Shown: positions 1 through 64,000 of the stretch, in pieces | Layout of the letters: each line of letters opens with the position of its first letter | Position numbering within the stretch: position 1 is the stretch's first letter | DNA from: Nitrospinia bacterium | Lineage (GTDB): Bacteria > Nitrospinota > Nitrospinia > Nitrospinales > JAJDAT01 | DNA length: 64,000 nucleotides | Direction: 5' to 3' | NCBI GenBank assembly: GCA_029261715.1 | Contig: JAJDAT010000035.1 | Location: forward strand, 351 to 64,350 | Notes under the pieces: generated by a model | Seen by the model: the letters and a program-made list of their open reading frames with translations, nothing else | What the model was told of the DNA's origin: nothing | The model's database searches: none | Translations under genes and position numbers: made by a program

Positions 1-465
1 CCTTATTGGAGCAAATGTTTGGTTGATTCTTTTTCTTATTCTAAGAATTCAAACCAATCAAAGCTTTTAGGAGATATTTTGGGGCGACGTGGATTGTCTG
101 AAAAAGAGGCGGGACGTCCGCTTTCCAGGCTTGAAAAAAACGATATGCATAACCTGTTTCTTTTTTTATCTAAAAGGAAAATTCCACCTAACGAAAAAGA
201 GGAATGTGCGGAGTTTAGAGGTTCATTGAATTATTCTGTCCCGGTAGATTTCAAAGGGGACTTTGCAAGAGCTTGTTTTTATATGTCGGTTCAATATGGT
301 ATTCCGTTACCCGACGATTGGGAAGACGACATGAGGATGTGGCACGTAATGGACCCTCCAAGTCTATCAGAGATGGATAGGAATAGTTATATTGAAGAGG
401 TTCAGAAGAATAGAAATCCTTTTATAGATTACCCAGAATTAGCGGAGAGAATTGTAAACTTTTAA
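1..465 (+). CDS. Endonuclease I family nuclease, 5'-truncated by window edge
   Basis: The frame is open from nt 1, with no stop upstream of the listed TTG at 19. The C-terminal ...VQKNRNPFIDYPELAERI matches the conserved NRNPFID tail of periplasmic endonuclease I (EndA/Vvn family). A degenerate DMHNL block lies upstream. Confidence 0.55.
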   Translation, partial: PYWSKCLVDSFSYSKNSNQSKLLGDILGRRGLSEKEAGRPLSRLEKNDMHNLFLFLSKRKIPPNEKEECAEFRGSLNYSVPVDFKGDFARACFYMSVQYGIPLPDDWEDDMRMWHVMDPPSLSEMDRNSYIEEVQKNRNPFIDYPELAERIVNF

Positions 466-469
466 ATAT

Positions 470-694
470 TTAAGGTTTTAAGGGATTAGTTTGTTGGGAT
501 TCGGGCGAAAAATACCTTTGTTCGCCTAAATCAAGAGATGCGGTCCATAAATCATACATTTTGCAAGTAACGCCAAACCCATAAAGAGTATTTTTCATCA
601 TGAAACGGTTAATATCATCGTCTATTCCCAGGACGTGAACGAACTTTTTTTTAGATAAATGTCCTGGGCTATTTGGGGCTTTTGGATAAAGCAT
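470..694 (-). CDS. Hypothetical small protein (74 aa)
   Basis: ORF only; no recognisable motif and no clear RBS. Confidence 0.25.
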   Translation of the reverse strand: MLYPKAPNSPGHLSKKKFVHVLGIDDDINRFMMKNTLYGFGVTCKMYDLWTASLDLGEQRYFSPESQQTNPLKP

Positions 695-773
695 AGATTC
701 CTCATCTTGATTAGAGGTTGCTCCATTAGTATAAAACGAAGGACCAAAAAATAAGAAAAATAAAAATTAGAGT

Positions 774-1115
774 TTAGCATTCTGGAATATTAAATATGTC
801 ATTTACGACTTGATGTGTGCCGGGTGGAAGCGGTTGAACGGTGAAGGTTTCTCCATACCGCTTTACTTGACTAGATAGCCATTCTTCGAAGTTTTCAGGG
901 TTTGCTTCCTTAATATTAATGTCTGAAAGAAAAGGAAATTGTGTGAATAGGGAAGGTCGGCATTCCTTCATGGCATTAGCGATTTCATGTGGGTCTAAAT
1001 TGTCGGCTGTCATGTAATTGAGCAAACCAAAGAATTCTTTGGGATCTCCTGAAGGACAGACCATCGCTCCTGTTGTAACGCTAAGAAGAGCTCCTATATG
1101 AAATTTTTTTGCCAT
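774..1115 (-). CDS. Hypothetical protein (113 aa)
   Basis: ATG-initiated ORF with balanced, non-low-complexity composition (MAKKFHIGALLSVTTGAMVCP...). I cannot confidently name a family. Confidence 0.5.
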   Translation of the reverse strand: MAKKFHIGALLSVTTGAMVCPSGDPKEFFGLLNYMTADNLDPHEIANAMKECRPSLFTQFPFLSDINIKEANPENFEEWLSSQVKRYGETFTVQPLPPGTHQVVNDIFNIPEC

Positions 1116-1167
1116 CCTTTATTGTAAGTTTGAAGAACATAAACCTCAAAGGTATTTTTTGCATTCA

Positions 1168-1196
1168 TTGACAATAGCCTGTGTCTCGCTTAAATT
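1168..1196 (+). promoter_or_regulatory. Sigma-70-type promoter candidate (TTGACA-N17-TAAATT)
   Basis: TTGACA at 1168-1173, a 17-nt spacer, and TAAATT at 1191-1196. It lies about 25 nt upstream of GGGAGG (1210-1215) and TTG 1222. Confidence 0.4.
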
Positions 1197-1221
1197 AATA
1201 AAAAAGTCTGGGAGGTTTATC

Positions 1222-1563
1222 TTGGAAAAAATAATTACAGAATGTTCGGTTTGTAAAAAAGTAAAAGAAGAAGGGACGTCTGAAGAGTTATGGGTCAACA
1301 GAAGAATTTTGGCTCGTGATTTAAACGATCCGAACGTTCAAGTTTCCCATGGTTATTGTCCCGGATGTAGAGACAAGCTTAAGCAAACCATTCGAAGTAA
1401 AAAAAAGGACTCTCAGCAAACTTCAGATTCTGTAGAAATGAAGTCTTCAGTATCTCTTTCCCCGGAAGTTGAAGGGCTTTTGAATGCTTTAATTAAAAAG
1501 GGATTGATCGATAGGGAAGAGGCCTTAGAAGAAATTCAGAAATTGTTGCCTTCAAATAATTAA
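1222..1563 (+). CDS. Stand-alone Cys4 zinc-ribbon protein (CxxCKK...SHGYCPGC)
   Basis: I prefer TTG 1222, six nt after GGGAGG, to the listed TTG 1159, which sits upstream of the promoter candidate. The motif is CSVCKKVKEEG...W...VSHGYCPGCRDKL, followed by a K/S-rich linker and a short helical tail. Confidence 0.55.
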   Translation: MEKIITECSVCKKVKEEGTSEELWVNRRILARDLNDPNVQVSHGYCPGCRDKLKQTIRSKKKDSQQTSDSVEMKSSVSLSPEVEGLLNALIKKGLIDREEALEEIQKLLPSNN

Positions 1564-1725
1564 GCGGCGCGTTGTTCACCAATTGTTTAAATGCCTGCCT
1601 TTTTAAAAGATATAGGAAATGTTAAAGCAAACTGAACGTTCAATGGTGTAAGGCGGTTTGATCTTGGATTTCCCTGAACTTAAGTCGTAGTTTCATACCG
1701 CAGCATTATTGAGGATATTATCAAT

Positions 1726-2100
1726 ATGGGAATAAGAACGAAAATTTTGATCGTTGATGATCATTTGACGACTCAAATGATTTTAAAGCGTCTTTTTGGG
1801 AAGTTAGGTTATAAAAATATTGTTTTAGCGGAAGATGGAGAAGCAGCTCTATACGAACTTAAAAAAAACCGATTTGACCTAATTATGTCCGATTGGAATA
1901 TGCCCAACCTAAACGGCCTTGAATTTCTGAAAAAAGTTCGAACACACAAGCCTCACAAAGACGTTCCATTTATTATGCTAACAAGCGAAGGCACTAAAGA
2001 AAAAGTATTGGAAGCCTTACAAGCTGGTGTTGGCCACTATATGGTTAAACCGGTGGGATTCGAGAATCTAGAAAAAAAGCTAAAAGAAGTGATTGGGTGA
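1726..2100 (+). CDS. Single-domain response regulator (CheY-like receiver)
   Basis: 124 aa with the receiver signature: LIVDDH acidic pair, phospho-acceptor MSDWNMP, LTSEG Thr/Ser, and conserved Lys in YMVKP. There is no output domain. Confidence 0.9.
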   Translation: MGIRTKILIVDDHLTTQMILKRLFGKLGYKNIVLAEDGEAALYELKKNRFDLIMSDWNMPNLNGLEFLKKVRTHKPHKDVPFIMLTSEGTKEKVLEALQAGVGHYMVKPVGFENLEKKLKEVIG

Positions 2101-2141
2101 ATTTAAATTTTAAGTTCCTCGAATCAGAAAGAACGCAAATT

Positions 2142-3620
2142 TTAAAACCGAAACTTTTCTAAACTTTTTATTTTAGGAGAATCTGTAAGTCCAAAGATTC
2201 CGTCAATTTTTAAATTGTTTCTACGGAGATCTAAATGCTTCAGAGATTTTAAGTTCTCTGATGTAGCGATTGAAGAAAGGCCTTTGTTGGTAATTAAATT
2301 GCCATTGGCCAAGAGTTCTTCAAGATTGGATAAGTTTTCTGATTTTGCTAAAGCTTGAATTCCAGGATCTCCCATAAAAACATCCGCAACCCAAAGGCTT
2401 CTCAACTCTGCAAAGTTCTTAGAATTGGCTAAATGCTTAATTCCTTTTTCTGTTAGATCATTATGGGTAACATTTAAGCTATTTAGATTAGTTAAAGTTT
2501 TGGATTGGGCAATAGCTAAAATTCCTGTCGAAGAAATTTTTGCTCCTTCAAGGTTTAACTTTTTCAAACTTCCAAGACAATTCGATTCTGCTAAAGCAAC
2601 AGCGCCTAAATCTCCAATTTCGTTGCTCATCAGATTTAGGTTTTTAATCCCCTTTGAGTTTTGAGACTCAGCTAAAGATAGAATCCCTCTACAACTGATG
2701 CTGTTATTCCTCAAACTTAACGTTTCTATATTATTCAGCGCTTCAGAACGAGCAAGGGATGCCATGCCTTTATCGCCTAAACCTTTGCCGTTTAGGTTCA
2801 GTGATTTCCCGTCCTCTGATAAGTTTTTTTTCAGAAGAGTTCTAATCCGGAAATCCAAAAGCGCCGTTTCCGTTTTACGTGAAAATTTATTGTCGTAAAA
2901 ATAAAAATCCTCTAAACCTTCTAAATGGGTCGAGCGGGCTAATGCGTTAGAGCCTTCGTCGCGTATGTAATTAGAATTCAGAAATAATTGCTTCAATTGA
3001 TTCATGGAAGCTGCCGACGCGAGAGCTTTGGCGCCTATGTCGCTTATCATATTCCAGCCCAGATTTAGGGAGTGTAATGGCGTGAAGGCCCCTGTCTGAA
3101 TCCAGTTTTTTAATGTGTCGTCGTTAATTTTGTTTCGTTTCAAGTTCAAACGTCTGAGATTTAAATTAGCGGTACCATCTGGATAATGGGCAATACCCTT
3201 TTTGCCGACTAAGTTTAATTCTAATTCCAAAATTTCTAATTGTTTTAGCGATGAAGATTTTATGAGTTCTAAAGCTCCTTCGTCGCTAATTATATTTTTG
3301 ACTAAACTTAGGAAATTTAAAGACGGGAAATTGTTTGAATCTGCGAAGTCCTTACATCCAGAGTTGCCGATTTTATTAGAATCCAGATTCAGCTTTTTTA
3401 AACTTGGAGCTTTTGCGTTTTTGGCGAAAGCGGATAGCCCGGCACTAGTGATATCATTCCAACCTAGATTTAAGCCAACAACATGAGATAGATCTTGCTT
3501 AGACAAAAAAGCAATTCCAGCGTCGCCTATGCGTTCGTAACTGAGATCGATAAAAGAATCTCGATCAAGCCGTTCTTTAATGACGCCAATAATGTATTCG
3601 TCTCGTTCGTTTGCATTCAT
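2142..3620 (-). CDS. Leucine-rich repeat protein, RNI/ribonuclease-inhibitor-like repeats (492 aa)
   Basis: About 28-aa repeats of the form L..L.L..N.IGD.GA.ALA.S..L..L throughout. No signal peptide. An internal segment (LLKKNLSEDGKSLNLNGKGLGDKG) resembles the N-terminus of the neighbouring paralogue. Confidence 0.85.
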   Translation of the reverse strand: MNANERDEYIIGVIKERLDRDSFIDLSYERIGDAGIAFLSKQDLSHVVGLNLGWNDITSAGLSAFAKNAKAPSLKKLNLDSNKIGNSGCKDFADSNNFPSLNFLSLVKNIISDEGALELIKSSSLKQLEILELELNLVGKKGIAHYPDGTANLNLRRLNLKRNKINDDTLKNWIQTGAFTPLHSLNLGWNMISDIGAKALASAASMNQLKQLFLNSNYIRDEGSNALARSTHLEGLEDFYFYDNKFSRKTETALLDFRIRTLLKKNLSEDGKSLNLNGKGLGDKGMASLARSEALNNIETLSLRNNSISCRGILSLAESQNSKGIKNLNLMSNEIGDLGAVALAESNCLGSLKKLNLEGAKISSTGILAIAQSKTLTNLNSLNVTHNDLTEKGIKHLANSKNFAELRSLWVADVFMGDPGIQALAKSENLSNLEELLANGNLITNKGLSSIATSENLKSLKHLDLRRNNLKIDGIFGLTDSPKIKSLEKFRF

Positions 3621-3624
3621 ATAA

Positions 3625-4302
3625 TTAATCGTTCGGAGTCTTTAAGTCGATATCTAAGGTCTCGAGTCTTTGGAGATTTTTTGAATCCTGCATCAATTCG
3701 AGGCCTTTAGGTTCAAGTTTGTTATAAGTAAGATGTAATTTTTTTAAGCTTTTTAATTGTGAAGTTTCTGCGAAAGCCTTCATTCCTGCAAATCCAATTT
3801 TATTAGAATCTAGTCGTAGATCTTTAAGTTTATTAAGGTACGGGGAATTTGCTAGAGCAATTGCTCCCTCGTCGCCAATTTTATTAAAGGATAAATCGAG
3901 AACTTCTAAATTGGAAAGGTTTTCAGAATTTGCTAAAGCTTCAGCGCCTTCAGGTCCGATTTTATTGGTGTAGAGGCTTAAATATTTTAATTTCGTCAAT
4001 TGGGACGATTCTGCTATAGCTTCTGCACCAACATTCCTAATACGGTTATCAAAAAGCCATAATTCTTTTATTGAAGAAAAAAATTCTGAATCGGCCATTT
4101 CCTCAAGGCAAATGTCTTTAATCTGGCAATTATGGAGGAAAAGGATCTCTAATCCTTCCAATTGGATATTTTCAGCAAAATCAATCGCTTCTTTTTCGCC
4201 AATTTTTTTATTAGAAAAGTCGAGCGTTTTGCCGTCTTTGCTCAAACCTTTTTTGATCCAGCGTCGTATGTAGGTGATGTCGTCAGTGGCATTCTTAGCC
4301 AT
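3625..4302 (-). CDS. Leucine-rich repeat protein, RNI-like repeats (225 aa)
   Basis: Same repeat type as the adjacent gene (LDLSFNKIGDEGAIALANSPYLNKLKDLRL...). It lies 4 nt upstream of the 492-aa paralogue, so the two are probably co-transcribed. Confidence 0.85.
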   Translation of the reverse strand: MAKNATDDITYIRRWIKKGLSKDGKTLDFSNKKIGEKEAIDFAENIQLEGLEILFLHNCQIKDICLEEMADSEFFSSIKELWLFDNRIRNVGAEAIAESSQLTKLKYLSLYTNKIGPEGAEALANSENLSNLEVLDLSFNKIGDEGAIALANSPYLNKLKDLRLDSNKIGFAGMKAFAETSQLKSLKKLHLTYNKLEPKGLELMQDSKNLQRLETLDIDLKTPND

Positions 4303-4565
4303 ATTACGTCCTAAAAAAAACTCCTTTAATCCCCATTAATTTTAAAAAGGTCGTATGACCATAAAAGGGAGCACTGTCAGGAGCTGGTTAAAACCAACCA
4401 TTGTATGGAAGAGAGCGGAAAAGTAAAGGATTAGTTTAACAGTTTACAAACTGATGAGAGAAAAAAAAGATCTTTTTGTGGTTTCCAATGGGAGTTGAAA
4501 AATTGCTAGGAAATCTATGTAGGGGAGAGAATGATAACTGTTTGGATTTTGTGGCGAAACTTGAA

Positions 4566-5567
4566 TTAATATCGGAATGAAATGCCCACGGTAGCTCCAT
4601 CTCTTTCGCTATCCAAGTCATTTAGGGGAAATACGCTTGAGCCTGTGATTCCACGGACTTCAATATCTCCATCGCTTTCAATTTTCCAGAATTGATAGCC
4701 AGCAGATAGAAAAAGATTAGGTAGAACTTCATACGTCGCGGCGAATTCAAAGTTATACCCTATTCCTGTTCCGTCCATGACAAAGCCAGGTTGGGATAAA
4801 TCTGTGCGTAAATGGTGGATATCCTCGTTGTGCATATCAGAATAGGGGATGAAGACAGCGGAGGCTTCAAGTCCTAATTTTTCCCAGAGAGTTATTTTTC
4901 CTTCCAACCCTAGTTTGATAGAACTCCATTCCACCTTGTTTGATATGACTTTTTCTCCAAGAGACAACGTAGAGCCAGCGGGTAAACAAATTCCCAATAA
5001 TGCGCCGCCCACTGTGCAGGTATCATACGTGATGCCTCTGGCGACATATTCTTCTTCCCAGCGTTGGTAACCCACGAAAGCCCGGAGCATAGACTTTCCT
5101 TTGTAAGAGTCAGTCCAAAGCGTATAACCAACATCCAGATCGAAATACCACAAACCGTCATCGTCAATGTCGCTGAAAGTCCGAGAAGCTAGAAAATCGC
5201 CAGTAGCGGTGGTGGTAAGAAAATCGTCGTCAATTAGTCTTCCATCGTTAAAACTACCAAATCCGACGTTGCCTCTAACAAAAAAACGATTTGGCATATT
5301 AAATTCGGCGGTTAATTCAACCACGTTGCTATCCACGTCCTCATAGGTTAATTCTGATGAAGGATTGCCTAAAAGCGCTGATGAGGAGGAGGCATCATGG
5401 TTCCAGTCGGTTTGTCCTGAACTGAACCAGCCAGAAATCCCGATAGAAAAATTATGTCCCTGATAAAGGTCTTGCTGAGCGTTAGCGATTGAAAAATTAA
5501 AAAGCACAAAAAGTATAGAGATCGCTAATTTTGTAAAATATTTAGAGGAAATTTGGTTACTCATCAA
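4566..5567 (-). CDS. Outer-membrane beta-barrel protein, omptin-like (peptidase A26 candidate)
   Basis: Signal peptide ending ...SIANA/QQ, alternating beta-strand pattern, and a terminal aromatic (...GISFRY). IDDDF and SDMHNEDIHH are spaced like the omptin catalytic D-x-D and D-x-H pairs (OmpT VDQDW / SDNDEHY). Confidence 0.7.
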   Translation of the reverse strand: MMSNQISSKYFTKLAISILFVLFNFSIANAQQDLYQGHNFSIGISGWFSSGQTDWNHDASSSSALLGNPSSELTYEDVDSNVVELTAEFNMPNRFFVRGNVGFGSFNDGRLIDDDFLTTTATGDFLASRTFSDIDDDGLWYFDLDVGYTLWTDSYKGKSMLRAFVGYQRWEEEYVARGITYDTCTVGGALLGICLPAGSTLSLGEKVISNKVEWSSIKLGLEGKITLWEKLGLEASAVFIPYSDMHNEDIHHLRTDLSQPGFVMDGTGIGYNFEFAATYEVLPNLFLSAGYQFWKIESDGDIEVRGITGSSVFPLNDLDSERDGATVGISFRY

Positions 5568-5906
5568 TTAGTCCTTGAAATGTTTTAGCATTTTTACCTT
5601 TTATCGGAACTTAAGCTTCTACGATAAAACATTTTTTCTTGAGATCCAAGCAAAACATTGAAAAAATTAAGCTTACTAGTTAAAGCGAGAAACTCAAGTA
5701 GGTTTGATCTTGTGGAAATAATAAGGTTTTAATAGCGGAAAGATGCTCCTGTATTTCGGTGTTTGGAACTGAAGCTTAAAAAAACTTAAAGAATCCCATA
5801 AGTTGACTTTTGTTTTTCCAATCAATCAAAAACTTTGTTTTTTGGGTTGATAAACTAGCCTTTACGTTTTTATTCAAAAACTCTTAAAAAAAATTAAATG
5901 ACCGAC

Positions 5907-5933
5907 TAAAGTTGGTTCACTTTCTGCCGATAA
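5907..5933 (+). promoter_or_regulatory. Sigma-28 (FliA) promoter, consensus match
   Basis: TAAAGTTG (5907-5914), an 11-nt spacer, and GCCGATAA (5926-5933). It lies about 80 nt upstream of ATG 6012. Confidence 0.7.
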
Positions 5934-6011
5934 CTGGGTTAAGCCCTAGTTTATTCAAAACTCTTTTGTTTTTATAGGGCCCGAAGTCCTTTAAAAAATA
6001 GGGAAAAAAGT

Positions 6012-6440
6012 ATGGCAGAAGTTTCTGGCGGAATTTCAAACAGCATTCCAGTATCTAGAGGGATTGAAGCTCTAAAACGGCAAGAGAATTTAGCTGGGGC
6101 AGGATCTCCAGGACCCTCTTCTGAGCGTAAGCTCTTAGATTCTCAGGATAGTGCAGATCGAGTGCAAATTGGCGTTGAAGCTCGCCAATTAAATGATGAT
6201 CGACAGAGAAACCAAGATCTTCAAGAATCTCAGCGTGAAGGTCAACGCATAGCGGAAAATCAACAGGAACAAACCGCTCAGACTCAAGCCGTATCAAACC
6301 CTGTTGCATTGCCAGAGCAAAACCTGAGCCCATTTCGATCTGAACCTTCCCCAAATCGAGTGACTGAAAAATTTAAACAGTCCGAGTCTAGCCAAAATAG
6401 CAGTTCTCAAAAGGGACTCAATATCGACGTCCAAATTTAA
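6012..6440 (+). CDS. Q/E/S/N-rich disordered protein of the predicted sigma-28 regulon (weak FlgM-like motif)
   Basis: 142 aa of low complexity. DRVQIGVEARQL resembles the D[KR][IV].[IL]S..A..[LM] motif of FlgM anti-sigma-28 factors, but the usual C-terminal helix pattern is not evident. A consensus FliA promoter lies upstream. Confidence 0.5.
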   Translation: MAEVSGGISNSIPVSRGIEALKRQENLAGAGSPGPSSERKLLDSQDSADRVQIGVEARQLNDDRQRNQDLQESQREGQRIAENQQEQTAQTQAVSNPVALPEQNLSPFRSEPSPNRVTEKFKQSESSQNSSSQKGLNIDVQI

Positions 6441-6603
6441 TAGCGTCTATACTTGAAGGCGTGGATTATAGGGAAAAGTAGTTGTGACAATTTTTCTTAT
6501 ATGACAATATAGCTTCAATATGTTCCTTTTTTAAAGGTTCCAGTTCATATTATTTGAACTCTCTTCCCAAAGAATTTAGTTTCCCGCACTTTCTCTATTG
6601 TCC

Positions 6604-8229
6604 ATGAATAAAAAACAGATTTTTCAATTATCTGTAGCGTTAGTTTCTTTATGGCTGTTTTTTGAGTTATTGACTCACACTTCTCCTGCCCCTCTTGTAT
6701 TTAATCGTTATTCGTTAGGATATCTTGTCCTCCTGTGTTTGGTAGTTCCTCTTATTTTGCTAGTCAATTTTTTGGTTTATCGTTATCAATTTAGGGCGAT
6801 AAGGATACTTTTAAAAAATACGATCGCGATATTAGGGATTTTGGTTGTTATAGAAATTTTAGGTCAGTTTTATGCCTGGTTTCATCCCTCATATGATGTT
6901 TTGACTTTAGAGCCGAATAACAAACTTGGTTGGACATTGCCTCCGAATTTGGAGTTTCACTACACGGGAAACGAATGGTATGCCCGGGAATACAGCGCTT
7001 TAAATCGTATTAATTCCCTAGGGTTTCGTGATTTGGAAAGAAGTGAAGAAAAAGAAGAAGGGGTTATTCGTGTGGGGGTTCTTGGAGCGTCCATGATAAC
7101 GAGTAAAGAAAACTCTTTTGAAGATACAGTGCCGCAAATTTTAGAAAAAAAATTAAACGATCATTTCGGTCGAAAAAATAGCAAACGCTTTGAAGTTTTA
7201 AACTTCGGCGGCGACGCCTATGGCATGGGGCAACCATTGATTGTTTATAGCGAGATTGCCCGAAAGTTTAATTTAGATTTTGTCGTTTTTTATGTTGCTG
7301 ATGAACTTCATTTTTGGAAAACCGTTGGATCTGGCGTCTGTTGGGCATTGAATGACGTGGTAGGAGAGGTTCTTAGTCTCGAAGGTGAAAAAAAGAAAGT
7401 TTGCTATGACGTTAGACCTGTATTTTATATTCCAGAAAATTCTTTCGCAGAATTAGACGCTATTTTTTCTTTAAAACTTTTTCAAGACTTTCTTATTCAA
7501 GTGGGAAAGATGAAAAAACAGTCTACTTCTTTTACTTGGGAAGAATATAACCGAGTTATAAAAGAACAAACCGAAGCTATTAGATTAGAAGATGTTCAAA
7601 GGATAGTTCAAAAAATGAAGAGCATAGGGCTTACCTTGTATCCTCCAAAAGACTTTGAACAATTTAAAAAAGATAGAGACGAAGTTATTAAAAACCTTTA
7701 CGCCGGGGGAAAAGTAGCGAAAAGAAAAACCAAGCTTTTCCTTCACACCAAGTTTTCAGAAATAAAAACAGCTTTTAAGGTTGCTCAAAACCAATCTCGC
7801 AAACGCGAGATGGTAACTAAAGGATTGTTGACTAAGTATGCCCCGGATAACCCCAACATGCCGGGATTAGGAAATAAAAATTATCCAAAGTTTGAACATG
7901 TTATATTTGCTAACTTAAAAATATTAAGCCTCTTAAATGACCTGGTGGAAGCCGATAATACTAAATTTGGGATTGCAGATGCCGTTCCTTTTCTGACAGA
8001 CGGGCGCCTGTTAAAATTACCCAGTTTCATTGTTTCAGACATTCTTCAAAAGTTTTCGAAGATTTATAATATTGGTTATATGCCTGTTGGAGAATCTTTG
8101 AACGAGAGAAAAAAAGTGGGGGAGGTATTGCAATGGAAATACGACCCTCACTTAAATAAGAAGGCTAATATGGTTATTGCCGAGGGGATGTTTCAATGGG
8201 TGAAAAAAGAAATTGAAGGAAAAAAATGA
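6604..8229 (+). CDS. Membrane-anchored SGNH/GDSL-like hydrolase family protein (degenerate block I: GAS)
   Basis: Two to three N-terminal TM helices. The ...INSLGFRDLER...IRVGVLGASM... layout parallels the convergent paralogue at 8386-9390. I prefer ATG 6604 to TTG 6598. Confidence 0.65.
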   Translation: MNKKQIFQLSVALVSLWLFFELLTHTSPAPLVFNRYSLGYLVLLCLVVPLILLVNFLVYRYQFRAIRILLKNTIAILGILVVIEILGQFYAWFHPSYDVLTLEPNNKLGWTLPPNLEFHYTGNEWYAREYSALNRINSLGFRDLERSEEKEEGVIRVGVLGASMITSKENSFEDTVPQILEKKLNDHFGRKNSKRFEVLNFGGDAYGMGQPLIVYSEIARKFNLDFVVFYVADELHFWKTVGSGVCWALNDVVGEVLSLEGEKKKVCYDVRPVFYIPENSFAELDAIFSLKLFQDFLIQVGKMKKQSTSFTWEEYNRVIKEQTEAIRLEDVQRIVQKMKSIGLTLYPPKDFEQFKKDRDEVIKNLYAGGKVAKRKTKLFLHTKFSEIKTAFKVAQNQSRKREMVTKGLLTKYAPDNPNMPGLGNKNYPKFEHVIFANLKILSLLNDLVEADNTKFGIADAVPFLTDGRLLKLPSFIVSDILQKFSKIYNIGYMPVGESLNERKKVGEVLQWKYDPHLNKKANMVIAEGMFQWVKKEIEGKK

Positions 8230-8381
8230 TTAAGCTTTTTAAAAAATTTAAAAACTTTTTAGATAAAAAAGAACTTTGGTTTGTGATGCCTTTTTTATTT
8301 GTATTATTGATTCTTGTTATTATCGTAGCCATCGCTCAATCAGGCGGAGATAATTTGCCCTTTATTTATGTGGGTTTTTAA
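8226..8381 (+). CDS. DUF5989-like small membrane protein (51 aa), not in ORF track
   Basis: Its ATG overlaps the upstream stop (ATGA at 8226-8229). Sequence: MIKLFKKFKNFLDKKELWFVMPFLFVLLILVIIVAIAQSGGDNLPFIYVGF. A basic N-terminus, one TM helix and a ...PFIY..F tail fit the family as I recall it. Confidence 0.6.
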   Translation: MIKLFKKFKNFLDKKELWFVMPFLFVLLILVIIVAIAQSGGDNLPFIYVGF

Positions 8382-8385
8382 TTTC

Positions 8386-9390
8386 TTAATTACCTTTGTT
8401 AGATGCTCCCTTAATTAGCTTTGTTGGGTTTTCTTTAAAAAAATTTCTAATTCCATTAGCGATAACGCGGTTCCCAAGAACGTTTGGGTGAGAATCTTCT
8501 CTAGAAACCCAAACCAACTCCTCTCTTTCTACTTCTTTTTTAAAAGTTGGCAATAGATCGATAGTATCTATATTAGATTTTTTTAGGAAACCCAGTATCT
8601 TTTGATGAACGTCTGAAAATGGATAAGTTTTTTTAAAAAAACGTAACTCTGGGCACACCGCTACAATAAAAGGGTTTTTTTGGCTTTTTGCTAGGTCCTT
8701 TATTTTGAGCAAAGAGTTTTTTGAGTTCTCCCAACTTTGGCTTCCGTCTTTATATAAATCTGAGTAATAATTTAGAAATCCCTTTTTCTTATTAAACCGT
8801 GCCCAAATCTTATTGAGTTGGGACCACATGAAGACGGCGAAAATGGATTTCTCCATTAAAACTGAATCTTTGTACTTTGGCGTTGGTTCGGCGTCGTTAA
8901 TGAAATAAAGAAGCATGACCAAATCGGATTTATATTTAATACCCTCATTCTTGTAATATGTATATTCTTGCTCTGAGTTGTAGTTGCCAACTCCCGTATT
9001 AATGACCTCTGTTTGAATCCCATCCATCTCCGCGAAGTCTTTTTCTAAGAGTTTTGAGAAAATAGACTCAAATGGGACTCCCCATCCCAATGTTAAAGAA
9101 TCTCCCAAAAATAACACTCTTCTAATTCCAGGGGTTCTTGGGTAGTCAATTTCTCGATCTCTAAGCCCTTTGGAGTTAATGGCAATATTAGCTCCATAAA
9201 GATCTGCGCTTTTTCCTGGAACATGTTCATGCGACATCCGAGGATCAGAAGCCCTTTGCTTAAGCTTTGTCCAATATCGCCACATGGCAACATCGTAATA
9301 AGGTTGTATTTTTACGAAACCATAGGTCCCGACTTCTAATAAAAGAAAAGTGACGATGAGGTATATAACGACGAATAATATTTTTTTCAC
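8386..9390 (-). CDS. SGNH/GDSL hydrolase family protein, N-terminal membrane anchor
   Basis: Block I is RVLFLGDSLTLGWG, followed by INTGVGNYN (block III-like). A C-terminal ...DSHPN carries the catalytic Asp/His (DxxH-type). Confidence 0.85.
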   Translation of the reverse strand: MKKILFVVIYLIVTFLLLEVGTYGFVKIQPYYDVAMWRYWTKLKQRASDPRMSHEHVPGKSADLYGANIAINSKGLRDREIDYPRTPGIRRVLFLGDSLTLGWGVPFESIFSKLLEKDFAEMDGIQTEVINTGVGNYNSEQEYTYYKNEGIKYKSDLVMLLYFINDAEPTPKYKDSVLMEKSIFAVFMWSQLNKIWARFNKKKGFLNYYSDLYKDGSQSWENSKNSLLKIKDLAKSQKNPFIVAVCPELRFFKKTYPFSDVHQKILGFLKKSNIDTIDLLPTFKKEVEREELVWVSREDSHPNVLGNRVIANGIRNFFKENPTKLIKGASNKGN

Positions 9391-9675
9391 GGATTTTTAT
9401 GGCAAAGATTGAAAAGTCAGGGATAAAAACGGTCTTATTATATCTTAAACCTTTGAAACTAAAAGCAGTTTTGATTGGAATTTTAATAAAGAAATAAACT
9501 CAAGGTTTTTAGAGCAATGTTAATTTAAGAAAGTTTTCCTAAATGAATATAGAAAGCTGTTGAATGGATTTTGTATGAAAAGCTCATAGCCTTTGAAATT
9601 CGCCTAATAACTTGTCGCAGAGACCCTATTTAGACCTAATTCTCTATCCACCTCTTGCCTCTGTGAATTCTTTGA

Positions 9676-9704
9676 TTGACACGCTACAGGGGGGTATTTA
9701 TAAT
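9676..9704 (+). promoter_or_regulatory. Consensus sigma-70 promoter of the nuo operon
   Basis: TTGACA (9676-9681), exactly 17 nt, then TATAAT (9699-9704). It lies about 95 nt upstream of the nuoA ATG. Confidence 0.7.
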
Positions 9705-9797
9705 CGCCCTTTCATGCATTATTGTTTAAGCATTTTTTAGGCTGTGATAGAATTAGCAAGCCGTTATTTCATAAATAAATAGGGGGATTTGCGAAAC

Positions 9798-10151
9798 ATG
9801 ACCGAGTATGTTTTCGTGGCGGTTTTTTGTATAGTCGCCATCACGATAGTTTGCGCGATTTTGCTCTTGTCTACTATTCTTGGTCCTAAAAAACCGAATG
9901 AAGCCAAGGTTTTGCCCTATGAATGTGGAATGGTTCCTTCCGAGGAAGCTAAGGGGCGATATCCCGTTCGGTTTGCTACCATAGCAATGCTTTTCATTAT
10001 ATTTGATATTGAAGTTGTGTTTATGTATCCCTGGGCAGTGGCTTTAGGAGAACTGAAATTGTTCGGTTTTTTTGAAATGCTACTCTTTATGTTTATTTTA
10101 GGAATCGCTTACGTCTACGTATGGGGACGGGGAGGTTTAGAATGGGATTAA
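9798..10151 (+). CDS. nuoA: NADH-quinone oxidoreductase subunit A
   Basis: ATG 9798 follows AGGGGGA (9781-9787). Small 3-TM protein with a PYECG motif; first gene of the nuo run. Confidence 0.9.
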
Positions 10152-10726
10152 TCGATCAAGCGGTCGACGCATTAGAAACAGAAATTGGTAATTTAAAGTT
10201 AAATGCACAAGATGCTGCACAACAATTAGATGCAGATCTTTCTGGCGCTGTTTACGACACTATTCTGACTACTAAGTTGGGGAAAGTCATTGGTTGGGCG
10301 CAGAAAAATGCATTGTGGCCCGCGACTTTTGGGTTAGCCTGTTGCGCTATTGAAATGATGGCGATGGCAAATTCTCGTTGGGATTCGGCAAGGTTTGGAG
10401 CTGAGGTTTTTAGAGCGTCTCCAAGGCAAGCTGATTTGATGATTGTTTCCGGCAGAGTTTCACAAAAAATGGCCCCTGTATTAACAAGGATTTATGACCA
10501 AATGCCTGAACCCAAATGGGTGATTGCAATGGGCGCTTGTTCTTCTTGTGGGGGGATTTTCAATAATTACGCGATCGTTCAGGGAGTGGATCGTTGGGTG
10601 CCTGTTGACGTTTATGTTCCAGGTTGTCCTCCAGGTCCTGAAGCTTTGATTTATGGTGTTATCAAACTTCAAGAAAAAATTCTCAACGATGCGGGTAGTG
10701 ATAAGGCAAGAATGCGAGCGGCATGA
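10142..10726 (+). CDS. nuoB: NADH-quinone oxidoreductase subunit B
   Basis: [15 protein letters not shown] and PGCPP cluster-N2 motifs. ATG 10142 follows GGAGG and overlaps the nuoA stop. Confidence 0.95.
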
Positions 10727-11271
10727 ACAGCGAAGAAATTATAGAAAAACTTAAATCCGCTAAAGGGGATAAGCTTAAAGATACCGAAGTAACCTTTGGC
10801 GACGCGATCGTTCATTTGGAACCTGGCTCTCTTCGTGAAGTGGCTGAGTTTTTAAAAAGCGATCCTGATTTGAATTTCGATTATTTATCTTGTATTTCCG
10901 GCGTTGATTATCTGGATTTGGAGAGGGAGCCTCGATTTGAATGTGTTTACGAGTTTCACTCTATGGATAAAAATCATTCTATTCGACTGAGAGTTGGCGT
11001 TCCCGAAGAAGAACCAACAGTTCCTACCGTTAAAGATCTTTGGCCGGCGGCCATTTACCCGGAAAGAGAAATTTACGACATGTTTGGTTTGACTATTGAG
11101 GGGCACGACGAACAAAAGCGTTTGTTGATGCCTGAAGAGTGGGAAGGCCATCCTTTGCGCAGAGATTATGATTTAACGAGAGAAAAAGTAGCGTTTTCTC
11201 ACAATATAGATTTTAAAGAAGAGCTGGTTAAGGAAAAAGTTCCTACCCGGTATAAACCGAATCAAGTTTAA
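10723..11271 (+). CDS. nuoC: NADH-quinone oxidoreductase subunit C
   Basis: EREIYDMFG motif of the 30-kDa subunit; 4-nt overlap with nuoB. Confidence 0.9.
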
Positions 11272-11280
11272 GAGAATAGT

Positions 11281-12480
11281 ATGAGTGTAGCTGAAGAGGG
11301 CCTCCTCGAACGAAATAAAGATACCATGACCCTGAACATGGGGCCGCAACATCCCAGTACCCATGGAGTTTTTCGCGTGGTGTTGGAGATGGATGGAGAG
11401 ATGGTGACATCATCCGATCCTGATATTGGTTATCTGCATACGGGTATCGAAAAAACGGGTGAAAGCAAGTTATACGCTCATTGCATTCCCATGACAGATC
11501 GCTTGGATTACTTAAATCCACCGGGCAATAATTTAGCTTTCTGCCTTTCAGTAGAAAAGTTACTACAAACCGAAATTCCTCCAAGAGCGGATTACTTGCG
11601 CGTGATCATGTGCGAATTGACCCGAGTGGCGAGTCATTTACTTTGGTTAGGGACACATGCTCTCGATATCGGCGCGATGACTGTATTTCTTTACTGTTGG
11701 CGCGAAAGGGAATTGATTCTCGATTTAAATGAGATGATTTCTGGCGTAAGGATGATGACCAGTTTCATTCGCGTTGGCGGTGTAATGAAAGACGCCACTC
11801 CAGAATGGATTGCTGGAGTTAAGCATGTAATCGATATTTTGCCCGAAAAAGTTGACGAGTATGAATCCTTGTTGACCAGAAATCCAATTTGGATGGATCG
11901 AACTGTTGGCGCCGGTGCCATGACCAAAGAAGAAGCTATTCGATGGAGTATGAGCGGCCCATGTTTAAGAGCTTCTGGAGTGGATTTCGATTTCCGTAAA
12001 AAACGCCCTTATAGCAGATATCAAGATTTTAAATTTGATGTTCCCGTATTTACAAACGGCGATGTATATGACCGTTATCGAATTCGAGTAGAAGAAATAA
12101 GGCAGAGCCGAGAAATTCTTAAGCAAGCAATTGAAAAATTGCCGGATGGGCCTTACAAGGTTGATGACAACAAGATTTCATTGCCTGACCGAGATAAATT
12201 GAAAACGAGTATGGAGGCTCTGATTCATCATTTTAAATTGGTATCGGAAGGCGTAAAGGTTCCAGCAGGCGAAACTTATGTGCCTACAGAGGGGCCGCGA
12301 GGCGAAGTGGGATTTTATATCGTCAGTGATGGTTCAAGCATACCGTATCGAATGAAATTGCGGGCCCCATCTTTTATGGCGATTCCGGGAATGTGCGCCA
12401 TGATGAAAGGTTCTTATATTGCCGATGTTGTTGCCATCATTGGTAGTGTTGATATTGTGATGGGGGAGGTTGATCGTTGA
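11281..12480 (+). CDS. nuoD: NADH-quinone oxidoreductase subunit D
   Basis: N-terminal GPQHPSTHGVFR motif of the 49-kDa subunit. Confidence 0.95.
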   Translation: MSVAEEGLLERNKDTMTLNMGPQHPSTHGVFRVVLEMDGEMVTSSDPDIGYLHTGIEKTGESKLYAHCIPMTDRLDYLNPPGNNLAFCLSVEKLLQTEIPPRADYLRVIMCELTRVASHLLWLGTHALDIGAMTVFLYCWRERELILDLNEMISGVRMMTSFIRVGGVMKDATPEWIAGVKHVIDILPEKVDEYESLLTRNPIWMDRTVGAGAMTKEEAIRWSMSGPCLRASGVDFDFRKKRPYSRYQDFKFDVPVFTNGDVYDRYRIRVEEIRQSREILKQAIEKLPDGPYKVDDNKISLPDRDKLKTSMEALIHHFKLVSEGVKVPAGETYVPTEGPRGEVGFYIVSDGSSIPYRMKLRAPSFMAIPGMCAMMKGSYIADVVAIIGSVDIVMGEVDR

Positions 12481-12956
12481 TGTTTGCGTTTACGAAAGAG
12501 TCCGAGGAAAAGATTGAAACGATATTGGCAAAATATCCTGAAGAAAGAAAAATGTCAGCTCTATTGCCTTTTTTGACTTTGACTCAACGTCAAGAAGGTT
12601 GGGTTTCGCCAGAGGCAATGGTAGAAATTGGCAAACGCTTAGACGTATCTCCGGCCTATGTTCAATCAGTTTGTTCTTTTTATACGATGTATTTCCAGTA
12701 TCCAGCGGGAAAATACATCATTCGGTTTTGCCATAATATTAGTTGTTATCTGAATGGTAGCGATTCTTTATTGGATTACTTGTCCAAAAAGTTAAACGTT
12801 GAAGTTGGCGGCACCACTGATGATAAGAAATTTAGTTTAATAAAAGAAGAATGTTTGGCCGAATGTAGCGCCGCTCCTGTGATGCGGGTCAACGACGACT
12901 ATCATGTCAATCTCACTAAAGAGTCGATAGATAAAATAATCGATTCCTTAAAATAA
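12477..12956 (+). CDS. nuoE: NADH-quinone oxidoreductase subunit E
   Basis: 24-kDa subunit with 2Fe-2S cysteines (CHNISC ... CLAECSAAP). Confidence 0.9.
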   Translation: MMFAFTKESEEKIETILAKYPEERKMSALLPFLTLTQRQEGWVSPEAMVEIGKRLDVSPAYVQSVCSFYTMYFQYPAGKYIIRFCHNISCYLNGSDSLLDYLSKKLNVEVGGTTDDKKFSLIKEECLAECSAAPVMRVNDDYHVNLTKESIDKIIDSLK

Positions 12957-12965
12957 AATACGCTT

Positions 12966-14219
12966 ATGACTCAGATTCTTTTAAAAAACTTCGAAGTGGA
13001 AGGGTTAACCACCCTTAAGGTCTATGAAAAGTTAGGCGGTTACAAGTCTTTGAAAAAAGCGTTTTCCATGAAGCCTGAGGAAGTTTTAAATGAAGTTAAA
13101 AACTCTGGGCTTAGAGGTCGAGGTGGAGCTGGCTTTCCGACTGGACTTAAATGGAGCTTTTTAGCGAAAGATTCTTTTCCTCGATATTTCGCATGTAATG
13201 CTGACGAAAGCGAACCTGGAACTTGTAAGGATAGGATTCTTTTGGAAAAAAATCCTCATCTTCTTATCGAAGGACTGATCGTCTCCTCTTATGCTTGCTT
13301 AATTGAAACGGGGTACATCTATTTTCGAGGTGAGTTTCAAGATGTTGCAGATCTTATGGATGAAGCGATAGCCGAAGCTTACAAAAAAGGATATTTAGGA
13401 AAGAATATTTTAGGGTCTGGATTTAATTTCGATTTGTACACGCATTTAGGAGCGGGAGCTTATATATGTGGAGAAGAATCAGCTTTGTTAAACTCCCTAA
13501 CTGGCATGAGAGGCGAACCACGCAGTAAACCGCCCTTTCCTGCAGTGCAAGGTTTGTATGATAAGCCAACGGTTATTAATAATGTAGAAACCGTTTGCGT
13601 AGTTCCTTGGATTGTTAATGAAGGTTCTGAGGCTTACAAAAAACTAGGCACTGAAAAGAGTACGGGTACAAAATTGGTTAGCGTGTCCGGTCATGTTAAT
13701 AAGCCGGCAAATGTTGAAATCGAAATGGGCACTCCTGTCAGCAAGATTATTGAAATGTGTGGTGGAATGCGTAATGGAAATAAATTAAAGGCTTTTATCC
13801 CAGGCGGTTCCTCGGTTCCTATGTTAGGTATTGAGCATATCGATGTTGCCTACGATTATGAGTCTTTAAAAGAAGCGGGTTCGATGTTGGGGTCCGGGGC
13901 TTTAATTGTTATGGATGAGACTACTAATATTGTAGAAGCTACCATGCGATTAGCTTATTTTTATATGCATGAATCTTGCGGGAAATGTACCCCGTGCCGC
14001 GAGGGCACCCGTTGGCTTTACCAGATGTTAGGTGAAGTGCTTAATCGAAGAGGAAGTCCTGAAACTATAAAAACTTTACAAGACGCTTGTGACAACATGG
14101 CCATGAAAACTTTTTGCCCGTTGGCGGATGCAGCAGTAGCGCCGGTTGTTAGTAGTATTGATTTGTTCCCTGAAGATTACAAATCCTTTTTCGCGGAAGC
14201 TGCCGCTACCGCTGGTTAA
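12966..14219 (+). CDS. nuoF: NADH-quinone oxidoreductase subunit F
   Basis: GRGGAGFPTGLKW (FMN/NADH site) and ESCGKCTPCREG (4Fe-4S). Confidence 0.95.
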   Translation: MTQILLKNFEVEGLTTLKVYEKLGGYKSLKKAFSMKPEEVLNEVKNSGLRGRGGAGFPTGLKWSFLAKDSFPRYFACNADESEPGTCKDRILLEKNPHLLIEGLIVSSYACLIETGYIYFRGEFQDVADLMDEAIAEAYKKGYLGKNILGSGFNFDLYTHLGAGAYICGEESALLNSLTGMRGEPRSKPPFPAVQGLYDKPTVINNVETVCVVPWIVNEGSEAYKKLGTEKSTGTKLVSVSGHVNKPANVEIEMGTPVSKIIEMCGGMRNGNKLKAFIPGGSSVPMLGIEHIDVAYDYESLKEAGSMLGSGALIVMDETTNIVEATMRLAYFYMHESCGKCTPCREGTRWLYQMLGEVLNRRGSPETIKTLQDACDNMAMKTFCPLADAAVAPVVSSIDLFPEDYKSFFAEAAATAG

Positions 14220-14225
14220 AATAAA

Positions 14226-16700
14226 ATGGAAAAAGAAACCGTTACATTAACGATAGACGGAAAGACCGCAACGGTTCCTAAAGGAACCAATGTTGTCGAC
14301 GCGGCTAAATCTGTAGGCATTGAAATACCTATATTTTGTTATCACGAAAAAATGCTCCGGTTAGGTTGTTGTCGGATGTGTTTAGTGGAAGTCGAAAAAA
14401 TGCCTAAATTGATGACGGCTTGTACTATCGACGCCACTGAGGGAATGGTGGTTAAAAACGACACTCCAAAAGTTGTAAAGGGAAGGCAAGGCGTTTTAGA
14501 GTTTACATTGCTCAACCATCCCCTCGATTGCCCTGTCTGCGATAAAGGCGGCGAATGTCCTTTGCAGGACAATACGTTTAATTATGGCGCAGGTGATACC
14601 AGGATGGAGTTTAAGCGGTTCAATAATGTTAAGAAAAAAGAGTTGAGCCCTGTAATTACTTTAGATCGCGAACGTTGCATTGCCTGTCAGCGTTGTACAA
14701 CATACAGCGAAGTGATTGAAGGCGATCAAGCCCTTGTAATGCACAATAGAGGTTTTCATAACGACATTGGGACTTTTAATGATCAACCTTACGATACTCG
14801 CTTTTCTGGTAATGTCGTTGATATCTGTCCTGTAGGCGCATTAACTAATTCTATTTTTAGATTCCAGGCTAGAACTTGGGATTTAGATAACGCCAAAACC
14901 CTCTGCGCGCATTGCGGTTGTAATTGCAATATTGAATTTGGGGCTAGAGAAAATGAATTAATGCGGGTTGTTAGTAGGCAGAACGATGCGGTAGACGATG
15001 GCTGGATTTGCGATAAAGGTCGGTTTGGTTATGAGTTTGTCTCTAGTAAAAACAGAATTTTAGAGCCTGGTATTCGTAAGGATGGCGAAATGAACGTGGC
15101 TTCTTTAGATGAAGCTTGCGATGAAACAGTTTCTAAACTCAAAACCATTATTGAAGAACATGGGCCAAAAAGTGTCGGCTTTATAGGGTCGCCTTTTGCT
15201 TCCAATGAAGAGTTGTATTTATATCAAAAATTGATGCGACTGGGAGTTGGAACAAATAATATCGACCATAAATCTTATGACGATACGCCTGGTTTGCCAG
15301 TAGCGCATTATGATTTTACCGATATTGAATCTTCCGATTTAACGGTTTTGATAGCAAGCGATCCTACGGAAGAACTTCCAATATTAGACCTAAGAATTAA
15401 AAAAGCTGTTACGCGTTTAAATAGAAACTTGATCGTCTTAAATGATCAAAAAACTTTGATGGATAAATACGCGTCGCTTTCTCTGCGATATAACGTAGGC
15501 TCCGATGGAGTGGCTTTAGCCGGTTTAGCGGGAGCTATAGCTGATAGTTTGAAACAAGGCGAAGCGCCTAAAGTCGAAAAGTTAGAAAAAACGACGGGTA
15601 TCAAGCCGAATTCGTTCAAAGATTTTGCCGAAAAAATGATAGCGGCTAAAAAAGTTTGCGTGATATATAACCCCGCTGCATTGACTGGGAACTCGGTCGC
15701 AATTGTAAAAAATCTTTTAAGCGTATTAAATCAAAAGCCTGAAGGGGAATGCGGAGCGATTCCAGCGGCTCCTGCAACGAATGCTTTAGGCGCAATGGAT
15801 ATGGGAATTCTTCCAGATTTTTACCCTGGTGGAGTTTCGTTGAGTGACGATTCTAAAATAAAAGAAGTTTGGGGAGAATCGGCTCCTACTGAAAAAGGAT
15901 TCACAACTTGTGAAATGTTTGAAAAAGCCGCTTCCGGAGACCTTAAAGCCCTAGTGGTTTTTCGCTCAAATCCTATTGTAGATTTTCCTGGCGGAGATAA
16001 AATTGAGGAAGCCTTAAAGAAAGTAGAATTTTTGGTCGCTCACGATATGCTCCATACGGAGACCACCGCTTTAGCGCATGTAGTAATTCCTTCGGTTGGT
16101 CCAGGTTTCGACGAAGGAACCACGACAAACATTGGCGGACGAGTTCAATATAGAAGGAAAGGTTTGAAAGCTGAATCATTCCCAGATTGGCGCGTCTTGG
16201 CGAAATTACTTTCTGGTTTTGAGATTGAAGCTAAATATTTGGATTCTTTTACTGTTACCGCCGAATTGGCCAAAAAAGTTTCTGGCTATGAAGAAATTCG
16301 AAGAGGATCGATTCAAAAAGAAGGCAAGACTCGACCGGCCCAAGCTTCGGTAAATGGCAAAACTCCTGAAGTTACTTCTCCAGACTCTATCGATGGTTTT
16401 AAATTGAGAGTTTCAGAGAAACTCTTCGCTAAAGATAAGATCTTGGAATCTGAGTCTGCGTTGGCTCATCACTTCAGCGAACCTAAAGCGATATTGAATT
16501 CCGTAGACGCCAAAAAATTAGGAATAAAATCTGGAGACCGGGTAAAAGTTTCCTCGGGTAACCGTGGCCTTTCCGTGGAAGCGGAAGTAGAGGATAGCTG
16601 TAACCCAGGAGCGGTTGTTGTTTCCAATGCGGGTGACGAGTATAGAGTTTTAGCGTTAATACAAGATCATAATGCTACGGTACAAGTTTCAAAAGAATAG
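14226..16700 (+). CDS. nuoG: NADH-quinone oxidoreductase subunit G
   Basis: CRMCLVEV and HPLDCPVCDKGGECPLQ Fe-S motifs, plus a molybdopterin-oxidoreductase-like body. Confidence 0.95.
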   Translation: MEKETVTLTIDGKTATVPKGTNVVDAAKSVGIEIPIFCYHEKMLRLGCCRMCLVEVEKMPKLMTACTIDATEGMVVKNDTPKVVKGRQGVLEFTLLNHPLDCPVCDKGGECPLQDNTFNYGAGDTRMEFKRFNNVKKKELSPVITLDRERCIACQRCTTYSEVIEGDQALVMHNRGFHNDIGTFNDQPYDTRFSGNVVDICPVGALTNSIFRFQARTWDLDNAKTLCAHCGCNCNIEFGARENELMRVVSRQNDAVDDGWICDKGRFGYEFVSSKNRILEPGIRKDGEMNVASLDEACDETVSKLKTIIEEHGPKSVGFIGSPFASNEELYLYQKLMRLGVGTNNIDHKSYDDTPGLPVAHYDFTDIESSDLTVLIASDPTEELPILDLRIKKAVTRLNRNLIVLNDQKTLMDKYASLSLRYNVGSDGVALAGLAGAIADSLKQGEAPKVEKLEKTTGIKPNSFKDFAEKMIAAKKVCVIYNPAALTGNSVAIVKNLLSVLNQKPEGECGAIPAAPATNALGAMDMGILPDFYPGGVSLSDDSKIKEVWGESAPTEKGFTTCEMFEKAASGDLKALVVFRSNPIVDFPGGDKIEEALKKVEFLVAHDMLHTETTALAHVVIPSVGPGFDEGTTTNIGGRVQYRRKGLKAESFPDWRVLAKLLSGFEIEAKYLDSFTVTAELAKKVSGYEEIRRGSIQKEGKTRPAQASVNGKTPEVTSPDSIDGFKLRVSEKLFAKDKILESESALAHHFSEPKAILNSVDAKKLGIKSGDRVKVSSGNRGLSVEAEVEDSCNPGAVVVSNAGDEYRVLALIQDHNATVQVSKE

Positions 16701-16739
16701 AAAAAAGATTTAGAGCAAGAATTTTATTAGGAGAACGGT

Positions 16740-17753
16740 TTGATCGATTGGGTTTTTGATTTTATTTCAGATAATGCCGGCATTATTATCGGATGTATTA
16801 AAGCCGTAGTAGTGGCGATTGTTCTTCTGCAATGCGTTCCTTTTTTGGTTTGGCTTGAAAGGCGACTAATGGGTCGCTTTCAAGTGAGATTAGGACCAAA
16901 CAGAGTAGGTCCGTTCGGATTGATTCAACCGATAGCTGATTCTATTAAGCTTCTATTCAAAGAATCAATCATTACAAATTCCGCTGATAAGTTTCTATTC
17001 CATTTAGCTCCAGCTATTGTGGTTTTCACGGCAATTGTTTCCTTTTCGGCGATTCCATTTGGGGAGCCGGTAACTATTTTTGGCCAAACATTTGGATTGT
17101 GGGTTGCTAACTTAGACATTGGTTTGTTGTTTGTTTTCGCTGTTTCCTCGATGGGTATTTACGGAATGGTTTTAGGGGGACTCGCTTCTAATAACAAATA
17201 TTCCCTTATGGGAGGGTTACGCTCCGCAGCTCAAATGATTAGCTATGAGTTGACTTTAGGGCTTTCAGCGCTTGGCGTAATTGTGATGACCGGCTCTTTA
17301 AATTTGTCAGATATGGTCAAAGCTCAAGAAACAATTCCAAATATCATTATTCAACCGCTTGGATTTCTTTTATTTTTTATTGCCGGTGTTGCTGAAACTA
17401 ATCGAGCTCCTTTTGACCTACCCGAAGCTGAGCAGGAATTAGTTGCTGGATTTCATACTGAGTACTCTGGAATGAAGTTTGCCATGTTTTTCATGGGCGA
17501 ATACATCAACATGATTACCATGAGCGCGTTAGTGACGCTTTTGTTTTTAGGTGGCTGGAATTCTTATGGGTTGCCTTTATTTCCAATTCTAGCGTTTGCT
17601 GGCAAAGTATTCTTTTTACTTTGTGTTTTCATTTGGTTGCGCTCAACGTTTCCACGCATAAGATATGACCGACTAATGACCTTTGGCTGGAAAGTTTTGT
17701 TGCCATTGTCTTTATTAAATTTGCTGTTCTATGGGTTTATTAAGGCCCTGTGA
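16740..17753 (+). CDS. nuoH: NADH-quinone oxidoreductase subunit H
   Basis: Polytopic protein with the AETNRAPFDLPEAEQELV motif. TTG start after AGGAGA. Confidence 0.95.
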   Translation: MIDWVFDFISDNAGIIIGCIKAVVVAIVLLQCVPFLVWLERRLMGRFQVRLGPNRVGPFGLIQPIADSIKLLFKESIITNSADKFLFHLAPAIVVFTAIVSFSAIPFGEPVTIFGQTFGLWVANLDIGLLFVFAVSSMGIYGMVLGGLASNNKYSLMGGLRSAAQMISYELTLGLSALGVIVMTGSLNLSDMVKAQETIPNIIIQPLGFLLFFIAGVAETNRAPFDLPEAEQELVAGFHTEYSGMKFAMFFMGEYINMITMSALVTLLFLGGWNSYGLPLFPILAFAGKVFFLLCVFIWLRSTFPRIRYDRLMTFGWKVLLPLSLLNLLFYGFIKAL

Positions 17754-17769
17754 GCTAAGGAATAGTCCT

Positions 17770-18258
17770 ATGTTTGCTTCCGCTTTTGATGGAATAAAAA
17801 ACTTGCTGATTGGCTTGGGCGTGACTTTTAAGAACATGACCACGGAGCCTGAGACTTTCCAATACCCAGAAGTTAAAAGAGACATGCCTTCTCGATATAG
17901 AGGGCGACATTTTTTGAATCGTGATGAAAATGGTTTGGAAAAGTGCGTTGGATGCAGTCTATGTTCTATTAATTGTCCTGTTGGCTGTATCCACGTTGTG
18001 GCAGCGGAAAATACTGAAGAGAATCGTGTTTCTCCGGGTGAGCGCTATGCCGCAGTTTACGAAATAAATATATTGCGATGTATTTATTGCGGTTATTGCG
18101 AAGAAGCTTGTCCCGTCGACGCTGTAGTTTTAAGAGATCATTATGAGTTAGCGGATTACGATAGGGATACTTTTGTATTGCAGAAAGACGATCTACTTAA
18201 ATATCCAGAACCAAACCAATTTCGAGTTAATTACTTAGGCAATACGTCTAAAGTTTAA
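17770..18258 (+). CDS. nuoI: NADH-quinone oxidoreductase subunit I
   Basis: Two CxxCxxCxxxCP ferredoxin motifs. I prefer ATG 17770 after AAGGA to the listed upstream start, which overlaps nuoH. Confidence 0.9.
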   Translation: MFASAFDGIKNLLIGLGVTFKNMTTEPETFQYPEVKRDMPSRYRGRHFLNRDENGLEKCVGCSLCSINCPVGCIHVVAAENTEENRVSPGERYAAVYEINILRCIYCGYCEEACPVDAVVLRDHYELADYDRDTFVLQKDDLLKYPEPNQFRVNYLGNTSKV

Positions 18259-18302
18259 AAAAAATGAACTCCCTCTATGAGAGGTTTCTAAAATATTACT
18301 GT

Positions 18303-18333
18303 GGATCGCCTTTATAAATGCGATCCGCTTTTT
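18303..18333 (+). terminator. Intrinsic-terminator-like hairpin 1 inside the nuo operon
   Basis: GGATCGC (18303-18309) pairs with GCGATCC (18320-18326) around a 10-nt loop, followed by GCTTTTT. Confidence 0.45.
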
Positions 18334-18352
18334 CAATTAAAGTTTTATTAGG

Positions 18353-18385
18353 CCGAATCGCTAAAAAATTCGGTTCTGTTTTTTT
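18353..18385 (+). terminator. Intrinsic-terminator-like hairpin 2 inside the nuo operon
   Basis: CCGAAT (18353-18358) pairs with ATTCGG (18368-18373) around a 9-nt loop, followed by TTCTGTTTTTTT. Confidence 0.45.
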
Positions 18386-18402
18386 GCGTAATTGAGGACG
18401 AC

Positions 18403-18948
18403 TTGGAAATAAACGATCTTGTATATCAATCGGCGATAATAATCATCGGTCTAACAGCGGTTTGCGCGAGTTTGGGAGTTATCTTATGCTCGTCGCCAAT
18501 ATATAGCGCGTTATATTTGATCGGTAACATGGTTTGTTTGGCCATGCTTTACCTTTTGTACCACGCAGAATTTATTGCGGCTGTTCAAATAATCGTATAC
18601 GCGGGCGCTGTAATGATTTTATTTTTATTTATCATTGCGCTATTGGGCGGCAAAAAGGAATTGCAGGAACATACGCTGCAACGAACCATAGCTTTTGGGT
18701 TTGCCGGATTGTTATTTGGTGAGTTGCTGTTGGCCGCCACTGTTGGAGTGACTAAACCGATTGAAGGAATTTTTGATCCGGTTAATTTAAAGGTTATAGG
18801 CGGCGCCAAAGCCATTGGGCTTACTTTATATTCTAAACATTTAGTTCCTTTTGAATTAGCTTCCATATTATTGCTGGTAGCTACCATTGGGGTTATTTGT
18901 TTGGCTAAGTTTCCATTGAAACAAATCAAGAAAAGTTTAAATTCTTAG
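18403..18948 (+). CDS. nuoJ: NADH-quinone oxidoreductase subunit J
   Basis: 5-TM protein in the nuoJ position. TTG start 4 nt after GAGGA; the exact start is uncertain. Confidence 0.85.
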   Translation: MEINDLVYQSAIIIIGLTAVCASLGVILCSSPIYSALYLIGNMVCLAMLYLLYHAEFIAAVQIIVYAGAVMILFLFIIALLGGKKELQEHTLQRTIAFGFAGLLFGELLLAATVGVTKPIEGIFDPVNLKVIGGAKAIGLTLYSKHLVPFELASILLLVATIGVICLAKFPLKQIKKSLNS

Positions 18949-18962
18949 ATAGAGGAAGAAGA

Positions 18963-19262
18963 ATGGGTAATGAGTTTGTTTTGATTATTAGCGCATCCAT
19001 TTTTTGTATTGGCGCAACGGGTTTTCTTATTAGAAAAAATCCTCTAGTTATGTTTATGTCACTTGAGTTGATGCTAAATGCAGTCAATTTCCTCTTAGTG
19101 GGCTATTCACATTTTTTAAAGTCTTTGGATGGTCAGATTTTTGCTCTAATTGTTATGACTGTAGCGGCAGCCGAAGTTGTTGTTGGGTTGGGAATTATTT
19201 TGACTATTTTTCGGACTAGACACGAGCTTAATGTTGACGAGATTGACGCTTTGAAAGGATGA
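18963..19262 (+). CDS. nuoK: NADH-quinone oxidoreductase subunit K
   Basis: 99-aa 3-TM protein with membrane glutamates (SLELML, AAAEVVVGL). Confidence 0.9.
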   Translation: MGNEFVLIISASIFCIGATGFLIRKNPLVMFMSLELMLNAVNFLLVGYSHFLKSLDGQIFALIVMTVAAAEVVVGLGIILTIFRTRHELNVDEIDALKG

Positions 19263-19266
19263 TCGT

Positions 19267-21144
19267 TTGTTTTATACCTGGTTAATTTTAATTCTTCCTT
19301 TATTGGGCTTTGCTGGCTTGAGCTGGTTTGGCGATCGAATTCCCAAGAAATTAGTTGGACCGGTAGGCTGTGCGACAGTTGGCGGTTCTTTCTTTTTTAC
19401 TTTGGTTGCATTAGTCCATTTACTATCAATGGAAGCAGAGGAACGCGTTGGCAATGTGCAAACGCTTTATCACTGGATTCAATCGGGAAGTTTTAAATTA
19501 GATCTCGCCATTTTGATCGATCCACTTTCGATTTTCATGTTACTCGTGATTACCGGTGTTGGTCTGTTAATCCATATTTATTCTATTGGCTATATGGAGA
19601 AAGATCCTAATATAGATACTTTCTTCGCATATTTAAATCTGTTTATCTTTTCGATGTCGCTTTTAGTTTTAGCCGCAGATTTTTTCTTTTTGATAGTTGG
19701 TTGGGCTTTTGTAGGATTGGCCTCATATTTGTTAATCGGTTTTTGGACCGAGAAAAAAAGCGCAGTGTTTGCGGCGCGCAAAGCGTTTGTTATGAACGTG
19801 ATTGGCGATGTGGGAATGGTAATCGCCGCTTTCATGATATTTGAGAATTTTGGAACTATTGCATATTTGGATGTTTTTGCTCAGGCTCCAGAAAAGTTTT
19901 TACCAAATGACGACACTATGTTGTTGATCACTTTGTTTTTGCTAGTTGGAGCTTTTGCCAAATCCGCTCAAATTCCATTACATACATGGTTGCCCGACGC
20001 TATGGAAGGTCCAACTCCAGTGAGCGCGCTTATCCATGCTGCAACGATGGTGACGGCAGGCGTTTATTTAGTAGCTCGTTGTCATGTCTTATACGATTTA
20101 GCTCCTTATACCATGATGCTGGTTGCAGCTGTTGGAGTCGTAACGGCTCTCTTTGCCGGCTCAATGGGAATGGTTCAATATGATATTAAACGTGTAATAG
20201 CCTATTCGACCATGAGTCAGTTAGGTTATATGTTTTTGGCCGTAGGTATTGGCGTTTATTCTGTTGGTATGTTTCATTTAATGACTCACGCATTTTTCAA
20301 AGCCTTATTGTTTTTGGGAGCTGGAAGCGTAATTCATTCGATGAACGACGAACAAGATATTCGCAAGATGGGTGGCTTGAAAGAATCGATGCCCATAACT
20401 TACTATACCTTTTTAATTGGCACTCTAGCTTTATGCGGTTTCCCGTTAACTGCGGGATATTTTAGTAAAGAAGCGATCATTATGAGTTCCTGGTACGCCG
20501 ATGGGAGTAACCCTGTATTTTGGGCTTTAGCTATCGCAGGCGCTGGAATGACAGGGTTCTATGCGTTTCGTATTTTTTTCTATGCCTTTTTTGGAACTTG
20601 TCGAACTGCCGAAGCGCATCCTCATGAATCGCCAACTATAATGACTTACCCATTATTGATTTTAGCTTTTTTTGCGATTTTCGCTGGTTTTGGAGCTCCT
20701 TTAGCTCATTCATTTTTAGCTCCAGTTTTTGGAAACGTCATCCCAGAGCATCACACGAATGTCGCATTAGAAATTGTAGCCGTTGGCGTCGCTTTAAGCG
20801 GAATTATTGTTGCGGCTATCTTTTATGGCGAGGGCGGCAAGTCGGAAGAAAAACCCGATGGTCTTAAGCAATTGCTTGCTCCTATTCAAGACGTTTTGTT
20901 CCGAAAATATTATATCGATGAATTGTATGATGTTTTGATAGTTCAACCGGTAAAGAAAACCGGTGAGTTTATTTGGAACACTGGCGAGAAGAAGGGAATT
21001 GATTTTGTTGTCGACCAAGTTGGTTCGCAGGTTAAAGAAGTCAGCCACCTTTTGAGTATTTGGCAATCTGGAAAAGTAAGAGTCTACGCTTTAAATATGA
21101 TAGCTGGCGCTGTGTTTGTGCTTATCTTTGTAGTGTTTCTATAA
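19267..21144 (+). CDS. nuoL: NADH-quinone oxidoreductase subunit L
   Basis: 625-aa antiporter-like subunit with HAATMVTAGVYLVAR and a long C-terminal lateral-helix region. Confidence 0.95.
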   Translation: MFYTWLILILPLLGFAGLSWFGDRIPKKLVGPVGCATVGGSFFFTLVALVHLLSMEAEERVGNVQTLYHWIQSGSFKLDLAILIDPLSIFMLLVITGVGLLIHIYSIGYMEKDPNIDTFFAYLNLFIFSMSLLVLAADFFFLIVGWAFVGLASYLLIGFWTEKKSAVFAARKAFVMNVIGDVGMVIAAFMIFENFGTIAYLDVFAQAPEKFLPNDDTMLLITLFLLVGAFAKSAQIPLHTWLPDAMEGPTPVSALIHAATMVTAGVYLVARCHVLYDLAPYTMMLVAAVGVVTALFAGSMGMVQYDIKRVIAYSTMSQLGYMFLAVGIGVYSVGMFHLMTHAFFKALLFLGAGSVIHSMNDEQDIRKMGGLKESMPITYYTFLIGTLALCGFPLTAGYFSKEAIIMSSWYADGSNPVFWALAIAGAGMTGFYAFRIFFYAFFGTCRTAEAHPHESPTIMTYPLLILAFFAIFAGFGAPLAHSFLAPVFGNVIPEHHTNVALEIVAVGVALSGIIVAAIFYGEGGKSEEKPDGLKQLLAPIQDVLFRKYYIDELYDVLIVQPVKKTGEFIWNTGEKKGIDFVVDQVGSQVKEVSHLLSIWQSGKVRVYALNMIAGAVFVLIFVVFL

Positions 21145-21182
21145 AAATCTTTTTATTTTAAAATTTTAAACGTTCCCAAAAT

Positions 21183-22703
21183 ATGCTTGCTCTAATTGTT
21201 GCCATACCACTAATAGCCGCCATTGCATTGTTTAGGATTCCTTCTGAAAGCAAAGAATGGATTCGAAATATTGCTCTTGGATCTTCCGGCTTGGTTTTTC
21301 TTTTAGCGATGGGCATTTTCCTAGGTTTTGATTCTTCAAACTCTGCGATGCAGTTTGTGCACGAATGCGATTGGGTAAGCGTTTTAAATATTCAATTTAA
21401 GCTCGGGGTAGACGGCGTTAGCGTATTGATGGTTTTATTGACAGCCATTTTATCTTGCGCTTCCATTTTTTATTACTTAAACGAAAAAAACGTTTCGACT
21501 AATTTTCTTGCCTTGATGCTGGTATTGGAGGCTGGAATCCTTGGCGTTTTTATGGCGCTCGACACAGTTTTGTTTTATGTGTTTTGGGAAGTGATGTTGA
21601 TTCCCGCATATTTCTTAATTGGTCTTTGGGGCGAAGGGGATAGGATATACGCCACCACTAAATTTGTTATATTCACGTTGGTGGGAAGTCTTTTGATGCT
21701 AGTCGCCATTATTGGCGTTACGGTAGTGCATTACGAAGCTACGCATATTTTAACGTTTGATATTCAAACTCTCATACATACCGACATTCCTAAAGATAAA
21801 CAAATATGGATGTTTTTGTGTTTCTTTTTGGCTTTTGCGATAAAAATCCCAGTTTTCCCATTTCATAGCTGGTTGCCTCACGCTTATGGAGCCTGTCCTA
21901 TTCCTGTATTGGTTCTATTAACGGGCGCAATGTCAAAAACGGGCGCTTATGGTTTAATTCGTTTCTGTCTGCCGCTATTTCCTGAAGCCGCAGAGATGAT
22001 GGGGTTTGTAATTGCGGGTATGGCTGCCACAGGTATGGTTTACGGCGCTTGGATTGCGCTTGCGCAAAAAGATATTAAATCGCTTGTAGCATATTCCAGC
22101 ATAAGTCATCTAGGTTTTATTGTATTGGGGATTTTTGCGTTAAATGATCAAGGCCTTGATGGCAGCGTTTTACAAATGTTCAACCATGGGATTATTGCGG
22201 CGGCTTTATTTTTTATTGTCGATATTATCCAGAAAAAGTTGGGTACCCGAGATTTAACGGAGATGCGCGGTTTAAAAGGAAAAATGCCGATCTTGTATGG
22301 AATTTTTATGCTGGTTACTATGGCAGGGTTAGGACTTCCAGGGTTAAACGGTTTCGTCGGTGAGTTTCTAATTTTAGCGGGAGTTTGGACCTCTGCATCG
22401 ATGGCTGGATTAGGGGCTATATACGTTTTAATGGGATGTTTAACGATTACTTTTGCCGCCATTTATATGCTGTTTTTCTTTCAAGGCGCCATGCAGGAAA
22501 CAAATGAAAAACTGCCGGCAGATTTGGGCGATATCGACAAGAAACAAATTTATATGTTGTTGCCTGCTTGCTTCTTAATTGTCTTTATTGGTTTATTTCC
22601 AAAGCCTTTTGTCGATAAAATCTCACCCTCAATAAAACAAATTTTATCAGTAGAAAAGACCGTTAAAACTTCCAAAGGTTCTGATTCTGGCGCACACCAT
22701 TGA
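21183..22703 (+). CDS. nuoM: NADH-quinone oxidoreductase subunit M
   Basis: 506-aa antiporter-like subunit with FKLGVDGVSVLMVLLT and FPFHSWLPHAYG...SKTGAYG, typical of NuoM rather than NuoN. Confidence 0.9.
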   Translation: MLALIVAIPLIAAIALFRIPSESKEWIRNIALGSSGLVFLLAMGIFLGFDSSNSAMQFVHECDWVSVLNIQFKLGVDGVSVLMVLLTAILSCASIFYYLNEKNVSTNFLALMLVLEAGILGVFMALDTVLFYVFWEVMLIPAYFLIGLWGEGDRIYATTKFVIFTLVGSLLMLVAIIGVTVVHYEATHILTFDIQTLIHTDIPKDKQIWMFLCFFLAFAIKIPVFPFHSWLPHAYGACPIPVLVLLTGAMSKTGAYGLIRFCLPLFPEAAEMMGFVIAGMAATGMVYGAWIALAQKDIKSLVAYSSISHLGFIVLGIFALNDQGLDGSVLQMFNHGIIAAALFFIVDIIQKKLGTRDLTEMRGLKGKMPILYGIFMLVTMAGLGLPGLNGFVGEFLILAGVWTSASMAGLGAIYVLMGCLTITFAAIYMLFFFQGAMQETNEKLPADLGDIDKKQIYMLLPACFLIVFIGLFPKPFVDKISPSIKQILSVEKTVKTSKGSDSGAHH

Positions 22704-22750
22704 TCCCGTCAATGTTTCCTACCGTTTCCACTTTAATTAAAGTTTAATAC

Positions 22751-23449
22751 ATGAAACTGGGCGACCGTATTGAAAGCGGAGAGTTCCTGGAAAGGCCCAA
22801 TCGCTATCTTGCTCGAGTTAAGATAAACGGGGAAGAGCTGCAAGCCCATGTTCCAGACCCCGGTAGATTGCCAGGTTTGATGATTCCTGGAAGAGAAGCG
22901 CGTCTCATTTATAACCCGGGCCCCAAGAGAAAAACTTCTTATACCTTGGCGTTAATACGTCATGGAAATATTTGGGTGAGCGTTTATCCTGTTTTTGCCA
23001 ATAAACTAGTTGGGCAAGCGTTAGCCGAAAAACGGATCGACTGCTTCGACTCCTATAAAGACTTTCGCGCCGAAGCGAAAAAAGGTAAAAGTCGCTTTGA
23101 TTTTAGATTGGAATTTGACGACGATTCGATAGGGTTTGTTGAGGTAAAGTCTGTGAGTTTAGTGGAAGAAGGTACAGGAAAATTCCCAGATGCTCCTACG
23201 GAAAGAGGTCGTAAGCATTTACGAGAATTGATCGAGTTAAAGAAAGAAGGGTATCGATCTTCTGTAATGTTTGTTTCGCAACGATCAGATACGCGTAAAA
23301 TTATACCTAATGCGGAAATCGATCCAGAGTTTGCGGAAGTTTTGAAGGAGGCAGAGCAATGTGGAGTTGAATTATACGGTTATAATTGTCGTGTAACGAA
23401 GGACTCTGTATCTCTCAACCAAAGAGTCGAAGTTTCTACCGACTATTGA
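22751..23449 (+). CDS. sfsA: Sugar fermentation stimulation protein A homologue (SfsA nuclease-fold protein)
   Basis: 232 aa with RPNRYLA at the N-terminus and FVEVKSV ... ERGRKHLREL motifs. Confidence 0.85.
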   Translation: MKLGDRIESGEFLERPNRYLARVKINGEELQAHVPDPGRLPGLMIPGREARLIYNPGPKRKTSYTLALIRHGNIWVSVYPVFANKLVGQALAEKRIDCFDSYKDFRAEAKKGKSRFDFRLEFDDDSIGFVEVKSVSLVEEGTGKFPDAPTERGRKHLRELIELKKEGYRSSVMFVSQRSDTRKIIPNAEIDPEFAEVLKEAEQCGVELYGYNCRVTKDSVSLNQRVEVSTDY

Positions 23450-23928
23450 TAGAATGGCGAAAAATTTGGGATAACATACCAGTCGCCATCGTCAAGAATC
23501 CATTTTTGTTTGACAGTAATGGATTTAACCAGATTACTAGGTTGAACGACTACTTGGTATTGATGCGTGATTTCGGCTTCGTCAAAAGCTTCTTCTGGAT
23601 TTGGAAAAGCTTGTTTAACGGGAATACCTTTGCGAAAAAAAATAGCGCCGACTAAAGCCGCATCGCTAATGGTAACTCGTTTTTTAAACTCTCCCATGTT
23701 GACGAGACAATCTCCTCTTAAAGAAGAAATTACTAGTGATGTGCAGGCGCTTCGACTTTTGCTTTCAAAATTATTGTTGAAAACTCGAATACTATCCCAC
23801 AGCTTTTTCCGCGTCGCTAGGTACATTTTATCCATTGAGGCGCAAGCTGAAAAAGAAAAACTGGCAATCAACAAACAAAAAATAGTTTGGCGAATTGGTG
23901 GAGAAGATAATTTAAGTGGATTCTTCAT
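23443..23928 (-). CDS. Putative lipoprotein, unknown function
   Basis: I prefer the internal ATG (MKNPLKLSS...). Signal peptide with lipobox ...SFSAC. The listed longer start at 24003 adds a non-signal extension. Confidence 0.5.
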   Translation of the reverse strand: MKNPLKLSSPPIRQTIFCLLIASFSFSACASMDKMYLATRKKLWDSIRVFNNNFESKSRSACTSLVISSLRGDCLVNMGEFKKRVTISDAALVGAIFFRKGIPVKQAFPNPEEAFDEAEITHQYQVVVQPSNLVKSITVKQKWILDDGDWYVIPNFSPFYQ

Positions 23929-24057
23929 TGCTAGCGTAAAATAGTCGAGAAGGAAAGTTAGACCTTCATCGCGAGTTATTTGATAGAAACACCTGATAAT
24001 CAATTATATAAGATTTATTACTAAGTCGGTAATGTTTCATTTTAACTAGGAGAATCC

Positions 24058-24891
24058 GTGAAAAAAAAGCCTGTTAGAGGAGGGTTTCCTACAAGAAAAC
24101 CGAAAGGCTCAAATCCTAGAAAAAAAACTAGCGATGGGAAAGCGGCCGTTTGGGATCAAGTAGCGGCATGGTACGACGCTTTAGTGGGCGATACGGGGAG
24201 CGACTATCACAAAGAAGTAATAATGCCGGGCGTTCATAAATTGTTGGATTTGCCTGAAAAGAGTCAAGTGCTGGACTTGGCTTGCGGGCAAGGCGTGTTT
24301 TGTCGTTATTTGTCAAAAAAAAGTTTTTCGGTTCACGGGGTTGATGTTTCGCAAGAATTAATCGAACGCGCTCGTTCTCGATCGGATAAATTAATTCAAT
24401 ACACGTTGGCAGATGCAACTGCAGACGAATTTTTAAATGAACTCTCCTTCGATGCTGTTGTGTGTTTATTAGCGTTACAAAACATAGAAAAATTGGAATC
24501 GTTTTTTATTAACGTGTCGCGTCGTCTAAAGCCTGGTGGAAAATTTGTGGCAGTTGTGACTCATCCTTGTTTTAGAATTCCAAGGCAAACCCATTGGGGG
24601 TGGGATGAAAATAAACGGATGCAATATCGACGTATTGATCATTATGGAACAGAAATGGAAATTCCAATTATCGCTCCGCCGTTTTCAGATCCAGATAGAT
24701 TCACTGTTACCTATCATCGGCCTCTCCAATCTTATATTCAAGCTTTGGCAAAGGCGAATTTGTGGATAGACGGCTTAGAAGAATGGTCTTCTAATAAAGT
24801 TAGCGAACCTGGGAAAAGGTCGCGAGCAGAAAATAGAGCGCGGAAGGAAATTCCGCTATTTATGGCTTTCCGGGCTCGTCTTGCGCCGTAA
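24058..24891 (+). CDS. Class I SAM-dependent methyltransferase
   Basis: VLDLACGQGVF motif I. GTG start after AGGAG. Basic N-terminal tail. Confidence 0.8.
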   Translation: MKKKPVRGGFPTRKPKGSNPRKKTSDGKAAVWDQVAAWYDALVGDTGSDYHKEVIMPGVHKLLDLPEKSQVLDLACGQGVFCRYLSKKSFSVHGVDVSQELIERARSRSDKLIQYTLADATADEFLNELSFDAVVCLLALQNIEKLESFFINVSRRLKPGGKFVAVVTHPCFRIPRQTHWGWDENKRMQYRRIDHYGTEMEIPIIAPPFSDPDRFTVTYHRPLQSYIQALAKANLWIDGLEEWSSNKVSEPGKRSRAENRARKEIPLFMAFRARLAP

Positions 24892-24903
24892 AGAATTTGA
24901 TAT

Positions 24904-25998
<1,095 letters not shown>

Positions 25999-26140
25999 TT
26001 AAAACTGTTTTTAGCTACGAGTGGATCTTATGAAATAAGGACCTACGAATTACCGTAAGTAAAGATATTGAATTATTAGATATATCCTTAAAGTAAACGG
26101 TATTGGGGAATAGAAAACTTAGAGAATACTAACGGATATA

Positions 26141-27037
26141 CTACTTTAAAAGCGTATCTAAGATAGCTTTTTGGACGTGGAGTCGATTTTCGGCTTGATC
26201 GAAAATAATTGATTGAGGCCCGTCTAAAACTTCAGACGTGATTTCTTCATCTCGATGCGCTGGAAGGCAATGCATAACCAGTGCGTTTGGTTTTGCCGCT
26301 TTTAGAACGTTTTGATTGATTTGATAGTTCTTTAGTCGTTCTTTTTTTTCAGCGCCATTTTCATCACCCATGCTAACCCAAACATCGGTATATATGACAT
26401 CCGCGTCTTCGGCGGCTTTTAATGGATCTTCAAATAAATCCAATCGACCTGGTCCATCTAAGGTTTTCGGAATTTCTGGTCTTAAATCAGTTGGCGAAGC
26501 GATAGTTAGATGCATGTCCATCAATGTTGCGCCTAAAATCCAGGAATAAGCCACGTTATTCCCATCTCCGATATAAGCGACTTTTACCTTCTCAATTCTG
26601 TTCAGTTTTTCTTGTATCGTAAAAATATCGGTTAAGATTTGAACGGGGTGATTTAAGTCAGTTAATCCGTTAATAACCGGAATAGTTGCGTTTTTGGCGA
26701 ATTCTTCTAAGAATTCATGTTCGTGTGTTCGAATAAGAACCCCGTGAAGATATCGTGAAAGCACTTTGGCTGAGTCTGCTGCTGTTTCTTCACGTTTAAT
26801 TTGGAGTTGATCCGAACTTAAAAAAATAGCTTGGCCCCCTAGCTCATACATTCCCACTTCAAAAGAAATCCGCGTGCGAGTCGATTCTTTAGAAAAAATC
26901 ATTCCCAGAGATTTGCCTTCTAAGCTTTTATGAGGTTCTCCCTGGTTACGTTTTTCTTTAAGGAGAGCTGCTTTTTCAAAAAGAGACAGAACTTCTTTTT
27001 GGTTTATATCGTTTAAAGTAATTAAATCTTTTTTCAT
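26141..27037 (-). CDS. argF: Ornithine carbamoyltransferase
   Basis: STRTRISFE carbamoyl-phosphate motif, DVWVSMG, and HCLPAHR. Confidence 0.9.
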   Translation of the reverse strand: MKKDLITLNDINQKEVLSLFEKAALLKEKRNQGEPHKSLEGKSLGMIFSKESTRTRISFEVGMYELGGQAIFLSSDQLQIKREETAADSAKVLSRYLHGVLIRTHEHEFLEEFAKNATIPVINGLTDLNHPVQILTDIFTIQEKLNRIEKVKVAYIGDGNNVAYSWILGATLMDMHLTIASPTDLRPEIPKTLDGPGRLDLFEDPLKAAEDADVIYTDVWVSMGDENGAEKKERLKNYQINQNVLKAAKPNALVMHCLPAHRDEEITSEVLDGPQSIIFDQAENRLHVQKAILDTLLK

Positions 27038-27076
27038 CGTGTTACATACCTTGAGCTTTTTAGCTGTATTAATTTC

Positions 27077-28288
27077 TTAAAGTTTTTTAAGACTTTGCGA
27101 AAGAGTTTTTATAAGCCCATCAATTTCTTTTTTAGTGATGATTAATGGAGGTATGAATCTTAAAGTGTTTTGCTGCACGCAATTGATTAAGTATCCTTTT
27201 TCCATACAATCCATAATAACAGGGGCGGCTGGTTTACTAAGAGTTGCGGCCAACATCATGCCTCGGGATCTGACGTTCGTTATTACAGGGAATTTGGTTT
27301 TCAATTCTTCCAAGCAAGATTTAAAATAATTGCCAGTGTCTTTTGCTTTATCAAGGAAGCCTTGGCTTGTTAGAACTTTTAACGAAGCTAATGCGGCTGC
27401 GCACGATAGTGGGTTTCCTCCAAAAGTAGCGGCATGTGTTCCTGGAACAAAATGTTTCATTACTTTATTTGAGGCTCCGATAGCTCCAATGGGAACGCCG
27501 CCGCCAAGCGCTTTTGCCAAAATGATAACGTCTGGTTTGACGTTAAAAGTCTGATAAGCAAAAAGGTTTCCAGTTCTGCCAAATCCTGTTTGCACTTCGT
27601 CGAAAATTAAAAGCAGATCGTTTTCCGTACAAATCTTTTTTAAATCCCTTAGATATTTTTTATCCGAAATATTAACGCCACCTTCGCCTTGAATGGGTTC
27701 GACTAAAATTGCGCAAGTTTTTGAAGTCACCGCTTTTCTTGCCGCTTCTGCATCGTTGAATTCTACGTGTTTGAATCCAGATGGAAGAGGAGCAAAACCA
27801 TGATGAATTTTCTTTTGTCCCGTTGCCGCCATGCTTCCCAATGTGCGTCCATGAAAAGAGTTTTTCATGGCGATGATTTCGCCCCGGTTTTTATATCCTT
27901 TGTCGAAAGATGCTCGTCGCGCTAATTTAATGGCTGCTTCGTTTGCTTCCGCTCCGCTGTTACAGAAAAAGAACTTATCGGCGAAAGAATGTTTGCAAAG
28001 CTCTTCGGCCAGCAGAGACTGAGGTTCTATATGGTAAAGGTTCGACACATGAAGCAATTTACCCGCTTGTTCTCGAATGGCTTTTACGATTTCTGGATGG
28101 CAATGTCCCAAGTTGTCGACGGCCAAGCCAGCGACAAAATCTTTATATTTGTTGCCGGAACGATCCCAAACTTGAGTTCCCTTACCTTTGGTCAAAACGA
28201 TGGGAAACCGACCATAAGTTTGAGCTACGTATTTGGTTGTCAGTTTGATAATTTCGTCGTTTGTTTGCTTTGATTTAATCTTGGACAA
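27077..28288 (-). CDS. argD: Acetylornithine aminotransferase (class III PLP aminotransferase)
   Basis: DEVQTGFGRTG and the LAKALGGG PLP-lysine region. Adjacent to argF. Confidence 0.85.
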   Translation of the reverse strand: MSKIKSKQTNDEIIKLTTKYVAQTYGRFPIVLTKGKGTQVWDRSGNKYKDFVAGLAVDNLGHCHPEIVKAIREQAGKLLHVSNLYHIEPQSLLAEELCKHSFADKFFFCNSGAEANEAAIKLARRASFDKGYKNRGEIIAMKNSFHGRTLGSMAATGQKKIHHGFAPLPSGFKHVEFNDAEAARKAVTSKTCAILVEPIQGEGGVNISDKKYLRDLKKICTENDLLLIFDEVQTGFGRTGNLFAYQTFNVKPDVIILAKALGGGVPIGAIGASNKVMKHFVPGTHAATFGGNPLSCAAALASLKVLTSQGFLDKAKDTGNYFKSCLEELKTKFPVITNVRSRGMMLAATLSKPAAPVIMDCMEKGYLINCVQQNTLRFIPPLIITKKEIDGLIKTLSQSLKKL

Positions 28289-28397
28289 GTTCGTTTCCTT
28301 AAGTTTTGTTCTGGGGATAATTTCGAGCTAAAATATTATGGATTGGGAAATGAGAAATTTACCATAAAACTAAAGGGCTGGCAATCGTGGAAAGCCA

Positions 28398-29189
28398 ATG
28401 ATTTCTATGAGAAAAGTTATTAACTTGAAGATAAGCCATAAGTTGGGTTCACAATTACAGTTTTTCAAAGAAAAGTTTTATTCAAAGGCGCTTGATTTCT
28501 TTTTTCCGCAACCTTGTGTTTATTGCGATGCAAAACGAATTTCAGGAGGACCTTATCTTTGTGGAATGTGTCAGGACGCAATCCAATTTATTTCGTCTTC
28601 GTATTGTTATTTATGTGGAATTCCCGCGAATCTTTCTTATGAGGATTCTAAAGAAAAGTTTCTTTGCGGTTCTTGCCGGACAAAACCTCCTGTGTTTGAA
28701 AAAGCCAGATCCTTAGGTATTCACCAAGGAGTTCTTAGGAAGCTGATTCACGAATTGAAATATGGAATGCGTCCTGGAGTGATGAAAGAAATTCAACCGT
28801 TACTAGAGATTTATTTTTCAAATCGTAAATTGAAAGATTTTTATGTGACGCCAATCCCACTTCACCTGAAAAAATTAGAACAAAGAGAATTTGACCAAGC
28901 GTATCTAATTGGTCAAAAGGTTGCTGAAATTCTTGACCTTGCTTTTTTACCGGAAGTATTAGAAAGGACCGTAGAAACCCAACCTCAAGCGTCTCTTAAT
29001 AAACCAAACCGCCTAAAAAATGTTCGAGGCGCTTTTCGGTCTTTAAACGAAGAGAAAGTGCAAAGCCGGAATATTTTGTTAGTAGACGATGTTTTTACTA
29101 CGGGAGCCACATTGAACGAAGGTGCAAGAATCCTTAAACAAGCCAAGGCTAATCGTGTTTACGCATTTTCGTTGGCGCGGGCGAATTAA
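28398..29189 (+). CDS. comF: ComF family protein (phosphoribosyltransferase domain)
   Basis: N-terminal Cys-rich zinc-finger region and a C-terminal PRPP-binding LLVDDVFTTGAT. Confidence 0.8.
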   Translation: MISMRKVINLKISHKLGSQLQFFKEKFYSKALDFFFPQPCVYCDAKRISGGPYLCGMCQDAIQFISSSYCYLCGIPANLSYEDSKEKFLCGSCRTKPPVFEKARSLGIHQGVLRKLIHELKYGMRPGVMKEIQPLLEIYFSNRKLKDFYVTPIPLHLKKLEQREFDQAYLIGQKVAEILDLAFLPEVLERTVETQPQASLNKPNRLKNVRGAFRSLNEEKVQSRNILLVDDVFTTGATLNEGARILKQAKANRVYAFSLARAN

Positions 29190-29226
29190 AATAAAAAAAC
29201 GGCTACCTCTATAAAGAGATAGCCGT
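29190..29226 (-). terminator. Rho-independent terminator downstream of nhaD
   Basis: ACGGCTA..TAGCCGT with an extended stem (29199-29226). On the minus strand it is followed by a T-run (the plus-strand A-run at 29190-29199). Confidence 0.6.
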
Positions 29227-29256
29227 TCAATTAAGTGAAAACAATTTGCAAGTTAT

Positions 29257-30582
29257 CTAAACCCTAAGTCCGCCTGTGACAAACCACCATGTCAATATGC
29301 TAGCGGCATAACCAAGAGCTATAACTGGAGCCCATTTTAAATGACTCATGAAAGTGTAGTTTTCGCTTTCAACCCCCATAACGGCAACTCCGGCAGCTGA
29401 ACCGATTGATAATAAGCTGCCTCCCACTCCACAAGTTAAAGTGATTAATAACCATTGGTCTAGCGCCATTGCTGGATCCATTTTTAGGACGGCAAACATG
29501 ATCGGGATATTGTCGACAATAGCGGATAGCACTCCCACCAAAATATTGGAATACGTTGGTCCTAAAGTTCCGTAAAGTCCCTCGCTGACCAGCGCTAAAT
29601 ACCCCATGTACTGCAAGGCTCCGACTGCGGTTAATATACCGAAGAAAAATAATAAGGTGTCGAATTCGACTCTTTCGATTTGTTTAAAAAGATCAAATCG
29701 CGGAGCTTTTCTTCTTTCTTCAGTAAGTCCGATTTTGGTTAGATACTTCATTTCACCCCATCGGTCTAAGTAGTAACCCTTTACCATTAAAAACCCCAAT
29801 CCAAACATCATGCCTAAAAATGGAGGCAAATGTAAGAATTGATGAAAGGATACGGCGGTTGCAACGGTACAAATACCTAGAGCGATTATAGTGTGAGCCC
29901 CCGGCTTCATTGTGACTTCTTCTTTGTCCGCAGTGGGGCGCTCATTTGGCACAAAGAAATACATAATTGTCGCTGGAATTACCCAGTTTACGATGGAAGG
30001 AATTACTAAATAAGAAAACTCCATCGTGCCAACTTTACCGGCAGTCCATACCATCAAAGTTGTGATATCCCCAAAGGGGCTCCATGCGCCGCCAGCGTTA
30101 GCGGCAACGACAATATTAACAAAGGCTGGAACAATAAACTTTCCGTTCCCAGAGCTAACCGCTAAGGCTACGGTGGACATAAGTAATGCGCTGGTTAAGT
30201 TGTCCGCTAAAGGCGATAACAGAAACGTAATTCCCCCCGTGGCCCAATATAGCTGGCGAAACCCAAGCCCTTTGTTAAGCAACCAAGACCTTAGGCAGCG
30301 GAACACGTTCCTTTCTTCTAATGTATTGATATACGTCATAGCGACTAGCAGAAAGAAAAATAGTTCTCCAATTTCCGCAATTAGATGCTTTAGAAAGTCG
30401 TGCGCGTGACTTTCATTTCCCATTTCGTAAACGCCTATGAGAAACCACATAAAGCAGCCGATAAGGACGACAGGCTTAGATTTTTTTAAGTGAATTTTTT
30501 CTTCTAATATGACAAGGGTGTATGCGCCTACAAATGCCAATAGAGATATATAACCCGCCCAAGTGTTGGTAAGCGATGCCAT
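29257..30582 (-). CDS. nhaD: Na+/H+ antiporter NhaD / ArsB-NhaD permease family
   Basis: 441-aa polytopic protein whose overall sequence pattern fits NhaD-type antiporters. The family call is from memory and is not motif-proven. Confidence 0.65.
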   Translation of the reverse strand: MASLTNTWAGYISLLAFVGAYTLVILEEKIHLKKSKPVVLIGCFMWFLIGVYEMGNESHAHDFLKHLIAEIGELFFFLLVAMTYINTLEERNVFRCLRSWLLNKGLGFRQLYWATGGITFLLSPLADNLTSALLMSTVALAVSSGNGKFIVPAFVNIVVAANAGGAWSPFGDITTLMVWTAGKVGTMEFSYLVIPSIVNWVIPATIMYFFVPNERPTADKEEVTMKPGAHTIIALGICTVATAVSFHQFLHLPPFLGMMFGLGFLMVKGYYLDRWGEMKYLTKIGLTEERRKAPRFDLFKQIERVEFDTLLFFFGILTAVGALQYMGYLALVSEGLYGTLGPTYSNILVGVLSAIVDNIPIMFAVLKMDPAMALDQWLLITLTCGVGGSLLSIGSAAGVAVMGVESENYTFMSHLKWAPVIALGYAASILTWWFVTGGLRV

Positions 30583-30978
30583 ATCAAGGCCCTTTCAAAG
30601 TTAAGGGGTTTATCGGAGAGTCGAGATGTACCAATAAGACCCGCCTAAACAAGAATAATGAGCCTTAAGACCCATTAGATTTTATTATGTTGTATAAGTT
30701 ATATGCTAATTCATAGTGATCAGAAATACAATGGCTTATTATCTCCATAGGGTATTAATTGTATGATTTTGAAAGACATTTTTTTAATTCCGAAAAAATA
30801 AACAAAAAAAGCTACTTTTTTTCCCAAAAATCATTCAAAAGATTAGACTTAGCTTTTACAGCTCAATGGGAGGAATAAAGTTGACTGTTCCCTAAATTGT
30901 GATAACATTCCAATGTTGATATTTGGTATTGATTTATCGAGTTTTATTTAATCGGCTAAACTTTAGGTCGCATAAATT

Positions 30979-31869
30979 TTGACCATAGAAAAATTTCTTT
31001 CTGACGGCAAGCAATTTGTCGATGAAGGATTGAACCGGTTATTGCCAAAAGAAGGCACGTATCCTGAAAGTATTCACCAGTCGATGCGTTATAGCGTACT
31101 TGCTGGCGGTAAAAGGTTACGTCCATTGCTTGTTATTGCGGCTGCTGAAGCTGTGGGAGGAAGTCGCGAATCTGTTCTTCCCTTTGCGGTCGCTGCGGAG
31201 TTAATTCATACCTATACGCTTATTCATGATGACCTTCCCGCGTTAGATGATGATAACCTGCGGCGGGGCAAACCGACGAACCACAAAGTATTTGGTGAAG
31301 CTATAGCGATACTCGCCGGGGACGCGCTTTTGACTCATGCGTTTTCCATAATGACGAACGCCGCTTTGATGGGATCGATACCAGAAAAAAATATTTTAAA
31401 AGCGTCCAACGAAATGGCTAAGGCCATGGGGTCTATGGGTGTTATTGGGGGGCAGGTAGTTGATATTGAGTCCGAAGGATCCCCGATAAATGCCGAAACG
31501 TTGGAATACATTCACATATACAAAACGGGGTTTTTATTTAGAGCTTGCATTCAGTGTGGCGCCGTTTTAAGCCAGGCCACTCCAGCTCAATTCAACTCAT
31601 TATCCCGTTATGGAGCTCATATAGGACTTGCCTTTCAGATTGTCGACGATATTCTTGACATTACTAGTGACAATGAAGTGTTAGGAAAGGATGTAGGAAG
31701 CGACTTAGAAAAAGGTAAGGCAACTTATCCAGCTTTGTTTGGGCTGGAGGAGTCGAAGAAAAAGGCAGAGTTGTTGGTTGATCAAGCTGTTGCCAGTTTA
31801 GATGATTTTGACGAGCGAGCAGAGCCTCTTCGAGGTATTGCTCGGTTTTTTGTAGAACGAACCTTTTAA
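30979..31869 (+). CDS. ispA: Polyprenyl (farnesyl/geranyl) diphosphate synthase
   Basis: First Asp-rich motif LIHDDLPALDDDNLRRGKPT and second motif IVDDILD. TTG start. Confidence 0.9.
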   Translation: MTIEKFLSDGKQFVDEGLNRLLPKEGTYPESIHQSMRYSVLAGGKRLRPLLVIAAAEAVGGSRESVLPFAVAAELIHTYTLIHDDLPALDDDNLRRGKPTNHKVFGEAIAILAGDALLTHAFSIMTNAALMGSIPEKNILKASNEMAKAMGSMGVIGGQVVDIESEGSPINAETLEYIHIYKTGFLFRACIQCGAVLSQATPAQFNSLSRYGAHIGLAFQIVDDILDITSDNEVLGKDVGSDLEKGKATYPALFGLEESKKKAELLVDQAVASLDDFDERAEPLRGIARFFVERTF

Positions 31870-31880
31870 TTGATATAGCC

Positions 31881-33875
31881 ATGACCAAATTTTTTGATAA
31901 CGTCAACAGCCCTAGCGATCTGAAAAAAATAAAGAGGGAGGACTTACCCGCAGTCGCAGAAGAGATTCGCCAAGTGCTGTTAGAGACGATTTCAAAGACT
32001 GGAGGACATTTAGCGTCAAACATGGGAGTCGTAGAGTTGACCATGGCTATGCATTACGTTTTTGATAACCCAACGGATAAGTTTGTATGGGATGTAGGTC
32101 ATCAGTCTTATGTGCATAAATTGTTGACGGGACGTAAAGATCGGTTTGATTCTTTGAGACAGTATGAAGGGTTGAGCGGTTTTACAAAAAGAGAAGAAAG
32201 CGAAAACGATCATTGGAATTGTGGGCATGGAGGCACCTCTATTTCGGCGGCTCTAGCGTTTGCGATGGCTCGCGATTTGAAAAAAGAAAAGAATAAGGTG
32301 TTAGCCGTTATTGGCGATGGTTCCTTGACTGCTGGAATGGCTTTGGAAGGTTTAAATCATACAGGTCATGTGAAAAACGATATGATTGTCGTTTTGAACG
32401 ATAATGAAATGGCGATAGCCCCCAATGTTGGCGGTATATCGGCGCATCTAAGTCAGATAATGACTGGCCAGGTCATGACTAAGATTAAACGACAAGTGGA
32501 TGAAATGTTGCTTTCCATTCCTGGAATCGGCAGGGACATTTCTCATTACGCCCATAAATTAGATGAAGCGATAAAAGGTGTTTTTATCCCTGGCAGGTTA
32601 TTCGAAGATTTAGGGTTTCGTTACATTGGTCCCGTAGAAGGCCACGATGTTGAAGCGTTGATTGAAGCGTTTAATTCCATTAAGGATCTGAAGGGCCCGA
32701 CGCTACTTCATGTGATTACCCAAAAAGGGAAAGGCTATAAAGTCGCCGAAGAAAACTCGTATGTTTGGCATGGAGCAAAGCCATTTGATATCGAAACGGG
32801 AGAGTTTCATAAGAAAACAGCAAATCCGGCTTACACCGCTGTTTTTGCGGAAGCGTTGATAGAGCTCGCTAGAGAAGATGAAAAAATAATTGGGATTACG
32901 GCAGCTATGCCTGATGGAACTGGAATCAATAAGTTCGAAAAAGAATTTCCAGATAGGACTGTCGATGTTGGGATGGCGGAACAACATGGAATTGGTTTTG
33001 CCGGCGGTTTATCGATTGAAGGATTTCGACCGGTTGCGGCGATTTACTCTACATTCCTTCAACGCGCTTACGATCAAGTAGTTCATGACATTTGTTTGAT
33101 GAATTTGTCAATGACCTTTGCTATGGATCGAGCGGGAGTTGTAGGAGAAGATGGCCCGACTCATCAAGGTATGTATGACATTGCCTATCTAAGGACATTG
33201 CCAAATATGGTGGTGATGGCTCCTAAGGATGAAAATGAATTAAGGCATATGTTAAAGACATGTATCTACCACGAAGGCCCCGCCGCTTTACGCTATCCGC
33301 GTGGATCTGGTTTGGGCGTGGAAATTGATAAAGAGATGAAATCCCTCGAAATTGGGAAAGCGGAAGTATTGCGCGATGGAAAAGACATCGCTCTCTTTGC
33401 ATATGGTCATATGGTTCAAACAAGTTTAGAAGCCGCTGATAACTTAGAAAAAGAAGGATTGAGTGTAGCCGTAATTAACGCACGCTTTGCCAAGCCTATC
33501 GATAAAGATATGTTGTCAAAATATGTGAAATCCGTTGGTCAAATTGTAACGGTGGAAGAACACGCGTTGGATGGAGGCTTTGGTAGCGCGGTAATGGAAG
33601 CGTTAGAAGAGTTAGACATTTTATCAAGCGTTAGAGTCAAGAGAATTGGCGTTCCCGATATTGTTGTAGAACATGGAGCTCCTAAAATAATCCGGAAAGA
33701 TCTGAAGCTGGATACCGAAGGAGTTACGGAAACCATTTTGGAATTTATTCAAAAAGGTCAAGCGGCCTCATCCCAACCAAAAAATGGGAAAAAGGGATAT
33801 TCCAGCAACGGCAAAGCTCAATCGGCAAACGGCAAAAAGAGCCCATTAGAAGTAAAGCAAATTGTCAATGGGTAG
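31881..33875 (+). CDS. dxs: 1-deoxy-D-xylulose-5-phosphate synthase
   Basis: GHQSYVHKLLTGR and IGDGSLTAGMALEGLNH (ThDP motif). It carries an unusual K/G/S-rich tail of about 35 aa. Confidence 0.95.
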   Translation: MTKFFDNVNSPSDLKKIKREDLPAVAEEIRQVLLETISKTGGHLASNMGVVELTMAMHYVFDNPTDKFVWDVGHQSYVHKLLTGRKDRFDSLRQYEGLSGFTKREESENDHWNCGHGGTSISAALAFAMARDLKKEKNKVLAVIGDGSLTAGMALEGLNHTGHVKNDMIVVLNDNEMAIAPNVGGISAHLSQIMTGQVMTKIKRQVDEMLLSIPGIGRDISHYAHKLDEAIKGVFIPGRLFEDLGFRYIGPVEGHDVEALIEAFNSIKDLKGPTLLHVITQKGKGYKVAEENSYVWHGAKPFDIETGEFHKKTANPAYTAVFAEALIELAREDEKIIGITAAMPDGTGINKFEKEFPDRTVDVGMAEQHGIGFAGGLSIEGFRPVAAIYSTFLQRAYDQVVHDICLMNLSMTFAMDRAGVVGEDGPTHQGMYDIAYLRTLPNMVVMAPKDENELRHMLKTCIYHEGPAALRYPRGSGLGVEIDKEMKSLEIGKAEVLRDGKDIALFAYGHMVQTSLEAADNLEKEGLSVAVINARFAKPIDKDMLSKYVKSVGQIVTVEEHALDGGFGSAVMEALEELDILSSVRVKRIGVPDIVVEHGAPKIIRKDLKLDTEGVTETILEFIQKGQAASSQPKNGKKGYSSNGKAQSANGKKSPLEVKQIVNG

Positions 33876-34455
33876 AACCGCTGAAGTCGAACGGTCTACA
33901 GGGGAAACCCAAATAAAAGTTTCCGTCAACCTAGACGGGACGGGCCGCTCTGAAATTAATACCCCCATTCCTTTCCTTTCCCACATGCTCGATCAAGTCT
34001 CTCGTCATGGATATTTTGACCTGAACGTTCAGGCAAAAGGCGATACTGAAATCGATGGACACCACACCGTTGAAGATGTTGGCATCACTCTGGGATTGGC
34101 ATTTCAAAAAGCGTTAGGCGATAAAAAAGGCATCAAGCGTTTTTCAGATATTCGAGTTCCGTTAAATGAAGCGTTAGCGGAATGTGTTATCGATATCAGT
34201 GGACGCGCTTTTTTTGTGTTCAACGCAGATTTACCGAAAACTAAAATCGGCGATTTTGATGTTGAGTTGGTCGCCGAATTTTTTCAGGCGTTTTCGGCCA
34301 ATAGTGGAACTACCCTCCACATTGGTTGCGCCTACTACCAAAATTTGCATCATGCGGTAGAAGCTATGTTCAAAGCTTTTGCTCGCGCTCTCGATGCGGC
34401 GGTAGCTATCGACTCCAGGTCGGATAGAGTTCCCTCGACAAAAGGAACATTGTAG
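33868..34455 (+). CDS. hisB: Imidazoleglycerol-phosphate dehydratase
   Basis: HHTVEDVGITLG and ...HHAVEAMFKAF motifs. ATG 33868 overlaps the end of dxs. Confidence 0.9.
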   Translation: MGRTAEVERSTGETQIKVSVNLDGTGRSEINTPIPFLSHMLDQVSRHGYFDLNVQAKGDTEIDGHHTVEDVGITLGLAFQKALGDKKGIKRFSDIRVPLNEALAECVIDISGRAFFVFNADLPKTKIGDFDVELVAEFFQAFSANSGTTLHIGCAYYQNLHHAVEAMFKAFARALDAAVAIDSRSDRVPSTKGTL

Positions 34456-35076
34456 GTGATTGCCATTGTCGATTATGGCATGGGCAACCTCCGATCTGTC
34501 GAAAACGGTTTAAAGGCTATCGGGGTCGAAGGCAAAGCCACCAGTAACCCCCAAGATATTCTGAACGCAAAAGCGGTCATATTACCCGGAGTTGGCGCGT
34601 TTAAAGATTGCATGGCCAACCTCGAAAAATTTGATCTAATTGATTGCGTTCAAAAAACGGCGCAAAGCGGAAAACCATTTTTGGGTATTTGTTTGGGACT
34701 ACAATTGCTTTTTTCCGAAAGCGAAGAGTTTGGCTCCCATGGTGGTTTGAATATTATTCCTGGAAAAGTTAAAAAATTTCAATTCTCGGAAGAGAATCGG
34801 GAGTTGAAAATCCCCCATATGGGATGGAACCAAGTAAAGTTTCAAACTCAATCTACTTTGTTTGAAGGCGTTCCAGACGACTCCTATTTTTATTTTGTCC
34901 ATTCCTATTATGTCGATCCAGACGACAAGAATGTCGTTGCAGCTACGACAAATTATGGCGGTGATTTTGTTTGCGGAATTCGAAAAGACAATGTTTACGC
35001 TTTTCAGTTTCATCCGGAAAAAAGTCAAAAGCTAGGTCTTACGCTCCTAAAAAACTTTTCCGACCTCTCGCAGTAA
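34456..35076 (+). CDS. hisH: Imidazole glycerol phosphate synthase, glutaminase subunit
   Basis: GVGAF, the catalytic Cys in LGICLGLQLL, and HSYY. GTG start directly after the hisB stop. Confidence 0.9.
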   Translation: MIAIVDYGMGNLRSVENGLKAIGVEGKATSNPQDILNAKAVILPGVGAFKDCMANLEKFDLIDCVQKTAQSGKPFLGICLGLQLLFSESEEFGSHGGLNIIPGKVKKFQFSEENRELKIPHMGWNQVKFQTQSTLFEGVPDDSYFYFVHSYYVDPDDKNVVAATTNYGGDFVCGIRKDNVYAFQFHPEKSQKLGLTLLKNFSDLSQ

Positions 35077-35141
35077 AAAGGAACGGCAAATAGCCTCAAT
35101 GTTCCTACTTTGCGCCAAATCTCCAATCGCCTCAAGTTAAT

Positions 35142-36035
35142 ATGAGCGAGACCAAAGCAAACTATTTAAAAGGAATTTCCTTTGGAATGGTCACTTGCTT
35201 GCTCTGGGGAATCTTGCCAGTCATGCTCAAGATAGCGTTGGAGGATTTTTCCAGTTCCACGATTATTTGGTTTCGCTTCGCTTTTTCATTTTTTGTTTTG
35301 TTGGTTTATCTTTCCTGGATAAACAAAAAACCATTTACCATAATCACTCGGCCGCCAGCGTTAGGATTGCTAGCCGGGGTATGTCTTGCGGCTAATTATT
35401 ATTACTTCATGGTAGGTTTGGAATTAAGCGGGCCTTCTAACACGGCTGTGGTTATTCAGATTGCTCCTTTATTGGTGGTCATAGCGGGAACTATTTTATT
35501 TAAGGAACGCTTTGATAAAGGAAAACAATTTGGAGTATTGCTGGCGATAATGGGATTTGTCGGGTTTTATTTTGATCAAAGAAGCCATGCAGCAAATCCA
35601 GATCAGTATTTCATCGCTAATGGAAATATAGTTTTTTCGGCAATTGTTTGGGCGATTTATGCCGTTGCTATGAAGCGGTTAACTGGTAAACATGAAGCTC
35701 AAAATTTAAATTTTTTGGTCTATGGACTTGCTGCGATTGTTTTGATGCCTGGAACGCAATGGACGGAACTGGCAAAAGCAGATGGGGTCGGTTGGCTTCT
35801 TCTCGTTTTGTTAGGTCTAAATACAGTTTTAGCGTACGGCAGTTTATTAGAAGCTTTGAAGTATATTCCCTTAAGCCATATTAGTATGATTACAGCCCTC
35901 AACCCTTTTGTCACAATGACGACCATGGCAGTCGTTAGTTGGTTTGGTTTTACAGAACCCGAACAAATTACAACATTAGGGTATGCCGGGGCCACGCTTG
36001 CTATATCAGGCGTTGCCTGGGTTGTCGGTAAATAA
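35142..36035 (+). CDS. EamA/DMT family transporter
   Basis: Ten predicted TM helices with a duplicated EamA-type architecture. Confidence 0.75.
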   Translation: MSETKANYLKGISFGMVTCLLWGILPVMLKIALEDFSSSTIIWFRFAFSFFVLLVYLSWINKKPFTIITRPPALGLLAGVCLAANYYYFMVGLELSGPSNTAVVIQIAPLLVVIAGTILFKERFDKGKQFGVLLAIMGFVGFYFDQRSHAANPDQYFIANGNIVFSAIVWAIYAVAMKRLTGKHEAQNLNFLVYGLAAIVLMPGTQWTELAKADGVGWLLLVLLGLNTVLAYGSLLEALKYIPLSHISMITALNPFVTMTTMAVVSWFGFTEPEQITTLGYAGATLAISGVAWVVGK

Positions 36036-36048
36036 AAAAAGTTTTTTT

Positions 36049-37041
36049 CTAACTAGCTTTTAGACCGGTGACCACGCCTGTTGGAATAGCGGTCACTCGA
36101 AAGTGACGGATTTCTTGAACTCCATTTTCTTCCAACCAACGGACTTTCTCGGCAACCGGGTGTGCGTTACCGCCCTCCGTAAGCAACCCAATATTTAAAC
36201 TAAAGATTACGTCTTCTAGAGGTCCCGTTAAAGCTTCATCGGCGCAAAACCCATGGATAATAATTCTTCCTCCAGGTTTTAAAACGGCGATAGCTTTTTT
36301 TAGAGTCGTTTGCGCCCAATCGGCGTCGTACATATGCAAAATATTAGCAAGCAAAACTAAGTCGTAGCCTTCTCCAAGTGAGTCTTTTCCAATATCCCCA
36401 GGCCGGGTCGCTACTCGGTCTTCCAGGCCATATTTTTTAATATATTTTTTGGTGATTTCCAAAACTTGAGGAATATCCATAACTGTCGCTTTTAAATCGG
36501 GATGTTTTTTGGCCCACTCCAGGGCATAAGTTCCTGGGCCGCCGCCAATGTCGAGCATCGAACGAGCGTTCCCCAGGGGCAACTCGTTAGCCAGCATTTC
36601 TGTCGCTTTAATGGCTTTTTCGTGCATAGAGTCCGTAAAATTTTCCATTCGTTCAGGGTCGGTTCCTAAAACATCCATGATTCGTTTAACCATTTTTCCG
36701 TTTTGGACGAAATCAGGTAACTGATTCCAAATTGGAAACAAATCAGAAGATAGCCGCATCCATTGATTCATGGAGTGTTCACCCGAGGATGTTAAATAGG
36801 ATGCCATGTTTGCAGGCAATTGATATAACGAGCCTCGTTTTTGAAGAAGTTCCAATCCGCATAGAGCGTTTAACAAGCGTTCGGCGCCTTTTAAGGATAG
36901 CTTCAAAACGTTTGAAATATCCTCAGCTGAAGAGGGATTTCCTTCCAAATGATCAAAAATCTTATGTTGATTAGCCGTCAAAATGATGAGAGATTTTTGG
37001 TATCCACTTAATAAGTCATTGATATATTTTCCCGTTTCCAT
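36049..37041 (-). CDS. O-methyltransferase family 2 (dimerisation domain + SAM-binding domain)
   Basis: LDIGGGPGTY motif I and an N-terminal winged-helix dimerisation region. I prefer ATG 37041 after AGGAAA to the listed TTG 37065. Confidence 0.8.
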   Translation of the reverse strand: METGKYINDLLSGYQKSLIILTANQHKIFDHLEGNPSSAEDISNVLKLSLKGAERLLNALCGLELLQKRGSLYQLPANMASYLTSSGEHSMNQWMRLSSDLFPIWNQLPDFVQNGKMVKRIMDVLGTDPERMENFTDSMHEKAIKATEMLANELPLGNARSMLDIGGGPGTYALEWAKKHPDLKATVMDIPQVLEITKKYIKKYGLEDRVATRPGDIGKDSLGEGYDLVLLANILHMYDADWAQTTLKKAIAVLKPGGRIIIHGFCADEALTGPLEDVIFSLNIGLLTEGGNAHPVAEKVRWLEENGVQEIRHFRVTAIPTGVVTGLKAS

Positions 37042-37199
37042 GTTTTTTTCCTGTAAAGGTTGCAAATTTAATAAATGAGCCCATATTGTAGTGAGTAGGA
37101 AAAATCCTATGATTTTTGGATAGTGCTTTTTTGGAGATTACCAGATAAGGAAAAGAAATTTTTAAAAAGATAGAGAATTAAAAAGCCAAAGAGGTCCGT

Positions 37200-37748
37200 A
37201 TGAGGACAAATCGCGTGGTTTTAGGGTTGGTTTTTGGGATCGTTTTTTTAGGATTCCAGGGGGTTGTTTTTGCGTCATCAGACGAAGTAAAGAAGCAAGT
37301 GTTGTTGGTTGCTTTTAAAGCTCCTGATTTTGACGGGCATAAAAATTGGATCAATTCGCCCGGATACAAATCGATGGATGAACTACACGGAAAAGTTGTC
37401 CTAATAAATTTATGGACCTCATCTTGTCATTCCTGTGTCCAGACTTTTTCTCATATCCAAGGTTGGCACGAGTCTTATAAGAATAAAGGACTGACTGTAA
37501 TTGGCGTTCACCCACCAGAATTTGGCGCCGCACGGGATATGGAAGATTTAGTTTGGACTGCTAGGGAGAGAGGCTTGACGTTCCCGATTGTTCAAGATAA
37601 CGGTTTCAAGCTTTGGAAAAAATACGGAAACCGAATCTGGCCAGCTCTATTTTTAATCGATAAAACTGGCCAAGTCCGGTATTCGCACATGGGCAAAGGC
37701 AATTACCAAAAAACCGAATCCATCATCGTCCAGCTATTGAACGAGTAA
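37200..37748 (+). CDS. Secreted thioredoxin-fold redoxin (CxxC thiol-disulfide oxidoreductase)
   Basis: Signal peptide, WTSSCHSC active site, and an AhpC/TSA-redoxin-like length. Confidence 0.8.
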   Translation: MRTNRVVLGLVFGIVFLGFQGVVFASSDEVKKQVLLVAFKAPDFDGHKNWINSPGYKSMDELHGKVVLINLWTSSCHSCVQTFSHIQGWHESYKNKGLTVIGVHPPEFGAARDMEDLVWTARERGLTFPIVQDNGFKLWKKYGNRIWPALFLIDKTGQVRYSHMGKGNYQKTESIIVQLLNE

Positions 37749-38013
37749 AAAGAAAAAACTGTCACACTGAAAAAAAATGTCATGGTGAGCCTGTCGAACC
37801 ACGACCACCATTTTGTTTTGAAGAGTTAAACGCGAATTAAAGTTTACTTAGTGCGAACCAGTCCCTACTGCATGCCATCCTGAAGCTAACCTTTAGGTTA
37901 GGTGAAGGATCTCGCCTCGATTCAATAAATTTTTGGTTAATGAATCGCACTTTTGTTTTTTCTGTGTTTTTCGTAGCTTGCCCTGATGCACGCGAAGGGT
38001 GTTCTGTGGCGAA

Positions 38014-39789
38014 CTAATCTTTGCTAGGTGGTGGGGTGGGTTTGAAGTCGTCCAGCTTACTGGGGATTTCATCGAGGAAGCGTTCTTTGATTTTGTAGAC
38101 AGACGGTTTACCTTCTGCTTGCGCATAGTAAAGAGCGTCTTCTGTTTTCTTACCTACCTTCACGTGGGCAAGTTGTTTTTTGTCTTTATCCCAAACGGTG
38201 ACTTCCAATTTGGGTTTATTCAATCCTGTTGTCTCTTCGGTTAGCGTCGCTTCGATAATCTCGACGAACTCCAAGTTGTTGAGAGTCCACAATACGTCTC
38301 TCGCCTTAAAGGATTTCATGTCATCCATTTTCTCAGGCTTGGTTAAGGACCAATCGTCTCCAGACGCGACCAGTTCAAAAGTTTGATCTTGGTATTTCAG
38401 TTCGATCTTTGTCGCCTCGTCCATTTTTAGAGAAACCAGGCTTTTGTTCCGTAACTCATGGAGTGTTCTAAAAATTTTATCGAGCGAATCCTTTTTAACC
38501 GTAAAAATGGATGACTCGCCGGACCGCATTGCGAAGAAAGTTCCCGTCGCTAATGTTTCTTTGCCAATAAGTAACGTTTGTTTACCTTTATCTTTTAAGC
38601 TAATGCCAAAGGATTTTTGTGGAGAATCTAGACCGTAAGTCTTTAAGTTTTCAGCTTTGCCAATTACGTATTCTACAACTTGAGCGTCGGAGAGATCGAA
38701 TAGCAAGCTATTGATAGTTGCCGTGTCGGTTGAAGTTTGGATGGGTTCTTCTAATTTCCAATCCGCGTCTTTTTCGCCTTTATTGACAACTCTAATAGTT
38801 TCGCTTTGGGTTTTAATTTCGAACCCCGTTGCGTCTTCTTTAGCAAAGTCGAAAAGTTTTTTACTTAAAAAGTCTAACGGATCTTTTGGGAACTTTACAA
38901 CTAAAGCAGTTTCTAACGCGAAGACGTTTTTGGAAGCTTCGGTTTTGGCGTAATGAGTATCGCCCTTTTTAGAACCGATCAAGAGGACATGGGATTTTGC
39001 GTCGTCTTTTTCGTTGAGCGTGATTTTTATTTCTGGATTTTCCAACCCAAACAGAGCGAGATCTTTCGGATCTTCTTCTTCGAAGGATTTGATTTTTCCG
39101 ACATCAATTGAACTGAGTAAATTACGTACTTCGGAAGTTTCAGCTTTTGAATTCAGCTCCCCACTTTTAACGGTCCAGTTATTTTCTTTCTTTTCGAATC
39201 CAATTGTTATGTTTTCGCGTTCGACATTTATTTTTGAAATGGAACCCGTGGAAAAATCTAAAATAGTTTTATCTCGTAAATCATAGAGGGATTTTGTTAA
39301 ATCCTTACGGGAGACTGATGATAACAACACCGCTGGTTTATCGCTTAGTTTTATGTAAAGGGATGAACCTATTGGAGAATTGTCGCCTACAAGTATAGAG
39401 GTGTTGCCTTTTTCTTTGAGACCAAGAGTGAGCGTGAGTTTGGGGTCTTTCAATCCAAAGGAAGATAAGTCTTTTGGAGCTTCGTCTACGACTCGGCTAT
39501 GCTTTGCGGTCTTTAACGTATTGAGGAGATTGGTCACCTCGTCTTCATCTGATTTGGCTTTGATTGGTTCTACAACTTTCCAATAATCGCCGTTTTTTTG
39601 AAGGCTAATTTTAGAACCGACCAAAGATAGAGTTAGGTTGGTTACGTTCTTCTCGTCAAATAAAACGATTTTTTCGGATCGTTCTTTACTCTCTTTTTTT
39701 TTCTTTTCAGTGGGGATGTCGACCAAAAAGTAGTATGACCCTATAGCGGCCAGGGCCAAGGTCATCCCCAGAGCGCCTTTAAATTTCAT
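38014..39789 (-). CDS. DUF4340 domain protein (accessory component of the GldG-type ABC system)
   Basis: I prefer ATG 39789, which overlaps the gldG stop (ATGA). N-terminal TM helix, repeated DUF4340-like modules, and the canonical fourth position in ABC-ATPase/ABC-2/GldG/DUF4340 clusters. Confidence 0.75.
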   Translation of the reverse strand: MKFKGALGMTLALAAIGSYYFLVDIPTEKKKKESKERSEKIVLFDEKNVTNLTLSLVGSKISLQKNGDYWKVVEPIKAKSDEDEVTNLLNTLKTAKHSRVVDEAPKDLSSFGLKDPKLTLTLGLKEKGNTSILVGDNSPIGSSLYIKLSDKPAVLLSSVSRKDLTKSLYDLRDKTILDFSTGSISKINVERENITIGFEKKENNWTVKSGELNSKAETSEVRNLLSSIDVGKIKSFEEEDPKDLALFGLENPEIKITLNEKDDAKSHVLLIGSKKGDTHYAKTEASKNVFALETALVVKFPKDPLDFLSKKLFDFAKEDATGFEIKTQSETIRVVNKGEKDADWKLEEPIQTSTDTATINSLLFDLSDAQVVEYVIGKAENLKTYGLDSPQKSFGISLKDKGKQTLLIGKETLATGTFFAMRSGESSIFTVKKDSLDKIFRTLHELRNKSLVSLKMDEATKIELKYQDQTFELVASGDDWSLTKPEKMDDMKSFKARDVLWTLNNLEFVEIIEATLTEETTGLNKPKLEVTVWDKDKKQLAHVKVGKKTEDALYYAQAEGKPSVYKIKERFLDEIPSKLDDFKPTPPPSKD

Positions 39790-41345
39790 AGACCGCGTCT
39801 TCTCCACCAAGTTCTAAACCCAGCAAACAGAGTAGCTCCAGGAACGATGATTACCGTTACTAAAAAGATAAGAGTTCCCTGGGCGCGGGTTAATTGTATA
39901 GGATTGCTTTTCTTTTCTTTTGGACGAATGGATATTCTATTTTTTTCTTCGACCATCCAGGAAGCGATATTCAAGAATAAATCGCCGTTGCCAGAAAAAC
40001 CAAAATACGAGTTGTTTGCAAAATCGGAATCGCCGATCACTATTAAACGGCCTTCTTTCTCTTTTTCTTTTGGATTTGTTTCTTTAGAAGCTTCGTCTTC
40101 GCTTTTCGAAGCAGAGTTAATTTTCTTTGTCGCTATTACTGCCGCCATTACGGGGCCTTGAGTATCTTGCCCTTTGTCAAATTGAACTTTCCCGCCTTCT
40201 ACATTTGTCTCGCCCCAACTATTTTGACCAGATTTGAATAGCTCCACAGTTCGGACGTCATTTGATTGTTTTATTGAGACGGATCTCAACAAAGGAAATA
40301 TAACGCTGAGTCCAAAGTCTTTAAAAATTTCATGACGAGCAAAGCTGTTGATGATTGGCGCGGCAAAGTCTCCGCCGAATAATTTGGAGAGGGGATCTAT
40401 GACCAAGTCGTTTCTCAACTCGACACCCCATTTGAGTAATAATGTTTTGAGTCCTGGGTCGGTTTGCGGGTCGGCCAGCAATATCACGGCTCCGCCTTTG
40501 TTTAAATAAGCTTCCAGTAATTCTTCTTCCTTATCGACCAATGGTTTTTGCGGGCCGCTTATAAGAACCAGGTCGGCGTCTTGAGGAATTTCCCCAGTTT
40601 GCAAGAGAAGTAATGTTTTGACTGTATGCCCATCTTTTTCTAGAGCGGCCTTAGCTAGAGAATAATCTTCTTTGCCGCTGGATGTCGTATCTCTTTCTCC
40701 GTGACCTTGTAGAAAATAAATCGTCTTTTTTCGATCCTGAAGGATTTTTAAAATACCGTTAGTTAGATTATCTTCTGTTGGGTTGTTGATTTTCGTTTCG
40801 TTGGAGCCACTTTCTATAGCAACAGTGCCGTAGGTTTTAATTCCATATTGTTTTGTAATAGCCGGACTTTTATCGGGATCGACAAAGTTTAATTCGAGTT
40901 TATCGGTGAGGCCTAAATATCCGTCAACTAAAGTTTGAAAGTCGGCTTTTTCCGGAGCTTCCGTTTGAAAAAACGCGGTCATTTTCACCTCTTTATCTAG
41001 AGAGGATATAACCTTTGTCGTTTGCGGCGAAAGTGTATAGATGCCGCCTTCGGTGAAATCAAAACGGTGATTATGTCTGGATAAAAGTAGGTTAACGAAA
41101 ACCAGAATTCCTAGAAAAGCGATAGTCAAAATGGCTGAATTCGCGCCATGCACCGCCGTTCGACCGGTAATAACTTTTTTAATTTTTGTTTTTTCAGAAA
41201 ATATGAAGAAGATTCCGTTAAGGAGTCCTACTATTGCCAATGAACCAGCGACTGTGGTTTCCGACGGAACAACAATATAAACGAAAAGGGCTGCTAGTAA
41301 AAAAAACAGGCTGAGCCAGCCAGATATGGAAATAAATTTCGACAT
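39786..41345 (-). CDS. gldG: ABC-type transport auxiliary component GldG family
   Basis: N- and C-terminal TM anchors flank a large periplasmic domain. It follows the ABC-2 permease. Confidence 0.8.
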   Translation of the reverse strand: MSKFISISGWLSLFFLLAALFVYIVVPSETTVAGSLAIVGLLNGIFFIFSEKTKIKKVITGRTAVHGANSAILTIAFLGILVFVNLLLSRHNHRFDFTEGGIYTLSPQTTKVISSLDKEVKMTAFFQTEAPEKADFQTLVDGYLGLTDKLELNFVDPDKSPAITKQYGIKTYGTVAIESGSNETKINNPTEDNLTNGILKILQDRKKTIYFLQGHGERDTTSSGKEDYSLAKAALEKDGHTVKTLLLLQTGEIPQDADLVLISGPQKPLVDKEEELLEAYLNKGGAVILLADPQTDPGLKTLLLKWGVELRNDLVIDPLSKLFGGDFAAPIINSFARHEIFKDFGLSVIFPLLRSVSIKQSNDVRTVELFKSGQNSWGETNVEGGKVQFDKGQDTQGPVMAAVIATKKINSASKSEDEASKETNPKEKEKEGRLIVIGDSDFANNSYFGFSGNGDLFLNIASWMVEEKNRISIRPKEKKSNPIQLTRAQGTLIFLVTVIIVPGATLFAGFRTWWRRRGL

Positions 41346-41350
41346 TTATC

Positions 41351-42124
41351 TTATCTCCATCTATTAGAATCAAGGGTTCTATGAGTCAGGAACAGTCCAA
41401 ACAAGATAACTGAAAGGTAGTAAGCAAAGTCTGCTACGTCGAACATACCTTTAAAAAACGGGTCGAGGTGATCTATCAGAGAGAGGTATTTCAGTAAGTC
41501 TCCAAAATCAGAACCGGCAGCTTGAGCGCCCCAACCAATGATCCACATAAATAAAGTAAACCCAAAACTCATAACAGCCGCGACTATTTGGTTGTCCGTT
41601 AAAGAGGAGGCCAACACTCCGACGGAGATATAGCAACTAGCCATTAGCAACATTCCAAGATAACTTGTCGCGATGGGGCCTAATTCAGGTTCGCCAACGT
41701 AAAAAAGTAAGCCAATTGAAATTAGCGTTAGTGAAATCATAGTTGCCACAACTAGAAAACAAGCCAAAAATTTACCGATAACGATTTCATGGAGTTGCAC
41801 TGGCGAAGATAATAATAAATTCACAGATTTATTCTTTTTCTCTTCTGAAAAACTTCGCATTGTGATCAATGGGATCATGAGCAAAAGAATGACGCCCATA
41901 TTGTGCAATGAAGGTTGAACAACCATATCGTTCAGATTAAGACCCATAGCTCCCATTTGACCTTGCATTTGAGCGGCCTGCATACTTTGGAAGCTGAAGA
42001 AGTTGAGTATATTGAAGAAGATATAATTGAATAAAATCAAAAATACGGCAGTCAATACGTAAAATATTGGCGATTTGAGAAAAGAGCTTAAATCTCGAAA
42101 AGCTATTATAAAAGTGGATCTCAT
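41351..42124 (-). CDS. ABC-2 type transporter permease
   Basis: Six-TM ABC-2 architecture; 4-nt overlap with the ATPase gene. Confidence 0.85.
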   Translation of the reverse strand: MRSTFIIAFRDLSSFLKSPIFYVLTAVFLILFNYIFFNILNFFSFQSMQAAQMQGQMGAMGLNLNDMVVQPSLHNMGVILLLMIPLITMRSFSEEKKNKSVNLLLSSPVQLHEIVIGKFLACFLVVATMISLTLISIGLLFYVGEPELGPIATSYLGMLLMASCYISVGVLASSLTDNQIVAAVMSFGFTLFMWIIGWGAQAAGSDFGDLLKYLSLIDHLDPFFKGMFDVADFAYYLSVILFGLFLTHRTLDSNRWR

Positions 42125-43056
42125 AATTCGACTTGGGTTTCTTCGGTAGTTAGTTGTAGGAATACATCTTCAAGGGAGACAGCATTTTGTTTCAATTCGA
42201 CAAGGCCCCATTTGTTATCGAGCGTTGTGCGTGCAATTTCATCCTGCAAGCTTGAGCCGAGTTCGCATTCGATTTGAAATTCTCCATTGTCGTTTTGACT
42301 AACTGAAGCGACACCTCTAATTTTTTCGAGAATTTCTTTAGCTTGGTTTTGTCCTTCTCGAATAGATAATTGAATTCTTTCGGTTTTTCGCAAAGAGGCG
42401 GTGAGTCCTTCAAGAGAATCAACGGCGACAATTTCTCCTTCATTTATTATGATGACTCTTTGGCATATTTGAGTAATCTCAGGAAGAATATGTGAACTCA
42501 AAATAATGGTTCGGTCTTTTGATAGTTCTTTTATTAGTTTACGGATTTCAATAATTTGTAGCGGGTCTAGTCCAATAGTTGGTTCGTCCAGAATCAAAAT
42601 TTCCGGTTCGTGAATCAGCGCTTGCGCTAACCCAACTCGTTGTTGGAAACCCTTTGACAATCGACCGGTAATTCGATGTTTAACGTCTTTGAGCCAGCAC
42701 TTTTCTAAGGCTGCCTCGACCGCTTCGTCAATTTTGTTTTTAGGAACGCATCGAATGCCAGCCGCAAAGCGAAGGTAATCGGATACGACCATATCTGGGT
42801 AGAGGGGAGGGACTTCGGGTAAGTATCCAATAATCTTTTTTATTTCAAGAGATTCTTCAAAGATATCGAACCCATTAATTTTTGCCGAGCCGCCTGAAGC
42901 GGGAATAATACACGACAAAATATTCATCGTGGTGGATTTCCCCGCGCCGTTAGGCCCTAGAAAACCTACTACTTCCCCTTCTTCTACGTCAAATGTTAGT
43001 TGTTTGATTGCTTGGCGGGGGCCGTAAAACTTGGTCAAACCATCGACCGAAATCAT
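42121..43056 (-). CDS. ABC transporter ATP-binding protein
   Basis: Walker A GPNGAGKST, signature LSKGFQQR, and Walker B ILILDEPT. Confidence 0.95.
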   Translation of the reverse strand: MISVDGLTKFYGPRQAIKQLTFDVEEGEVVGFLGPNGAGKSTTMNILSCIIPASGGSAKINGFDIFEESLEIKKIIGYLPEVPPLYPDMVVSDYLRFAAGIRCVPKNKIDEAVEAALEKCWLKDVKHRITGRLSKGFQQRVGLAQALIHEPEILILDEPTIGLDPLQIIEIRKLIKELSKDRTIILSSHILPEITQICQRVIIINEGEIVAVDSLEGLTASLRKTERIQLSIREGQNQAKEILEKIRGVASVSQNDNGEFQIECELGSSLQDEIARTTLDNKWGLVELKQNAVSLEDVFLQLTTEETQVEL

Positions 43057-43271
43057 TTTATCTCCTGCTAAGAATAGCTAATTTGAAAGTATAACAGCTC
43101 TATATTCAATTTAATATTTTTAAAAATTAGCACATCCAAAAAACTATTTTCAATTAAAAATTTTTAATGATTTTGTTGGAAGGAATATAGTCTACTCTTA
43201 AAGCTGGGTATTACGAAGGATTATGTTTAGAAATTTTTGAGGAAGAGAAGCTCTATTTATTTAGGTTTCGG

Positions 43272-44318
43272 CTAACGAATTTTGATCCGTTTGCCTTCAT
43301 TTTGCGCGGATTTGTATATAGATGTGATGACCTGAAGGGCTCTAAGTCCATCCAAACCGGAAGAAGAACTTGGCGTTTGTTTTCTCATACGTTGAACTAA
43401 ATCACGAGCTCCTCCAGTAAAAGGACTCTCGTAATTTTTAACTTTAGGGAAGGGGACTTTTTCAAGTTCTTGAAAACCAGTAAACCGTCCGCTTTTTTTT
43501 GTTACGTATAATTCTCGTCCTGAGTTTCCTATTAAGATTCTGCCTTCAGATCCCTGAATATCTAATTCAAAGTTGAAGTATTTTCTAGCTCCTCCGCCTT
43601 CGATAAAACCGATAGCTCCATTTTTAAAACGGATTGTTGCGGCGGCAGTTTCCTCAATATATTTTTTTCCGTTGGATCTTATTTCAAAACCGGAAACCCA
43701 ATCGGGAGGACCGGCGAAAAAAAGCATTAAATCGGTTAAGTGAGTGCCATCGTGAAACAGAGGGCCTCCGCCATGCTCTGAAGCCAATAGTTTTGGAGGA
43801 ATCCATGATAATGAGTTTCCAACAATGGTGCGAAGTTCTCCGATTTTACCGCTTTCTATTAATTTTTTGGCCTGACGATAATAAGAATCCCAACGTCGCT
43901 CGTGGTTAATCACCAAAGGGATATTTTTATTTTCGCATATTCGAACCATCGCTTTTGCCTGTAAAGTGTCTATGGCGATAGGTTTTTCGCAAAAAATTCC
44001 TTTAACCCCTAAACGAGCCGATGCTTTTACCATTTCGGAGTGCAAATGGGTCCAAGTGGCAATAGAAACTATATCTGGATGAATCTTGCGAATCATTTGC
44101 TTATAGTCCGAAAATAACTCGCCAACCTGCCAGCGTTTGCCAAACTTTTTTAGTCTATCTGGATTTGTATCGCAACCCGCCACAATTTTCGTTTGGGACA
44201 GCGCGTCAAAAGCTCCCGCATGTGTGCATGGTTTGCCGCGTAGGGGATCTTCTTCCAAAAGGCTTCCGATTCTTCCACATCCGATGATAGCGACTGTTAA
44301 TGGTTTCATTACGTTCAA
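43272..44318 (-). CDS. Gfo/Idh/MocA family oxidoreductase
   Basis: N-terminal Rossmann motif VAIIGCGRIG and a length typical of the family. Confidence 0.85.
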   Translation of the reverse strand: MNVMKPLTVAIIGCGRIGSLLEEDPLRGKPCTHAGAFDALSQTKIVAGCDTNPDRLKKFGKRWQVGELFSDYKQMIRKIHPDIVSIATWTHLHSEMVKASARLGVKGIFCEKPIAIDTLQAKAMVRICENKNIPLVINHERRWDSYYRQAKKLIESGKIGELRTIVGNSLSWIPPKLLASEHGGGPLFHDGTHLTDLMLFFAGPPDWVSGFEIRSNGKKYIEETAAATIRFKNGAIGFIEGGGARKYFNFELDIQGSEGRILIGNSGRELYVTKKSGRFTGFQELEKVPFPKVKNYESPFTGGARDLVQRMRKQTPSSSSGLDGLRALQVITSIYKSAQNEGKRIKIR

Positions 44319-44361
44319 TACCCTGATTATTTTTAAGATTACATTGCCCGAAAGAACTTGT

Positions 44362-44385
44362 CGGCCCCCCCAGGGTGGGGGGCCG
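44362..44385. other. G/C-only 9-bp hairpin (CGGCCCCCC-cagggt-GGGGGGCCG)
   Basis: Perfect complementarity read directly from the sequence. Neither strand has a U-tract after it. Confidence 0.6.
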
Positions 44386-44562
44386 TCAAATCAAGATTCG
44401 GACAGACTACACCTCGCTTACCCCGGACAAGGGTCGTAACGAGATTTTTGCGTTTTTAAAAAAATCTTCAGGCGGGGGGGGGTGAGCCTTTCCCGCAAAC
44501 GCTCTGAAATCAACAAATTTATAATTTATTTTATACATTAATGACCTCGGATTTTAAGTATT

Positions 44563-45423
44563 TTAAATTTGGTTGTCTAAAAGTTGAAGTACAGATTGAG
44601 GATTCAAATTAGCTTGTCCTATCATAGCTGTAGATGCCTGTACTTGAATTTGATTTTTAGTCAAATTAGCAAAACTTTCTCCGAGGTCGGCGTCAGACAA
44701 GATAGAGTCAGCTCTGGTGTTTTCTTCAACAGAACGATCTAAATTCGATACTGTGCTCGCTAATCTTTCGGCGGCTACAGAGACTCGACTTCTAGTTTCA
44801 ATAACATCATCTAGCAAAATTTCAATCGCTTCGCCAGCGGCAAGCGCTGATTCTTGAGTATTGACAGAAAGTTGATCAAGGCCTGTAGCGGCAGATCTCA
44901 AGTCAGTGACATCTAATATATCGTTGAGGTTGAACCTGTTAGAAGCGCCTCCGTCTAATCCAGTTTGGATGATGTAAGGATCGCTAGCTCCCCTTGATAA
45001 GGAACCGTCTAACAATTTTTGTCCATTGAATTCTGTCGTGTTTGCTATTCGATCCAATTCTTCTCTGAGTTGATTGAATTCCAACTGAACGCTTTCTCGT
45101 TGGGTGTCGTTGATAGTTCCGGATGCCGATTGTTGCGATAACTCTCGAAGTCGAATCAAAATGGAAGAAACTTCTCCAATTGAGCCTTCTACGGTATTTA
45201 CTAGGGCGATGGCATCGCTAGTATTTCTTGAAGCTTGGCGTAAAACAAGGTTGTCGGATCGTAGCGTTTGAGAGATAGAAAAGGACGCGGAATCGTCGCC
45301 AGCTTGTTGGAACCTTTGTCCTGAAGCAACTTGCTTGATAGAATTTTCTAGCCTATCATTATTTGCTGTTAGGTTTCTTTGCGCGTTTTGAGAAACGAGA
45401 TTGGTAAAAATCTGTAATGCCAT
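44563..45423 (-). CDS. fliC: Flagellin, divergent paralogue (286 aa)
   Basis: MALQIFTNLVSQNAQRNL... N-terminus and ...QANLNPQSVLQLL C-terminus. No sigma-28 motif in the 103-nt gap to the upstream flagellin. Confidence 0.9.
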   Translation of the reverse strand: MALQIFTNLVSQNAQRNLTANNDRLENSIKQVASGQRFQQAGDDSASFSISQTLRSDNLVLRQASRNTSDAIALVNTVEGSIGEVSSILIRLRELSQQSASGTINDTQRESVQLEFNQLREELDRIANTTEFNGQKLLDGSLSRGASDPYIIQTGLDGGASNRFNLNDILDVTDLRSAATGLDQLSVNTQESALAAGEAIEILLDDVIETRSRVSVAAERLASTVSNLDRSVEENTRADSILSDADLGESFANLTKNQIQVQASTAMIGQANLNPQSVLQLLDNQI

Positions 45424-45465
45424 TTCAATTTTCCTCCGTGAAAAGTGATTTTGTCATACTGTTAT

Positions 45466-45479
45466 TAGCTTCCTTGCTA
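45466..45479 (-). promoter_or_regulatory. Leader hairpin with AAGGAA loop (CsrA-type site candidate)
   Basis: On the mRNA it reads UAGC-AAGGAA-GCUA. It lies about 30 nt upstream of the SD CGGAGGA (45432-45438). Confidence 0.4.
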
Positions 45480-45526
45480 AAACAATGGCAATTTCAATAA
45501 ATATTTTATTCAGTTTTATTCTAGAA

Positions 45527-46384
45527 TTACTGTAGTAATTGCAATACTGACTGCGGAATCAAGTTGGCCTGTCCTACCATAGCGGTAGAAGACTGAACCA
45601 AGATTTGGTTTCGAGTTAACAAAGCGACTTCTTCTGCGATATCTGCATCTCGAATAGCTGATTCTGCAGATGTTAGGTTCTCAATAGAAATCGATATGTT
45701 GGATATTGCTCTTACTAGCCGGTTTTGCACGGCGCCGACTTTACCACGGCCCTGCGTAACGACTGTTATTGCGGAATTCATTACATCCAAAGCTGTCAAC
45801 GCGGCGTCGGAGGCAGTAACGCTTAAAACGTCTACTCCTAAACCTGATGAAGTAATTGAACCAAGGTCGATTTGTTGGTTTAAATTAATTCGACTGTCTG
45901 CTGAGGAATCAATTCCGATTTGGATCAATATATGTTGATTGGATGAAATCGAAGATGAAAGCGATCCATCAATCAAACGTTGACCATTAAAGGAAGTCGT
46001 TTGCGCAATACGATCAATCTCGTTTCTTAACGCGGTGAATTCTAATTGGATAGTTTGACGTTCGGTAGAACCAACAGTTCCGGTAGCAGCTTGGGAAGCT
46101 AGCTCTCTCAATCTGATGAGAATCCCGGCTTGTTCGTTGAGCGCTCCTTCCGTTACGTTAATGAGCGCGATTCCGTCGTTTCCGTTTCGAACAGCTTGCC
46201 TTAGAGCTCGGATATCGGATCGTAATGATTCCGAAATTGCCAACCCTGCGGCGTCATCTGCTCCCCGGTTTACCCGGATTCCGGAAGCGATTCTTTCAAC
46301 TGAAGAAGCTAACCGGTCGTTGTTGATCCCCAAAATACGCTGAGCGTTCAGCGAGGGGATATTGTTAAAAATTCTTACTGGCAT
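45527..46384 (-). CDS. fliC: Flagellin (285 aa)
   Basis: MPVRIFNNIPSLNAQR...GADDAAGLAISE... and ...QANLIPQSVLQLLQ. Confidence 0.95.
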   Translation of the reverse strand: MPVRIFNNIPSLNAQRILGINNDRLASSVERIASGIRVNRGADDAAGLAISESLRSDIRALRQAVRNGNDGIALINVTEGALNEQAGILIRLRELASQAATGTVGSTERQTIQLEFTALRNEIDRIAQTTSFNGQRLIDGSLSSSISSNQHILIQIGIDSSADSRINLNQQIDLGSITSSGLGVDVLSVTASDAALTALDVMNSAITVVTQGRGKVGAVQNRLVRAISNISISIENLTSAESAIRDADIAEEVALLTRNQILVQSSTAMVGQANLIPQSVLQLLQ

Positions 46385-46422
46385 TTTAAAAATCCTCCGT
46401 GATTTTTAATTGTTTTAATTTC

Positions 46423-46434
46423 GGCATCCTTGCC
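46423..46434 (-). promoter_or_regulatory. Leader hairpin GGCA-AGGA-UGCC (CsrA-type site candidate)
   Basis: The mRNA reads ...UUGGCAAGGAUGCC..., close to the CsrA consensus CAAGGAUG. It is nested in a TGTTTT/AAAACA outer stem (46411-40). The SD is CGGAGGA (46393-46399). Confidence 0.45.
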
Positions 46435-46554
46435 AAAACAGTAAAAAAAAAGCTTTAATTCGATGTTACGTTTTAGTCATGCTTGTTTCCTTTATATATA
46501 GAAATTAAGTAGTTAAATTCCGAATATGATAGGTATAAGTGCGTCATAGATTTC

Positions 46555-46582
46555 ATAACGGATTTTGCATTAAAATACTTTA
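46555..46582 (-). promoter_or_regulatory. Sigma-28-like promoter (weaker): TAAAGTAT-N12-TCCGTTAT
   Basis: Reverse complement of 46555-46582. It sits 171 nt upstream of the ATG, the same distance as the strong motif before flagellin 48960-49817. Confidence 0.45.
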
Positions 46583-46680
46583 TGGTTTTTTTCGCAGGGG
46601 CAAACGACCCTGCTTAAAGGGGGAGAAAAAGAAGTGGCGAGAAACTGGCTTTTGAGGTTTTGGGAAGTGTAGAATCGAAA

Positions 46681-46730
46681 CCAGCCGCCGGGTTTGACCT
46701 TATTTGAAAGGCTTTGTCAAACCCGGCTGG
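46681..46730 (-). terminator. Long GC-rich hairpin downstream of flagellin 46860-47717
   Basis: CCAG(CCG)CCGGGTTTGAC ... GTCAAACCCGGCTGG forms a 15-bp stem with a 3-nt bulge. Both flanks are T-rich. Confidence 0.4.
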
Positions 46731-46809
46731 CTTTTATTAGGAATCGATCATTGCCAGCTGTTTCCTTTAATTTAGGAAACTCATACGCTTGAAAATAATT
46801 TCAAGTTTA

Positions 46810-46843
46810 AGGAAGAATAATAAAAAACTTTATTATTCTTCCT
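46810..46843 (-). terminator. Perfect 15-bp A/T-rich hairpin 17 nt after the flagellin stop
   Basis: AGGAAGAATAATAAA-aaac-TTTATTATTCTTCCT. Confidence 0.35.
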
Positions 46844-46859
46844 AAGCTTGTTTTTGAAA

Positions 46860-47717
46860 TTATCCTAAGAGCTGTAATACTGATTGCGGGATTAAATTCG
46901 CCTGACCAACCATTGCCGTAGAAGCCTGTACCAGAATTTGGTTTCTGGTGAGTAACGCAACTTCTTCAGCGATGTCGGCGTCTCGGATAGCAGATTCCGC
47001 AGCTTGTAAGTTCTCAGTACTAACCGATATATTCGCGATTGCTCTTACGAGCCGGTTTTGTACGGCACCCACCTTACCACGGCCCTGGGTAACAACCGTT
47101 AAAGCAGCGTTGATCGAGTCGAGAGCGGTCAGCGCTCCTGCGGCTGATGTAACGCTTAGCGTGTCGATGCCAAGAGAAGATACTGTTACGGCGGTCAAAT
47201 CTATTTGTTGATTCAGGTTGATTCGACTATCAGCAGATGAATCCAATCCAATTTGGATCAGAATTTGATTGCTGGATGTTACGGTAGAAGATAGTGAACC
47301 GTCAATCAATCGCTGTCCGTTAAACTCAGTGGTGTTTGCGATACGGTCAATTTCGTTTGAAAGCGCCGTGAATTCGATTTGAATTGTTTGACGTTCTGTG
47401 GATCCAACAGTACCGGTAGAAGCTTGAGAAGAAAGTTCTCTTAGCCGAATCAAAATACCGGCTTGCTCATTCAAGGCTCCCTCCGTAACGTTGATCAATG
47501 CAATTCCGTCATTTCCGTTTCTAACAGCTTGTCTTAAGGCTCGAATGTCAGAACGTAATGATTCCGAAATAGCTAGACCAGCGGCGTCGTCGGCGCCTCT
47601 ATTGATTCTAATACCGGATGCAATTCTTTCTACTGATTGGGCGAGTCTATCGTTGTTGTTACCCAAGATTCTCTGGGCATTAAGCGAGGGAATGTTATTA
47701 AAGATTCGAACTGGCAT
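46860..47717 (-). CDS. fliC: Flagellin (285 aa)
   Basis: Canonical flagellin N- and C-termini. The first 72 aa are identical to those of the 48960-49817 copy. Confidence 0.95.
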   Translation of the reverse strand: MPVRIFNNIPSLNAQRILGNNNDRLAQSVERIASGIRINRGADDAAGLAISESLRSDIRALRQAVRNGNDGIALINVTEGALNEQAGILIRLRELSSQASTGTVGSTERQTIQIEFTALSNEIDRIANTTEFNGQRLIDGSLSSTVTSSNQILIQIGLDSSADSRINLNQQIDLTAVTVSSLGIDTLSVTSAAGALTALDSINAALTVVTQGRGKVGAVQNRLVRAIANISVSTENLQAAESAIRDADIAEEVALLTRNQILVQASTAMVGQANLIPQSVLQLLG

Positions 47718-47750
47718 GGTGATTCCTCCTTGAGTCGTGAATAACTAATG

Positions 47751-47778
47751 CTTGTTTTAACCTCCTTGCTAAAACAAG
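47751..47778 (-). promoter_or_regulatory. Leader hairpin with GCAAGGAGGU loop (CsrA-type site candidate)
   Basis: 9-bp stem CTTGTTTTA/TAAAACAAG with loop GCAAGGAGGU on the mRNA. A second CAAGGAGGA forms the SD (47724-47732). Confidence 0.5.
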
Positions 47779-47976
47779 TAACCAGGATGCTTCAAATGTA
47801 AAACTACAAATTTTTTTCTAGATAATTCTCCAAGAATTTCTTCGCCAACCAGGAAAAGGCGAAAAAAAATTGTTTTTTAGATCAAAAATCTTAAATTATT
47901 CAGTAATTTTTGCGCCAACCAGGTAAGGAGCTCAAATTACTTTCTAAATTAAAAGACTTTTTGCGTCTTGGAAGCT

Positions 47977-48003
47977 ATATCGGAATTTGGAGAATTTACT
48001 TTA
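47977..48003 (-). promoter_or_regulatory. Sigma-28 promoter: TAAAGTAA-N11-TCCGATAT
   Basis: Reverse complement of 47977-48003; about 260 nt upstream of flagellin ATG 47717. Confidence 0.65.
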
Positions 48004-48112
48004 GCGAGAAGAAAGAGTAGGGGGAGTTCTCCCCTGGGCGGAGCGGATAAAAAAACGTGGAAAACGTTAAAAATAAAGAATTTTACGCTAGATTAAATTT
48101 AATAAAAAAAAA

Positions 48113-48871
48113 TTATAAGATTGATGAATCAGATCCAAATTTAAGCAATTGGACGACTTCTTTTCGAGCTTGCAATGATATATCGAGTTTAGAATCTTGT
48201 CTATTTTGCATCAAATTCTTCCAATAGATTTGTGTCCAAAGGAATTTATCGCTTATAGGACTTAAATTTGCTCGAAATTGCTTTAAAACGTTAGTTTCTT
48301 CGGAAATCTCCTCAATTATTTTGGAAGTTGGACTGAAACTGCTGAAAATGAATCGAGAAAAATTTCTTCCACAATAGCGTTCTGCTAATAATGGATTCAG
48401 AGATAATCCAGCTTTTATATATGATTCTTTTAAATCGCCTATTATGTTTGGCGGTAAAACTACCTCAAGAGACGTTTTATCGAAAATAAACTTTTCTTTT
48501 TCAACTAAAAGGCTAGAGTTAACATCCGTTTGCCTTATCAGTCTTTGGATAGCATTTTGTAAGTGAAGCTTATCTGTTTCATCCATATTAGGGGTTTTAT
48601 GAATGAGTAAAAGTTGACCGAGCAATTGAAGGCGCTTTGATTGTTTAGATAAAATTGCCTCACATTCTTTAATTTCTCTTAGATAGATCTGAGTCGAGCA
48701 TAATTTTTGATCTATAGAAAGATCTTTTATATCCGTTTTCTCGTTTTGCAATTCGCGAAACAAGTTCCCCATCGTTTTGGAGCGAGCGTTGGCGCTCGCT
48801 CTTTGTTTCTTTTCCGGAGAAAAGGGTCTTATAGAACGATCTTCGATTTTTATATGTAATGTTTTACCCAT
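48113..48871 (-). CDS. Unknown protein embedded in the flagellin array; possible highly diverged flagellin-derived protein (252 aa)
   Basis: Intact ORF with balanced composition, 88 nt downstream of a flagellin gene. By-eye collinear matches to the flagellin D1 helix (TDKLHLQNAIQRLIRQTD vs TERQTIQLEFDSLRTEID) and to the C-terminal ..VVQLL. It lacks the flagellin N-terminus. Confidence 0.55.
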   Translation of the reverse strand: MGKTLHIKIEDRSIRPFSPEKKQRASANARSKTMGNLFRELQNEKTDIKDLSIDQKLCSTQIYLREIKECEAILSKQSKRLQLLGQLLLIHKTPNMDETDKLHLQNAIQRLIRQTDVNSSLLVEKEKFIFDKTSLEVVLPPNIIGDLKESYIKAGLSLNPLLAERYCGRNFSRFIFSSFSPTSKIIEEISEETNVLKQFRANLSPISDKFLWTQIYWKNLMQNRQDSKLDISLQARKEVVQLLKFGSDSSIL

Positions 48872-48959
48872 ACCTAGTCCGCCCTTTTTAGGAAATAATT
48901 TCCAACAAAAGTTATTCTGCTTCCACTGAGGATAAATTTCCTCAATGGAATTGAATAAA

Positions 48960-49817
48960 TTATCCCAATAATTGCAAAACAGACTGTGGTATTAAGTTTG
49001 CCTGTCCAACCATAGAAGTAGAGGCCGCAACTAGAATTTGGTTTCGCGTTAGCAAAGCGACTTCTTCAGCAATATCGGCGTCTCTAATCGATGATTCGGC
49101 GGCTTGTAAATTTTCGGTTGAAACCGAAAGGTTTGAAATCGCGCGAACTAAACGGTTTTGTACGGCGCCGACTTTTCCTCGGGCTTGGGTTACGGCGGTG
49201 ATAGCGGAGCTTATTGAATCCAAAGCGGTTAAAGCTCCAGCGGCTGATGTTACGCTTAACGACTCTACGCCAAGTCCGGATGTTGTTACCGCAGATAGAT
49301 CAATTTGTTGATTTAAATTAATTCGACTATCTGTGCTGGAATCCAATCCAATTTGAACCAAAATGTGATTTGTGGAAGTAACCGTTGACGCCAAAGATCC
49401 ATCGATTAATTTAGTTCCGTTGAACTCTGTTGTGTTGGCAATACGATCAATTTCGGTTCGTAGGGAATCGAACTCTAATTGAATGGTTTGCCGTTCTGTC
49501 GAGCCGACAGTACCTGTAGATGCTTGCGACGATAGTTCCCTTAAGCGAATAAGAATAGACGCTTGTTCGTTTAGCGCTCCTTCGGCGACATTAATTAAAG
49601 AAATTCCATCGTTACCATTTCGTACGGCTTGACGAAGAGCTCGAATGTCAGAACGTAATGATTCTGAAATTGCTAGTCCAGCGGCGTCGTCTGCGCCTCT
49701 ATTAATTCTAATACCAGAAGCTATTCTTTCAACCGATTGTGCTAACCGGTCGTTGTTGTTTCCCAAGATTCTTTGAGCGTTCAAAGATGGGATGTTGTTG
49801 AAGATTCGAACAGGCAT
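48960..49817 (-). CDS. fliC: Flagellin (285 aa)
   Basis: Canonical flagellin N- and C-termini. Confidence 0.95.
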   Translation of the reverse strand: MPVRIFNNIPSLNAQRILGNNNDRLAQSVERIASGIRINRGADDAAGLAISESLRSDIRALRQAVRNGNDGISLINVAEGALNEQASILIRLRELSSQASTGTVGSTERQTIQLEFDSLRTEIDRIANTTEFNGTKLIDGSLASTVTSTNHILVQIGLDSSTDSRINLNQQIDLSAVTTSGLGVESLSVTSAAGALTALDSISSAITAVTQARGKVGAVQNRLVRAISNLSVSTENLQAAESSIRDADIAEEVALLTRNQILVAASTSMVGQANLIPQSVLQLLG

Positions 49818-49851
49818 GACTTTTTCCTCCTCCTAAGGATGTTTTTGTTCG

Positions 49852-49872
49852 CGATGATTGTCCTTATCATCG
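49852..49872 (-). promoter_or_regulatory. Leader hairpin with AAGGACA loop (CsrA-type site candidate)
   Basis: 7-bp stem CGATGAT/ATCATCG with loop AAGGACA on the mRNA. The SD is AGGAGGAGG (49826-49834). Confidence 0.5.
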
Positions 49873-49987
49873 ATTTTTTAGCGCGCTTAAAAAAAACACT
49901 AATGGAATTTAATTTAAATTCCGTAAAGCCAGATAAGCGTTAATTATGACCGCCTTGCTACTTTGGACGGTGATGCGCTCAACAAGG

Positions 49988-50014
49988 TTATCGGAGGAAT
50001 AGTTGATAACTTTA
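49988..50014 (-). promoter_or_regulatory. Sigma-28 promoter, consensus: TAAAGTTA-N11-TCCGATAA
   Basis: Reverse complement of 49988-50014; 171 nt upstream of flagellin ATG 49817. Confidence 0.8.
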
Positions 50015-50192
50015 GTTTGGAAAGTTTTTTGAAAAGGAAGATGAGTCTAGTTTTTCTTCTGGGTTGGTTTTAGAAAGCCAATAAAAATTATTTGAGGTAG
50101 CTCTAAAGAGCTTTGTTTGAGGGAACTTCGAAGATTGGCTAAGAACTATTCTGAAAAATATTTAGAGTTAAAAAAACGGAAAATATTTTTAA

Positions 50193-50231
50193 TTTTTTTT
50201 TGGAGCGGGGGTGAACCCGCTCCAAAAAAAA
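50193..50231. repeat. 39-nt near-perfect palindrome T9-GGAGCGGG-ggtgaa-CCCGCTCC-A8
   Basis: Read directly from the sequence, immediately after the stop of flagellin 50239-51096. On both strands the T-tract precedes the stem and the A-tract follows it. Confidence 0.7.
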
Positions 50232-50238
50232 GTTCGAA

Positions 50239-51096
50239 TTAGCCCAATAATTGTAAAACCGACTGCGGAAGTAGGTTAGCTTGACCCGCAACTGCGGTAG
50301 AAGAAGCAACCAAGATTTGGTTTCGCGTCAAATTTGCCACTTCTTCAGCAATATCAGCATCCCGGATAGCAGATTCTGCGGCTTGTAAATTTTCCGTTGT
50401 GGTGGCTAAGTTGTTAATAGCTCTTACCAACCTGTTTTGTACCGCACCCACCTTACCCCGAGCCTGAGTAACTAAAGATATAGCCGAGTTTACAGAGTCT
50501 AATGCGGTCAAAGCTCCTGCCGCCGACGTAACGGAGAGAGATTCAATGCTTAAACTGGTTGAAGAAATTGCTTGTAGGCCAATTGTAGTGTTGAAATTGA
50601 TTCGACTGTTACTCGATGCATCCAATCCTATTTGAACAATAAGTTGAGAATCCGTTGTTACTGTCGAAGCAAGCGATCCATCTAAAAGCCGGGTTCCGTT
50701 AAACTCGGATGTGTTTGAGATTCTATCGATTTCGTTTCTTAGTGAATCGAATTCAATTTGAATCGTTTGTCTTTCCGTGGAACCAACCGTTCCGGTTGAA
50801 GCTTGAGACGCCAATTCTCTTAAACGAATAAGAATGGAAGATTGCTCGTTTAAGGAACCCTCTGTCGTATTTAAAAGAGAAATACCGTCATTCGCATTTC
50901 TACTAGCTTGTCGTAACGCTCGGACATCAGATCTTAATGATTCTGAAATAGCCAATCCAGCGGCATCATCCGCGGCCCGATTGATTCTAACCCCAGATGC
51001 GATTCTCTCGATGGACTGTGCTAGACGATCATTGTTGTTACCCAAAATTCTTTGCGCGTTTAATGAGGGGATGTTGTTATTAATTCGGACCGGCAT
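50239..51096 (-). CDS. fliC: Flagellin (285 aa)
   Basis: MPVRINNNIPSLNAQR... and ...QANLLPQSVLQLLG. Confidence 0.95.
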   Translation of the reverse strand: MPVRINNNIPSLNAQRILGNNNDRLAQSIERIASGVRINRAADDAAGLAISESLRSDVRALRQASRNANDGISLLNTTEGSLNEQSSILIRLRELASQASTGTVGSTERQTIQIEFDSLRNEIDRISNTSEFNGTRLLDGSLASTVTTDSQLIVQIGLDASSNSRINFNTTIGLQAISSTSLSIESLSVTSAAGALTALDSVNSAISLVTQARGKVGAVQNRLVRAINNLATTTENLQAAESAIRDADIAEEVANLTRNQILVASSTAVAGQANLLPQSVLQLLG

Positions 51097-51176
51097 GGTT
51101 TCCTCCGCCTAATAGTTAGATGGTTTAATTATTTAAAAAGACCAGGTTTTATTAAAAAAAAGCCTAATGGCTATTA

Positions 51177-51650
51177 TCAAATTTTCCGATAAAGCAGATA
51201 GGGGGTAAATACTCCAAAGTTTTGGAGAAATAAAATAAACCCTTCCACTTCGGTATTTCGGCAAAAAAACGTAAACTCTAAATAAGTTTTTCTGAAAAAA
51301 AGCGCTTTTTTATAACTAGAAGCGATTTTTTCTTTAATTTGTAAAAAAACGCTTGAGACTATTGTCATAAAAGCCGTTATGAACGATGAGGGATACTGTG
51401 CTTTATAGATCCAGCGAAACCCAAAAAGCTTCTCCTCAACGGGAATATCGGAAGAAATATCAAGTACTTTAAGATTAAATTTTTGAAGCGAGTTTTTGGT
51501 ATCTATTGAAATTAACTTTAAGAAATTAAACAAAAATTCCGTTAAGACCGATGCCCCAAGCTGTATTTTTCCTTTATAATTCAAAAAGCTAAAGGAAGCC
51601 TTATCGGGTTTTTCGGATAAAAAATTAAAATGTATTAGTTTAATTTTCAT
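51177..51650 (-). CDS. Unknown F/K/L-rich protein (157 aa) between a sigma-28 promoter and a flagellin gene
   Basis: A 157-codon open frame is improbable by chance in such AT-rich sequence. However, there is no convincing SD, the composition is skewed and no family is recognised. Confidence 0.4.
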   Translation of the reverse strand: MKIKLIHFNFLSEKPDKASFSFLNYKGKIQLGASVLTEFLFNFLKLISIDTKNSLQKFNLKVLDISSDIPVEEKLFGFRWIYKAQYPSSFITAFMTIVSSVFLQIKEKIASSYKKALFFRKTYLEFTFFCRNTEVEGFILFLQNFGVFTPYLLYRKI

Positions 51651-51777
51651 TTTTTAAATATTTCTTGGATTTTTGATTTAAAAGCTTCAAGGTACTTTAT
51701 TTATTTTCCGTTAAGTTCGATGAACCAAAGACCTTTCTTTCGTAAATTTTATTAAGCCGAAATATGTCCTATCCTGG

Positions 51778-51804
51778 TTATCGGAAAAAAAGTTAATAAC
51801 TTTA
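51778..51804 (-). promoter_or_regulatory. Sigma-28 promoter, consensus: TAAAGTTA-N11-TCCGATAA
   Basis: Reverse complement of 51778-51804; 128 nt upstream of the ORF 51177-51650 ATG and 682 nt upstream of flagellin ATG 51096. Confidence 0.65.
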
Positions 51805-52106
51805 GTTTCGAAGTTCTTTTTTTTCAAAATTTAAAAAAAACCTTTCTATAAAGGAACTCAGGTTTTTTTCCGATAAACTCGATGAGGTGTTATAGAATCT
51901 TTTTTCAAACATTAAAGTTCTATGAAGCCATATCTTATTTTTCGGGAAAAATCTTGAGGGCTTTAGAAAAAAATTCATCTTTAATGAATCCTAAAAATAA
52001 CTTTTTAAATTTCGCTTATATAAATAAGGTAAAATCCCGTAAAAAGAGATAAGCAGCCTATGGCCTTCCGAATGGAAAATGTTGGCTGCAATTAACCTTA
52101 ACTTTG

Positions 52107-52133
52107 TTATCGGGAAAAATAATTAGAACTTTA
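52107..52133 (-). promoter_or_regulatory. Orphan sigma-28-like motif: TAAAGTTC-N11-CCCGATAA
   Basis: Reverse complement of 52107-52133. No credible ORF lies within the next 300 nt on the minus strand. Confidence 0.5.
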
Positions 52134-52159
52134 GCCCGTTTGCAAAAAAGGCAATAAAA

Positions 52160-53077
52160 TTGAATAAAGCAAAGAAAATAAAAAAGGGAGACTTGATTGG
52201 AATTGTCTCTCCGGCGGGGCCTACGGATTCTGGTGAATTGCAGAATGGAATAAGCGTTCTGAAGAAAATGGGGTTCCGTAGTGTTTTAGGAAAGAATGCT
52301 TTATTACGAGATGGGTTTCTAGCGGGTTCGGATGAGGAAAGAGCCAGAGATTTCATGGATATGGTTAAAAACCCTGACGTAGCGGCTATTTTATGCGCGC
52401 GTGGAGGCTATGGGATTAATCGAATCCTTTCGTATTTAGATTTTGACCTAATTAAAAAGGTACGCAAACCTATTATTGGCTCAAGCGATATAACGATCCT
52501 ATTAAATTATATAAATAGTAGATGCTCTCTAATTTCTTTCCACGGTCCAATGGCAGCAGGAAGTTTTGGCCGAACGCCAATGACGAAATCGCGTAAACCC
52601 TTTTGCCAAGCGCTCATGGGAGATATGGATATGTATAGTTACTCGAAACGCAGCGCTTGGACTATAAATTCGGGGCAAGGGGAGGGGCGATTGGCGGGAG
52701 GATGCTTGACTCTCATGATTCGTTCTCTTGGCACACCCTTCGAGATTAAAACGCGAAACCGGATTTTAATTATTGAAGACGTTAACGAAAGACCTTACAA
52801 AATCGATGGAATGTTATGGCAATTAAAAGAAGCTGGGAAATTTAAGGGGATTCGTGGAATAGTTTTTGGAGAAATGATTAATTGTCAGCCAAACAAGAAT
52901 GAAACGTATACATTAAGGAAGACGATATCGGAATTCTTCAAAACTGACGATTTTCCTATCTTGATGAATTGTCCCGTTGGGCATGGAAAAGAAATGTGGA
53001 CTTTGCCGCTCGGGGTTCCGGCAATTTTGGATTCGGAAGCGAAAAGCTTAACAATAAAAGAAAATGGAGCGGTCTAA
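52160..53077 (+). CDS. ldcA: LD-carboxypeptidase (peptidase S66, LdcA-like)
   Basis: GIVSPAGP, the nucleophile region [27 protein letters not shown], and a C-terminal GHG. TTG start. Confidence 0.85.
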
Positions 53078-53910
53078 ACCCTGATGGGGACTCCCTTTTT
53101 CGCTAAAAAATCTTTCGTTTCGGGAATGGTGTATTCTTTGAAATGAAAAATGGAAGCCGCAAGCACTGCGGAAGCTTTTCCCTCTGTCAAACCATCGTAG
53201 AGATGTTCTGGGCTACCGGCTCCACCGGAAGCGATTACGGGAATATTTAAAGAGTCGGAGATTGCTCGGTTTAATTCGTTATCGTATCCTTTTTTGGTGC
53301 CGTCACGGTCCATACTTGTGAGAAGTATCTCTCCAGCGCCATAAGATTCCATTAAGATAGCCCATGCAAGGACGTTGATTTTTGTTTGTTTCCTGCCGCC
53401 ATGTGTAAAAACACCCCACTGCAAAGCGGTTTTAGATTCATCCAAAATAAGATTTGGACGATCTTCCGCCCATTTTTGTAAATTTAAAGGAGATGAGTCG
53501 TTAGGTATCAATCTTTTGGCGTCAATTGCAACAACGATGCATTGGCTTCCAAATTTTTCTGCGGCACTTTTTACAAAGTCGGGATCATGAACTGCGGCTG
53601 TGTTAATTGAAACTTTGTCGGCGCCTGCGTTCAGTAAAGCCCTTATATCTTCAAGAGTTCGGACTCCTCCGCCTACGGTTAAAGGCATAAATACTTTTTC
53701 AGAAGTTCGAGCGACAACATCTAAAATAGTTTTTCTTCCTTCGTGGGATGCGGCAATATCCAAAAACGTAAGCTCGTCCGCTCCTTCCGCTTCATAAGCG
53801 GCGGCTATCTCAGCAGGATCGCCGGCGTCTCTCAAATCCACAAAATTAACGCCTTTTACTACGCGGCCTCCCTTTACGTCTAAACAGGGAATGATTCTTT
53901 TAGCTAGCAT
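53074..53910 (-). CDS. hisF: Imidazole glycerol phosphate synthase, cyclase subunit
   Basis: [20 protein letters not shown]..., GGGVRT, and ASGGAG. It carries an extra loop of about 25 aa after AIDAKR. Confidence 0.95.
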
Positions 53911-54634
53911 TTTTTTCCACGAGTTCTAAGGCTTTTTTGAAATCGACTGTTTTATCGTACAATGATTTTCCCAAAATTATTCCATTTACCCCTAATGGTT
54001 TAAGGGCTAGTAGATTAGAGATATCTTCCAAACGAGAGACTCCTCCTGAGGCTATCACGGGAATTGACGTCGCTTCTGAAAACTCGCTAACGCTTTTAAT
54101 ATTAGGTCCTTCAAGCATCCCATCGCGGCTAATGTCGGTAAAAATAAAACCAGCCACTCCCATATCCTCAAACGATTTAGCAAAGTCTGTTGCCTTTTTG
54201 GACGAGACTTCTACCCATCCTTTTATAGCCACATTACCGTCTCTGGCGTCAATTCCCACAATGATTTTACCTGGATATTTTTTGGCTGCCGTTTCGACCA
54301 ATGTTGGATCTTTAAATGCGATAGTTCCCAAAACCACCCGAGCCGCTCCAAGGTCGATATAGGTATCAATACTTTCCATAGTACGAATACCTCCGCCAAC
54401 TTGGATATTAACTGAGCTGGAGTTGATGATATCTTTAACTAAATGTGAATTTGCGGGTTTTCCCGTAAATGCGCCGTCTAAATCCACTACGTGAATTATT
54501 TTGGCTCCTTGATCGTCCCAATGTTCTGCCATAGAGACAGGATCGTTTGAATAAATGGTTTCTTGGTCTGCCTTACCTTGCGAAAGCCGAACGCACTTCC
54601 CATTTTTTATATCGACAGCTGGAATTAACTGCAT
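53900..54634 (-). CDS. hisA: ProFAR isomerase
   Basis: [20 protein letters not shown]..., VGGGIRT, and ASGGVS. 11-nt overlap with hisF. Confidence 0.95.
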
Positions 54635-54882
54635 TGTGTTTTATCCTTTTCATAGCAACATTTTATCAAGGATTTGGATTATAGGTTTTCCACGATTATC
54701 AGTCAAATTTCTCTTTAAAAAATCCAAATTGTCAGAGGTTTTTTAGATCGTATATTGGTTAAACCCGCCATTTTATATAGATGGATTAAATTTCTCCAAT
54801 CATTTATATTGTCTCCGAATTTGAAATACATAGTTTGTAGCTTAGAATTTTCGATTTCTAATCTTACCAAGGTTATTTTCTA

Positions 54883-56070
54883 TTGAATTCTAAAGTTTTA
54901 CCTATAAATAGATATTTGCCAATTCTAGATAACGCCATAAAGTTTAGTTTATTAGGAGTTGCGGCATTCTCTTTATTTTCTATCAGCTTAACTCAGATTT
55001 GCGTTGTTGTAGGGGCGTTATGCTGGATTATTAAGGTTTCGGCAACGCGTGGTTGGGGGAATGCTGAAAGCCCATTAGGCTATTCTTTTCTGTTTTTCTT
55101 TGGAGCTTGTGTTTTAGCTGTTCTTTTTTCCGGCGATATTATGCATGGATTGCCGGGATTAAAAAAAATGCTTTTAGCGGTCGTTTTTTTCTGGGCTGTT
55201 AATTGTATAGATATTAAAAATCAAAATTTAATATTAAAAGTTTTATTCACAAGTTCCCTAATTGCCGCGAGTTATGGTTTTTATCAAGCTATTTCGGCGG
55301 GAATTTCAGAAGGTTCTAGAGTCGATGGGACCATGAGCATCTATATGACCTTTGCCGGGGTTTTGATGCTGGTTCTCCTCATGGCTCTTTCCAGATTACT
55401 TTTTTATTCTACAAAAGACCCATTTGCTATTGCTGTTTTGGTTTCTTTGACAGCTTGTATATTTTTCACTTTAACGCGTCAAGCTTGGTTGGGCGTTTTA
55501 ATGGGAGCAATATTTCTAATATTTGTCAGAGAAAAGAAGCTTTTACTGGCGGTTCCCTTTATTGTCGCTATTGCTATAGCCTTATCCCCGGTGGCTGTTA
55601 AAGAGCGGGTTTATAGTATGGTTAATTTAAAGGATCGAACTCTTGGAATCCGGATGCAACTGTGGGCGGGTGGATGGGAAATTATTAAAGATAATCCCTT
55701 GATTGGTTGTGGGTTTAAATGCGTAGATAGAGAATTTTCAAAATATCCAGAGCATGCCGAGATTTTAAAAAGATATAAAGGATTACACAATAATTTTATA
55801 CAATTAGCGGTTGATGTAGGTGTTTTGGGGTTAGCCGCTTGGATGAGTATTTGGGTTTTATTTTTTTTAGAAATTTATCGTCGTAAACCTCCACCAGGAG
55901 ATGAAACAAGATGGATTTACTTTGGTTCGGCTGCTGCGGCTATTGGATTTTTATCGGGAGGTTTTTTTGAGGTTAATTTTTACGATTCAGAAGTGATTAT
56001 GCTTATGTATTTTTTAATGGCGATGCCCTTTGCAATTAAAAAATTGAATCCAAAAATAAGCCCGTCTTAA
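54883..56070 (+). CDS. O-antigen ligase family (Wzy_C) membrane protein
   Basis: Polytopic protein with a periplasmic-loop ...FTLTRQAWLG... motif typical of O-antigen ligase/polymerase. Confidence 0.75.
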   Translation: MNSKVLPINRYLPILDNAIKFSLLGVAAFSLFSISLTQICVVVGALCWIIKVSATRGWGNAESPLGYSFLFFFGACVLAVLFSGDIMHGLPGLKKMLLAVVFFWAVNCIDIKNQNLILKVLFTSSLIAASYGFYQAISAGISEGSRVDGTMSIYMTFAGVLMLVLLMALSRLLFYSTKDPFAIAVLVSLTACIFFTLTRQAWLGVLMGAIFLIFVREKKLLLAVPFIVAIAIALSPVAVKERVYSMVNLKDRTLGIRMQLWAGGWEIIKDNPLIGCGFKCVDREFSKYPEHAEILKRYKGLHNNFIQLAVDVGVLGLAAWMSIWVLFFLEIYRRKPPPGDETRWIYFGSAAAAIGFLSGGFFEVNFYDSEVIMLMYFLMAMPFAIKKLNPKISPS

Positions 56071-56386
56071 GTGCGATTTTCTAAATTAATCTCGAAAGGC
56101 CAATCATTCGTATTGGTTGGAAGCTTTATAAGCTTTAAAGGGGAAAATAAAGGCGCAAATTTTTTGTTAATATTGAGATCTTTTAGAAGCTTTTGATAGT
56201 TGATCGTTTTTTTTGAAGACTTTTGAGGTTTTCTCGGTTCCATAGAGGGTTCTCTTTAGGGAAATGTTTATCTAGTTTTGTTTTATTATCGGCCTTTAAA
56301 AAAATCTCTAAAGATAATTATTTGTTTTTAGGCTTGAGGGTTTTGGACAGGTGAAAACTCCCATAAAAAATTGAGGGAAATAGAAT

Positions 56387-56929
56387 ATGTCTAACTTAGA
56401 AATATTGAAAACTTCTATTGACGGGGTTTTATTGATTAAACCTGAGGTTTTTGGAGACTCTAGAGGTTTTTTTTTCGAAAGTTATACTAAGAAGAAATAC
56501 TCGCAAGACGGAATTGATATAGAATTTGTCCAGGATAATCACTCTAAATCCAGCAAAGGAGTTTTGCGGGGACTGCATTATCAGATTTCGAAACCTCAAG
56601 ATAAGTTAGTTAGGGTAGTGCAAGGCGAGGTATTCGATGTTGCTGTGGATATCAGAAAAGACTCTCCTACTTTTGGTCGTTGGGAAGGTTTTTTATTGAG
56701 TGGCGAAAATATGCAGCAGGTATTTGTGCCTAAAGGGCTTGCCCATGGTTTTTGCGTATTAAGCGAAACAGCGGAGTTTTTGTATAAATGTTCCGATTAT
56801 TATTACCCCGAAGACGAGGGAGGAATAATTTGGAACGATCCCGATTTGAAGATTGACTGGCCAATGACCGACCCTCTTTTATCAAATAAAGATAAAAACT
56901 ACCCCCGTTTTAGAGATATTTTTGGTTAG
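56387..56929 (+). CDS. rfbC: dTDP-4-dehydrorhamnose 3,5-epimerase
   Basis: FGDSRGFFFESY, RGLHYQ, and a cupin fold of the expected length (180 aa). Confidence 0.9.
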   Translation: MSNLEILKTSIDGVLLIKPEVFGDSRGFFFESYTKKKYSQDGIDIEFVQDNHSKSSKGVLRGLHYQISKPQDKLVRVVQGEVFDVAVDIRKDSPTFGRWEGFLLSGENMQQVFVPKGLAHGFCVLSETAEFLYKCSDYYYPEDEGGIIWNDPDLKIDWPMTDPLLSNKDKNYPRFRDIFG

Positions 56930-57074
56930 TTTCCCTCCTGTAATAACTGTTCCAAATTAAATACTTAAGTAACAAAAATGCTTTAAATAGTTATTTTCCG
57001 CTCATGTTTTTTGTTAGTAGGTCGATGAATATAGTAATAAGAGATTAAACAAAAAAACATTCGAGGAAAAAATC

Positions 57075-57833
57075 ATGGAAGCCATTGGCACAAATTCGAT
57101 TAACTCAATAACCCAGAAAACGGCCGCCCAAAATAGTTATGGGCTTTCGACTTCTGCGGATTTGAATGTTAAAACCGAAGAAGGGGATTTAGTGTCGATT
57201 TCGTTTTCTAATGAATTTAACTATTCTGAATCCTCAAGCGCAACTAAATTTGCAAATGGAGATTCTGTGAAAGAGTTTTCTGTTTCTGCATCGGCTGCTT
57301 TTCAATACTCTTTGACTGTGCAAGGTGACCTTAATGAGGAAGAATTAGCCGCAATTGAAAAGTTGGCGCAAAGCGTTTCTCCTTTAGCAGAAAGTTTTTT
57401 TAGTCAATCGGGTTTTGATGCAGGACAAGCCGCTTCGGTATTAGCGGGATCTTTAGGAACTTTGACGGATATCGAGTTGAGTTTGGAAAGAACTGAAACC
57501 GCTTCGGCAGTTAGAGAATATTTTGAAAATGGAAATACTGAAGAATTGAATCAATTAGCTAATGATATAGCTGGAGAATTTCCAGAAGAACAAATTCCAA
57601 AAGTAAGAGATTTGGCTGGTTTGGTTCAATCCGTTTTGGATGCAGTCTTTAACGACAACGAAGAAGAATTTCCAGAAGACAGTTTTTTGAAAAATCTAGA
57701 AGACTTTAAAAGTCTATTAGCGAATCAATTGGTACAAGCTCTTGGAAGCCAAGTAGAAGAAACGGCTGGGACAGAAGAAACACCTGAGACGCAACCTGAA
57801 ACTGTGGGAAGACTGGAGCCGGTTGTGGCTTAA
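57075..57833 (+). CDS. Acidic protein of unknown function (252 aa)
   Basis: ATG-initiated after GAGGAAAA and followed by a strong terminator. E/D/S-rich, no TM helix, no signal peptide. Confidence 0.6.
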   Translation: MEAIGTNSINSITQKTAAQNSYGLSTSADLNVKTEEGDLVSISFSNEFNYSESSSATKFANGDSVKEFSVSASAAFQYSLTVQGDLNEEELAAIEKLAQSVSPLAESFFSQSGFDAGQAASVLAGSLGTLTDIELSLERTETASAVREYFENGNTEELNQLANDIAGEFPEEQIPKVRDLAGLVQSVLDAVFNDNEEEFPEDSFLKNLEDFKSLLANQLVQALGSQVEETAGTEETPETQPETVGRLEPVVA

Positions 57834-57850
57834 TCGAATTTGGTTTAATG

Positions 57851-57884
57851 AGCGGAAAGGGAGTAATCCCTTTCCGCTTTTTTT
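57851..57884 (+). terminator. Rho-independent terminator
   Basis: 12-bp stem AGCGGAAAGGGA/TCCCTTTCCGCT, GTAA loop, then T6. Confidence 0.85.
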
Positions 57885-58647
57885 ATGATGGCATCAATGC
57901 GCCATTATTGATATCCAAAGTTTGCCCAGTAATCGAACTCTGGTTATCGGACAGCATGAACGCTGTCATCTTCGCAATTTCATCGGGTTTCGACATTTTT
58001 CCTAAAGGCACTTGGGACATAGCCATTTTGTAAGCTTCTTCTTTGGAAATAGACATACCCGTTGCCATTCCATCAAGTCCTTCATGAGCCATATCGGTAT
58101 TTACCCAGCCAGGACACAAAGCGTTAACTAAAATATTTTCTCCGCTTAATTCCGCCGCAAACGACCGCATCAATCCCAAAATTCCAGCCTTGGAAGCGCA
58201 ATAAGCGGTGTAACCTGGAACGCCTAACCGCGCTAAAATTGAAGACATAAACAAAATTTTCTTAAAAGGGCTAGGGTCTTTTCGTAAATAAGGCAAACAT
58301 TCTTGGACTGTGTTGTAACTTCCAGTTAAATTGATTTCAATCACTTCTTGCCAGCGATCGCTTGTGCCGTAGTTATTTTCCCCGCCAACTCCAGCGTTAA
58401 CGACTAAGCTGTATAAAGATTCCACAGAACTTTTGCTCAAGGCTTCTCTAATAGACGATGAATCTCTGATATCTGAAGAAAAGATATTGGATTGGTCGGG
58501 AAATTTTAAACTTTTCTTTGTCGCTTCGAGTTTTGTTAGGTCTCTGCCCAATAAGATTAAGGAATAACCAAGTTGGGAAAGGTTTTGAGCTATAGATCTT
58601 CCAATGCCGGTTCCGGCTCCGGTTACAAGAATTGTTTTATTTTTCAT
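57883..58647 (-). CDS. Short-chain dehydrogenase/reductase (SDR)
   Basis: TGAGTGIGRS cofactor motif, NAG, and catalytic YCASKAG. Confidence 0.9.
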   Translation of the reverse strand: MKNKTILVTGAGTGIGRSIAQNLSQLGYSLILLGRDLTKLEATKKSLKFPDQSNIFSSDIRDSSSIREALSKSSVESLYSLVVNAGVGGENNYGTSDRWQEVIEINLTGSYNTVQECLPYLRKDPSPFKKILFMSSILARLGVPGYTAYCASKAGILGLMRSFAAELSGENILVNALCPGWVNTDMAHEGLDGMATGMSISKEEAYKMAMSQVPLGKMSKPDEIAKMTAFMLSDNQSSITGQTLDINNGALMPS

Positions 58648-58658
58648 TCAAAATACTC

Positions 58659-59543
58659 TTAGCGATATGTGGAAGCGTTGTTGTTAGGTTTTGAAAGTAT
58701 TTCGACGTATTGCGTTAATTGATCCATTTGCTTATCTTTGTTGCTTTGCTTGTAGACCATAATTAAATTATTGATCATCCGGATTAGAATTTCGCGGTTT
58801 CCGCTCTGAGTTAAGAAATGGTCTTCAAATTTTAATCCAAATCCTTCTACAAGTTCTACGCACTGTCGATAAGATAAAATTCTTCCTTTATTGAATGGAT
58901 CAAAGTAAACGGGTCCTGATAAAACATCGTATTTTGCAATAAAGTGACAAGGCATACCGACACCCACAATAGGCAAATCAAGACGTTTTCCAATTAGTAT
59001 ACAAAGGACCGATAGAGAAATTGGAATTCCAGTTTTATTGGATAGAACTTTATTTAAAAATGAATTGTCTCCAGAGAAATAATTTTTTTCATTTCCTGAA
59101 AATCCCTTTTCTTGAAAAAGAAATTTATTTAATTCGCGGACAATTTCAATTGGTTTAAAGTGAGGCAGCAGTCTTGGCGCTAATTCGCTCGCTAAACTAT
59201 CTAAAACAGATTTTGCATTTTCGTGTTCAAACTCTGGATATCCAAATTGTGTTAGAAGGCAAATTCCTTCTTCAAGATCCAGATTGTCTCCAAGTTTTTG
59301 GGAGAGTCTCCTGAATTTTGAGCCTAATTGAATGGGAAATATTTCTTTCAAAATAACTTGGGCTTGAGATCTTTTTAGTAGATCTTCGTCCCGTGCGGCC
59401 ATCTCTAAAAATGGAATAGAGTCTTCCCCAATTTTTACTAACTGTGCTTTAACAGAATTCCGAATAGATTCATCTCGGTCATCCATGAGTCGGATTAGTG
59501 AAGTGATTTTTGTTTTGTCAGGGGAGGAACTCATTGAGAACAA
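58659..59543 (-). CDS. SirB1-like transglutaminase-core family protein
   Basis: The central ...GIPISLSVLCILIGKRLDLPIVGVGMPCHFIAKY... matches the Transglut_core2/SirB1 pattern. HEAT-like N-terminus. Confidence 0.6.
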   Translation of the reverse strand: MFSMSSSPDKTKITSLIRLMDDRDESIRNSVKAQLVKIGEDSIPFLEMAARDEDLLKRSQAQVILKEIFPIQLGSKFRRLSQKLGDNLDLEEGICLLTQFGYPEFEHENAKSVLDSLASELAPRLLPHFKPIEIVRELNKFLFQEKGFSGNEKNYFSGDNSFLNKVLSNKTGIPISLSVLCILIGKRLDLPIVGVGMPCHFIAKYDVLSGPVYFDPFNKGRILSYRQCVELVEGFGLKFEDHFLTQSGNREILIRMINNLIMVYKQSNKDKQMDQLTQYVEILSKPNNNASTYR

Positions 59544-59557
59544 TTTTAAAAGTGGTG

Positions 59558-59604
59558 GAAAAAATAAAAATCGCCAAGCGTCTATCCCTTTAGGGATAGA
59601 CGCT
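59558..59604 (-). terminator. Terminator candidate downstream of the peroxiredoxin gene
   Basis: 12-bp stem AGCGTCTATCCC/GGGATAGACGCT (59577-59604). On the minus strand it is followed, after 6 nt, by UUUUUAUUUUUU. Confidence 0.5.
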
Positions 59605-59615
59605 AGCGAATTTTT

Positions 59616-60251
59616 TTAGATATTTGGCTGAGGTGTTGTTCTCAAATAAGGTTTGATTACCTTATGGCCTTTTGGAAATTTCTCAGGAATATCTTCGGTT
59701 TTAATTGCAGGAACAACAACGCAATCTTCTCCCCATTTCCAATCTGCAGGCGTAGCGACTTGGTGGTTCGCCGTCAATTGCAGCGAATCAATCACTCGTA
59801 AAAGCTCGTCAAAATTTCTTCCAGTTGATGCAGGATAGGTCAGCATCAATTTTACGGTTTTATCTGGACCAATAATGAAAATGGAACGAACTGTTAAATT
59901 GTTTAGAGCCTTTGGGTGGATCATGTCGTAAAGTTCGGCGACTTTTTTCTCGGGGTCGGCGATAATAGGATAACCAACGGTACAATTTTGAGTTTCGTTG
60001 ATATCTTTGACCCAACCTTTATGAGACTCGACATCGTCGACGCTCAATCCGACCACTTTTACTCCTCTTTTATCAAATTCTGGCTTCATGTTAGCTAATC
60101 GGCCTAATTCAGTTGTACACACCGGAGTGTAATCTTTTGGATGAGAAAATAATACAACCCAACTTCCATCGATCCAGTTATGAAAATCAATGCTTCCTTC
60201 TGTGGAATCCGCAGTAAAATTTGGCGCGGTATCTCCTAACCTAATAGCCAT
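59616..60251 (-). CDS. 1-Cys peroxiredoxin (Prx6 type)
   Basis: FSHPKDYTPVCTTE peroxidatic-Cys motif; 211 aa. Confidence 0.9.
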   Translation of the reverse strand: MAIRLGDTAPNFTADSTEGSIDFHNWIDGSWVVLFSHPKDYTPVCTTELGRLANMKPEFDKRGVKVVGLSVDDVESHKGWVKDINETQNCTVGYPIIADPEKKVAELYDMIHPKALNNLTVRSIFIIGPDKTVKLMLTYPASTGRNFDELLRVIDSLQLTANHQVATPADWKWGEDCVVVPAIKTEDIPEKFPKGHKVIKPYLRTTPQPNI

Positions 60252-60609
60252 GATTAAAACTCCTTTTCTAATTTCTTTTTACGTTGATATATTATTTTAA
60301 AAATAAAACGATATTTATTAAGTCCAAGAAGCCAAGGCGAAAAAGCCTAAGTAAATTAATATCGCGTGGGTTGCGAGCATACCGAGCGTACTTGGGATGG
60401 GCCTATTTTATCATAGAATTTACAAGCTTTGCCTAAATTAACGACTCAAGATTGATCTTTTAAAGAGGTAGGAATGTCAATGCCATTAATAAGCGAAAAA
60501 AGACATGCTTAGGAAGAATGGCGAAATCGAGCGGATTGAAAGAGGGAAAAGTGTAAAAGCTTAAATTCGCTAAAATTACGCCATTTTTAACTTAGAGTAG
60601 TAGAGAAAT

Positions 60610-61719
60610 TTATAGGCGCATAGGCATTACGAGACTAAGGAATCCTGGGTCTTTTTCTGTCGTAATTAAACAGGAATGATCTTTATCTTTCAGCTTAAGA
60701 ACCACATTTTCATATTCGATAACGTTTAAGATATCTAAAACATAACGACCGTTTAAGCCTATAGCGACATCGTCGCCTTTATAGTCAATGGCAATCTCTT
60801 CTTTTGCCGCGCCTTGGTCTGCTGTATCAGCGTTCAATGATAATTGGCTTGATTTCACTTCTAGACGAACCATTTTAGAATGCTCATCTGCAAGTAGAAC
60901 TACCCGTTTCATTGCGTGACTTAAATCCTCTTTATTTATTGAAATTAGGAGTTCGTTTTCTTTTGGAATGACTTGCCTGTAATTAGGGAACTTTCCATCC
61001 ACCGCACGTGAAACAATCGCCTGCTTTCCTTGAGTAAAAGCTAAAAAGTTGTCTTTTATTGAAAAAGAAATAGTTTGTTCTTCATCTTCAATAAATTTTG
61101 CCAATTCATTCACTAGTTTTCTTGGTAATAAATGTTCGGACTTTTCTTCTTCGCTATTTGTTCCTTCAGGCAAGGGTCTTTGAATCGATACAAGACGATG
61201 GCCGTCGGTACCCACCATAGAACAATTTCCTTTTTCTAATTCAAGCAATAATCCGCTAATTCCTTTCCTCGTTTCGTCGGTAGATACGGCAAAAGATGTC
61301 TTGCGAATCATTTCTTTTAAAGCGCCTGCGTTAAAATCGATGAGGCTATCTTCTCCATATTCAGGGAAAACTGGAAATTCTTCGGCGGCTAATCCTGGCA
61401 GTCGAAAAACAGACTTTTGGCATTTAATGGTGACCCAGTTATTTTCTTCTTGGGTGATGTGAATTTCACTATCGGGAAGTTCTCTTACAATGTCGTGTAG
61501 TTTTTTAGCGTTTAAGACCGCTTGACCTTCGGCAACTACATTCGCTGAATAATATCCGCGAAAAGCGACTTCCAGATCCGTCGCTTGAATAAAAACACCA
61601 TCCTGGTCTGTTGAAATTAATAAATAAGATAAAATGGGCATAGCCCCTTTAGCTTCTACAACTCCTTGTACTTTTTGGACTCCAGCCAATAAATTGGCTT
61701 TGCCGATTCTAATTTCCAT
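60610..61719 (-). CDS. dnaN: DNA polymerase III beta sliding clamp
   Basis: 369 aa of three-domain length. N-terminus MEIRIGKANLL...VQKVQGVV and C-terminus ...LVMPMRL. Confidence 0.9.
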   Translation of the reverse strand: MEIRIGKANLLAGVQKVQGVVEAKGAMPILSYLLISTDQDGVFIQATDLEVAFRGYYSANVVAEGQAVLNAKKLHDIVRELPDSEIHITQEENNWVTIKCQKSVFRLPGLAAEEFPVFPEYGEDSLIDFNAGALKEMIRKTSFAVSTDETRKGISGLLLELEKGNCSMVGTDGHRLVSIQRPLPEGTNSEEEKSEHLLPRKLVNELAKFIEDEEQTISFSIKDNFLAFTQGKQAIVSRAVDGKFPNYRQVIPKENELLISINKEDLSHAMKRVVLLADEHSKMVRLEVKSSQLSLNADTADQGAAKEEIAIDYKGDDVAIGLNGRYVLDILNVIEYENVVLKLKDKDHSCLITTEKDPGFLSLVMPMRL

Positions 61720-61977
61720 GCGGAATACGCTCCTAAGAAGGCTTTTCTATCAAGGTTTTTATTAGCACAAATAATCAAAACCTGTCAAAATTTTTATCCC
61801 GAAAACGGCATAAAAGTTGTATTTAATAAATAGTGGGAGAATCTTGTTTTATTCGTTGAAATAAAGTGAAAAATATGGAGTTTTGCTTGCAATTCTCAAA
61901 AATAAGATATATCTTTAAAAAACAATAGGTTTTGTGTTAATTTCCAGCTTCAAGCTTGGCAATGGAGATTTTTCCTC

Positions 61978-64000
61978 GTGCACAATATATATAAAACCAA
62001 TAGAACATTTTCTCAAGGTTATGTTGAAAGTATTCGGCGTAGAATTGAAGAAATAATACAGCCGGCAGATTTTGCCCCCTCCCAAGAAATAGACCCCCAA
62101 AAATTTTACTTAGAATTTAAAAATAGAATTCTAAATATCATCAATGTGGAGGTAGAGAGTTTAAAAAATGAGTTGGCTAAGTCCAATAACAGCCATCTTA
62201 TTTTACTAAAATTCACCGCCTTAGTTGACGTCTCATTAAACGCCGCTTTTAAATCTGCCGTGTGGCTAGCTAATCGTCTGAATGAAACGGACATTGCTCT
62301 AAAAGATATACCTATATCATTTGCCGCTTGTGGAGGTTATGGGCGCGAAGAAATGTATTTTCGCTCCGACGTGGATATTTTGATAATTTCCCGATCTACT
62401 TCGGATGAAAAGATTAATCAATTCGTTCCTAAAGTTCTACAAAATTTTGAATATCTTTTTATTCACCAAGAAATTTTTAGAACGAAAATTCATATTATTC
62501 AAAATGAAGAAGGCGCTGATTTTGAATTTGATTTTTCGAAACCCTCTTGGCTTTGCTCAATTATAGATTGTCGACTTGTTTGTGGTAACTTTTTAGCGTT
62601 TACCGAGTTTAAAAGCGCTGTGAAAACCGCTGTATTGCTCAATAAAAATCCTATATTGGATTATTGCAGGTCTCACGAAGGTTATTTTGAGGTCCAGAAC
62701 ACGGTTTTTTCTCAAGAGCCAGACGTTAAAGTCGAACTTACACGGTTATATTGGGCTCTTTTTCTTGAAAAGACGTTAAATAATTTAGAAAAAGTTAATC
62801 AGTTTGAATTGCTCCAAGAGTTATATGATAACGGAAAACTAGGAGAAACTGCTTATAAAAATATGCAAAATGGCCTTAATTTTTTGGCTAAAACACGACT
62901 ATTTCTTCATTCCCTTCAACAAAGCGCGTTAAGAGACGTACTGAGCTTTGAAGTGAGAGAGCAGGTTGCAAAATCCATGGGGATGGAGTTATTTCCTTTT
63001 TACAGGAGCTATTTTTATGATGCCGCATATCCTCTAAAAAAGCATAGCCGTAATTTATTTTCTGAAGCTATAAAGTTTGACCCCAAAAAAATTAAAAGGT
63101 TGAATGAAAACTTAGGAATTAATGCCGAAGGTCAAATTATTTTCACAAGAAATGGCGAAACAAAGTTAGCGGACAACCCCAATCTGGTTTTTCAAATTTT
63201 AAGTTATGTCGCTCGTGATAATTATAAAATTTCCTACCCTGTTATTCGAGCAATTGAGCAAAATACCGATCAGTTTTCACCTCTTTTTTATAAAGGTAAG
63301 ATAAAGAAACAAGCGCAAGAAGGCTTTAAAAACGTTATTCGTGGGAAGTATTTTTCTAAAGCTTTACGGTTATTCCATGAATTTGGTTTGTTACAAAACT
63401 TCTTTATTCCAGAGTTTAAAGCTCTATGCGGCCTTCTTCAAGATATCTATGTTCATAAATTCCCAACAGATATTCATGTCCTGGCGGCGTTAGATCAATT
63501 AAACGGATTAGAGTTTGGCAACGACGGCGATCCTTTCTTGTCTGATCTTTATCATTCCGTAAAAGACAAACAGACTCTTAGATTATCGGTTTTACTACAC
63601 GATATTGGTAAAGGAGCAAAAGAACCTGGGCAAAATGAGGAAATTGTGGGCGCTCGACTCATTCCGGGAATTTTAAATAATCTAGGATATTGGAATGTAA
63701 AAGCGATAGAAAATGTTGCGTTTTTAGTCGAAAGACATCTAACGATGAGGGATTTGATGTTTTTGGATCCTGAAGATGACGATACATACGAAATGGTTTG
63801 GGATTTAGTGGGTCACGATAAAGAGCGTCTGAAAATGCTGATTTTGTTAACTTTTTCGGACCGTGGTGGGACAAAGATGAAAATGTCGGCGTCTCAAATT
63901 GATCAGCTGAAAAACTTTTACCAATTTACTTTGTATCACAAGAAAAAGCGCGCTGTTTCCAATGCGGTCAAATTAGATTTTATGAAATTCATCAGTTTGC
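61978..64000 (+). CDS. glnD: GlnD-like [protein-PII] uridylyltransferase (NTase + HD domains), 3'-truncated by window edge; not in ORF track
   Basis: I translated the frame by hand from 61921 and it stays open to nt 63999. The only start after the stop at 61903-61905 is GTG 61978, following GGAGA. Motifs: NTase AACGGYGREEMYFRSDVDILIIS, then FPTDIHV and LLLHDIGKG of the HD domain. Confidence 0.75.
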   Translation, partial: MHNIYKTNRTFSQGYVESIRRRIEEIIQPADFAPSQEIDPQKFYLEFKNRILNIINVEVESLKNELAKSNNSHLILLKFTALVDVSLNAAFKSAVWLANRLNETDIALKDIPISFAACGGYGREEMYFRSDVDILIISRSTSDEKINQFVPKVLQNFEYLFIHQEIFRTKIHIIQNEEGADFEFDFSKPSWLCSIIDCRLVCGNFLAFTEFKSAVKTAVLLNKNPILDYCRSHEGYFEVQNTVFSQEPDVKVELTRLYWALFLEKTLNNLEKVNQFELLQELYDNGKLGETAYKNMQNGLNFLAKTRLFLHSLQQSALRDVLSFEVREQVAKSMGMELFPFYRSYFYDAAYPLKKHSRNLFSEAIKFDPKKIKRLNENLGINAEGQIIFTRNGETKLADNPNLVFQILSYVARDNYKISYPVIRAIEQNTDQFSPLFYKGKIKKQAQEGFKNVIRGKYFSKALRLFHEFGLLQNFFIPEFKALCGLLQDIYVHKFPTDIHVLAALDQLNGLEFGNDGDPFLSDLYHSVKDKQTLRLSVLLHDIGKGAKEPGQNEEIVGARLIPGILNNLGYWNVKAIENVAFLVERHLTMRDLMFLDPEDDDTYEMVWDLVGHDKERLKMLILLTFSDRGGTKMKMSASQIDQLKNFYQFTLYHKKKRAVSNAVKLDFMKFISL

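Follow-up and report, generated by a model that had tools for sequence, protein, structure and literature searches.

Among the small disordered proteins of the sigma-28 regulon are FlgM, a key checkpoint protein, and a number of others that are exported by the flagellum. FlgM is small, acidic and disordered and is itself exported via the flagellum, and flgM genes typically stand under a class 3 promoter; both reference loci, those of E. coli and Ralstonia, are arranged flgA-flgM-flgN. The YjfB-type 'putative motility protein' (PF14070) and FlaG (PF03646) are also small proteins of the sigma-D/sigma-28 regulon, hydrophilic and Q-rich, with a C-terminus of the form G-h-x-h-D-x-x-h. In Campylobacter jejuni, expression of FspA is sigma-28 dependent. 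The FspA protein (Cj0859c) is small, acidic and secreted through the flagellum (PMC3145565). It exemplifies flagellar export substrates that are non-structural and confined to one lineage. The small E. coli gene flxA, which stands alone away from the flagellar clusters, is FliA dependent (PMC4183435). Its product, FlxA, is not known to have a role in motility.

The FliA promoter of E. coli tar, which has been mapped experimentally, reads TAAAGTTT-N11-GCCGATAAC (PMC4183435). ChIP-seq of FliA in the same organism identified 35 novel sites, mostly intragenic, and many of the FliA-bound sites were not accompanied by a detectable FliA-dependent change in expression, so a good FliA motif is not in itself proof of regulation (PMC4183435). 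Most new small disordered members of the regulon escape homology searches, and the gene described here (6012-6440) was flagged by its promoter alone. It belongs to the Nitrospinota, a deep-branching and ecologically important phylum that contains the chief marine nitrite oxidisers, and lies in the 64-kb stretch of DNA analysed in this study, referred to below as the window.

Results

The gene is preceded by a sigma-28 (FliA)-type promoter block, CTAAAGTTGGTTCACTTTCTGCCGATAAC, at 5906..5934 on the plus strand, in which a -35 box TAAAGTTG (5907-5914) and a -10 box GCCGATAA (5926-5933) are separated by the 11-nt spacer GTTCACTTTCT. Fifteen of 16 promoter positions agree with the consensus (-35 TAAAGTTT and -10 GCCGATAA, N11 spacing). 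Spacing and orientation are correct, the site is intergenic, and its distance to the start codon is typical, with ATG 6012 lying 78 nt downstream of the end of the -10 box. The exact string TAAAGTTG-N11-GCCGATAA occurs once in the 64-kb window and gave no match in 100 dinucleotide-preserving shuffles. A preliminary description of this DNA had singled out the site as the best sigma-28 match of the window, about 80 nt before the ATG, and both statements were confirmed by these measurements and by the comparison with the flagellin-region sites, which read T/CCCGATAAC where this one has GCCGATAAC. The boxes are almost identical to those of the E. coli tar promoter (PMC4183435).

The general layout of the block recurs in the flagellin array of the window. 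A search for CTAAAGT-N14-CCGATA allowing at most one mismatch found six sites against 0.08 expected, five of them within the array and one at 5907-5933. All five array sites are minus-strand and fall within the leaders of the five flagellin paralogues (44563-51096); they share with the block at 5906-5934 a fixed 29-nt layout, CTAAAGT(T)-N11-nnCCGATA(AC). The box CTAAAGTTATCAACTATTCCTCCGATA at 49989..50015 is located about 170 nt upstream of the flagellin gene 48960-49817, and another at 47978..48004 is about 260 nt upstream of the flagellin gene 46860-47717. The box CTAAAGTTATTAACTTTTTTTCCGATA at 51779..51805 lies upstream of ORF 51177-51650 and the flagellin gene 50239-51096, a second, more distal box is found at the head of the array (52108..52134), and the fifth CTAAAGT-N14-CCGATA site is at 51446-51472. 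Because this layout recurs in the flagellin leaders, the organism uses the element ahead of its flagellin genes.

Four Nitrospinota MAGs (L001-L004) and a metagenome contig from JGI (L007) supplied orthologous loci. In the alignment of six orthologous loci, 21 of the 29 positions of the promoter block are invariant, and the spacer and the 12 nt past the -10 box are likewise conserved; the flanks have diverged, and the sequence further upstream of the block is unalignable. The invariance of the block contrasts with the neighbouring coding sequence, whose synonymous positions are nearly saturated (dS 0.8-1.6). In L001-L003 the sole pattern match in each 10-kb locus sits just upstream of the orthologue. 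Judged by its recurrence in the flagellin array, its conservation and its likeness to mapped FliA promoters, the match at 5907-5933 is more than a chance occurrence, and these sequence comparisons support a near-consensus, conserved promoter of the FliA (sigma-28) type for gene 6012-6440.

From the usual distance between the -10 box and +1, transcription would start near 5940-5942, giving a predicted 5' leader of about 70 nt on the plus strand (5935..6011). Within it, TGGGTTAAGCCC (5935-5946) is conserved in the orthologue alignments, and so are the start codon and a Shine-Dalgarno-like AGGGA at 6000-6004, 7 nt upstream of the ATG. A conserved leader RNA, or a hairpin sequestering the Shine-Dalgarno element, was considered and rejected, since RNAalifold returned four pairs with no covariation, the single-sequence fold had a z-score of -0.94 and Rfam gave no match. 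The gene looks monocistronic. The DNA downstream of it is not conserved, and a pattern scan found no terminator 3' of the gene.

The plus-strand ORF at 6012..6440, which encodes 142 aa followed by a stop codon, is a real gene under strong purifying selection. It is conserved as a family, and substitutions between orthologues concentrate at the third codon positions of its frame (for example 11/18/66 over the three positions). Nei-Gojobori dN/dS is 0.07-0.18, with synonymous sites near saturation (dS 0.8-1.6). The preliminary description had allowed that an antisense ORF of 99 aa on the minus strand (6055-6354) might be the expressed gene. The window has 99 open codons in this frame, but its open length is unstable among the orthologues (71-105 codons), the substitutions fall on the third position of the plus frame, which has a dN/dS of about 0.1, and the minus frame showed no promoter or ribosome-binding site. 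It was rejected as a usual shadow frame of variable length opposite a constrained one, and the chance that it is the actual gene is negligible.

In one lineage (L004) a 2-bp deletion and a TGA within the frame break the orthologue. Here the promoter box is altered too, with two changes, and the change of both promoter and ORF fits their joint decay as one unit. The apparent loss suggests that the gene is dispensable.

A word-indexed search of 5.8 billion proteins recovered ten clusters of the family, nine with products of 142 aa (73-86% identity) and a tenth with the truncated L004-type product. A full profile search with HMMER, run over 1.84 billion representatives, returned only the family's own 50% cluster and nothing further. 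Pfam gave no match at E<=10 for ten members or three fragments, scans of Pfam and NCBIfam produced noise only (MAP_0585, E=0.46; motB, E=0.18 in one member), and the family profile had a single noise match among PDB sequences (E=1.9). By these searches the protein belongs to an orphan family, found confined to a narrow group of uncultured marine Nitrospinota. Searches of the literature on Nitrospina flagella, judged by titles and abstracts, returned nothing that seemed relevant to the gene.

The product is acidic and very hydrophilic (net charge -4, GRAVY -1.06). Q, E, S and N make up 44% of its residues, and C, H, W and Y are absent. The maximum 19-residue hydropathy is 0.34, and therefore there is no transmembrane helix and no Sec-type signal; the composition and the hydropathy both agree with the earlier account of a low-complexity product lacking a transmembrane helix or signal peptide. 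An AlphaFold2 model built on a shallow alignment (mean pLDDT 61) contains one long central helix, residues 37-95, with the remainder at low confidence, and the protein is accordingly predicted to be largely disordered outside this helix. The predicted helix is Q/E/R-rich and encoded at 6120..6296 on the plus strand, and 10-residue blocks within residues 51-90 have mean pLDDT values of 79-89. A Foldseek comparison of the model with the PDB gave no matches.

Conservation peaks in three parts of the protein, all encoded on the plus strand. The N-terminal segment, residues 1-34 (MAEVSGGISNNIPVSRGIEALKRQENLAGAESPG; 6012..6113), has nearly invariant alignment columns and is predicted to be mostly disordered (pLDDT about 46-52). 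The conserved DRVQIGxEARxL, residues 49-60 (6156-6191), lies inside the predicted helix. The C-terminal segment, residues 100-142 (6309..6437; pLDDT about 47-55), has invariant columns and contains the conserved pieces LPxQNLSPFRSEPS and RVTEKF and ends in an invariant QKGLNIDVQI. Conservation distributed in this way is typical of disordered proteins that act via short linear motifs. The N-terminus was also considered as a mimic of flagellin (ISNNIP compared with IFNNIP), but local alignments scored no better than chance when compared with shuffles, with p of 0.2-0.9 overall and of about 0.2-0.3 for the NNIP resemblance, and the idea was rejected.

The preliminary description had offered two readings of the protein, an atypical FlgM or an unknown late (class 3) substrate of flagellar type III export, and had pointed to PF04316 as a check on the former. 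No match to PF04316 was obtained at E<=10 for any of ten members or the fragments. Because hmmscan scales its E-values to 24,736 models and discards weak matches, a targeted test was run with a custom FlgM HMM whose sequences came from E. coli, Salmonella, Citrobacter, Buttiauxella, Ralstonia, Burkholderia and B. subtilis, those of Ralstonia and Burkholderia being taken from plasmid records. With filters off, the window protein reached -2.2 bits, a score equalled or exceeded by 1946 of 2000 shuffles; members of the family spanned -2.2 to +2.9 bits, all inside the range of the shuffles. Comparison with E. coli FlgM by hhalign gave a probability of 0.1%.

The likeness that had suggested FlgM is a segment at residues 49-60, DRVQIGVEARQL. 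It is present, but it carries G where the pattern proposed for it demands S. In the FlgM alignment h-x-[LI]-S is the only conserved part of that motif, and all full-length members of the family read V-Q-I-G, with Gly at the position of FlgM's conserved Ser. The FlgM core RVEALKxAIxxGxLKMDxxKIAD ([KR]Vxx[IL]KxAIxxGx[YL]x[VM]Dxxx[IV]A) is conserved in 8 of 8 aligned FlgM proteins, that of B. subtilis among them. It has no counterpart in the window protein, which ends RVTEKFKQSE...QKGLNIDVQI, in keeping with the earlier remark that the typical C-terminal sigma-binding helices of FlgM are not evident. The protein is also longer than usual for FlgM, as had been noted, at 142 aa compared with 97-106 aa in four reference FlgM proteins from three genera, a difference of about 40-45 residues. 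The gene is not adjacent to flgN, flgA or flgK. Membership of the FlgM family was rejected on the profile, motif, core and linkage tests, and by every test available the protein does not appear to be a FlgM family member. These negative sequence results are nevertheless weak evidence, because FlgM is very divergent: a phmmer search of the PDB with E. coli FlgM recovered no FlgM chain.

FlxA (PF14282) resembles the window protein in having an S/T/N/G-rich N-terminus, a Q/E-rich central helix and a hydrophilic charged tail, and in its G-x-IDhxh C-terminus (GTIDIYV in FlxA, GLNIDVQI here). Unlike the window gene, which keeps a stable chromosomal position by the nuo operon, flxA is located in the Qin prophage. 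There was no Pfam match to PF14282, hhalign against FlxA gave 0.2%, and a FlxA HMM with filters off scored -0.9 bits, with 1735 of 1993 reported shuffles (2000 made) at least as good; membership of this family was rejected on the profile result and the shuffle-level score. The FlxA HMM is of low diversity (Enterobacteriaceae only), and both custom profiles, FlgM and FlxA, are shallow because the database searches for these proteins returned almost only Enterobacteriaceae. The C-terminus KGLNIDVQI also resembles the C-terminal form of the YjfB-type and FlaG proteins. Neither PF14070 nor PF03646 was matched at E<=10 by the whole protein or its C-terminal 39 residues, in searches where HMMER filters may hide matches of E above about 0.1. 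FspA, likened by description only, is small and acidic and by coincidence also 142 aa long (PMC3145565); it differs in being a protein of a host-associated pathogen. On the sequence comparisons made, the window protein falls outside the FlgM, FlxA, YjfB and FlaG families, and FlgM, FlxA and FspA are analogues of it, not relatives.

The neighbours of the gene in the window are Pom-like outer-membrane protein genes, genes for LRR proteins and nuoA-N. One or two Pom-like outer-membrane protein genes, oriented divergently, always come before the gene, and the nuo operon is always found 3' of it, with intervening genes that differ between genomes. Flagellar genes in the 64-kb window are limited to the flagellins, at a distance of 38 kb, and fliA is absent from it; the gene is indeed far from the flagellin array, as first described.

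Discussion

With a conserved near-perfect sigma-28 promoter in front of it, the gene is probably expressed late in flagellum assembly. We suggest that its transcription would accompany that of the late (class 3) flagellar genes, after completion of the hook-basal body has freed FliA, and that the protein may act through its short conserved terminal motifs and through a helix that folds upon binding a partner, either as a late substrate of flagellar type III export or as a cytoplasmic regulator or adaptor of late assembly. The second reading of the preliminary description, taken as an unknown class 3 product of the flagellar regulon, stands as a hypothesis that fits a sigma-28-type promoter and a constrained, largely disordered protein, and on the sequence data it remains the best description; the first, an atypical FlgM, was not borne out by the profile searches, the shuffle-level HMM score, the Gly for Ser or the missing core. 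We put at about even the chance that this is a new gene of the sigma-28 regulon whose product is a late flagellar export substrate or regulator. Against a place in the flagellar regulon stand the lack of flagellar neighbours, the gene being flanked by Pom-like outer-membrane protein genes and the nuo operon, the seeming loss of the gene in L004, and the general observation that a FliA motif alone does not prove regulation (PMC4183435). The likelihoods given here to single readings were judged one by one and are not shares of a single partition.

Export through the flagellum is suggested by a product that is unfolded, acidic and free of C, H, W and Y, and by its probable co-expression with flagellin, features in which it is similar to FlgM and FspA. 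Of the two roles, we lean on this analogy towards an export substrate, taken to include an anti-sigma analogue, as a tentative assignment that falls somewhat short of an even chance. Flagellar export signals tend to be poorly conserved; the highly conserved N-terminal 34 residues would be unusual for one, and no feature of the sequence specifically marks an export signal. The narrower possibility is that the protein is a divergent or non-homologous anti-sigma-28 factor and functionally the FlgM of this organism, with the central helix and DRVQIGxEARxL binding FliA until export via the finished hook-basal body frees it. A sigma-28 promoter is usual for flgM, the protein is disordered, acidic and without C, H, W and Y like E. 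coli FlgM, its helix could plausibly fold on contact with a partner, and the conserved segment loosely resembles 'xVxLS..A' and the B. subtilis DKIEISSQAKEM; FlgM is moreover divergent enough for a PDB search to miss its chains. Set against these likenesses are the lack of any profile match (PF04316 at E<=10, hhalign at 0.1%, HMM scores within those of shuffles), the replacement of Ser by Gly, the absence of the sigma-binding core RVxxLKxAIxxGxYxVDxxxIA, the greater length, and a gene unlinked to flgN, flgA and flgK, all of which make such a factor unlikely.

Alternatively, the gene may be a passenger of the sigma-28 regulon like E. coli flxA, its product cytoplasmic, not exported, dispensable for assembly and motility, and active in some process coupled to motility. 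The similar layout of FlxA, including its GTIDIYV terminus, the absence of flagellar neighbours and the pseudogene in one lineage are consistent with this, but FlxA and the window protein have no sequence relationship by PF14282 or by the FlxA HMM against shuffles, and a dN/dS of about 0.1 over a dS of about 1 argues that the function matters in most lineages at least; we regard a passenger role as rather unlikely, if a serious candidate. It is far less probable that the box is not an operative promoter and that the gene has a housekeeping role with no connection to flagella; in that case the box would be a weak or inactive FliA site or be kept for another reason. Many FliA-bound sites of E. 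coli lack detectable transcriptional output (PMC4183435), there is a weak sigma-70-like match upstream at 5639-5667, and conservation of the spacer and of the 12 nt after the -10 box could mean that another factor binds there. The sigma-70-like match is, however, 9 of 12 and at the level of shuffles (5 found against 2.7 +/- 1.9), and the sigma-28 box matches the consensus at 15 of 16 positions with the right spacing, orientation and start distance, is intergenic and conserved in orthologues, and has a layout found elsewhere in the window only in the flagellin array.

If the product were a passenger like FlxA, it would be nothing out of the ordinary, a hypothetical protein specific to its lineage whose regulatory signal is well defined. 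If instead it is a FliA partner or an export substrate, late-gene control would have been rebuilt with unrelated proteins in a deep-branching phylum. The boldest form of this proposal, that a marine clade of Nitrospinota uses a secreted checkpoint factor unrelated to FlgM as an anti-sigma-28 analogue, or more broadly a new lineage-specific export substrate whose terminal motifs represent a new mode of recognition, is a speculative one to which we give a low probability. Whichever reading applies, the window yields an internally validated sigma-28 promoter consensus for the Nitrospinota, CTAAAGTT-N11-nnCCGATAAC, which could be used for mapping the regulon in uncultured Nitrospinota genomes.

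Genomic surroundings of the orphan gene

The stretch that separates the orphan gene from nuoA, the first gene of the downstream nuo operon, is a variable insertion spot. In the window (6598-9390) it holds a 543-aa membrane protein without a Pfam match, which is also found in this interval at the orthologous locus L002, and in addition a GDSL-like hydrolase. The interval is empty at L001 and L003, which like L002 come from Nitrospinota MAGs, and at L007, from a JGI metagenome contig, it (10581-14618) is occupied by a 371-aa ORF, a 726-aa ORF and a nucleotidyltransferase pair (PF01909/PF08780). Directly upstream of the orphan gene, on the minus strand (window 2142-4302 and 4566-5567), lie genes for two proteins with leucine-rich repeats, one of 492 aa and the other of 225 aa, together with a Pom-like beta-barrel gene, named for the Protochlamydia outer-membrane protein family, and these are conserved at the orthologous loci.

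At L004 (MAG CAWVUN010000176) the orthologue of the orphan gene is disrupted (2851-3290). Codon 50 is changed from CGA to TGA and a 2-bp deletion follows shortly downstream, leaving an 89-aa remnant whose protein call is the truncated family member P0010. The promoter box is degraded too (CTAAAAT..., GCCGATACC). This orthologue is either an apparent pseudogene or the product of an assembly error.

Flagellin array

The window encodes five flagellin paralogues in tandem within 44563-52134 on the minus strand (44563-45423, 45527-46384, 46860-47717, 48960-49817 and 50239-51096). Two ORFs without a Pfam match accompany them on the minus strand: one of 252 aa (48113-48871) interrupts the array, and one of 157 aa (51177-51650) precedes it. 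Sigma-28-type boxes, also on the minus strand, are located at 47978-48004, 49989-50015, 51779-51805 and 52108-52134, and a further one lies within the 157-aa ORF (51446-51472). The tandem boxes at the head of the array are about 300 nt apart, and no convincing ORF was found between them (51806-52107, minus strand); this stretch could reflect a promoter duplication, or it could encode either a small RNA whose transcription depends on FliA or a very small protein.

The flagellin genes have long 5' leaders of about 130-350 nt, which contain short hairpins whose loop carries GGA, such as GTTTTAGCAAGGAGGTTAAAAC (minus strand). Minus-strand sites of this kind occur at approximately 47755-47776, at 45471-45481 and at approximately 46430-46445, and TTTAGCAAGGA is present twice against 0.14 occurrences expected. 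These hairpins look like CsrA-type binding sites, a resemblance that would suggest CsrA/FliW-style translational control of flagellin; neither csrA nor fliW was found within the window. The leader of the gene at 46860-47717 also carries CCTGGTTGGCG twice, 70 nt apart (47843-47853 and 47913-47923, minus strand), a count that is not significant by itself (2 against 0.46 expected, reached by 9 of 100 shuffles).

Other genes of the window

An acidic, low-complexity protein of 252 aa (MEAIGTNSINSITQKTAAQNS...), without a Pfam match, is encoded at 57075-57833 on the plus strand. It is possibly a further disordered orphan, and no sigma-28 box was seen ahead of its gene. The ORF at 60610-61719 (minus strand), judged by eye, looks like dnaN, encoding the beta sliding clamp, and on the strength of this likeness the window may be located near the origin of chromosome replication.

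Follow-up and report, generated by a model that had tools for sequence, protein, structure and literature searches.

Does a cluster of flagellin genes in a Nitrospinota bacterium encode a working filament, and how would its genes be controlled? Members of this phylum carry out most of the nitrite oxidation in the ocean. Flagella have never been observed on cultured Nitrospina, nor has motility been seen in Nitrospinota cultures, though flagellar genes belong to the Nitrospinae core genome (PMC5029188). FlgV, which is co-conserved with sigma-28, is present in Nitrospinota according to the literature. We analysed a 64,000-nucleotide stretch of DNA (the window) in which we identify a flagellar filament gene cluster of a relative of the marine nitrite oxidisers. 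The best explanation of the locus as a whole, and one that we consider likely, is a multi-flagellin filament locus with sigma-28 transcription and leader control of the CsrA/FliW type.

Five flagellin genes under purifying selection

Five intact flagellin genes occupy positions 44563-51096 on the minus strand (Table 1). A previous reading of this DNA from sequence alone (the sequence-only reading) had described five same-strand genes of 285-286 aa, four of them close paralogues and the fifth divergent, and both points are borne out. In all five proteins Flagellin_N (PF00669; E 1e-35 to 1e-43, 120.7-146.1 bits, gathering threshold 26.6) and Flagellin_C (PF00700; E 6e-14 to 2e-24, 52.6-85.9 bits, gathering threshold 23) together span the full length, and F1-F4 share 73-89% amino acid identity with one another and 47-50% with F5. 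The flanks were likewise correctly read as an oxidoreductase and ldcA, with no neighbouring flagellar genes: Pfam identifies a Gfo/Idh/MocA oxidoreductase and an LD-carboxypeptidase (ldcA), and no other recognisable flagellar gene was found within the 64-kb window. The synteny comparison proposed at that time shows that the position of the cluster is kept in about 55 related Nitrospinota loci, with ldcA/hisF on one side and the oxidoreductase and an ABC transporter on the other.

The closest solved relatives of F3 are Bacillus subtilis Hag and the minimal flagellins of 270-286 aa, which align end to end with the cluster flagellins. Given lengths so near those of the solved minimal flagellins, we assume a D0/D1 core only for all five. 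Between the paralogues, synonymous divergence has reached saturation and no exact nucleotide match exceeds 26 nt, so the paralogues are old.

Each of the five genes has an orthologue in four other genomes, with synonymous divergence of 0.4-1.5 and intact frames, and all five are under purifying selection (orthologue dN/dS 0.01-0.05 for F1-F4 and 0.06-0.17 for F5). We considered whether the paralogues might nevertheless be redundant or decaying, with a single flagellin forming the filament. This is a general possibility, and the fragmentation of ORFX, a gene within the cluster, in the relative L003 indicates that decay can reach some of its parts. The intact orthologues, the dN/dS values and the conservation of a promoter or leader belonging to each gene speak against it, and we regard it as very improbable. 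F1-F4, which are highly conserved, are probably the major filament subunits, and the faster-evolving F5 is probably a minor or specialised one.

Table 1. Features of the flagellin cluster and its flanking spacer (positions in the window; loops in square brackets).
Feature	Position	Strand	Details
F1, flagellin, 285 aa	50239-51096	-	Pfam; dN/dS 0.02-0.04 (orthologues, 4 genomes)
F2, flagellin, 285 aa	48960-49817	-	Pfam; dN/dS 0.02-0.03
F3, flagellin, 285 aa	46860-47717	-	Pfam; dN/dS 0.01-0.05
F4, flagellin, 285 aa	45527-46384	-	Pfam; dN/dS 0.01-0.05
F5, divergent flagellin, 286 aa, predicted second cistron after F4	44563-45423	-	Pfam; dN/dS 0.06-0.17
ORFX, 252-aa protein-coding gene confined to clade	48113-48871	-	dN/dS 0.09-0.15; in-frame indel in L060
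F2 box TAAAGTTATCAACTATTCCTCCGATAA (TAAAGTTA-N11-TCCGATAA)	49988-50014	-	-35 start to ATG 197 nt
F3 box TAAAGTAAATTCTCCAAATTCCGATAT	47977-48003	-	286 nt upstream of ATG
F4 box TAAAGTATTTTAATGCAAAATCCGTTAT, variant -10 TCCGTTAT	46555-46582	-	198 nt upstream of ATG
F1 nearest exact box	51445-51471	-	375 nt from ATG; relatives 368-371 nt
F1 degenerate box TAGAGTTT-N10-GCCGAAAT	51255-51280	-	~185 nt from ATG
F1 RBS GGAGGA	51101-51106	-	sequence
F2 leader hairpin CGAUGAU[AAGGACA]AUCAUCG, CsrA BS1-like	49852-49872	-	RBS GGAGGAGGA 49825-49833
F3 leader hairpin CUUGUUUUAGC[AAGGAG]GUUAAAACAAG	47751-47778	-	RBS GGAGGA 47724-47729
F4 leader hairpin UUUUGGCA[AGGA]UGCCGAAA	46419-46438	-	RBS GGAGGA 46393-46398, in second hairpin's loop
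F5 leader hairpin UGUUUUAGC[AAGGAA]GCUAAUAACA, inside F4-F5 gap	45460-45484	-	RBS GGAGGA 45432-45437, in second hairpin's loop
F1 3' hairpin, U8 and A9 flanking	50194-50231	-	-24.7 kcal/mol, z -5.7
F2 3' hairpin, ahead of ORFX, 12 bp	48921-48950	-	-25.3 kcal/mol (whole-gap fold, 78 nt), z -5.1
F3 3' hairpin, 15 bp	46810-46843	-	-22.5 kcal/mol
F3 second hairpin, G+C-rich	~46681-46732	-	downstream of F3
F5 3' G+C-rich hairpin, then U7	44455-44502	-	fold and sequence
ldcA-F1 array, six modules of ~165 nt, sigma-28-like boxes on both strands	51097-52159		box scans, conservation
Array minus-strand boxes	52133, 51965, 51804, 51627, 51471, 51280	-	box scans
Array plus-strand boxes	51165, 51518, 51687, 51849	+	box scans

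Sigma-28 boxes upstream of the flagellin genes

Sigma-28 motifs had been placed at 46555, 47977 and 49988, and our scans found them at exactly those places. The window contains six occurrences of the exact pattern TAAAGTNN-N10-12-CCGATA, where shuffles predict 0.02. A box of the TAAA-N15-GCCGATAA type is exact for F2, F3 and F1 (at 375 nt), the F4 box carrying the variant CCGTTAT. In the relatives L001, L002, L003 and L060 the F2 box keeps invariant -35 and -10 elements around a variable spacer, and the repeated promoter-leader-CDS layout that had been described is real, such elements being invariant in four to five related genomes while their spacers vary. The arrangement is not the unusual one it was taken for: it is the conserved norm of Nitrospinota flagellin loci and resembles known multi-flagellin loci, and the cluster is a well-organised but ordinary locus of this kind. 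The variant -10 of F4, CCGTTA, is kept in 4/4 relatives; it departs from the canonical CGA core, which counts against a sigma-28 reading. Also against it, neither fliA nor flgM lies in the window, and searches of Nitrospinota genomes located neither.

We suggest that sigma-28 (FliA), the sigma factor of late flagellar genes, would initiate at boxes located between 130 and 375 nt ahead of the start codons, producing long leaders. In the predicted units F1 would be transcribed alone, from a promoter that is ambiguous within the upstream box array, and F3 likewise alone; F4 and F5 would form a bicistron; and F2 would head a unit in which transcription would have to pass a strong hairpin to include ORFX, unless ORFX has an unrecognised promoter.

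Short-gap flagellin genes and the F4-F5 pair

The 103-nt gap between F4 and F5 and the 88-nt gap between F2 and ORFX had been reported to contain no sigma-28 motif, and this holds even when two mismatches are tolerated. Across the Nitrospinota loci such a box precedes 109 of the 125 flagellin genes with long gaps, at a median of 213 nt from the ATG, and none of the 48 with short gaps, and because of this distribution F4 and F5 very probably constitute a bicistronic unit. The short-gap genes are always the divergent ones; a single cluster, at an identity of at least 75%, unites 112 box-preceded flagellins and has zero short-gap members. The rule holds in all 48 cases, in distant lineages whose gap sequences differ. 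Within the F4-F5 gap there is no terminator-like fold (z -0.6), and the 70 nt at its 3' end hardly vary among six genomes. Of the two bicistronic units with a divergent second gene that had been proposed, F4-F5 is supported by the family rule and the missing terminator; F2-ORFX is not, its second gene being no flagellin and a strong hairpin lying between the two.

An alternative is that all six genes of the cluster are monocistronic, with separate promoters for F5 and for ORFX of a type missed by the scans. The hairpin that separates F2 from ORFX would fit this arrangement, a promoter could be concealed in the 70 conserved nt preceding F5, and minor flagellins elsewhere are driven by sigma-54, Campylobacter flaB having its own promoter of this class. 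In the window, however, sigma-54 motifs are not enriched and have zero matches in either gap, the F4-F5 gap has sigma-70-like hexamers that L001 and L002 do not conserve, no terminator follows F4, and the short-gap rule has no exception. Six separate units therefore appear unlikely to us, and we favour the F4-F5 bicistron. The rule itself, a conserved promoter-bearing flagellin followed by a fast-evolving promoterless one, is a tidy comparative observation and not a new principle.

Leaders with GGA-loop hairpins

From their sequence features, the leaders of F2-F5 can be assigned to the CsrA/FliW type. A GGAGGA ribosome-binding site (RBS) precedes 5/5 flagellin genes of the cluster, 142/159 across the family and 0/52 other ORFs in the window, and hairpins with GGA in the loop were found for 90/159 family genes, compared with 16 +/- 3.7 in shuffles. 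In minimum-free-energy folds, both GGA motifs of F4 and of F5 fall in hairpin loops. No BS1-type hairpin occurs in the F1 leader. Some 45-65 nt before the F1 ATG there is a small hairpin, AGCCAUUAGGCU, with U8 after it, and this element is invariant in four genomes.

Covariation was assessed on 20-mers anchored only on ANGGAN, with no selection for structure. In the leader stems 73.3% of cells pair, versus 52.5% in shuffled alignments and at most 47% for slid partners, and the covariation score (0.546 vs 0.225) was reached by 0/500 shuffles. The A-N-GGA-N loop is thus conserved while the stems covary, which gives the element the look of a protein-recognition loop, not of a stabilising stem.

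In the mechanism that we propose, CsrA would probably repress translation of each cistron, with the ANGGA loop of the leader hairpin as its first site and the GGA within the GGAGGA RBS as its second. FliW would lift this repression upon flagellin export, as for B. subtilis hag and Campylobacter flaA. We also considered that control might be transcriptional only, the hairpins and strong RBS being generic mRNA-stabilising and translation-enhancing elements of genes expressed at a very high level, with no role for CsrA or FliW. GGAGGA is also simply a strong RBS, F1 lacks the leader hairpin, and csrA and fliW are absent from the 64-kb window and were not located in the Nitrospinota genomes searched; the window has no CsrA-like ORF, and the best 120 of 8000 matches to a CsrA profile were Bacillus, Campylobacter, enterobacterial and similar ones only. 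Against purely transcriptional control stand the conserved loop on covarying stems, the absence of GGAGGA from all other ORFs of the window, and the presence of one GGA in a loop and another in the RBS, the arrangement of the CsrA sites mapped by experiment on flaA. We judge it improbable and retain CsrA/FliW-type control as the more attractive model. The combination of GGA-loop hairpins and GGAGGA RBS is the most informative feature of the leaders, and one that the sequence-only reading had missed.

Comparison with known flagellin loci

The B. subtilis hag system resembles the cluster in flagellin size (about 300 aa; the Hag structures 5wjt and 6gow are among the best PDB matches, E 1e-57) and in its sigma-28-class (SigD) promoter. 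The CsrA sites of the hag leader reportedly comprise one hairpin loop and a second site over the RBS (Yakhnin 2007 and Mukherjee 2011, as cited in PMC4894983), and the layout predicted here, a hairpin-loop site and a second site over the RBS, is hag-like. In B. subtilis a single flagellin gene lies directly downstream of fliW-csrA, beside fliD/fliS, whereas the five genes here share their 64 kb with no other recognisable flagellar gene, their leaders are two to three times longer, and csrA and fliW have not been located.

Campylobacter flagellins, at about 570 aa, are twice the length of those in the cluster. The C. jejuni flaA-flaB locus has tandem major and minor flagellin genes, as here; in contrast to flaB, the divergent gene of our cluster is boxless and lies about 100 nt behind its partner. 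Caulobacter (fljJKL, fljMNO), Sinorhizobium (flaA-D), Vibrio (flaA-E) and Bdellovibrio (fliC1-6) likewise have same-strand paralogues under selection, and in these loci, as in ours, the product is probably a composite filament. We know of no strict pairing of a promoter-bearing conserved flagellin with a promoterless fast-evolving one in any of these four. Outside the phylum, the nearest flagellins belong to Bdellovibrionia (41-48% identity), whose tandem sets likewise comprise two or three genes. In C. jejuni, the leader of flaA forms two stem-loops with ANGGA loops, the second covering the RBS, with compensatory changes between species (PMC4894983), and the predicted folds of the F4 and F5 leaders have this same layout. 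In Caulobacter, to go by the reference list of PMC4894983, FlbT/FlaF act on the 5' UTR instead of CsrA.

The strong purifying selection on five paralogues, together with conserved promoters and translational-control leaders, indicates that these filament genes are not relics and argues for a working, regulated multi-flagellin flagellum. The locus also supplies targets for metatranscriptome searches, namely sites of transcription initiation, leader sequences and peptides specific to each paralogue.

ORFX and the 3' hairpins

Its sequence conservation marks ORFX as a genuine gene, restricted to this clade. Only nine homologues were recovered (71-100% identity), an exhaustive HMM search returned its own cluster and two fragments and nothing else, and there are zero Pfam or NCBIfam matches. 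The idea that ORFX is a flagellin or a flagellin-derived accessory was rejected on this lack of domain matches and on an hhalign E of 0.8 against flagellins. Comparison with D0-less flagellin-like genes of sister lineages gave E 0.32, the AlphaFold2 model (pLDDT 41) is too poor for structural comparison, and no test that we ran linked ORFX to flagellins.

The hairpin directly 3' of F2 resembles those ending F1 and F3; it has no adjacent U tract and shows compensatory changes in L060. Because it folds so strongly directly after F2, co-transcription of F2 and ORFX is doubtful. The last transcript of the cluster probably ends at the hairpin 3' of F5. Canonical U tracts are missing from the 3' hairpins, so the unit ends are not firmly defined.

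The ldcA-F1 intergenic array

The spacer of 1.06 kb in front of F1 contains an array that is confined to the clade and occupies the site of a cytidylyltransferase gene in 32 other lineages. Its exact boxes at 51471, 51804 and 52133 had been left out of the sequence-only reading, which took the region for decayed modules. This did not hold up: the modules contain no trace of flagellin coding sequence, and five genomes retain the boxes as conserved islands, so that "decayed cassette" is the wrong name.

If the array is functional, it may yield a set of short RNAs that depend on FliA, or antisense transcripts in convergent orientation, or it may act as a sigma-28 decoy; by either route expression of F1 (perhaps of ldcA) would be tuned, or free FliA or CsrA buffered. 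A joint reading, in which the six modules have such a function and the promoterless flagellins and ORFX are lineage-specific filament modifiers, is speculative and in our estimate quite unlikely. A doubtful ORF (51177-51650) also lies inside the array.

Organisation and conservation of the flagellin locus

The flagellin locus joins two known things, a multi-flagellin filament locus and a putative control module of the hag/flaA type. It has the multi-flagellin make-up of the filament loci of Caulobacter, Sinorhizobium, Vibrio and Bdellovibrio, and its predicted sigma-28 promoters and putative CsrA-type leaders resemble those of the hag/flaA module. The only parts that may be mildly surprising are the strict pairing of a promoter-bearing, conserved flagellin gene with a promoterless, fast-evolving one, and an array of promoter boxes on both strands.

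The sequence-only reading had recognised five same-strand flagellin paralogues at 44563-51096, four of them close and the fifth (44563-45423) divergent. This description holds: the five ORFs (F1-F5; see the table), of 285-286 aa, all carry both Pfam flagellin domains in end-to-end matches (Flagellin_N, E 6e-35 to 9e-43; Flagellin_C, E 6e-14 to 2e-24) and are predicted flagellins. Amino-acid identity is 73-89% among F1-F4, with a nucleotide identity of just 68-74%, and 47-50% between F5 and these four. Because synonymous sites are saturated in the paralogue comparisons and no exact nucleotide match between them exceeds 26 nt, the duplications must be old; the same 26-nt maximum rules out recent gene conversion as a homogenising force. 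Among orthologues of four genomes, at a synonymous divergence of 0.4-1.5, dN/dS is 0.01-0.05 for F1-F4 and 0.06-0.17 for F5, and all five genes appear to be alive. Differences among F1-F4 cluster at residues 141-200, where identity is 47-82% as against 81-94% in the N-terminal part. The closest solved structures are B. subtilis Hag and flagellins of 270-286 aa, and since the lengths match we read F1-F5 as consisting of the D0/D1 core only.

Features of the flagellin locus and related loci (L numbers, related Nitrospinota loci; hairpin loops in brackets)
Feature	Position	Strand	Description
F1	50239-51096	minus	flagellin; Flagellin_N, Flagellin_C (Pfam)
F2	48960-49817	minus	flagellin; Flagellin_N, Flagellin_C (Pfam)
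F3	46860-47717	minus	flagellin; Flagellin_N, Flagellin_C (Pfam)
F4	45527-46384	minus	flagellin; Flagellin_N, Flagellin_C (Pfam)
F5	44563-45423	minus	divergent flagellin; Flagellin_N, Flagellin_C (Pfam)
ORFX	48113-48871	minus	252 aa; between F2 and F3; no Pfam match
F2 leader hairpin			CGAUGAU[AAGGACA]AUCAUCG
F3 leader hairpin			...UUUUAGC[AAGGAG]GUUAAAA...
F4 leader hairpin			UUUUGGCA[AGGA]UGCCGAAA
F5 leader hairpin			UUAGC[AAGGAA]GCUAA
Exact boxes, ldcA-F1 spacer	52133, 51804, 51471	minus	
Degenerate boxes, ldcA-F1 spacer	51965, 51627, 51280	minus	
Plus-strand boxes, ldcA-F1 spacer	51165, 51518, 51687, 51849	plus	directed toward ldcA; 51849 exact
ORF inside box array	51177-51650	minus	157 codons; called a gene by JGI
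Cytidylyltransferase genes	L004:6022-6765, L012:7506-8273, L029:7624-8361		examples from 32 loci in all
D0-less flagellin-like gene	L004:7977-8714		homologues in L006, L007, L008, L011, L015, L025, L030, L036

As had been noted, the cluster is flanked by an oxidoreductase (Gfo/Idh/MocA) and the LD-carboxypeptidase gene ldcA, both confirmed by Pfam, and is isolated from other flagellar genes: none is recognisable in the rest of the 64-kb window, whose other genes are nuo, his, arg, dxs, dnaN and similar. Neither a scan of the whole window at Rfam gathering thresholds nor a tRNA scan returned a match. When a single genome of each species was scanned, relatives of F3 at 96-98% identity came from uncultured Nitrospinota or Nitrospinales metagenome-assembled genomes, and those across Nitrospinaceae were at 74-86%. 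The arrangement, called unusual in the sequence-only reading, proved on synteny comparison to be widespread, with some 55 Nitrospinota loci keeping a common order of hisF, an oppositely oriented ldcA, between one and six flagellin genes, the oxidoreductase and an ABC transporter. Isolation from the other flagellar genes is thus long-standing and stable in this family and not specific to the window. The exact order F1, F2, ORFX, F3, F4, F5 recurs in L060, L001, L002 and L073. [quoted passage not shown]

Sister lineages encode a flagellin-like protein of 238-247 aa without either terminal D0 segment. It aligns with flagellin residues 52-256 (hhalign probability 99.7%; Pfam Flagellin_N, 33.5 bits), and its gene immediately follows the first flagellin and precedes a divergent one. 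This would be a curious product, a flagellin without the termini for export and polymerisation.

Predicted promoters and operon structure

Three sigma-28 motifs had been placed upstream of F2, F3 and F4 (49988, 47977 and 46555), and we find them at these coordinates; TAAAGTNN-N10-12-CCGATA has six matches in the 64 kb, where shuffled sequence gives an expectation of 0.02. Comparison with 4-5 close relatives shows that the F2 and F3 boxes keep an invariant -35 (TAAAGT) and an invariant -10 (CCGATA) element on either side of a variable spacer; the unusual -10 element of F4, TCCGTTA, is conserved likewise. We regard these boxes as predicted sigma-28 promoters. The 103-nt F4-F5 and 88-nt F2-ORFX gaps are indeed boxless, even with two mismatches tolerated. 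Sigma-54 promoters for the boxless genes were considered as an alternative and rejected, there being no enrichment of the motif in the window and no match in either gap.

From the boxless gaps the sequence-only reading had derived two bicistronic units, each with a divergent flagellin as second gene. For F4-F5 this appears to be correct and, moreover, a rule of the family, because the division between genes with and without a box coincides with sequence classes across Nitrospinota. Of 125 flagellin genes whose upstream gap is long, 109 are preceded by an exact box (median 213 nt to the ATG); of the 48 whose gap is short (<160 nt; ~50-155 nt in reliably placed genes), none is. The 112 box-preceded flagellins form one cluster at >=75% identity that includes no short-gap gene, and short-gap genes are dispersed over many small clusters.

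The second unit is doubtful, since ORFX is not detectably a flagellin and a strong hairpin follows F2. ORFX is a real gene, as indicated by a dN/dS of 0.09-0.15 and an in-frame three-codon deletion in L060. It has nine homologues at 71-100% identity, and a profile search run exhaustively over 1.84 billion representatives returned its own cluster and two fragments only; it is confined to the clade of the window. That it might be a degenerate flagellin is contradicted by hhalign, Pfam, NCBIfam and the exhaustive HMM search, and hhalign, Pfam and NCBIfam gave no similarity to the flagellin-like genes of sister lineages either. The AlphaFold2 model is helical and unreliable (pLDDT 41). Thus ORFX does not appear to be the divergent flagellin of a second bicistron. 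The hairpin after the F2 stop codon has 12 bp, shows compensatory changes in L060 and resembles those following F1 (-24.7) and F3 (-22.5); the 78-nt gap containing it folds at -25.3 kcal/mol (z -5.1). Co-transcription of ORFX with F2 is therefore doubtful. In L003 (1365-1932), on an otherwise closely related contig, ORFX is split into three ORF fragments, and would be either dispensable there or affected by metagenome assembly errors.

The hairpin after F1 (50194-50231) has U8 on its 5' side and A9 on its 3' side, so that it looks alike on both strands and has a 3' U tract on neither; canonical intrinsic terminators are largely absent from the locus. The sole exact box outside it, at 5907-5933 on the plus strand (TAAAGTTGGTTCACTTTCTGCCGATAA), lies ~80 nt upstream of a plus-strand ORF (6012-6440) for a low-complexity protein of 142 aa with no Pfam or NCBIfam match. 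This ORF is a candidate for a so far unrecognised gene of the FliA regulon.

A box array upstream of F1

The A+T-rich spacer between ldcA and F1 (51097-52159, 1063 nt) is an array of six ~165-nt modules, in which sigma-28-like boxes alternate on both strands. Minus-strand boxes follow one another at ~165 nt, and a second repeated motif, YATC..TTWAYCGGAA, proves to be a sigma-28-like box in plus-strand orientation; an inverted box of this type also lies within the F2 leader. Tandem Repeats Finder returned nothing relevant on the locus, the modules being too diverged for detection. In an alignment of four clade genomes the boxes stand out as conserved islands amid variable spacer, and boxes sit at corresponding positions in each of the five clade genomes.

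The array is specific to this clade and absent from other Nitrospinota. In most of the latter (32 loci) a gap of the same length holds the gene for a cytidylyltransferase of 245-255 aa, of KdsB/PseF type, which perhaps activates a sugar for flagellin glycosylation; the window's clade lacks this gene and has the array in its place. Decay of either a flagellin or a cytidylyltransferase gene was considered as the origin of this DNA, and permissive tblastn gave only noise (all E >0.2). Given the lack of any flagellin coding trace and the conservation of the boxes as islands, the earlier description of decayed cassettes is wrong.

In all five genomes the ORF at 51177-51650 has the same length and no interruption, which is more than chance would allow: for each of the three relatives that are more distant, random placement of the observed substitutions leaves it open in only 0.6-2% of trials. 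A dN/dS of 0.5-1.2 and the lack of a Shine-Dalgarno sequence argue against its being a gene; its differences are not biased by codon position, and the conserved 'peptide' islands within it fall on the sigma-28-like boxes.

Flagellin leaders and proposed CsrA-type control

The leaders carry a feature that the sequence-only reading had missed. All five flagellins of the window have a GGAGGA ribosome-binding site, as against none of the 52 other ORFs, and the site recurs in 142/159 family members. In F2-F5 a hairpin with an A-N-GGA-N loop lies 25-45 nt upstream and is present in the minimum-free-energy folds, which for F4 and F5 place the GGA of the ribosome-binding site within a hairpin loop as well. 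GGA-loop hairpins occur in 90/159 family members (16 +/- 3.7 in dinucleotide-preserving shuffles) and before 6/52 other window ORFs. To assess covariation we took all 92 distinct 20-mers, anchored on ANGGAN alone without selection for structure. Pairing at their seven flanking positions is seen in 73.3% of cells, as against 52.5 +/- 1.5% when shuffled, and the covariation score of 0.546 (0.225 shuffled) was attained in 0/500 shuffles; pairing was <=47% in every slid register.

A conserved GGA loop whose stem covaries, combined with a GGA at the ribosome-binding site, is the signature of CsrA sites, and we class these as putative CsrA-type leaders. Mapped sites of this kind are known from B. 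subtilis hag and C. jejuni flaA, the latter with ANGGA in both stem-loops, the second of which covers the ribosome-binding site (PMC4894983). On the strength of this signature we propose that CsrA would repress each flagellin cistron, promoterless F5 included, and that FliW would lift this repression. Such control of F5 would explain the strong conservation of the F4-F5 gap, whose final 70 nt hardly vary among six genomes. Its leader hairpin aside, this gap has no significant fold (z -0.6). The weak point of the model is that csrA and fliW were found neither in the window (regex search for csrA) nor in searches of the phylum, and that the F1 leader has no upstream hairpin. The best 120 of 8000 matches in a CsrA profile search came from Bacillus, Campylobacter, Enterobacteria and similar, with no contig among them of a length that fits the Nitrospinota contigs, and a literature search found nothing specific on FliW or CsrA in Nitrospinae.

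The F3 leader holds a ~70-nt repeat carrying CCTGGTTGGCG at 47824-47856 and 47894-47926 (minus strand), with a third CCTGGTT immediately 5' to the GGA hairpin; relatives differ in copy number, giving leaders of 262 nt or 183-185 nt. A conserved CCTGGT is found in the F1 leader as well (51141-51146). The first-flagellin leader of other lineages (e.g. upstream of 7321 in L006 and of 7070 in L004) has one or two tandem units of ~50 nt, each with a GGUGGA...GGA...CCACC hairpin followed by the very conserved start region UUCCAACUCAUGGUGGAGGAUUAGGAAAAUG, and these look like leaders with multiple GGA sites.

Follow-up and report, generated by a model that had tools for sequence, protein, structure and literature searches.

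Paired GGA-loop hairpins in flagellin leaders of a Nitrospinia bacterium suggest two-site repression by a CsrA-type protein

The question raised by this locus is whether a set of neighbouring flagellin genes in a Nitrospinia bacterium (Nitrospinota, Nitrospinales) is controlled at translation by a protein of the CsrA type. The whole stretch of DNA analysed, 64 kb long and called the window here, carries five flagellin genes in tandem, all of them on the minus strand; each ORF was found by Pfam to contain Flagellin_N and Flagellin_C (Table 1). Sigma-28-type promoter motifs were located by regex upstream of fla2, fla3 and fla4, and a weaker one, conserved in the related leader L060, upstream of fla5; among Nitrospinota flagellin leaders the motif was present in 125 of 173, compared with about 21 in shuffles, and flgM was found in the phylum. 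A clear sigma-28 motif was not found by the same kind of search upstream of fla1, and the gap between fla2 and fla1 is 103 nt; therefore, fla1 may be co-transcribed with fla2 by read-through. Taking the putative transcription starts from the predicted promoter motifs, the leaders of fla2 to fla4 would be about 160–250 nt long, with that of fla3, set at about 250 nt from the promoter position, containing a recent duplication of 70 nt.

Table 1. Flagellin genes, leader hairpins (HP1, upstream; HP2, Shine-Dalgarno), promoter motifs and other ORFs
Feature	Coordinates	Strand	Description
fla1 flagellin	44563..45423	-	286 aa; divergent N-terminus MALQIFTN; Pfam Flagellin_N + Flagellin_C
fla1 HP2	45425..45448	-	core UUUUC-ACGGAG-GAAAA at 45429-45444; in MFE
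fla1 HP1	45458..45486	-	core UUAGC-AAGGAA-GCUAA at 45465-45480; in MFE; GGA P(unpaired) 1.00
fla2 flagellin	45527..46384	-	285 aa; Pfam
fla2 HP2	46386..46409	-	UUAAAAAUC-ACGGAG-GAUUUUUAA; in MFE; GGA P(unpaired) 1.00
fla2 HP1	46418..46439	-	GUUUUGGC-AAGGAU-GCCGAAAU; in MFE
fla2 sigma-28-type promoter motif	46555..46582	-	TAAAGTAT-N12-TCCGTTAT; regex match
fla3 flagellin	46860..47717	-	285 aa; Pfam
fla3 HP2, imperfect	47721..47736	-	GACUC-AAGGAG-GAAUC; one C/A mismatch
fla3 HP1	47751..47778	-	CUUGUUUUAGC-AAGGAG-GUUAAAACAAG; 11 bp; in MFE; GGA P(unpaired) 0.99
fla3 sigma-28-type promoter motif	47977..48003	-	TAAAGTAA-N11-TCCGATAT; perfect match to TAAAG-N13-16-CCGATA
fla4 flagellin	48960..49817	-	285 aa; Pfam
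fla4 HP2	49825..49839	-	UCCUU-AGGAG-GAGGA within UAGGAGGAGGA; in MFE; first GGA P(unpaired) 0.91
fla4 HP1	49852..49872	-	CGAUGAU-AAGGACA-AUCAUCG; 7 bp, 7-nt loop; in MFE; GGA P(unpaired) 0.99
fla4 sigma-28-type promoter motif	49988..50014	-	TAAAGTTA-N11-TCCGATAA; perfect match
fla5 flagellin	50239..51096	-	285 aa; Pfam
fla5 weaker sigma-28-like motif	51255..51280	-	TAGAGTTT-N10-GCCGAAAT; regex, 2 mismatches
ORFs without Pfam match, in or adjoining the cluster	48113-48871 and 51177-51650		

An earlier note on this DNA had proposed that four of the five leaders present GGA in the loop of a short hairpin upstream of the Shine-Dalgarno (SD) sequence. All four hairpins (HP1) were recovered at the coordinates given there, on the minus strand and with their GGA at about −45 to −50. 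They form both in the MFE folds of leaders of 106–119 nt and when the predicted 5′ UTRs are folded whole; in the latter the GGA of each was unpaired with a probability of 0.99–1.00. The stems had been understated, however, and are longer than described, reaching 8–9 bp in fla2 and, in fla1, 5 bp in the core and 11 bp when a bulge is included. The HP1 of fla4 is kept only in the four closest relatives, L060 showing a single change from U-A to U-G, and is broken in L003; the fold of the fla4 leader gave z = −3.5.

The same note had reported GGAGGA within the SD, and this is true of all five genes; absent from it was the finding that in fla1, fla2 and fla4 the SD itself lies in a hairpin loop (HP2). 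The first SD GGA of fla1 was unpaired with a probability of 0.97–0.99. In fla3 the corresponding hairpin is imperfect, with two non-standard pairs in the covariance-model alignment, and its SD GGA was only about 0.45–0.78 unpaired in the whole-UTR fold. With the exception of this fla3 SD, unpaired probabilities were at least 0.9 for the GGA of HP1 and for the first GGA of the SD, and these were the only unpaired GGAs in the hairpin-bearing UTRs, the others being paired. The leaders of fla1 to fla4 each have two GGA sites, one of which overlaps the SD. The distance from GGA to GGA is 30–36 nt in the window and 30–55 nt, most commonly 34–41, in 106 Nitrospinota leaders. Mercante and colleagues in 2009 reportedly found that one CsrA dimer can bridge sites about 10 to 63 nt apart, and the spacing in the window is compatible with such bridging.

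For the fifth leader, the weak candidate hairpin put forward in the earlier note did not hold up, as its GGA at 51187 was base-paired in the stem in the folds. The fla5 SD (GGCGGAGGA, 51098-51108) is without a GGA-loop hairpin, and the predicted UTR fold contained no exposed GGA, all five GGAs being mostly paired. Four of the five paralogues therefore carry the hairpin pair, and fla5 retains only the SD site.

Conservation was assessed on 106 distinct flagellin leaders of Nitrospinota, drawn from about 60 genomes and aligned by sequence only with MAFFT; both hairpins were conserved across them. Paired cells amounted to 87.4%, compared with 73.6% in shuffles, and none of 500 shuffles reached the observed value; sliding the partners lowered pairing to 38–55%. 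Changes on both sides of a pair occurred in 229 cells, compared with 79 in shuffles, and were seen in 11 of the 14 pairs, indicating that the stems have been kept by compensatory changes and bearing out the selection on the hairpins that had been suggested. The inner three pairs of HP1 were paired in 100% of the leaders, with one position being AU in 52 and GC in 42, and swaps in HP2 were AU 64 / UA 26 and UA 55 / AU 25. In orthologues of the fla2 HP1, pairing was 94%, and 6 of the 8 pairs had changed on both sides. The loops read G(105)-C/U-A(97)-N-G-G-A-N-G(98)-C(100) in HP1 and U(106)-C(105)-A(106)-N-G-G-A-G-G-A(106) in HP2, the variable positions being the N's of the ANGGA motif. As had also been suggested, the motif is kept while the leaders drift, each GGA letter occurring in at least 103 of the 106 leaders against a mean column identity of 43%.

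The hairpins are also specific to flagellin leaders. A scan of the window for hairpins of 5 bp or more whose 6-nt loop reads A-N-G-G-A-N gave 11, compared with 3.6 ± 1.8 in shuffles; 5 of the 11 fall in the fla1 to fla3 leaders, including fla1 HP1 and fla2 HP2. A GGA-loop hairpin at −80 to −20 was present in 71% of 178 Nitrospinota leaders, compared with 19.6% (maximum 27.5%) after shuffling. A covariance model (CM R1) was built from both hairpins, with the fla1 to fla3 leaders among its seed. Within the window it matched only these three seed members (E = 1e-9 for fla1 at 45423-45487, 5e-11 for fla2 and 8e-11 for fla3), the next match having E of about 1, and the fla4 HP1 was not found with it. 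In 330 kb of other loci, all CM R1 matches with E < 0.06 ended at a flagellin ATG, and these included the non-seed leaders L048, L049, L034, L055 and L076. No curated Rfam model matched the window at gathering score, nor was there a relevant Rfam match at E ≤ 1 in 44000-52500. Outside the phylum, in small samples of flagellin leaders, ANGGAN-loop hairpins were present in 12 of 16 from Bdellovibrionota/Oligoflexia and in none of 7 from Myxococcota or of 4 from one gammaproteobacterium. The hairpin pair occurs across Nitrospinota and in Bdellovibrionota. In line with the CsrA reading, a KEGG-based table (PMC7366521) scores both CsrA and FliW as 1 in 2 of 4 Bdellovibrio strains and in Nitrospira defluvii, Thermodesulfovibrio and Desulfovibrio, FliW as 0 in Gammaproteobacteria, and both as 0 in Myxococcus.

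The leaders of fla1 to fla4 probably mediate two-site repression by a CsrA-type dimer, of the kind known from B. subtilis hag and C. jejuni flaA. The RNA-level features of the CsrA reading put forward earlier (paired GGA-loop sites, ANGGA core and covariation) stand, whereas the site in the fifth leader does not. The protein concerned would be CsrA (PF02599), its binding would repress flagellin translation, and FliW (PF02623) would be the antagonist. In the proposed mechanism, fla1 to fla4 would each be translated from a long leader, fla1 by read-through from fla2. A CsrA-family dimer would bridge the loops of HP1 and HP2 of a single mRNA, 30–36 nt apart, both A-N-G-G-A-N loops being closed by a C-G pair, and the subunit on HP2 would keep the 30S subunit off the SD. 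FliW, freed from exported flagellin, would then bind CsrA and lift the repression, as in B. subtilis and C. jejuni, and fla5, without the sites, would escape CsrA control.

The genes for these proteins were searched for with phmmer/hmmsearch with --max on the window and, in the profile run, also on the loci of related genomes. Neither the 64-kb window nor the loci of related genomes, about 80 in number (72 around flagellin genes, ±6 kb, and others around FlgM, ±10 kb), yielded a csrA. The screen of the window, flagellin loci and FlgM loci for fliW, weaker owing to approximate FliW probes, was also negative, as were Pfam scans for FliW of the ORFs adjoining the cluster; the 44 kb upstream and the 13 kb downstream of the cluster contain no csrA- or fliW-like gene. 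Searches for CsrA homologues gave no Nitrospinota-labelled protein among the best 120 matches listed. Four of the matches were inspected, and an aspartokinase-csrA neighbourhood, with alaS too in 3 of them, was seen in all 4, an arrangement typical of Gammaproteobacteria. A literature search returned no paper linking Nitrospinota with CsrA or FliW. FlbT and FlaF, which control flagellin mRNA in Alphaproteobacteria, gave no Pfam match in ORFs in or around the cluster, and this Nitrospinota locus does not fit control of that type.

Several other explanations of the hairpins were considered. That the likeness among the leaders reflects inheritance by duplication or chance, with no selection on the hairpins, is very improbable. 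The genes are tandem paralogues, the HP1 sequences of fla1, fla2 and fla3 are plainly homologous (UUUURGCAAGGA), and the fla3 leader contains a recent duplication; nevertheless, the both-sided changes across about 60 genomes, the loss of pairing with slid partners, the nearly invariant loops in drifting leaders and the concentration of the window-wide hairpin excess in flagellin leaders all argue against it. An unlikely but less remote alternative is that the hairpins act in cis only, by SD presentation, protection of the long leader from RNases or as a ribosome standby site, with no sequence-specific protein involved; the flagellin mRNA would thereby be stable and strongly translated. Flagellins are abundant proteins, the SD loop is accessible in fla1, fla2 and fla4, the very stable HP1 stems of 8–11 bp look closer to a structural element than to the usual CsrA ligands, and no csrA was found in the window or loci searched. 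However, HP1, which has no SD role, keeps A-N-G-G-A-N, with GGA in 103–105 of 106 leaders, while its N's and stems vary, and a loop pattern shared by two hairpins points to one sequence-specific reader of two sites. Because the N preceding GGA is C or U in 30 of the 106 leaders, anti-SD pairing beyond GGA is not conserved, and such pairing would not account for the invariant A before that N. Nor is HP1 a 5′-terminal stabiliser, as about 100 nt or more separate it from the predicted 5′ end.

A trans-acting reader other than CsrA, such as a functional analogue of FlbT/FlaF, a small RNA with UCC loops or the product of a 252-aa ORF that lies within the cluster, was judged quite improbable. The failure to find csrA and fliW in the window and loci searched would fit such a reader, as would the presence of the two ORFs without Pfam match. 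Yet the 252-aa ORF is lineage-specific, restricted to the three closest relatives, whereas the hairpin pair is Nitrospinota-wide and also found in Bdellovibrionota, and the 157-aa ORF has the appearance of a low-complexity artefact and overlaps the promoter motif of fla5. Moreover, the conserved positions of the loop consensus all agree with the known CsrA core, and we know of no reader of GGA loops outside the CsrA/Rsm family.

The hairpin layout is the one known for flagellin mRNAs repressed by CsrA and is here observed in a new phylum, Nitrospinota. Both loops contain the ANGGA core, which is also that of the CsrA SELEX consensus and is found in the flaA loops of C. jejuni. The SELEX consensus, RUACARGGAUGU, folds into a 6-nt loop with AC/GU as the closing pairs (PMC7652899), and its A-R-G-G-A-U loop is matched by fla2 HP1, GGC-AAGGAU-GCC. 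Most SELEX ligands have no more than 4 contiguous pairs, compared with stems of 5–11 bp here, and the same review states that very stable structure might hinder CsrA binding (PMC7652899); the HP1 stems of 8–11 bp are far more stable than most of these ligands. SELEX ligands are artificial, and CsrB and RsmZ are sponge RNAs with many copies of the site, unlike the two sites per mRNA, one with an SD role, observed here.

The layout resembles that of C. jejuni flaA, in which CsrA binds SL1 and SL2 of the 5′ UTR (Dugar et al. 2016, PMC4894983). Both loops carry ANGGA, SL2 is on the RBS and compensatory changes occur; C. jejuni has no Csr sRNAs (PMC4894983). In both cases two ANGGA-loop hairpins precede the flagellin gene, with the second covering the RBS. 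The flaA leader, 45 nt long, begins close to SL1, whereas those of Nitrospinota are predicted to be about 150–250 nt with the hairpins at the 3′ end; the stems are longer in Nitrospinota, and four paralogues here carry the pair while the fifth lacks it. CsrA binding has been demonstrated for flaA and is predicted for the Nitrospinota sites.

In B. subtilis, hag is dependent on sigma-28 (SigD), and its SD, UUCAGGGAGGAA, resembles the fla1-type HP2, CUUUUC-AGGGAG-GAAAAG. The fliW and csrA genes lie immediately upstream of hag, unlike the present cluster, near which neither was found, and hag is a single gene whereas multiple flagellin paralogues are present here. As in the leaders of fla1 to fla4, the hag leader has two sites, of which one overlaps the SD: CsrA binds hag at BS1 and BS2, the bound protein blocks the ribosome, and a Hag-FliW-CsrA partner switch operates (Yakhnin 2007; Mukherjee 2011; PMC7652899). 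Borrelia burgdorferi flaB, which is repressed by CsrA according to a citation of Sze et al. 2011 in PMC4894983, is a further flagellin mRNA targeted by CsrA in a non-proteobacterial phylum. Borrelia is described in PMC11607428 as being without sigma-28, whereas Nitrospinota have sigma-28-type flagellin promoter motifs and flgM.

The flagellin genes fla1 to fla5 lie in tandem in the window (see the table) and are isolated from other flagellar genes, with an ABC transporter and an oxidoreductase downstream and histidine-biosynthesis genes upstream. A spirochaete FlaB cluster, suggested by gene size, was rejected because a genome scan with one genome per species pointed to the phylum Nitrospinota; the loci closest to fla3 (96–98% amino-acid identity) were from Nitrospinales/Nitrospinota MAGs. 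A search for an identical copy of the window flagellin retrieved no record. The 252-aa ORF between fla3 and fla4 has no Pfam match and was found only in the three closest relatives; other Nitrospinota instead have a FlaG gene of 118 aa within their flagellin clusters. This ORF and another of 157 aa were rejected as FliW, since neither has a Pfam match and their sequences are unlike FliW. In many Nitrospinota, flgM, encoding the anti-sigma-28 factor, directly follows a separate flagellin paralog. At several loci from other genomes (L055, positions 6001-7179, L073, L074, and L076–L078), this gene pair is accompanied by a leucine-rich-repeat protein on the opposite strand.

Elsewhere in the window, Pfam searches identified two adjacent leucine-rich-repeat proteins, and 13 ORFs match, by ORF size only, a nuoA-N NADH dehydrogenase operon. 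dnaA is missing from its usual position. The approximately 1.9 kb directly upstream of dnaN contains no ORF longer than 62 aa, only fragments without significant Pfam match, and may represent an origin-like spacer or the remains of a gene.

Features of the window, with sigma-28-type promoter motifs of the flagellin genes
Feature	Coordinates	Strand	Description	Promoter motif	Motif position
fla1	44563-45423	minus	Flagellin_N + Flagellin_C		
fla2	45527-46384	minus	Flagellin_N + Flagellin_C	TAAAGTAT-N12-TCCGTTAT	46582
fla3	46860-47717	minus	Flagellin_N + Flagellin_C	TAAAGTAA-N11-TCCGATAT	48003
fla4	48960-49817	minus	Flagellin_N + Flagellin_C	TAAAGTTA-N11-TCCGATAA	50014
fla5	50239-51096	minus	Flagellin_N + Flagellin_C	TAGAGTTT-N10-GCCGAAAT (weaker)	51280
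fla3 5' UTR duplication, downstream copy	47824-47856		hairpin in mRNA		
fla3 5' UTR duplication, upstream copy	47894-47926		similar hairpin		
252-aa ORF	48113-48871	minus	no Pfam match		
Peroxiredoxin gene	59616-60251				
Peroxiredoxin SD hairpin	60253-60272	minus	SD in loop		
dnaN	60610-61719	minus			
Region upstream of dnaN	61780-63650		no ORF >62 aa		
Leucine-rich-repeat proteins	2142-4302	minus	two, adjacent		
ORFs of nuoA-N-like size	9789-23449	plus	13 ORFs		

The 5′ ends of the fla2 to fla5 mRNAs were predicted from sigma-28-type promoter motifs, which put them near 46547, 47969, 49980, and 51247, respectively. Of 173 Nitrospinota flagellin genes, 125 were preceded by the motif TAAAG-N13-16-CCGATA (at most 1 mismatch allowed per box), compared with approximately 21 in shuffles. 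The motif mostly ended 140–260 nt before the ATG, implying long leaders; together with flgM in the phylum, the motifs therefore mark the flagellins as late genes of the flagellar system that have long regulatory leaders. fla1 starts 103 nt after fla2 with no clear promoter or terminator between them, and may be co-transcribed with fla2 while retaining its own pair of sites. The 5′ UTR of fla3 is approximately 90 nt longer than the others, and a 70-nt stretch of it is duplicated in tandem (79% identity). In the mRNA, the downstream copy folds as CGCC-UUUUCCUGGUU-GGCG and the upstream copy as a similar hairpin with one mismatch.

An earlier note had proposed that fla1 to fla4 each carry a hairpin presenting GGA in its loop upstream of the Shine-Dalgarno sequence (SD). 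All four hairpins were found on the mRNA strand where the note had placed them, and RNA folding of each leader included them in the minimum-free-energy structure. When whole predicted UTRs including the first 20 coding bases were folded, the GGA of this upstream hairpin (HP1) was unpaired with a probability of 0.99–1.00 in fla1 to fla4, and the first GGA of the SD with a probability of 0.9–1.0 in fla1, fla2, and fla4; in fla3, the latter value was about 0.45. All remaining GGAs of these UTRs were base-paired. The SD itself is also in a hairpin loop, which the note had missed (UUAAAAAUC-ACGGAG-GAUUUUUAA in fla2 and UUUUC-ACGGAG-GAAAA in fla1); thus, the leaders have two GGA-loop hairpins, HP1 and the SD-containing HP2, spaced 30–36 nt apart in fla1 to fla4. 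The candidate HP1 of fla4, with a 7-nt loop (AAGGACA), is retained only in the four closest relatives, is broken in the related locus L003, and is supported mainly by its predicted fold. HP1 was rejected as a leader terminator because it is not followed by a U-run on the mRNA strand; a terminator scan gave only a weak flag for HP1 of fla3 and, for fla4, a flag on the opposite strand alone.

Counting both strands, the window has 11 hairpins combining a stem of at least 5 bp with an A-N-G-G-A-N loop of 6 nt, compared with 3.6 ± 1.8 in composition-preserving shuffles, and 5 of the 11 were HP1 or HP2 of fla1 to fla3. Among 178 Nitrospinota flagellin leaders, a hairpin with GGA in its loop was present between −80 and −20 in 71%, compared with 19.6% (maximum, 27.5%) in shuffles. 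Because choosing the best hairpin in each sequence would create covariation, alignments were made by MAFFT on sequence alone. In one ortholog group, pairing in the HP1 stem reached 94%, with changes on both sides in 6 of its 8 pairs. The main alignment consisted of 106 distinct leaders from three paralog groups; 87.4% of its cells paired, compared with 73.6% in shuffles (0 of 500 reached this value) and 38–55% when the partners were slid by 1–3 columns, and cells changed on both sides numbered 229, compared with 79 in shuffles. The inner three pairs of HP1 were 100% paired, one position being AU 52/GC 42, and HP2 pairs swapped AU 64/UA 26 and UA 55/AU 25. These compensatory changes contradict simple inheritance from duplication as the source of the resemblance among leaders. 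As the note had claimed, the motif is kept while the surrounding leaders differ: column identity averaged 43% in this alignment, with almost invariant loops.

In the 106 leaders, HP1 reads G(105)-C/U-A(97)-N-G(103)-G(103)-A(105)-N-G(98)-C(100) and HP2 reads U(106)-C(105)-A(106)-N-G-G-A-G-G(103)-A(106), the two free loop positions being the N's of an ANGGA-type core. The SELEX consensus of CsrA is RUACARGGAUGU, in which AC/GU pairing mostly closes a 6-nt loop (PMC7652899). Pairing with the 16S anti-SD would not account for an invariant A two bases before GGA beside a freely varying base, and HP1 has no SD role. The loop grammar common to both hairpins fits a symmetric reader that binds RNA at two faces, as the CsrA dimer does.

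A covariance model of the HP1/HP2 pair, built from a 107-leader alignment, matched only the leaders of fla1, fla2, and fla3 in the window (E = 1e-9 to 5e-11), all three of which are seed members; the next window match, with filters off, had E of about 1, and the fla4 leader was not matched. In 330 kb of other loci, all matches with E < 0.06 ended at a flagellin start codon, and non-seed leaders were matched at L048, L049, L034, L055, and L076. No Rfam family matches the element. The leader of the flgM-linked flagellin paralog matches the model more weakly (L055, L073, L074, and L076; E = 0.003–0.05). One of the few A-N-G-G-A-N loops of the window outside the flagellin leaders, AUUAGAA-AAGGAG-UUUUAAU, holds the SD of a peroxiredoxin gene and could be a further target or chance.

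For the fifth leader, the weak candidate hairpin of the earlier note did not hold, its GGA at 51187 being base-paired in the stem, and the predicted UTR fold of fla5 has no exposed GGA upstream of the SD. In most other Nitrospinota (L004–L043), the gene that opens the flagellin cluster, corresponding to the fla5 position, shares the leader UCCAACUCAUGGUGGAGGAUUAGG without HP1, and one flagellin paralog per genome consistently lacks the upstream site. At L048–L053, the paralog starting MAIRIFTNLTSL lacks GGA hairpins and its SD (AAUGGUGA) is poor; the gene directly after it has a complete HP1/HP2 pair. In other Nitrospinota (L004, L006–L008, L010, L011, L015, L025, L030, and others), fla3-type leaders have a third GGA hairpin, AAGC-UUGGAG-GCUU, at about −75 to −25. 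This hairpin and HP1 lie together within an outer helix (GGGUUA/UAACCC), which brings the GGA loops of such a fla3-type leader to three; the extra hairpin has been lost in the window's lineage.

Searches by phmmer and profiles of six-frame translations detected no csrA or fliW in the window or 72 flagellin loci (the FliW probes were approximate sequences, a weaker screen than for CsrA), and none was found in the FlgM loci. Pfam showed neither gene among the ORFs flanking the cluster, those at either end of the window, or those of related loci. A flgM-flgK-flgL-fliW-csrA cluster was sought through FlgM homologs and gene context and was not found. Searches with B. subtilis CsrA and a 10-sequence CsrA profile gave no Nitrospinota-labelled protein among the best 120 matches listed; four CsrA homologs inspected had an aspartokinase-csrA context (4 of 4), with alaS also in 3 of 4. 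Literature searches, including supplements, yielded no paper linking Nitrospinota with CsrA or FliW. Since fliW is not adjacent to csrA in Epsilonproteobacteria (PMC4894983), absence of these genes beside the flagellin genes is not informative. In a small sample, 12 of 16 flagellin leaders from Bdellovibrionota/Oligoflexia had ANGGAN-loop hairpins, compared with 0 of 7 from Myxococcota and 0 of 4 from one gammaproteobacterium. A KEGG-based table, which has no Nitrospinae row, lists CsrA and FliW for 2 of 4 Bdellovibrio strains, Nitrospira, Thermodesulfovibrio, Leptospirillum, and Desulfovibrio, with FliW absent in Gammaproteobacteria and both absent in Myxococcus (PMC7366521 supplement). This phyletic contrast lends indirect support to the CsrA reading.

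The interpretation of these leaders as putative CsrA targets is supported at the RNA level. Recognition by a trans-acting reader other than CsrA appears quite improbable: the only cluster-specific ORF is confined to three close relatives, and we know of no other GGA-loop reader. More speculatively, Nitrospinota might lack CsrA and FliW and have the pair read by an unrelated, undescribed RNA-binding factor, as convergent or replacement control, or, in a milder form, CsrA might be present with four repressible genes and a constitutive fla5 priming filament assembly; we give this very little credence. The hairpins might instead act purely in cis, in SD presentation, stability, or as a standby site, and, compared with a typical SELEX ligand, the unusually long HP1 stems are more suggestive of such a structural element (PMC7652899); however, retention of the HP1 GGA while HP1 stems and N positions drift is left unexplained, and we consider this role unlikely.

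With strong comparative support, the RNA half of the CsrA-flagellin circuit appears in Nitrospinota and Bdellovibrionota. Flagellin control is considered the ancestral function of CsrA, a widespread regulator, and, to our knowledge, has been demonstrated in just a few phyla; Nitrospinota are major marine nitrite oxidizers. The leader type is extended here to this phylum; the mechanism is not new and is unlikely to surprise a specialist. The 106-leader alignment and covariance model could provide the seed for an RNA family absent from Rfam, and the model could be applied to predict which flagellin paralogs in a genome are translationally controlled. The split between four genes with sites and one without offers a testable idea for the ordering of multi-flagellin filaments.

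In the CsrA reading, a dimer would bridge HP1 and HP2 and occlude the SD of fla1 to fla4, FliW would be the antagonist of CsrA, and fla5 would lie outside the circuit. Bridging is proposed because of the anatomy: the C. jejuni flaA leader has the same anatomy as the Nitrospinota HP1/HP2 leaders, which also match the B. subtilis hag leader. In hag, one of the two CsrA sites lies on the SD, bound CsrA blocks ribosome access, and the repression is relieved through partner switching by FliW (PMC7652899); by analogy, we infer that CsrA binding, repression, and the FliW step would operate on the Nitrospinota leaders as well.
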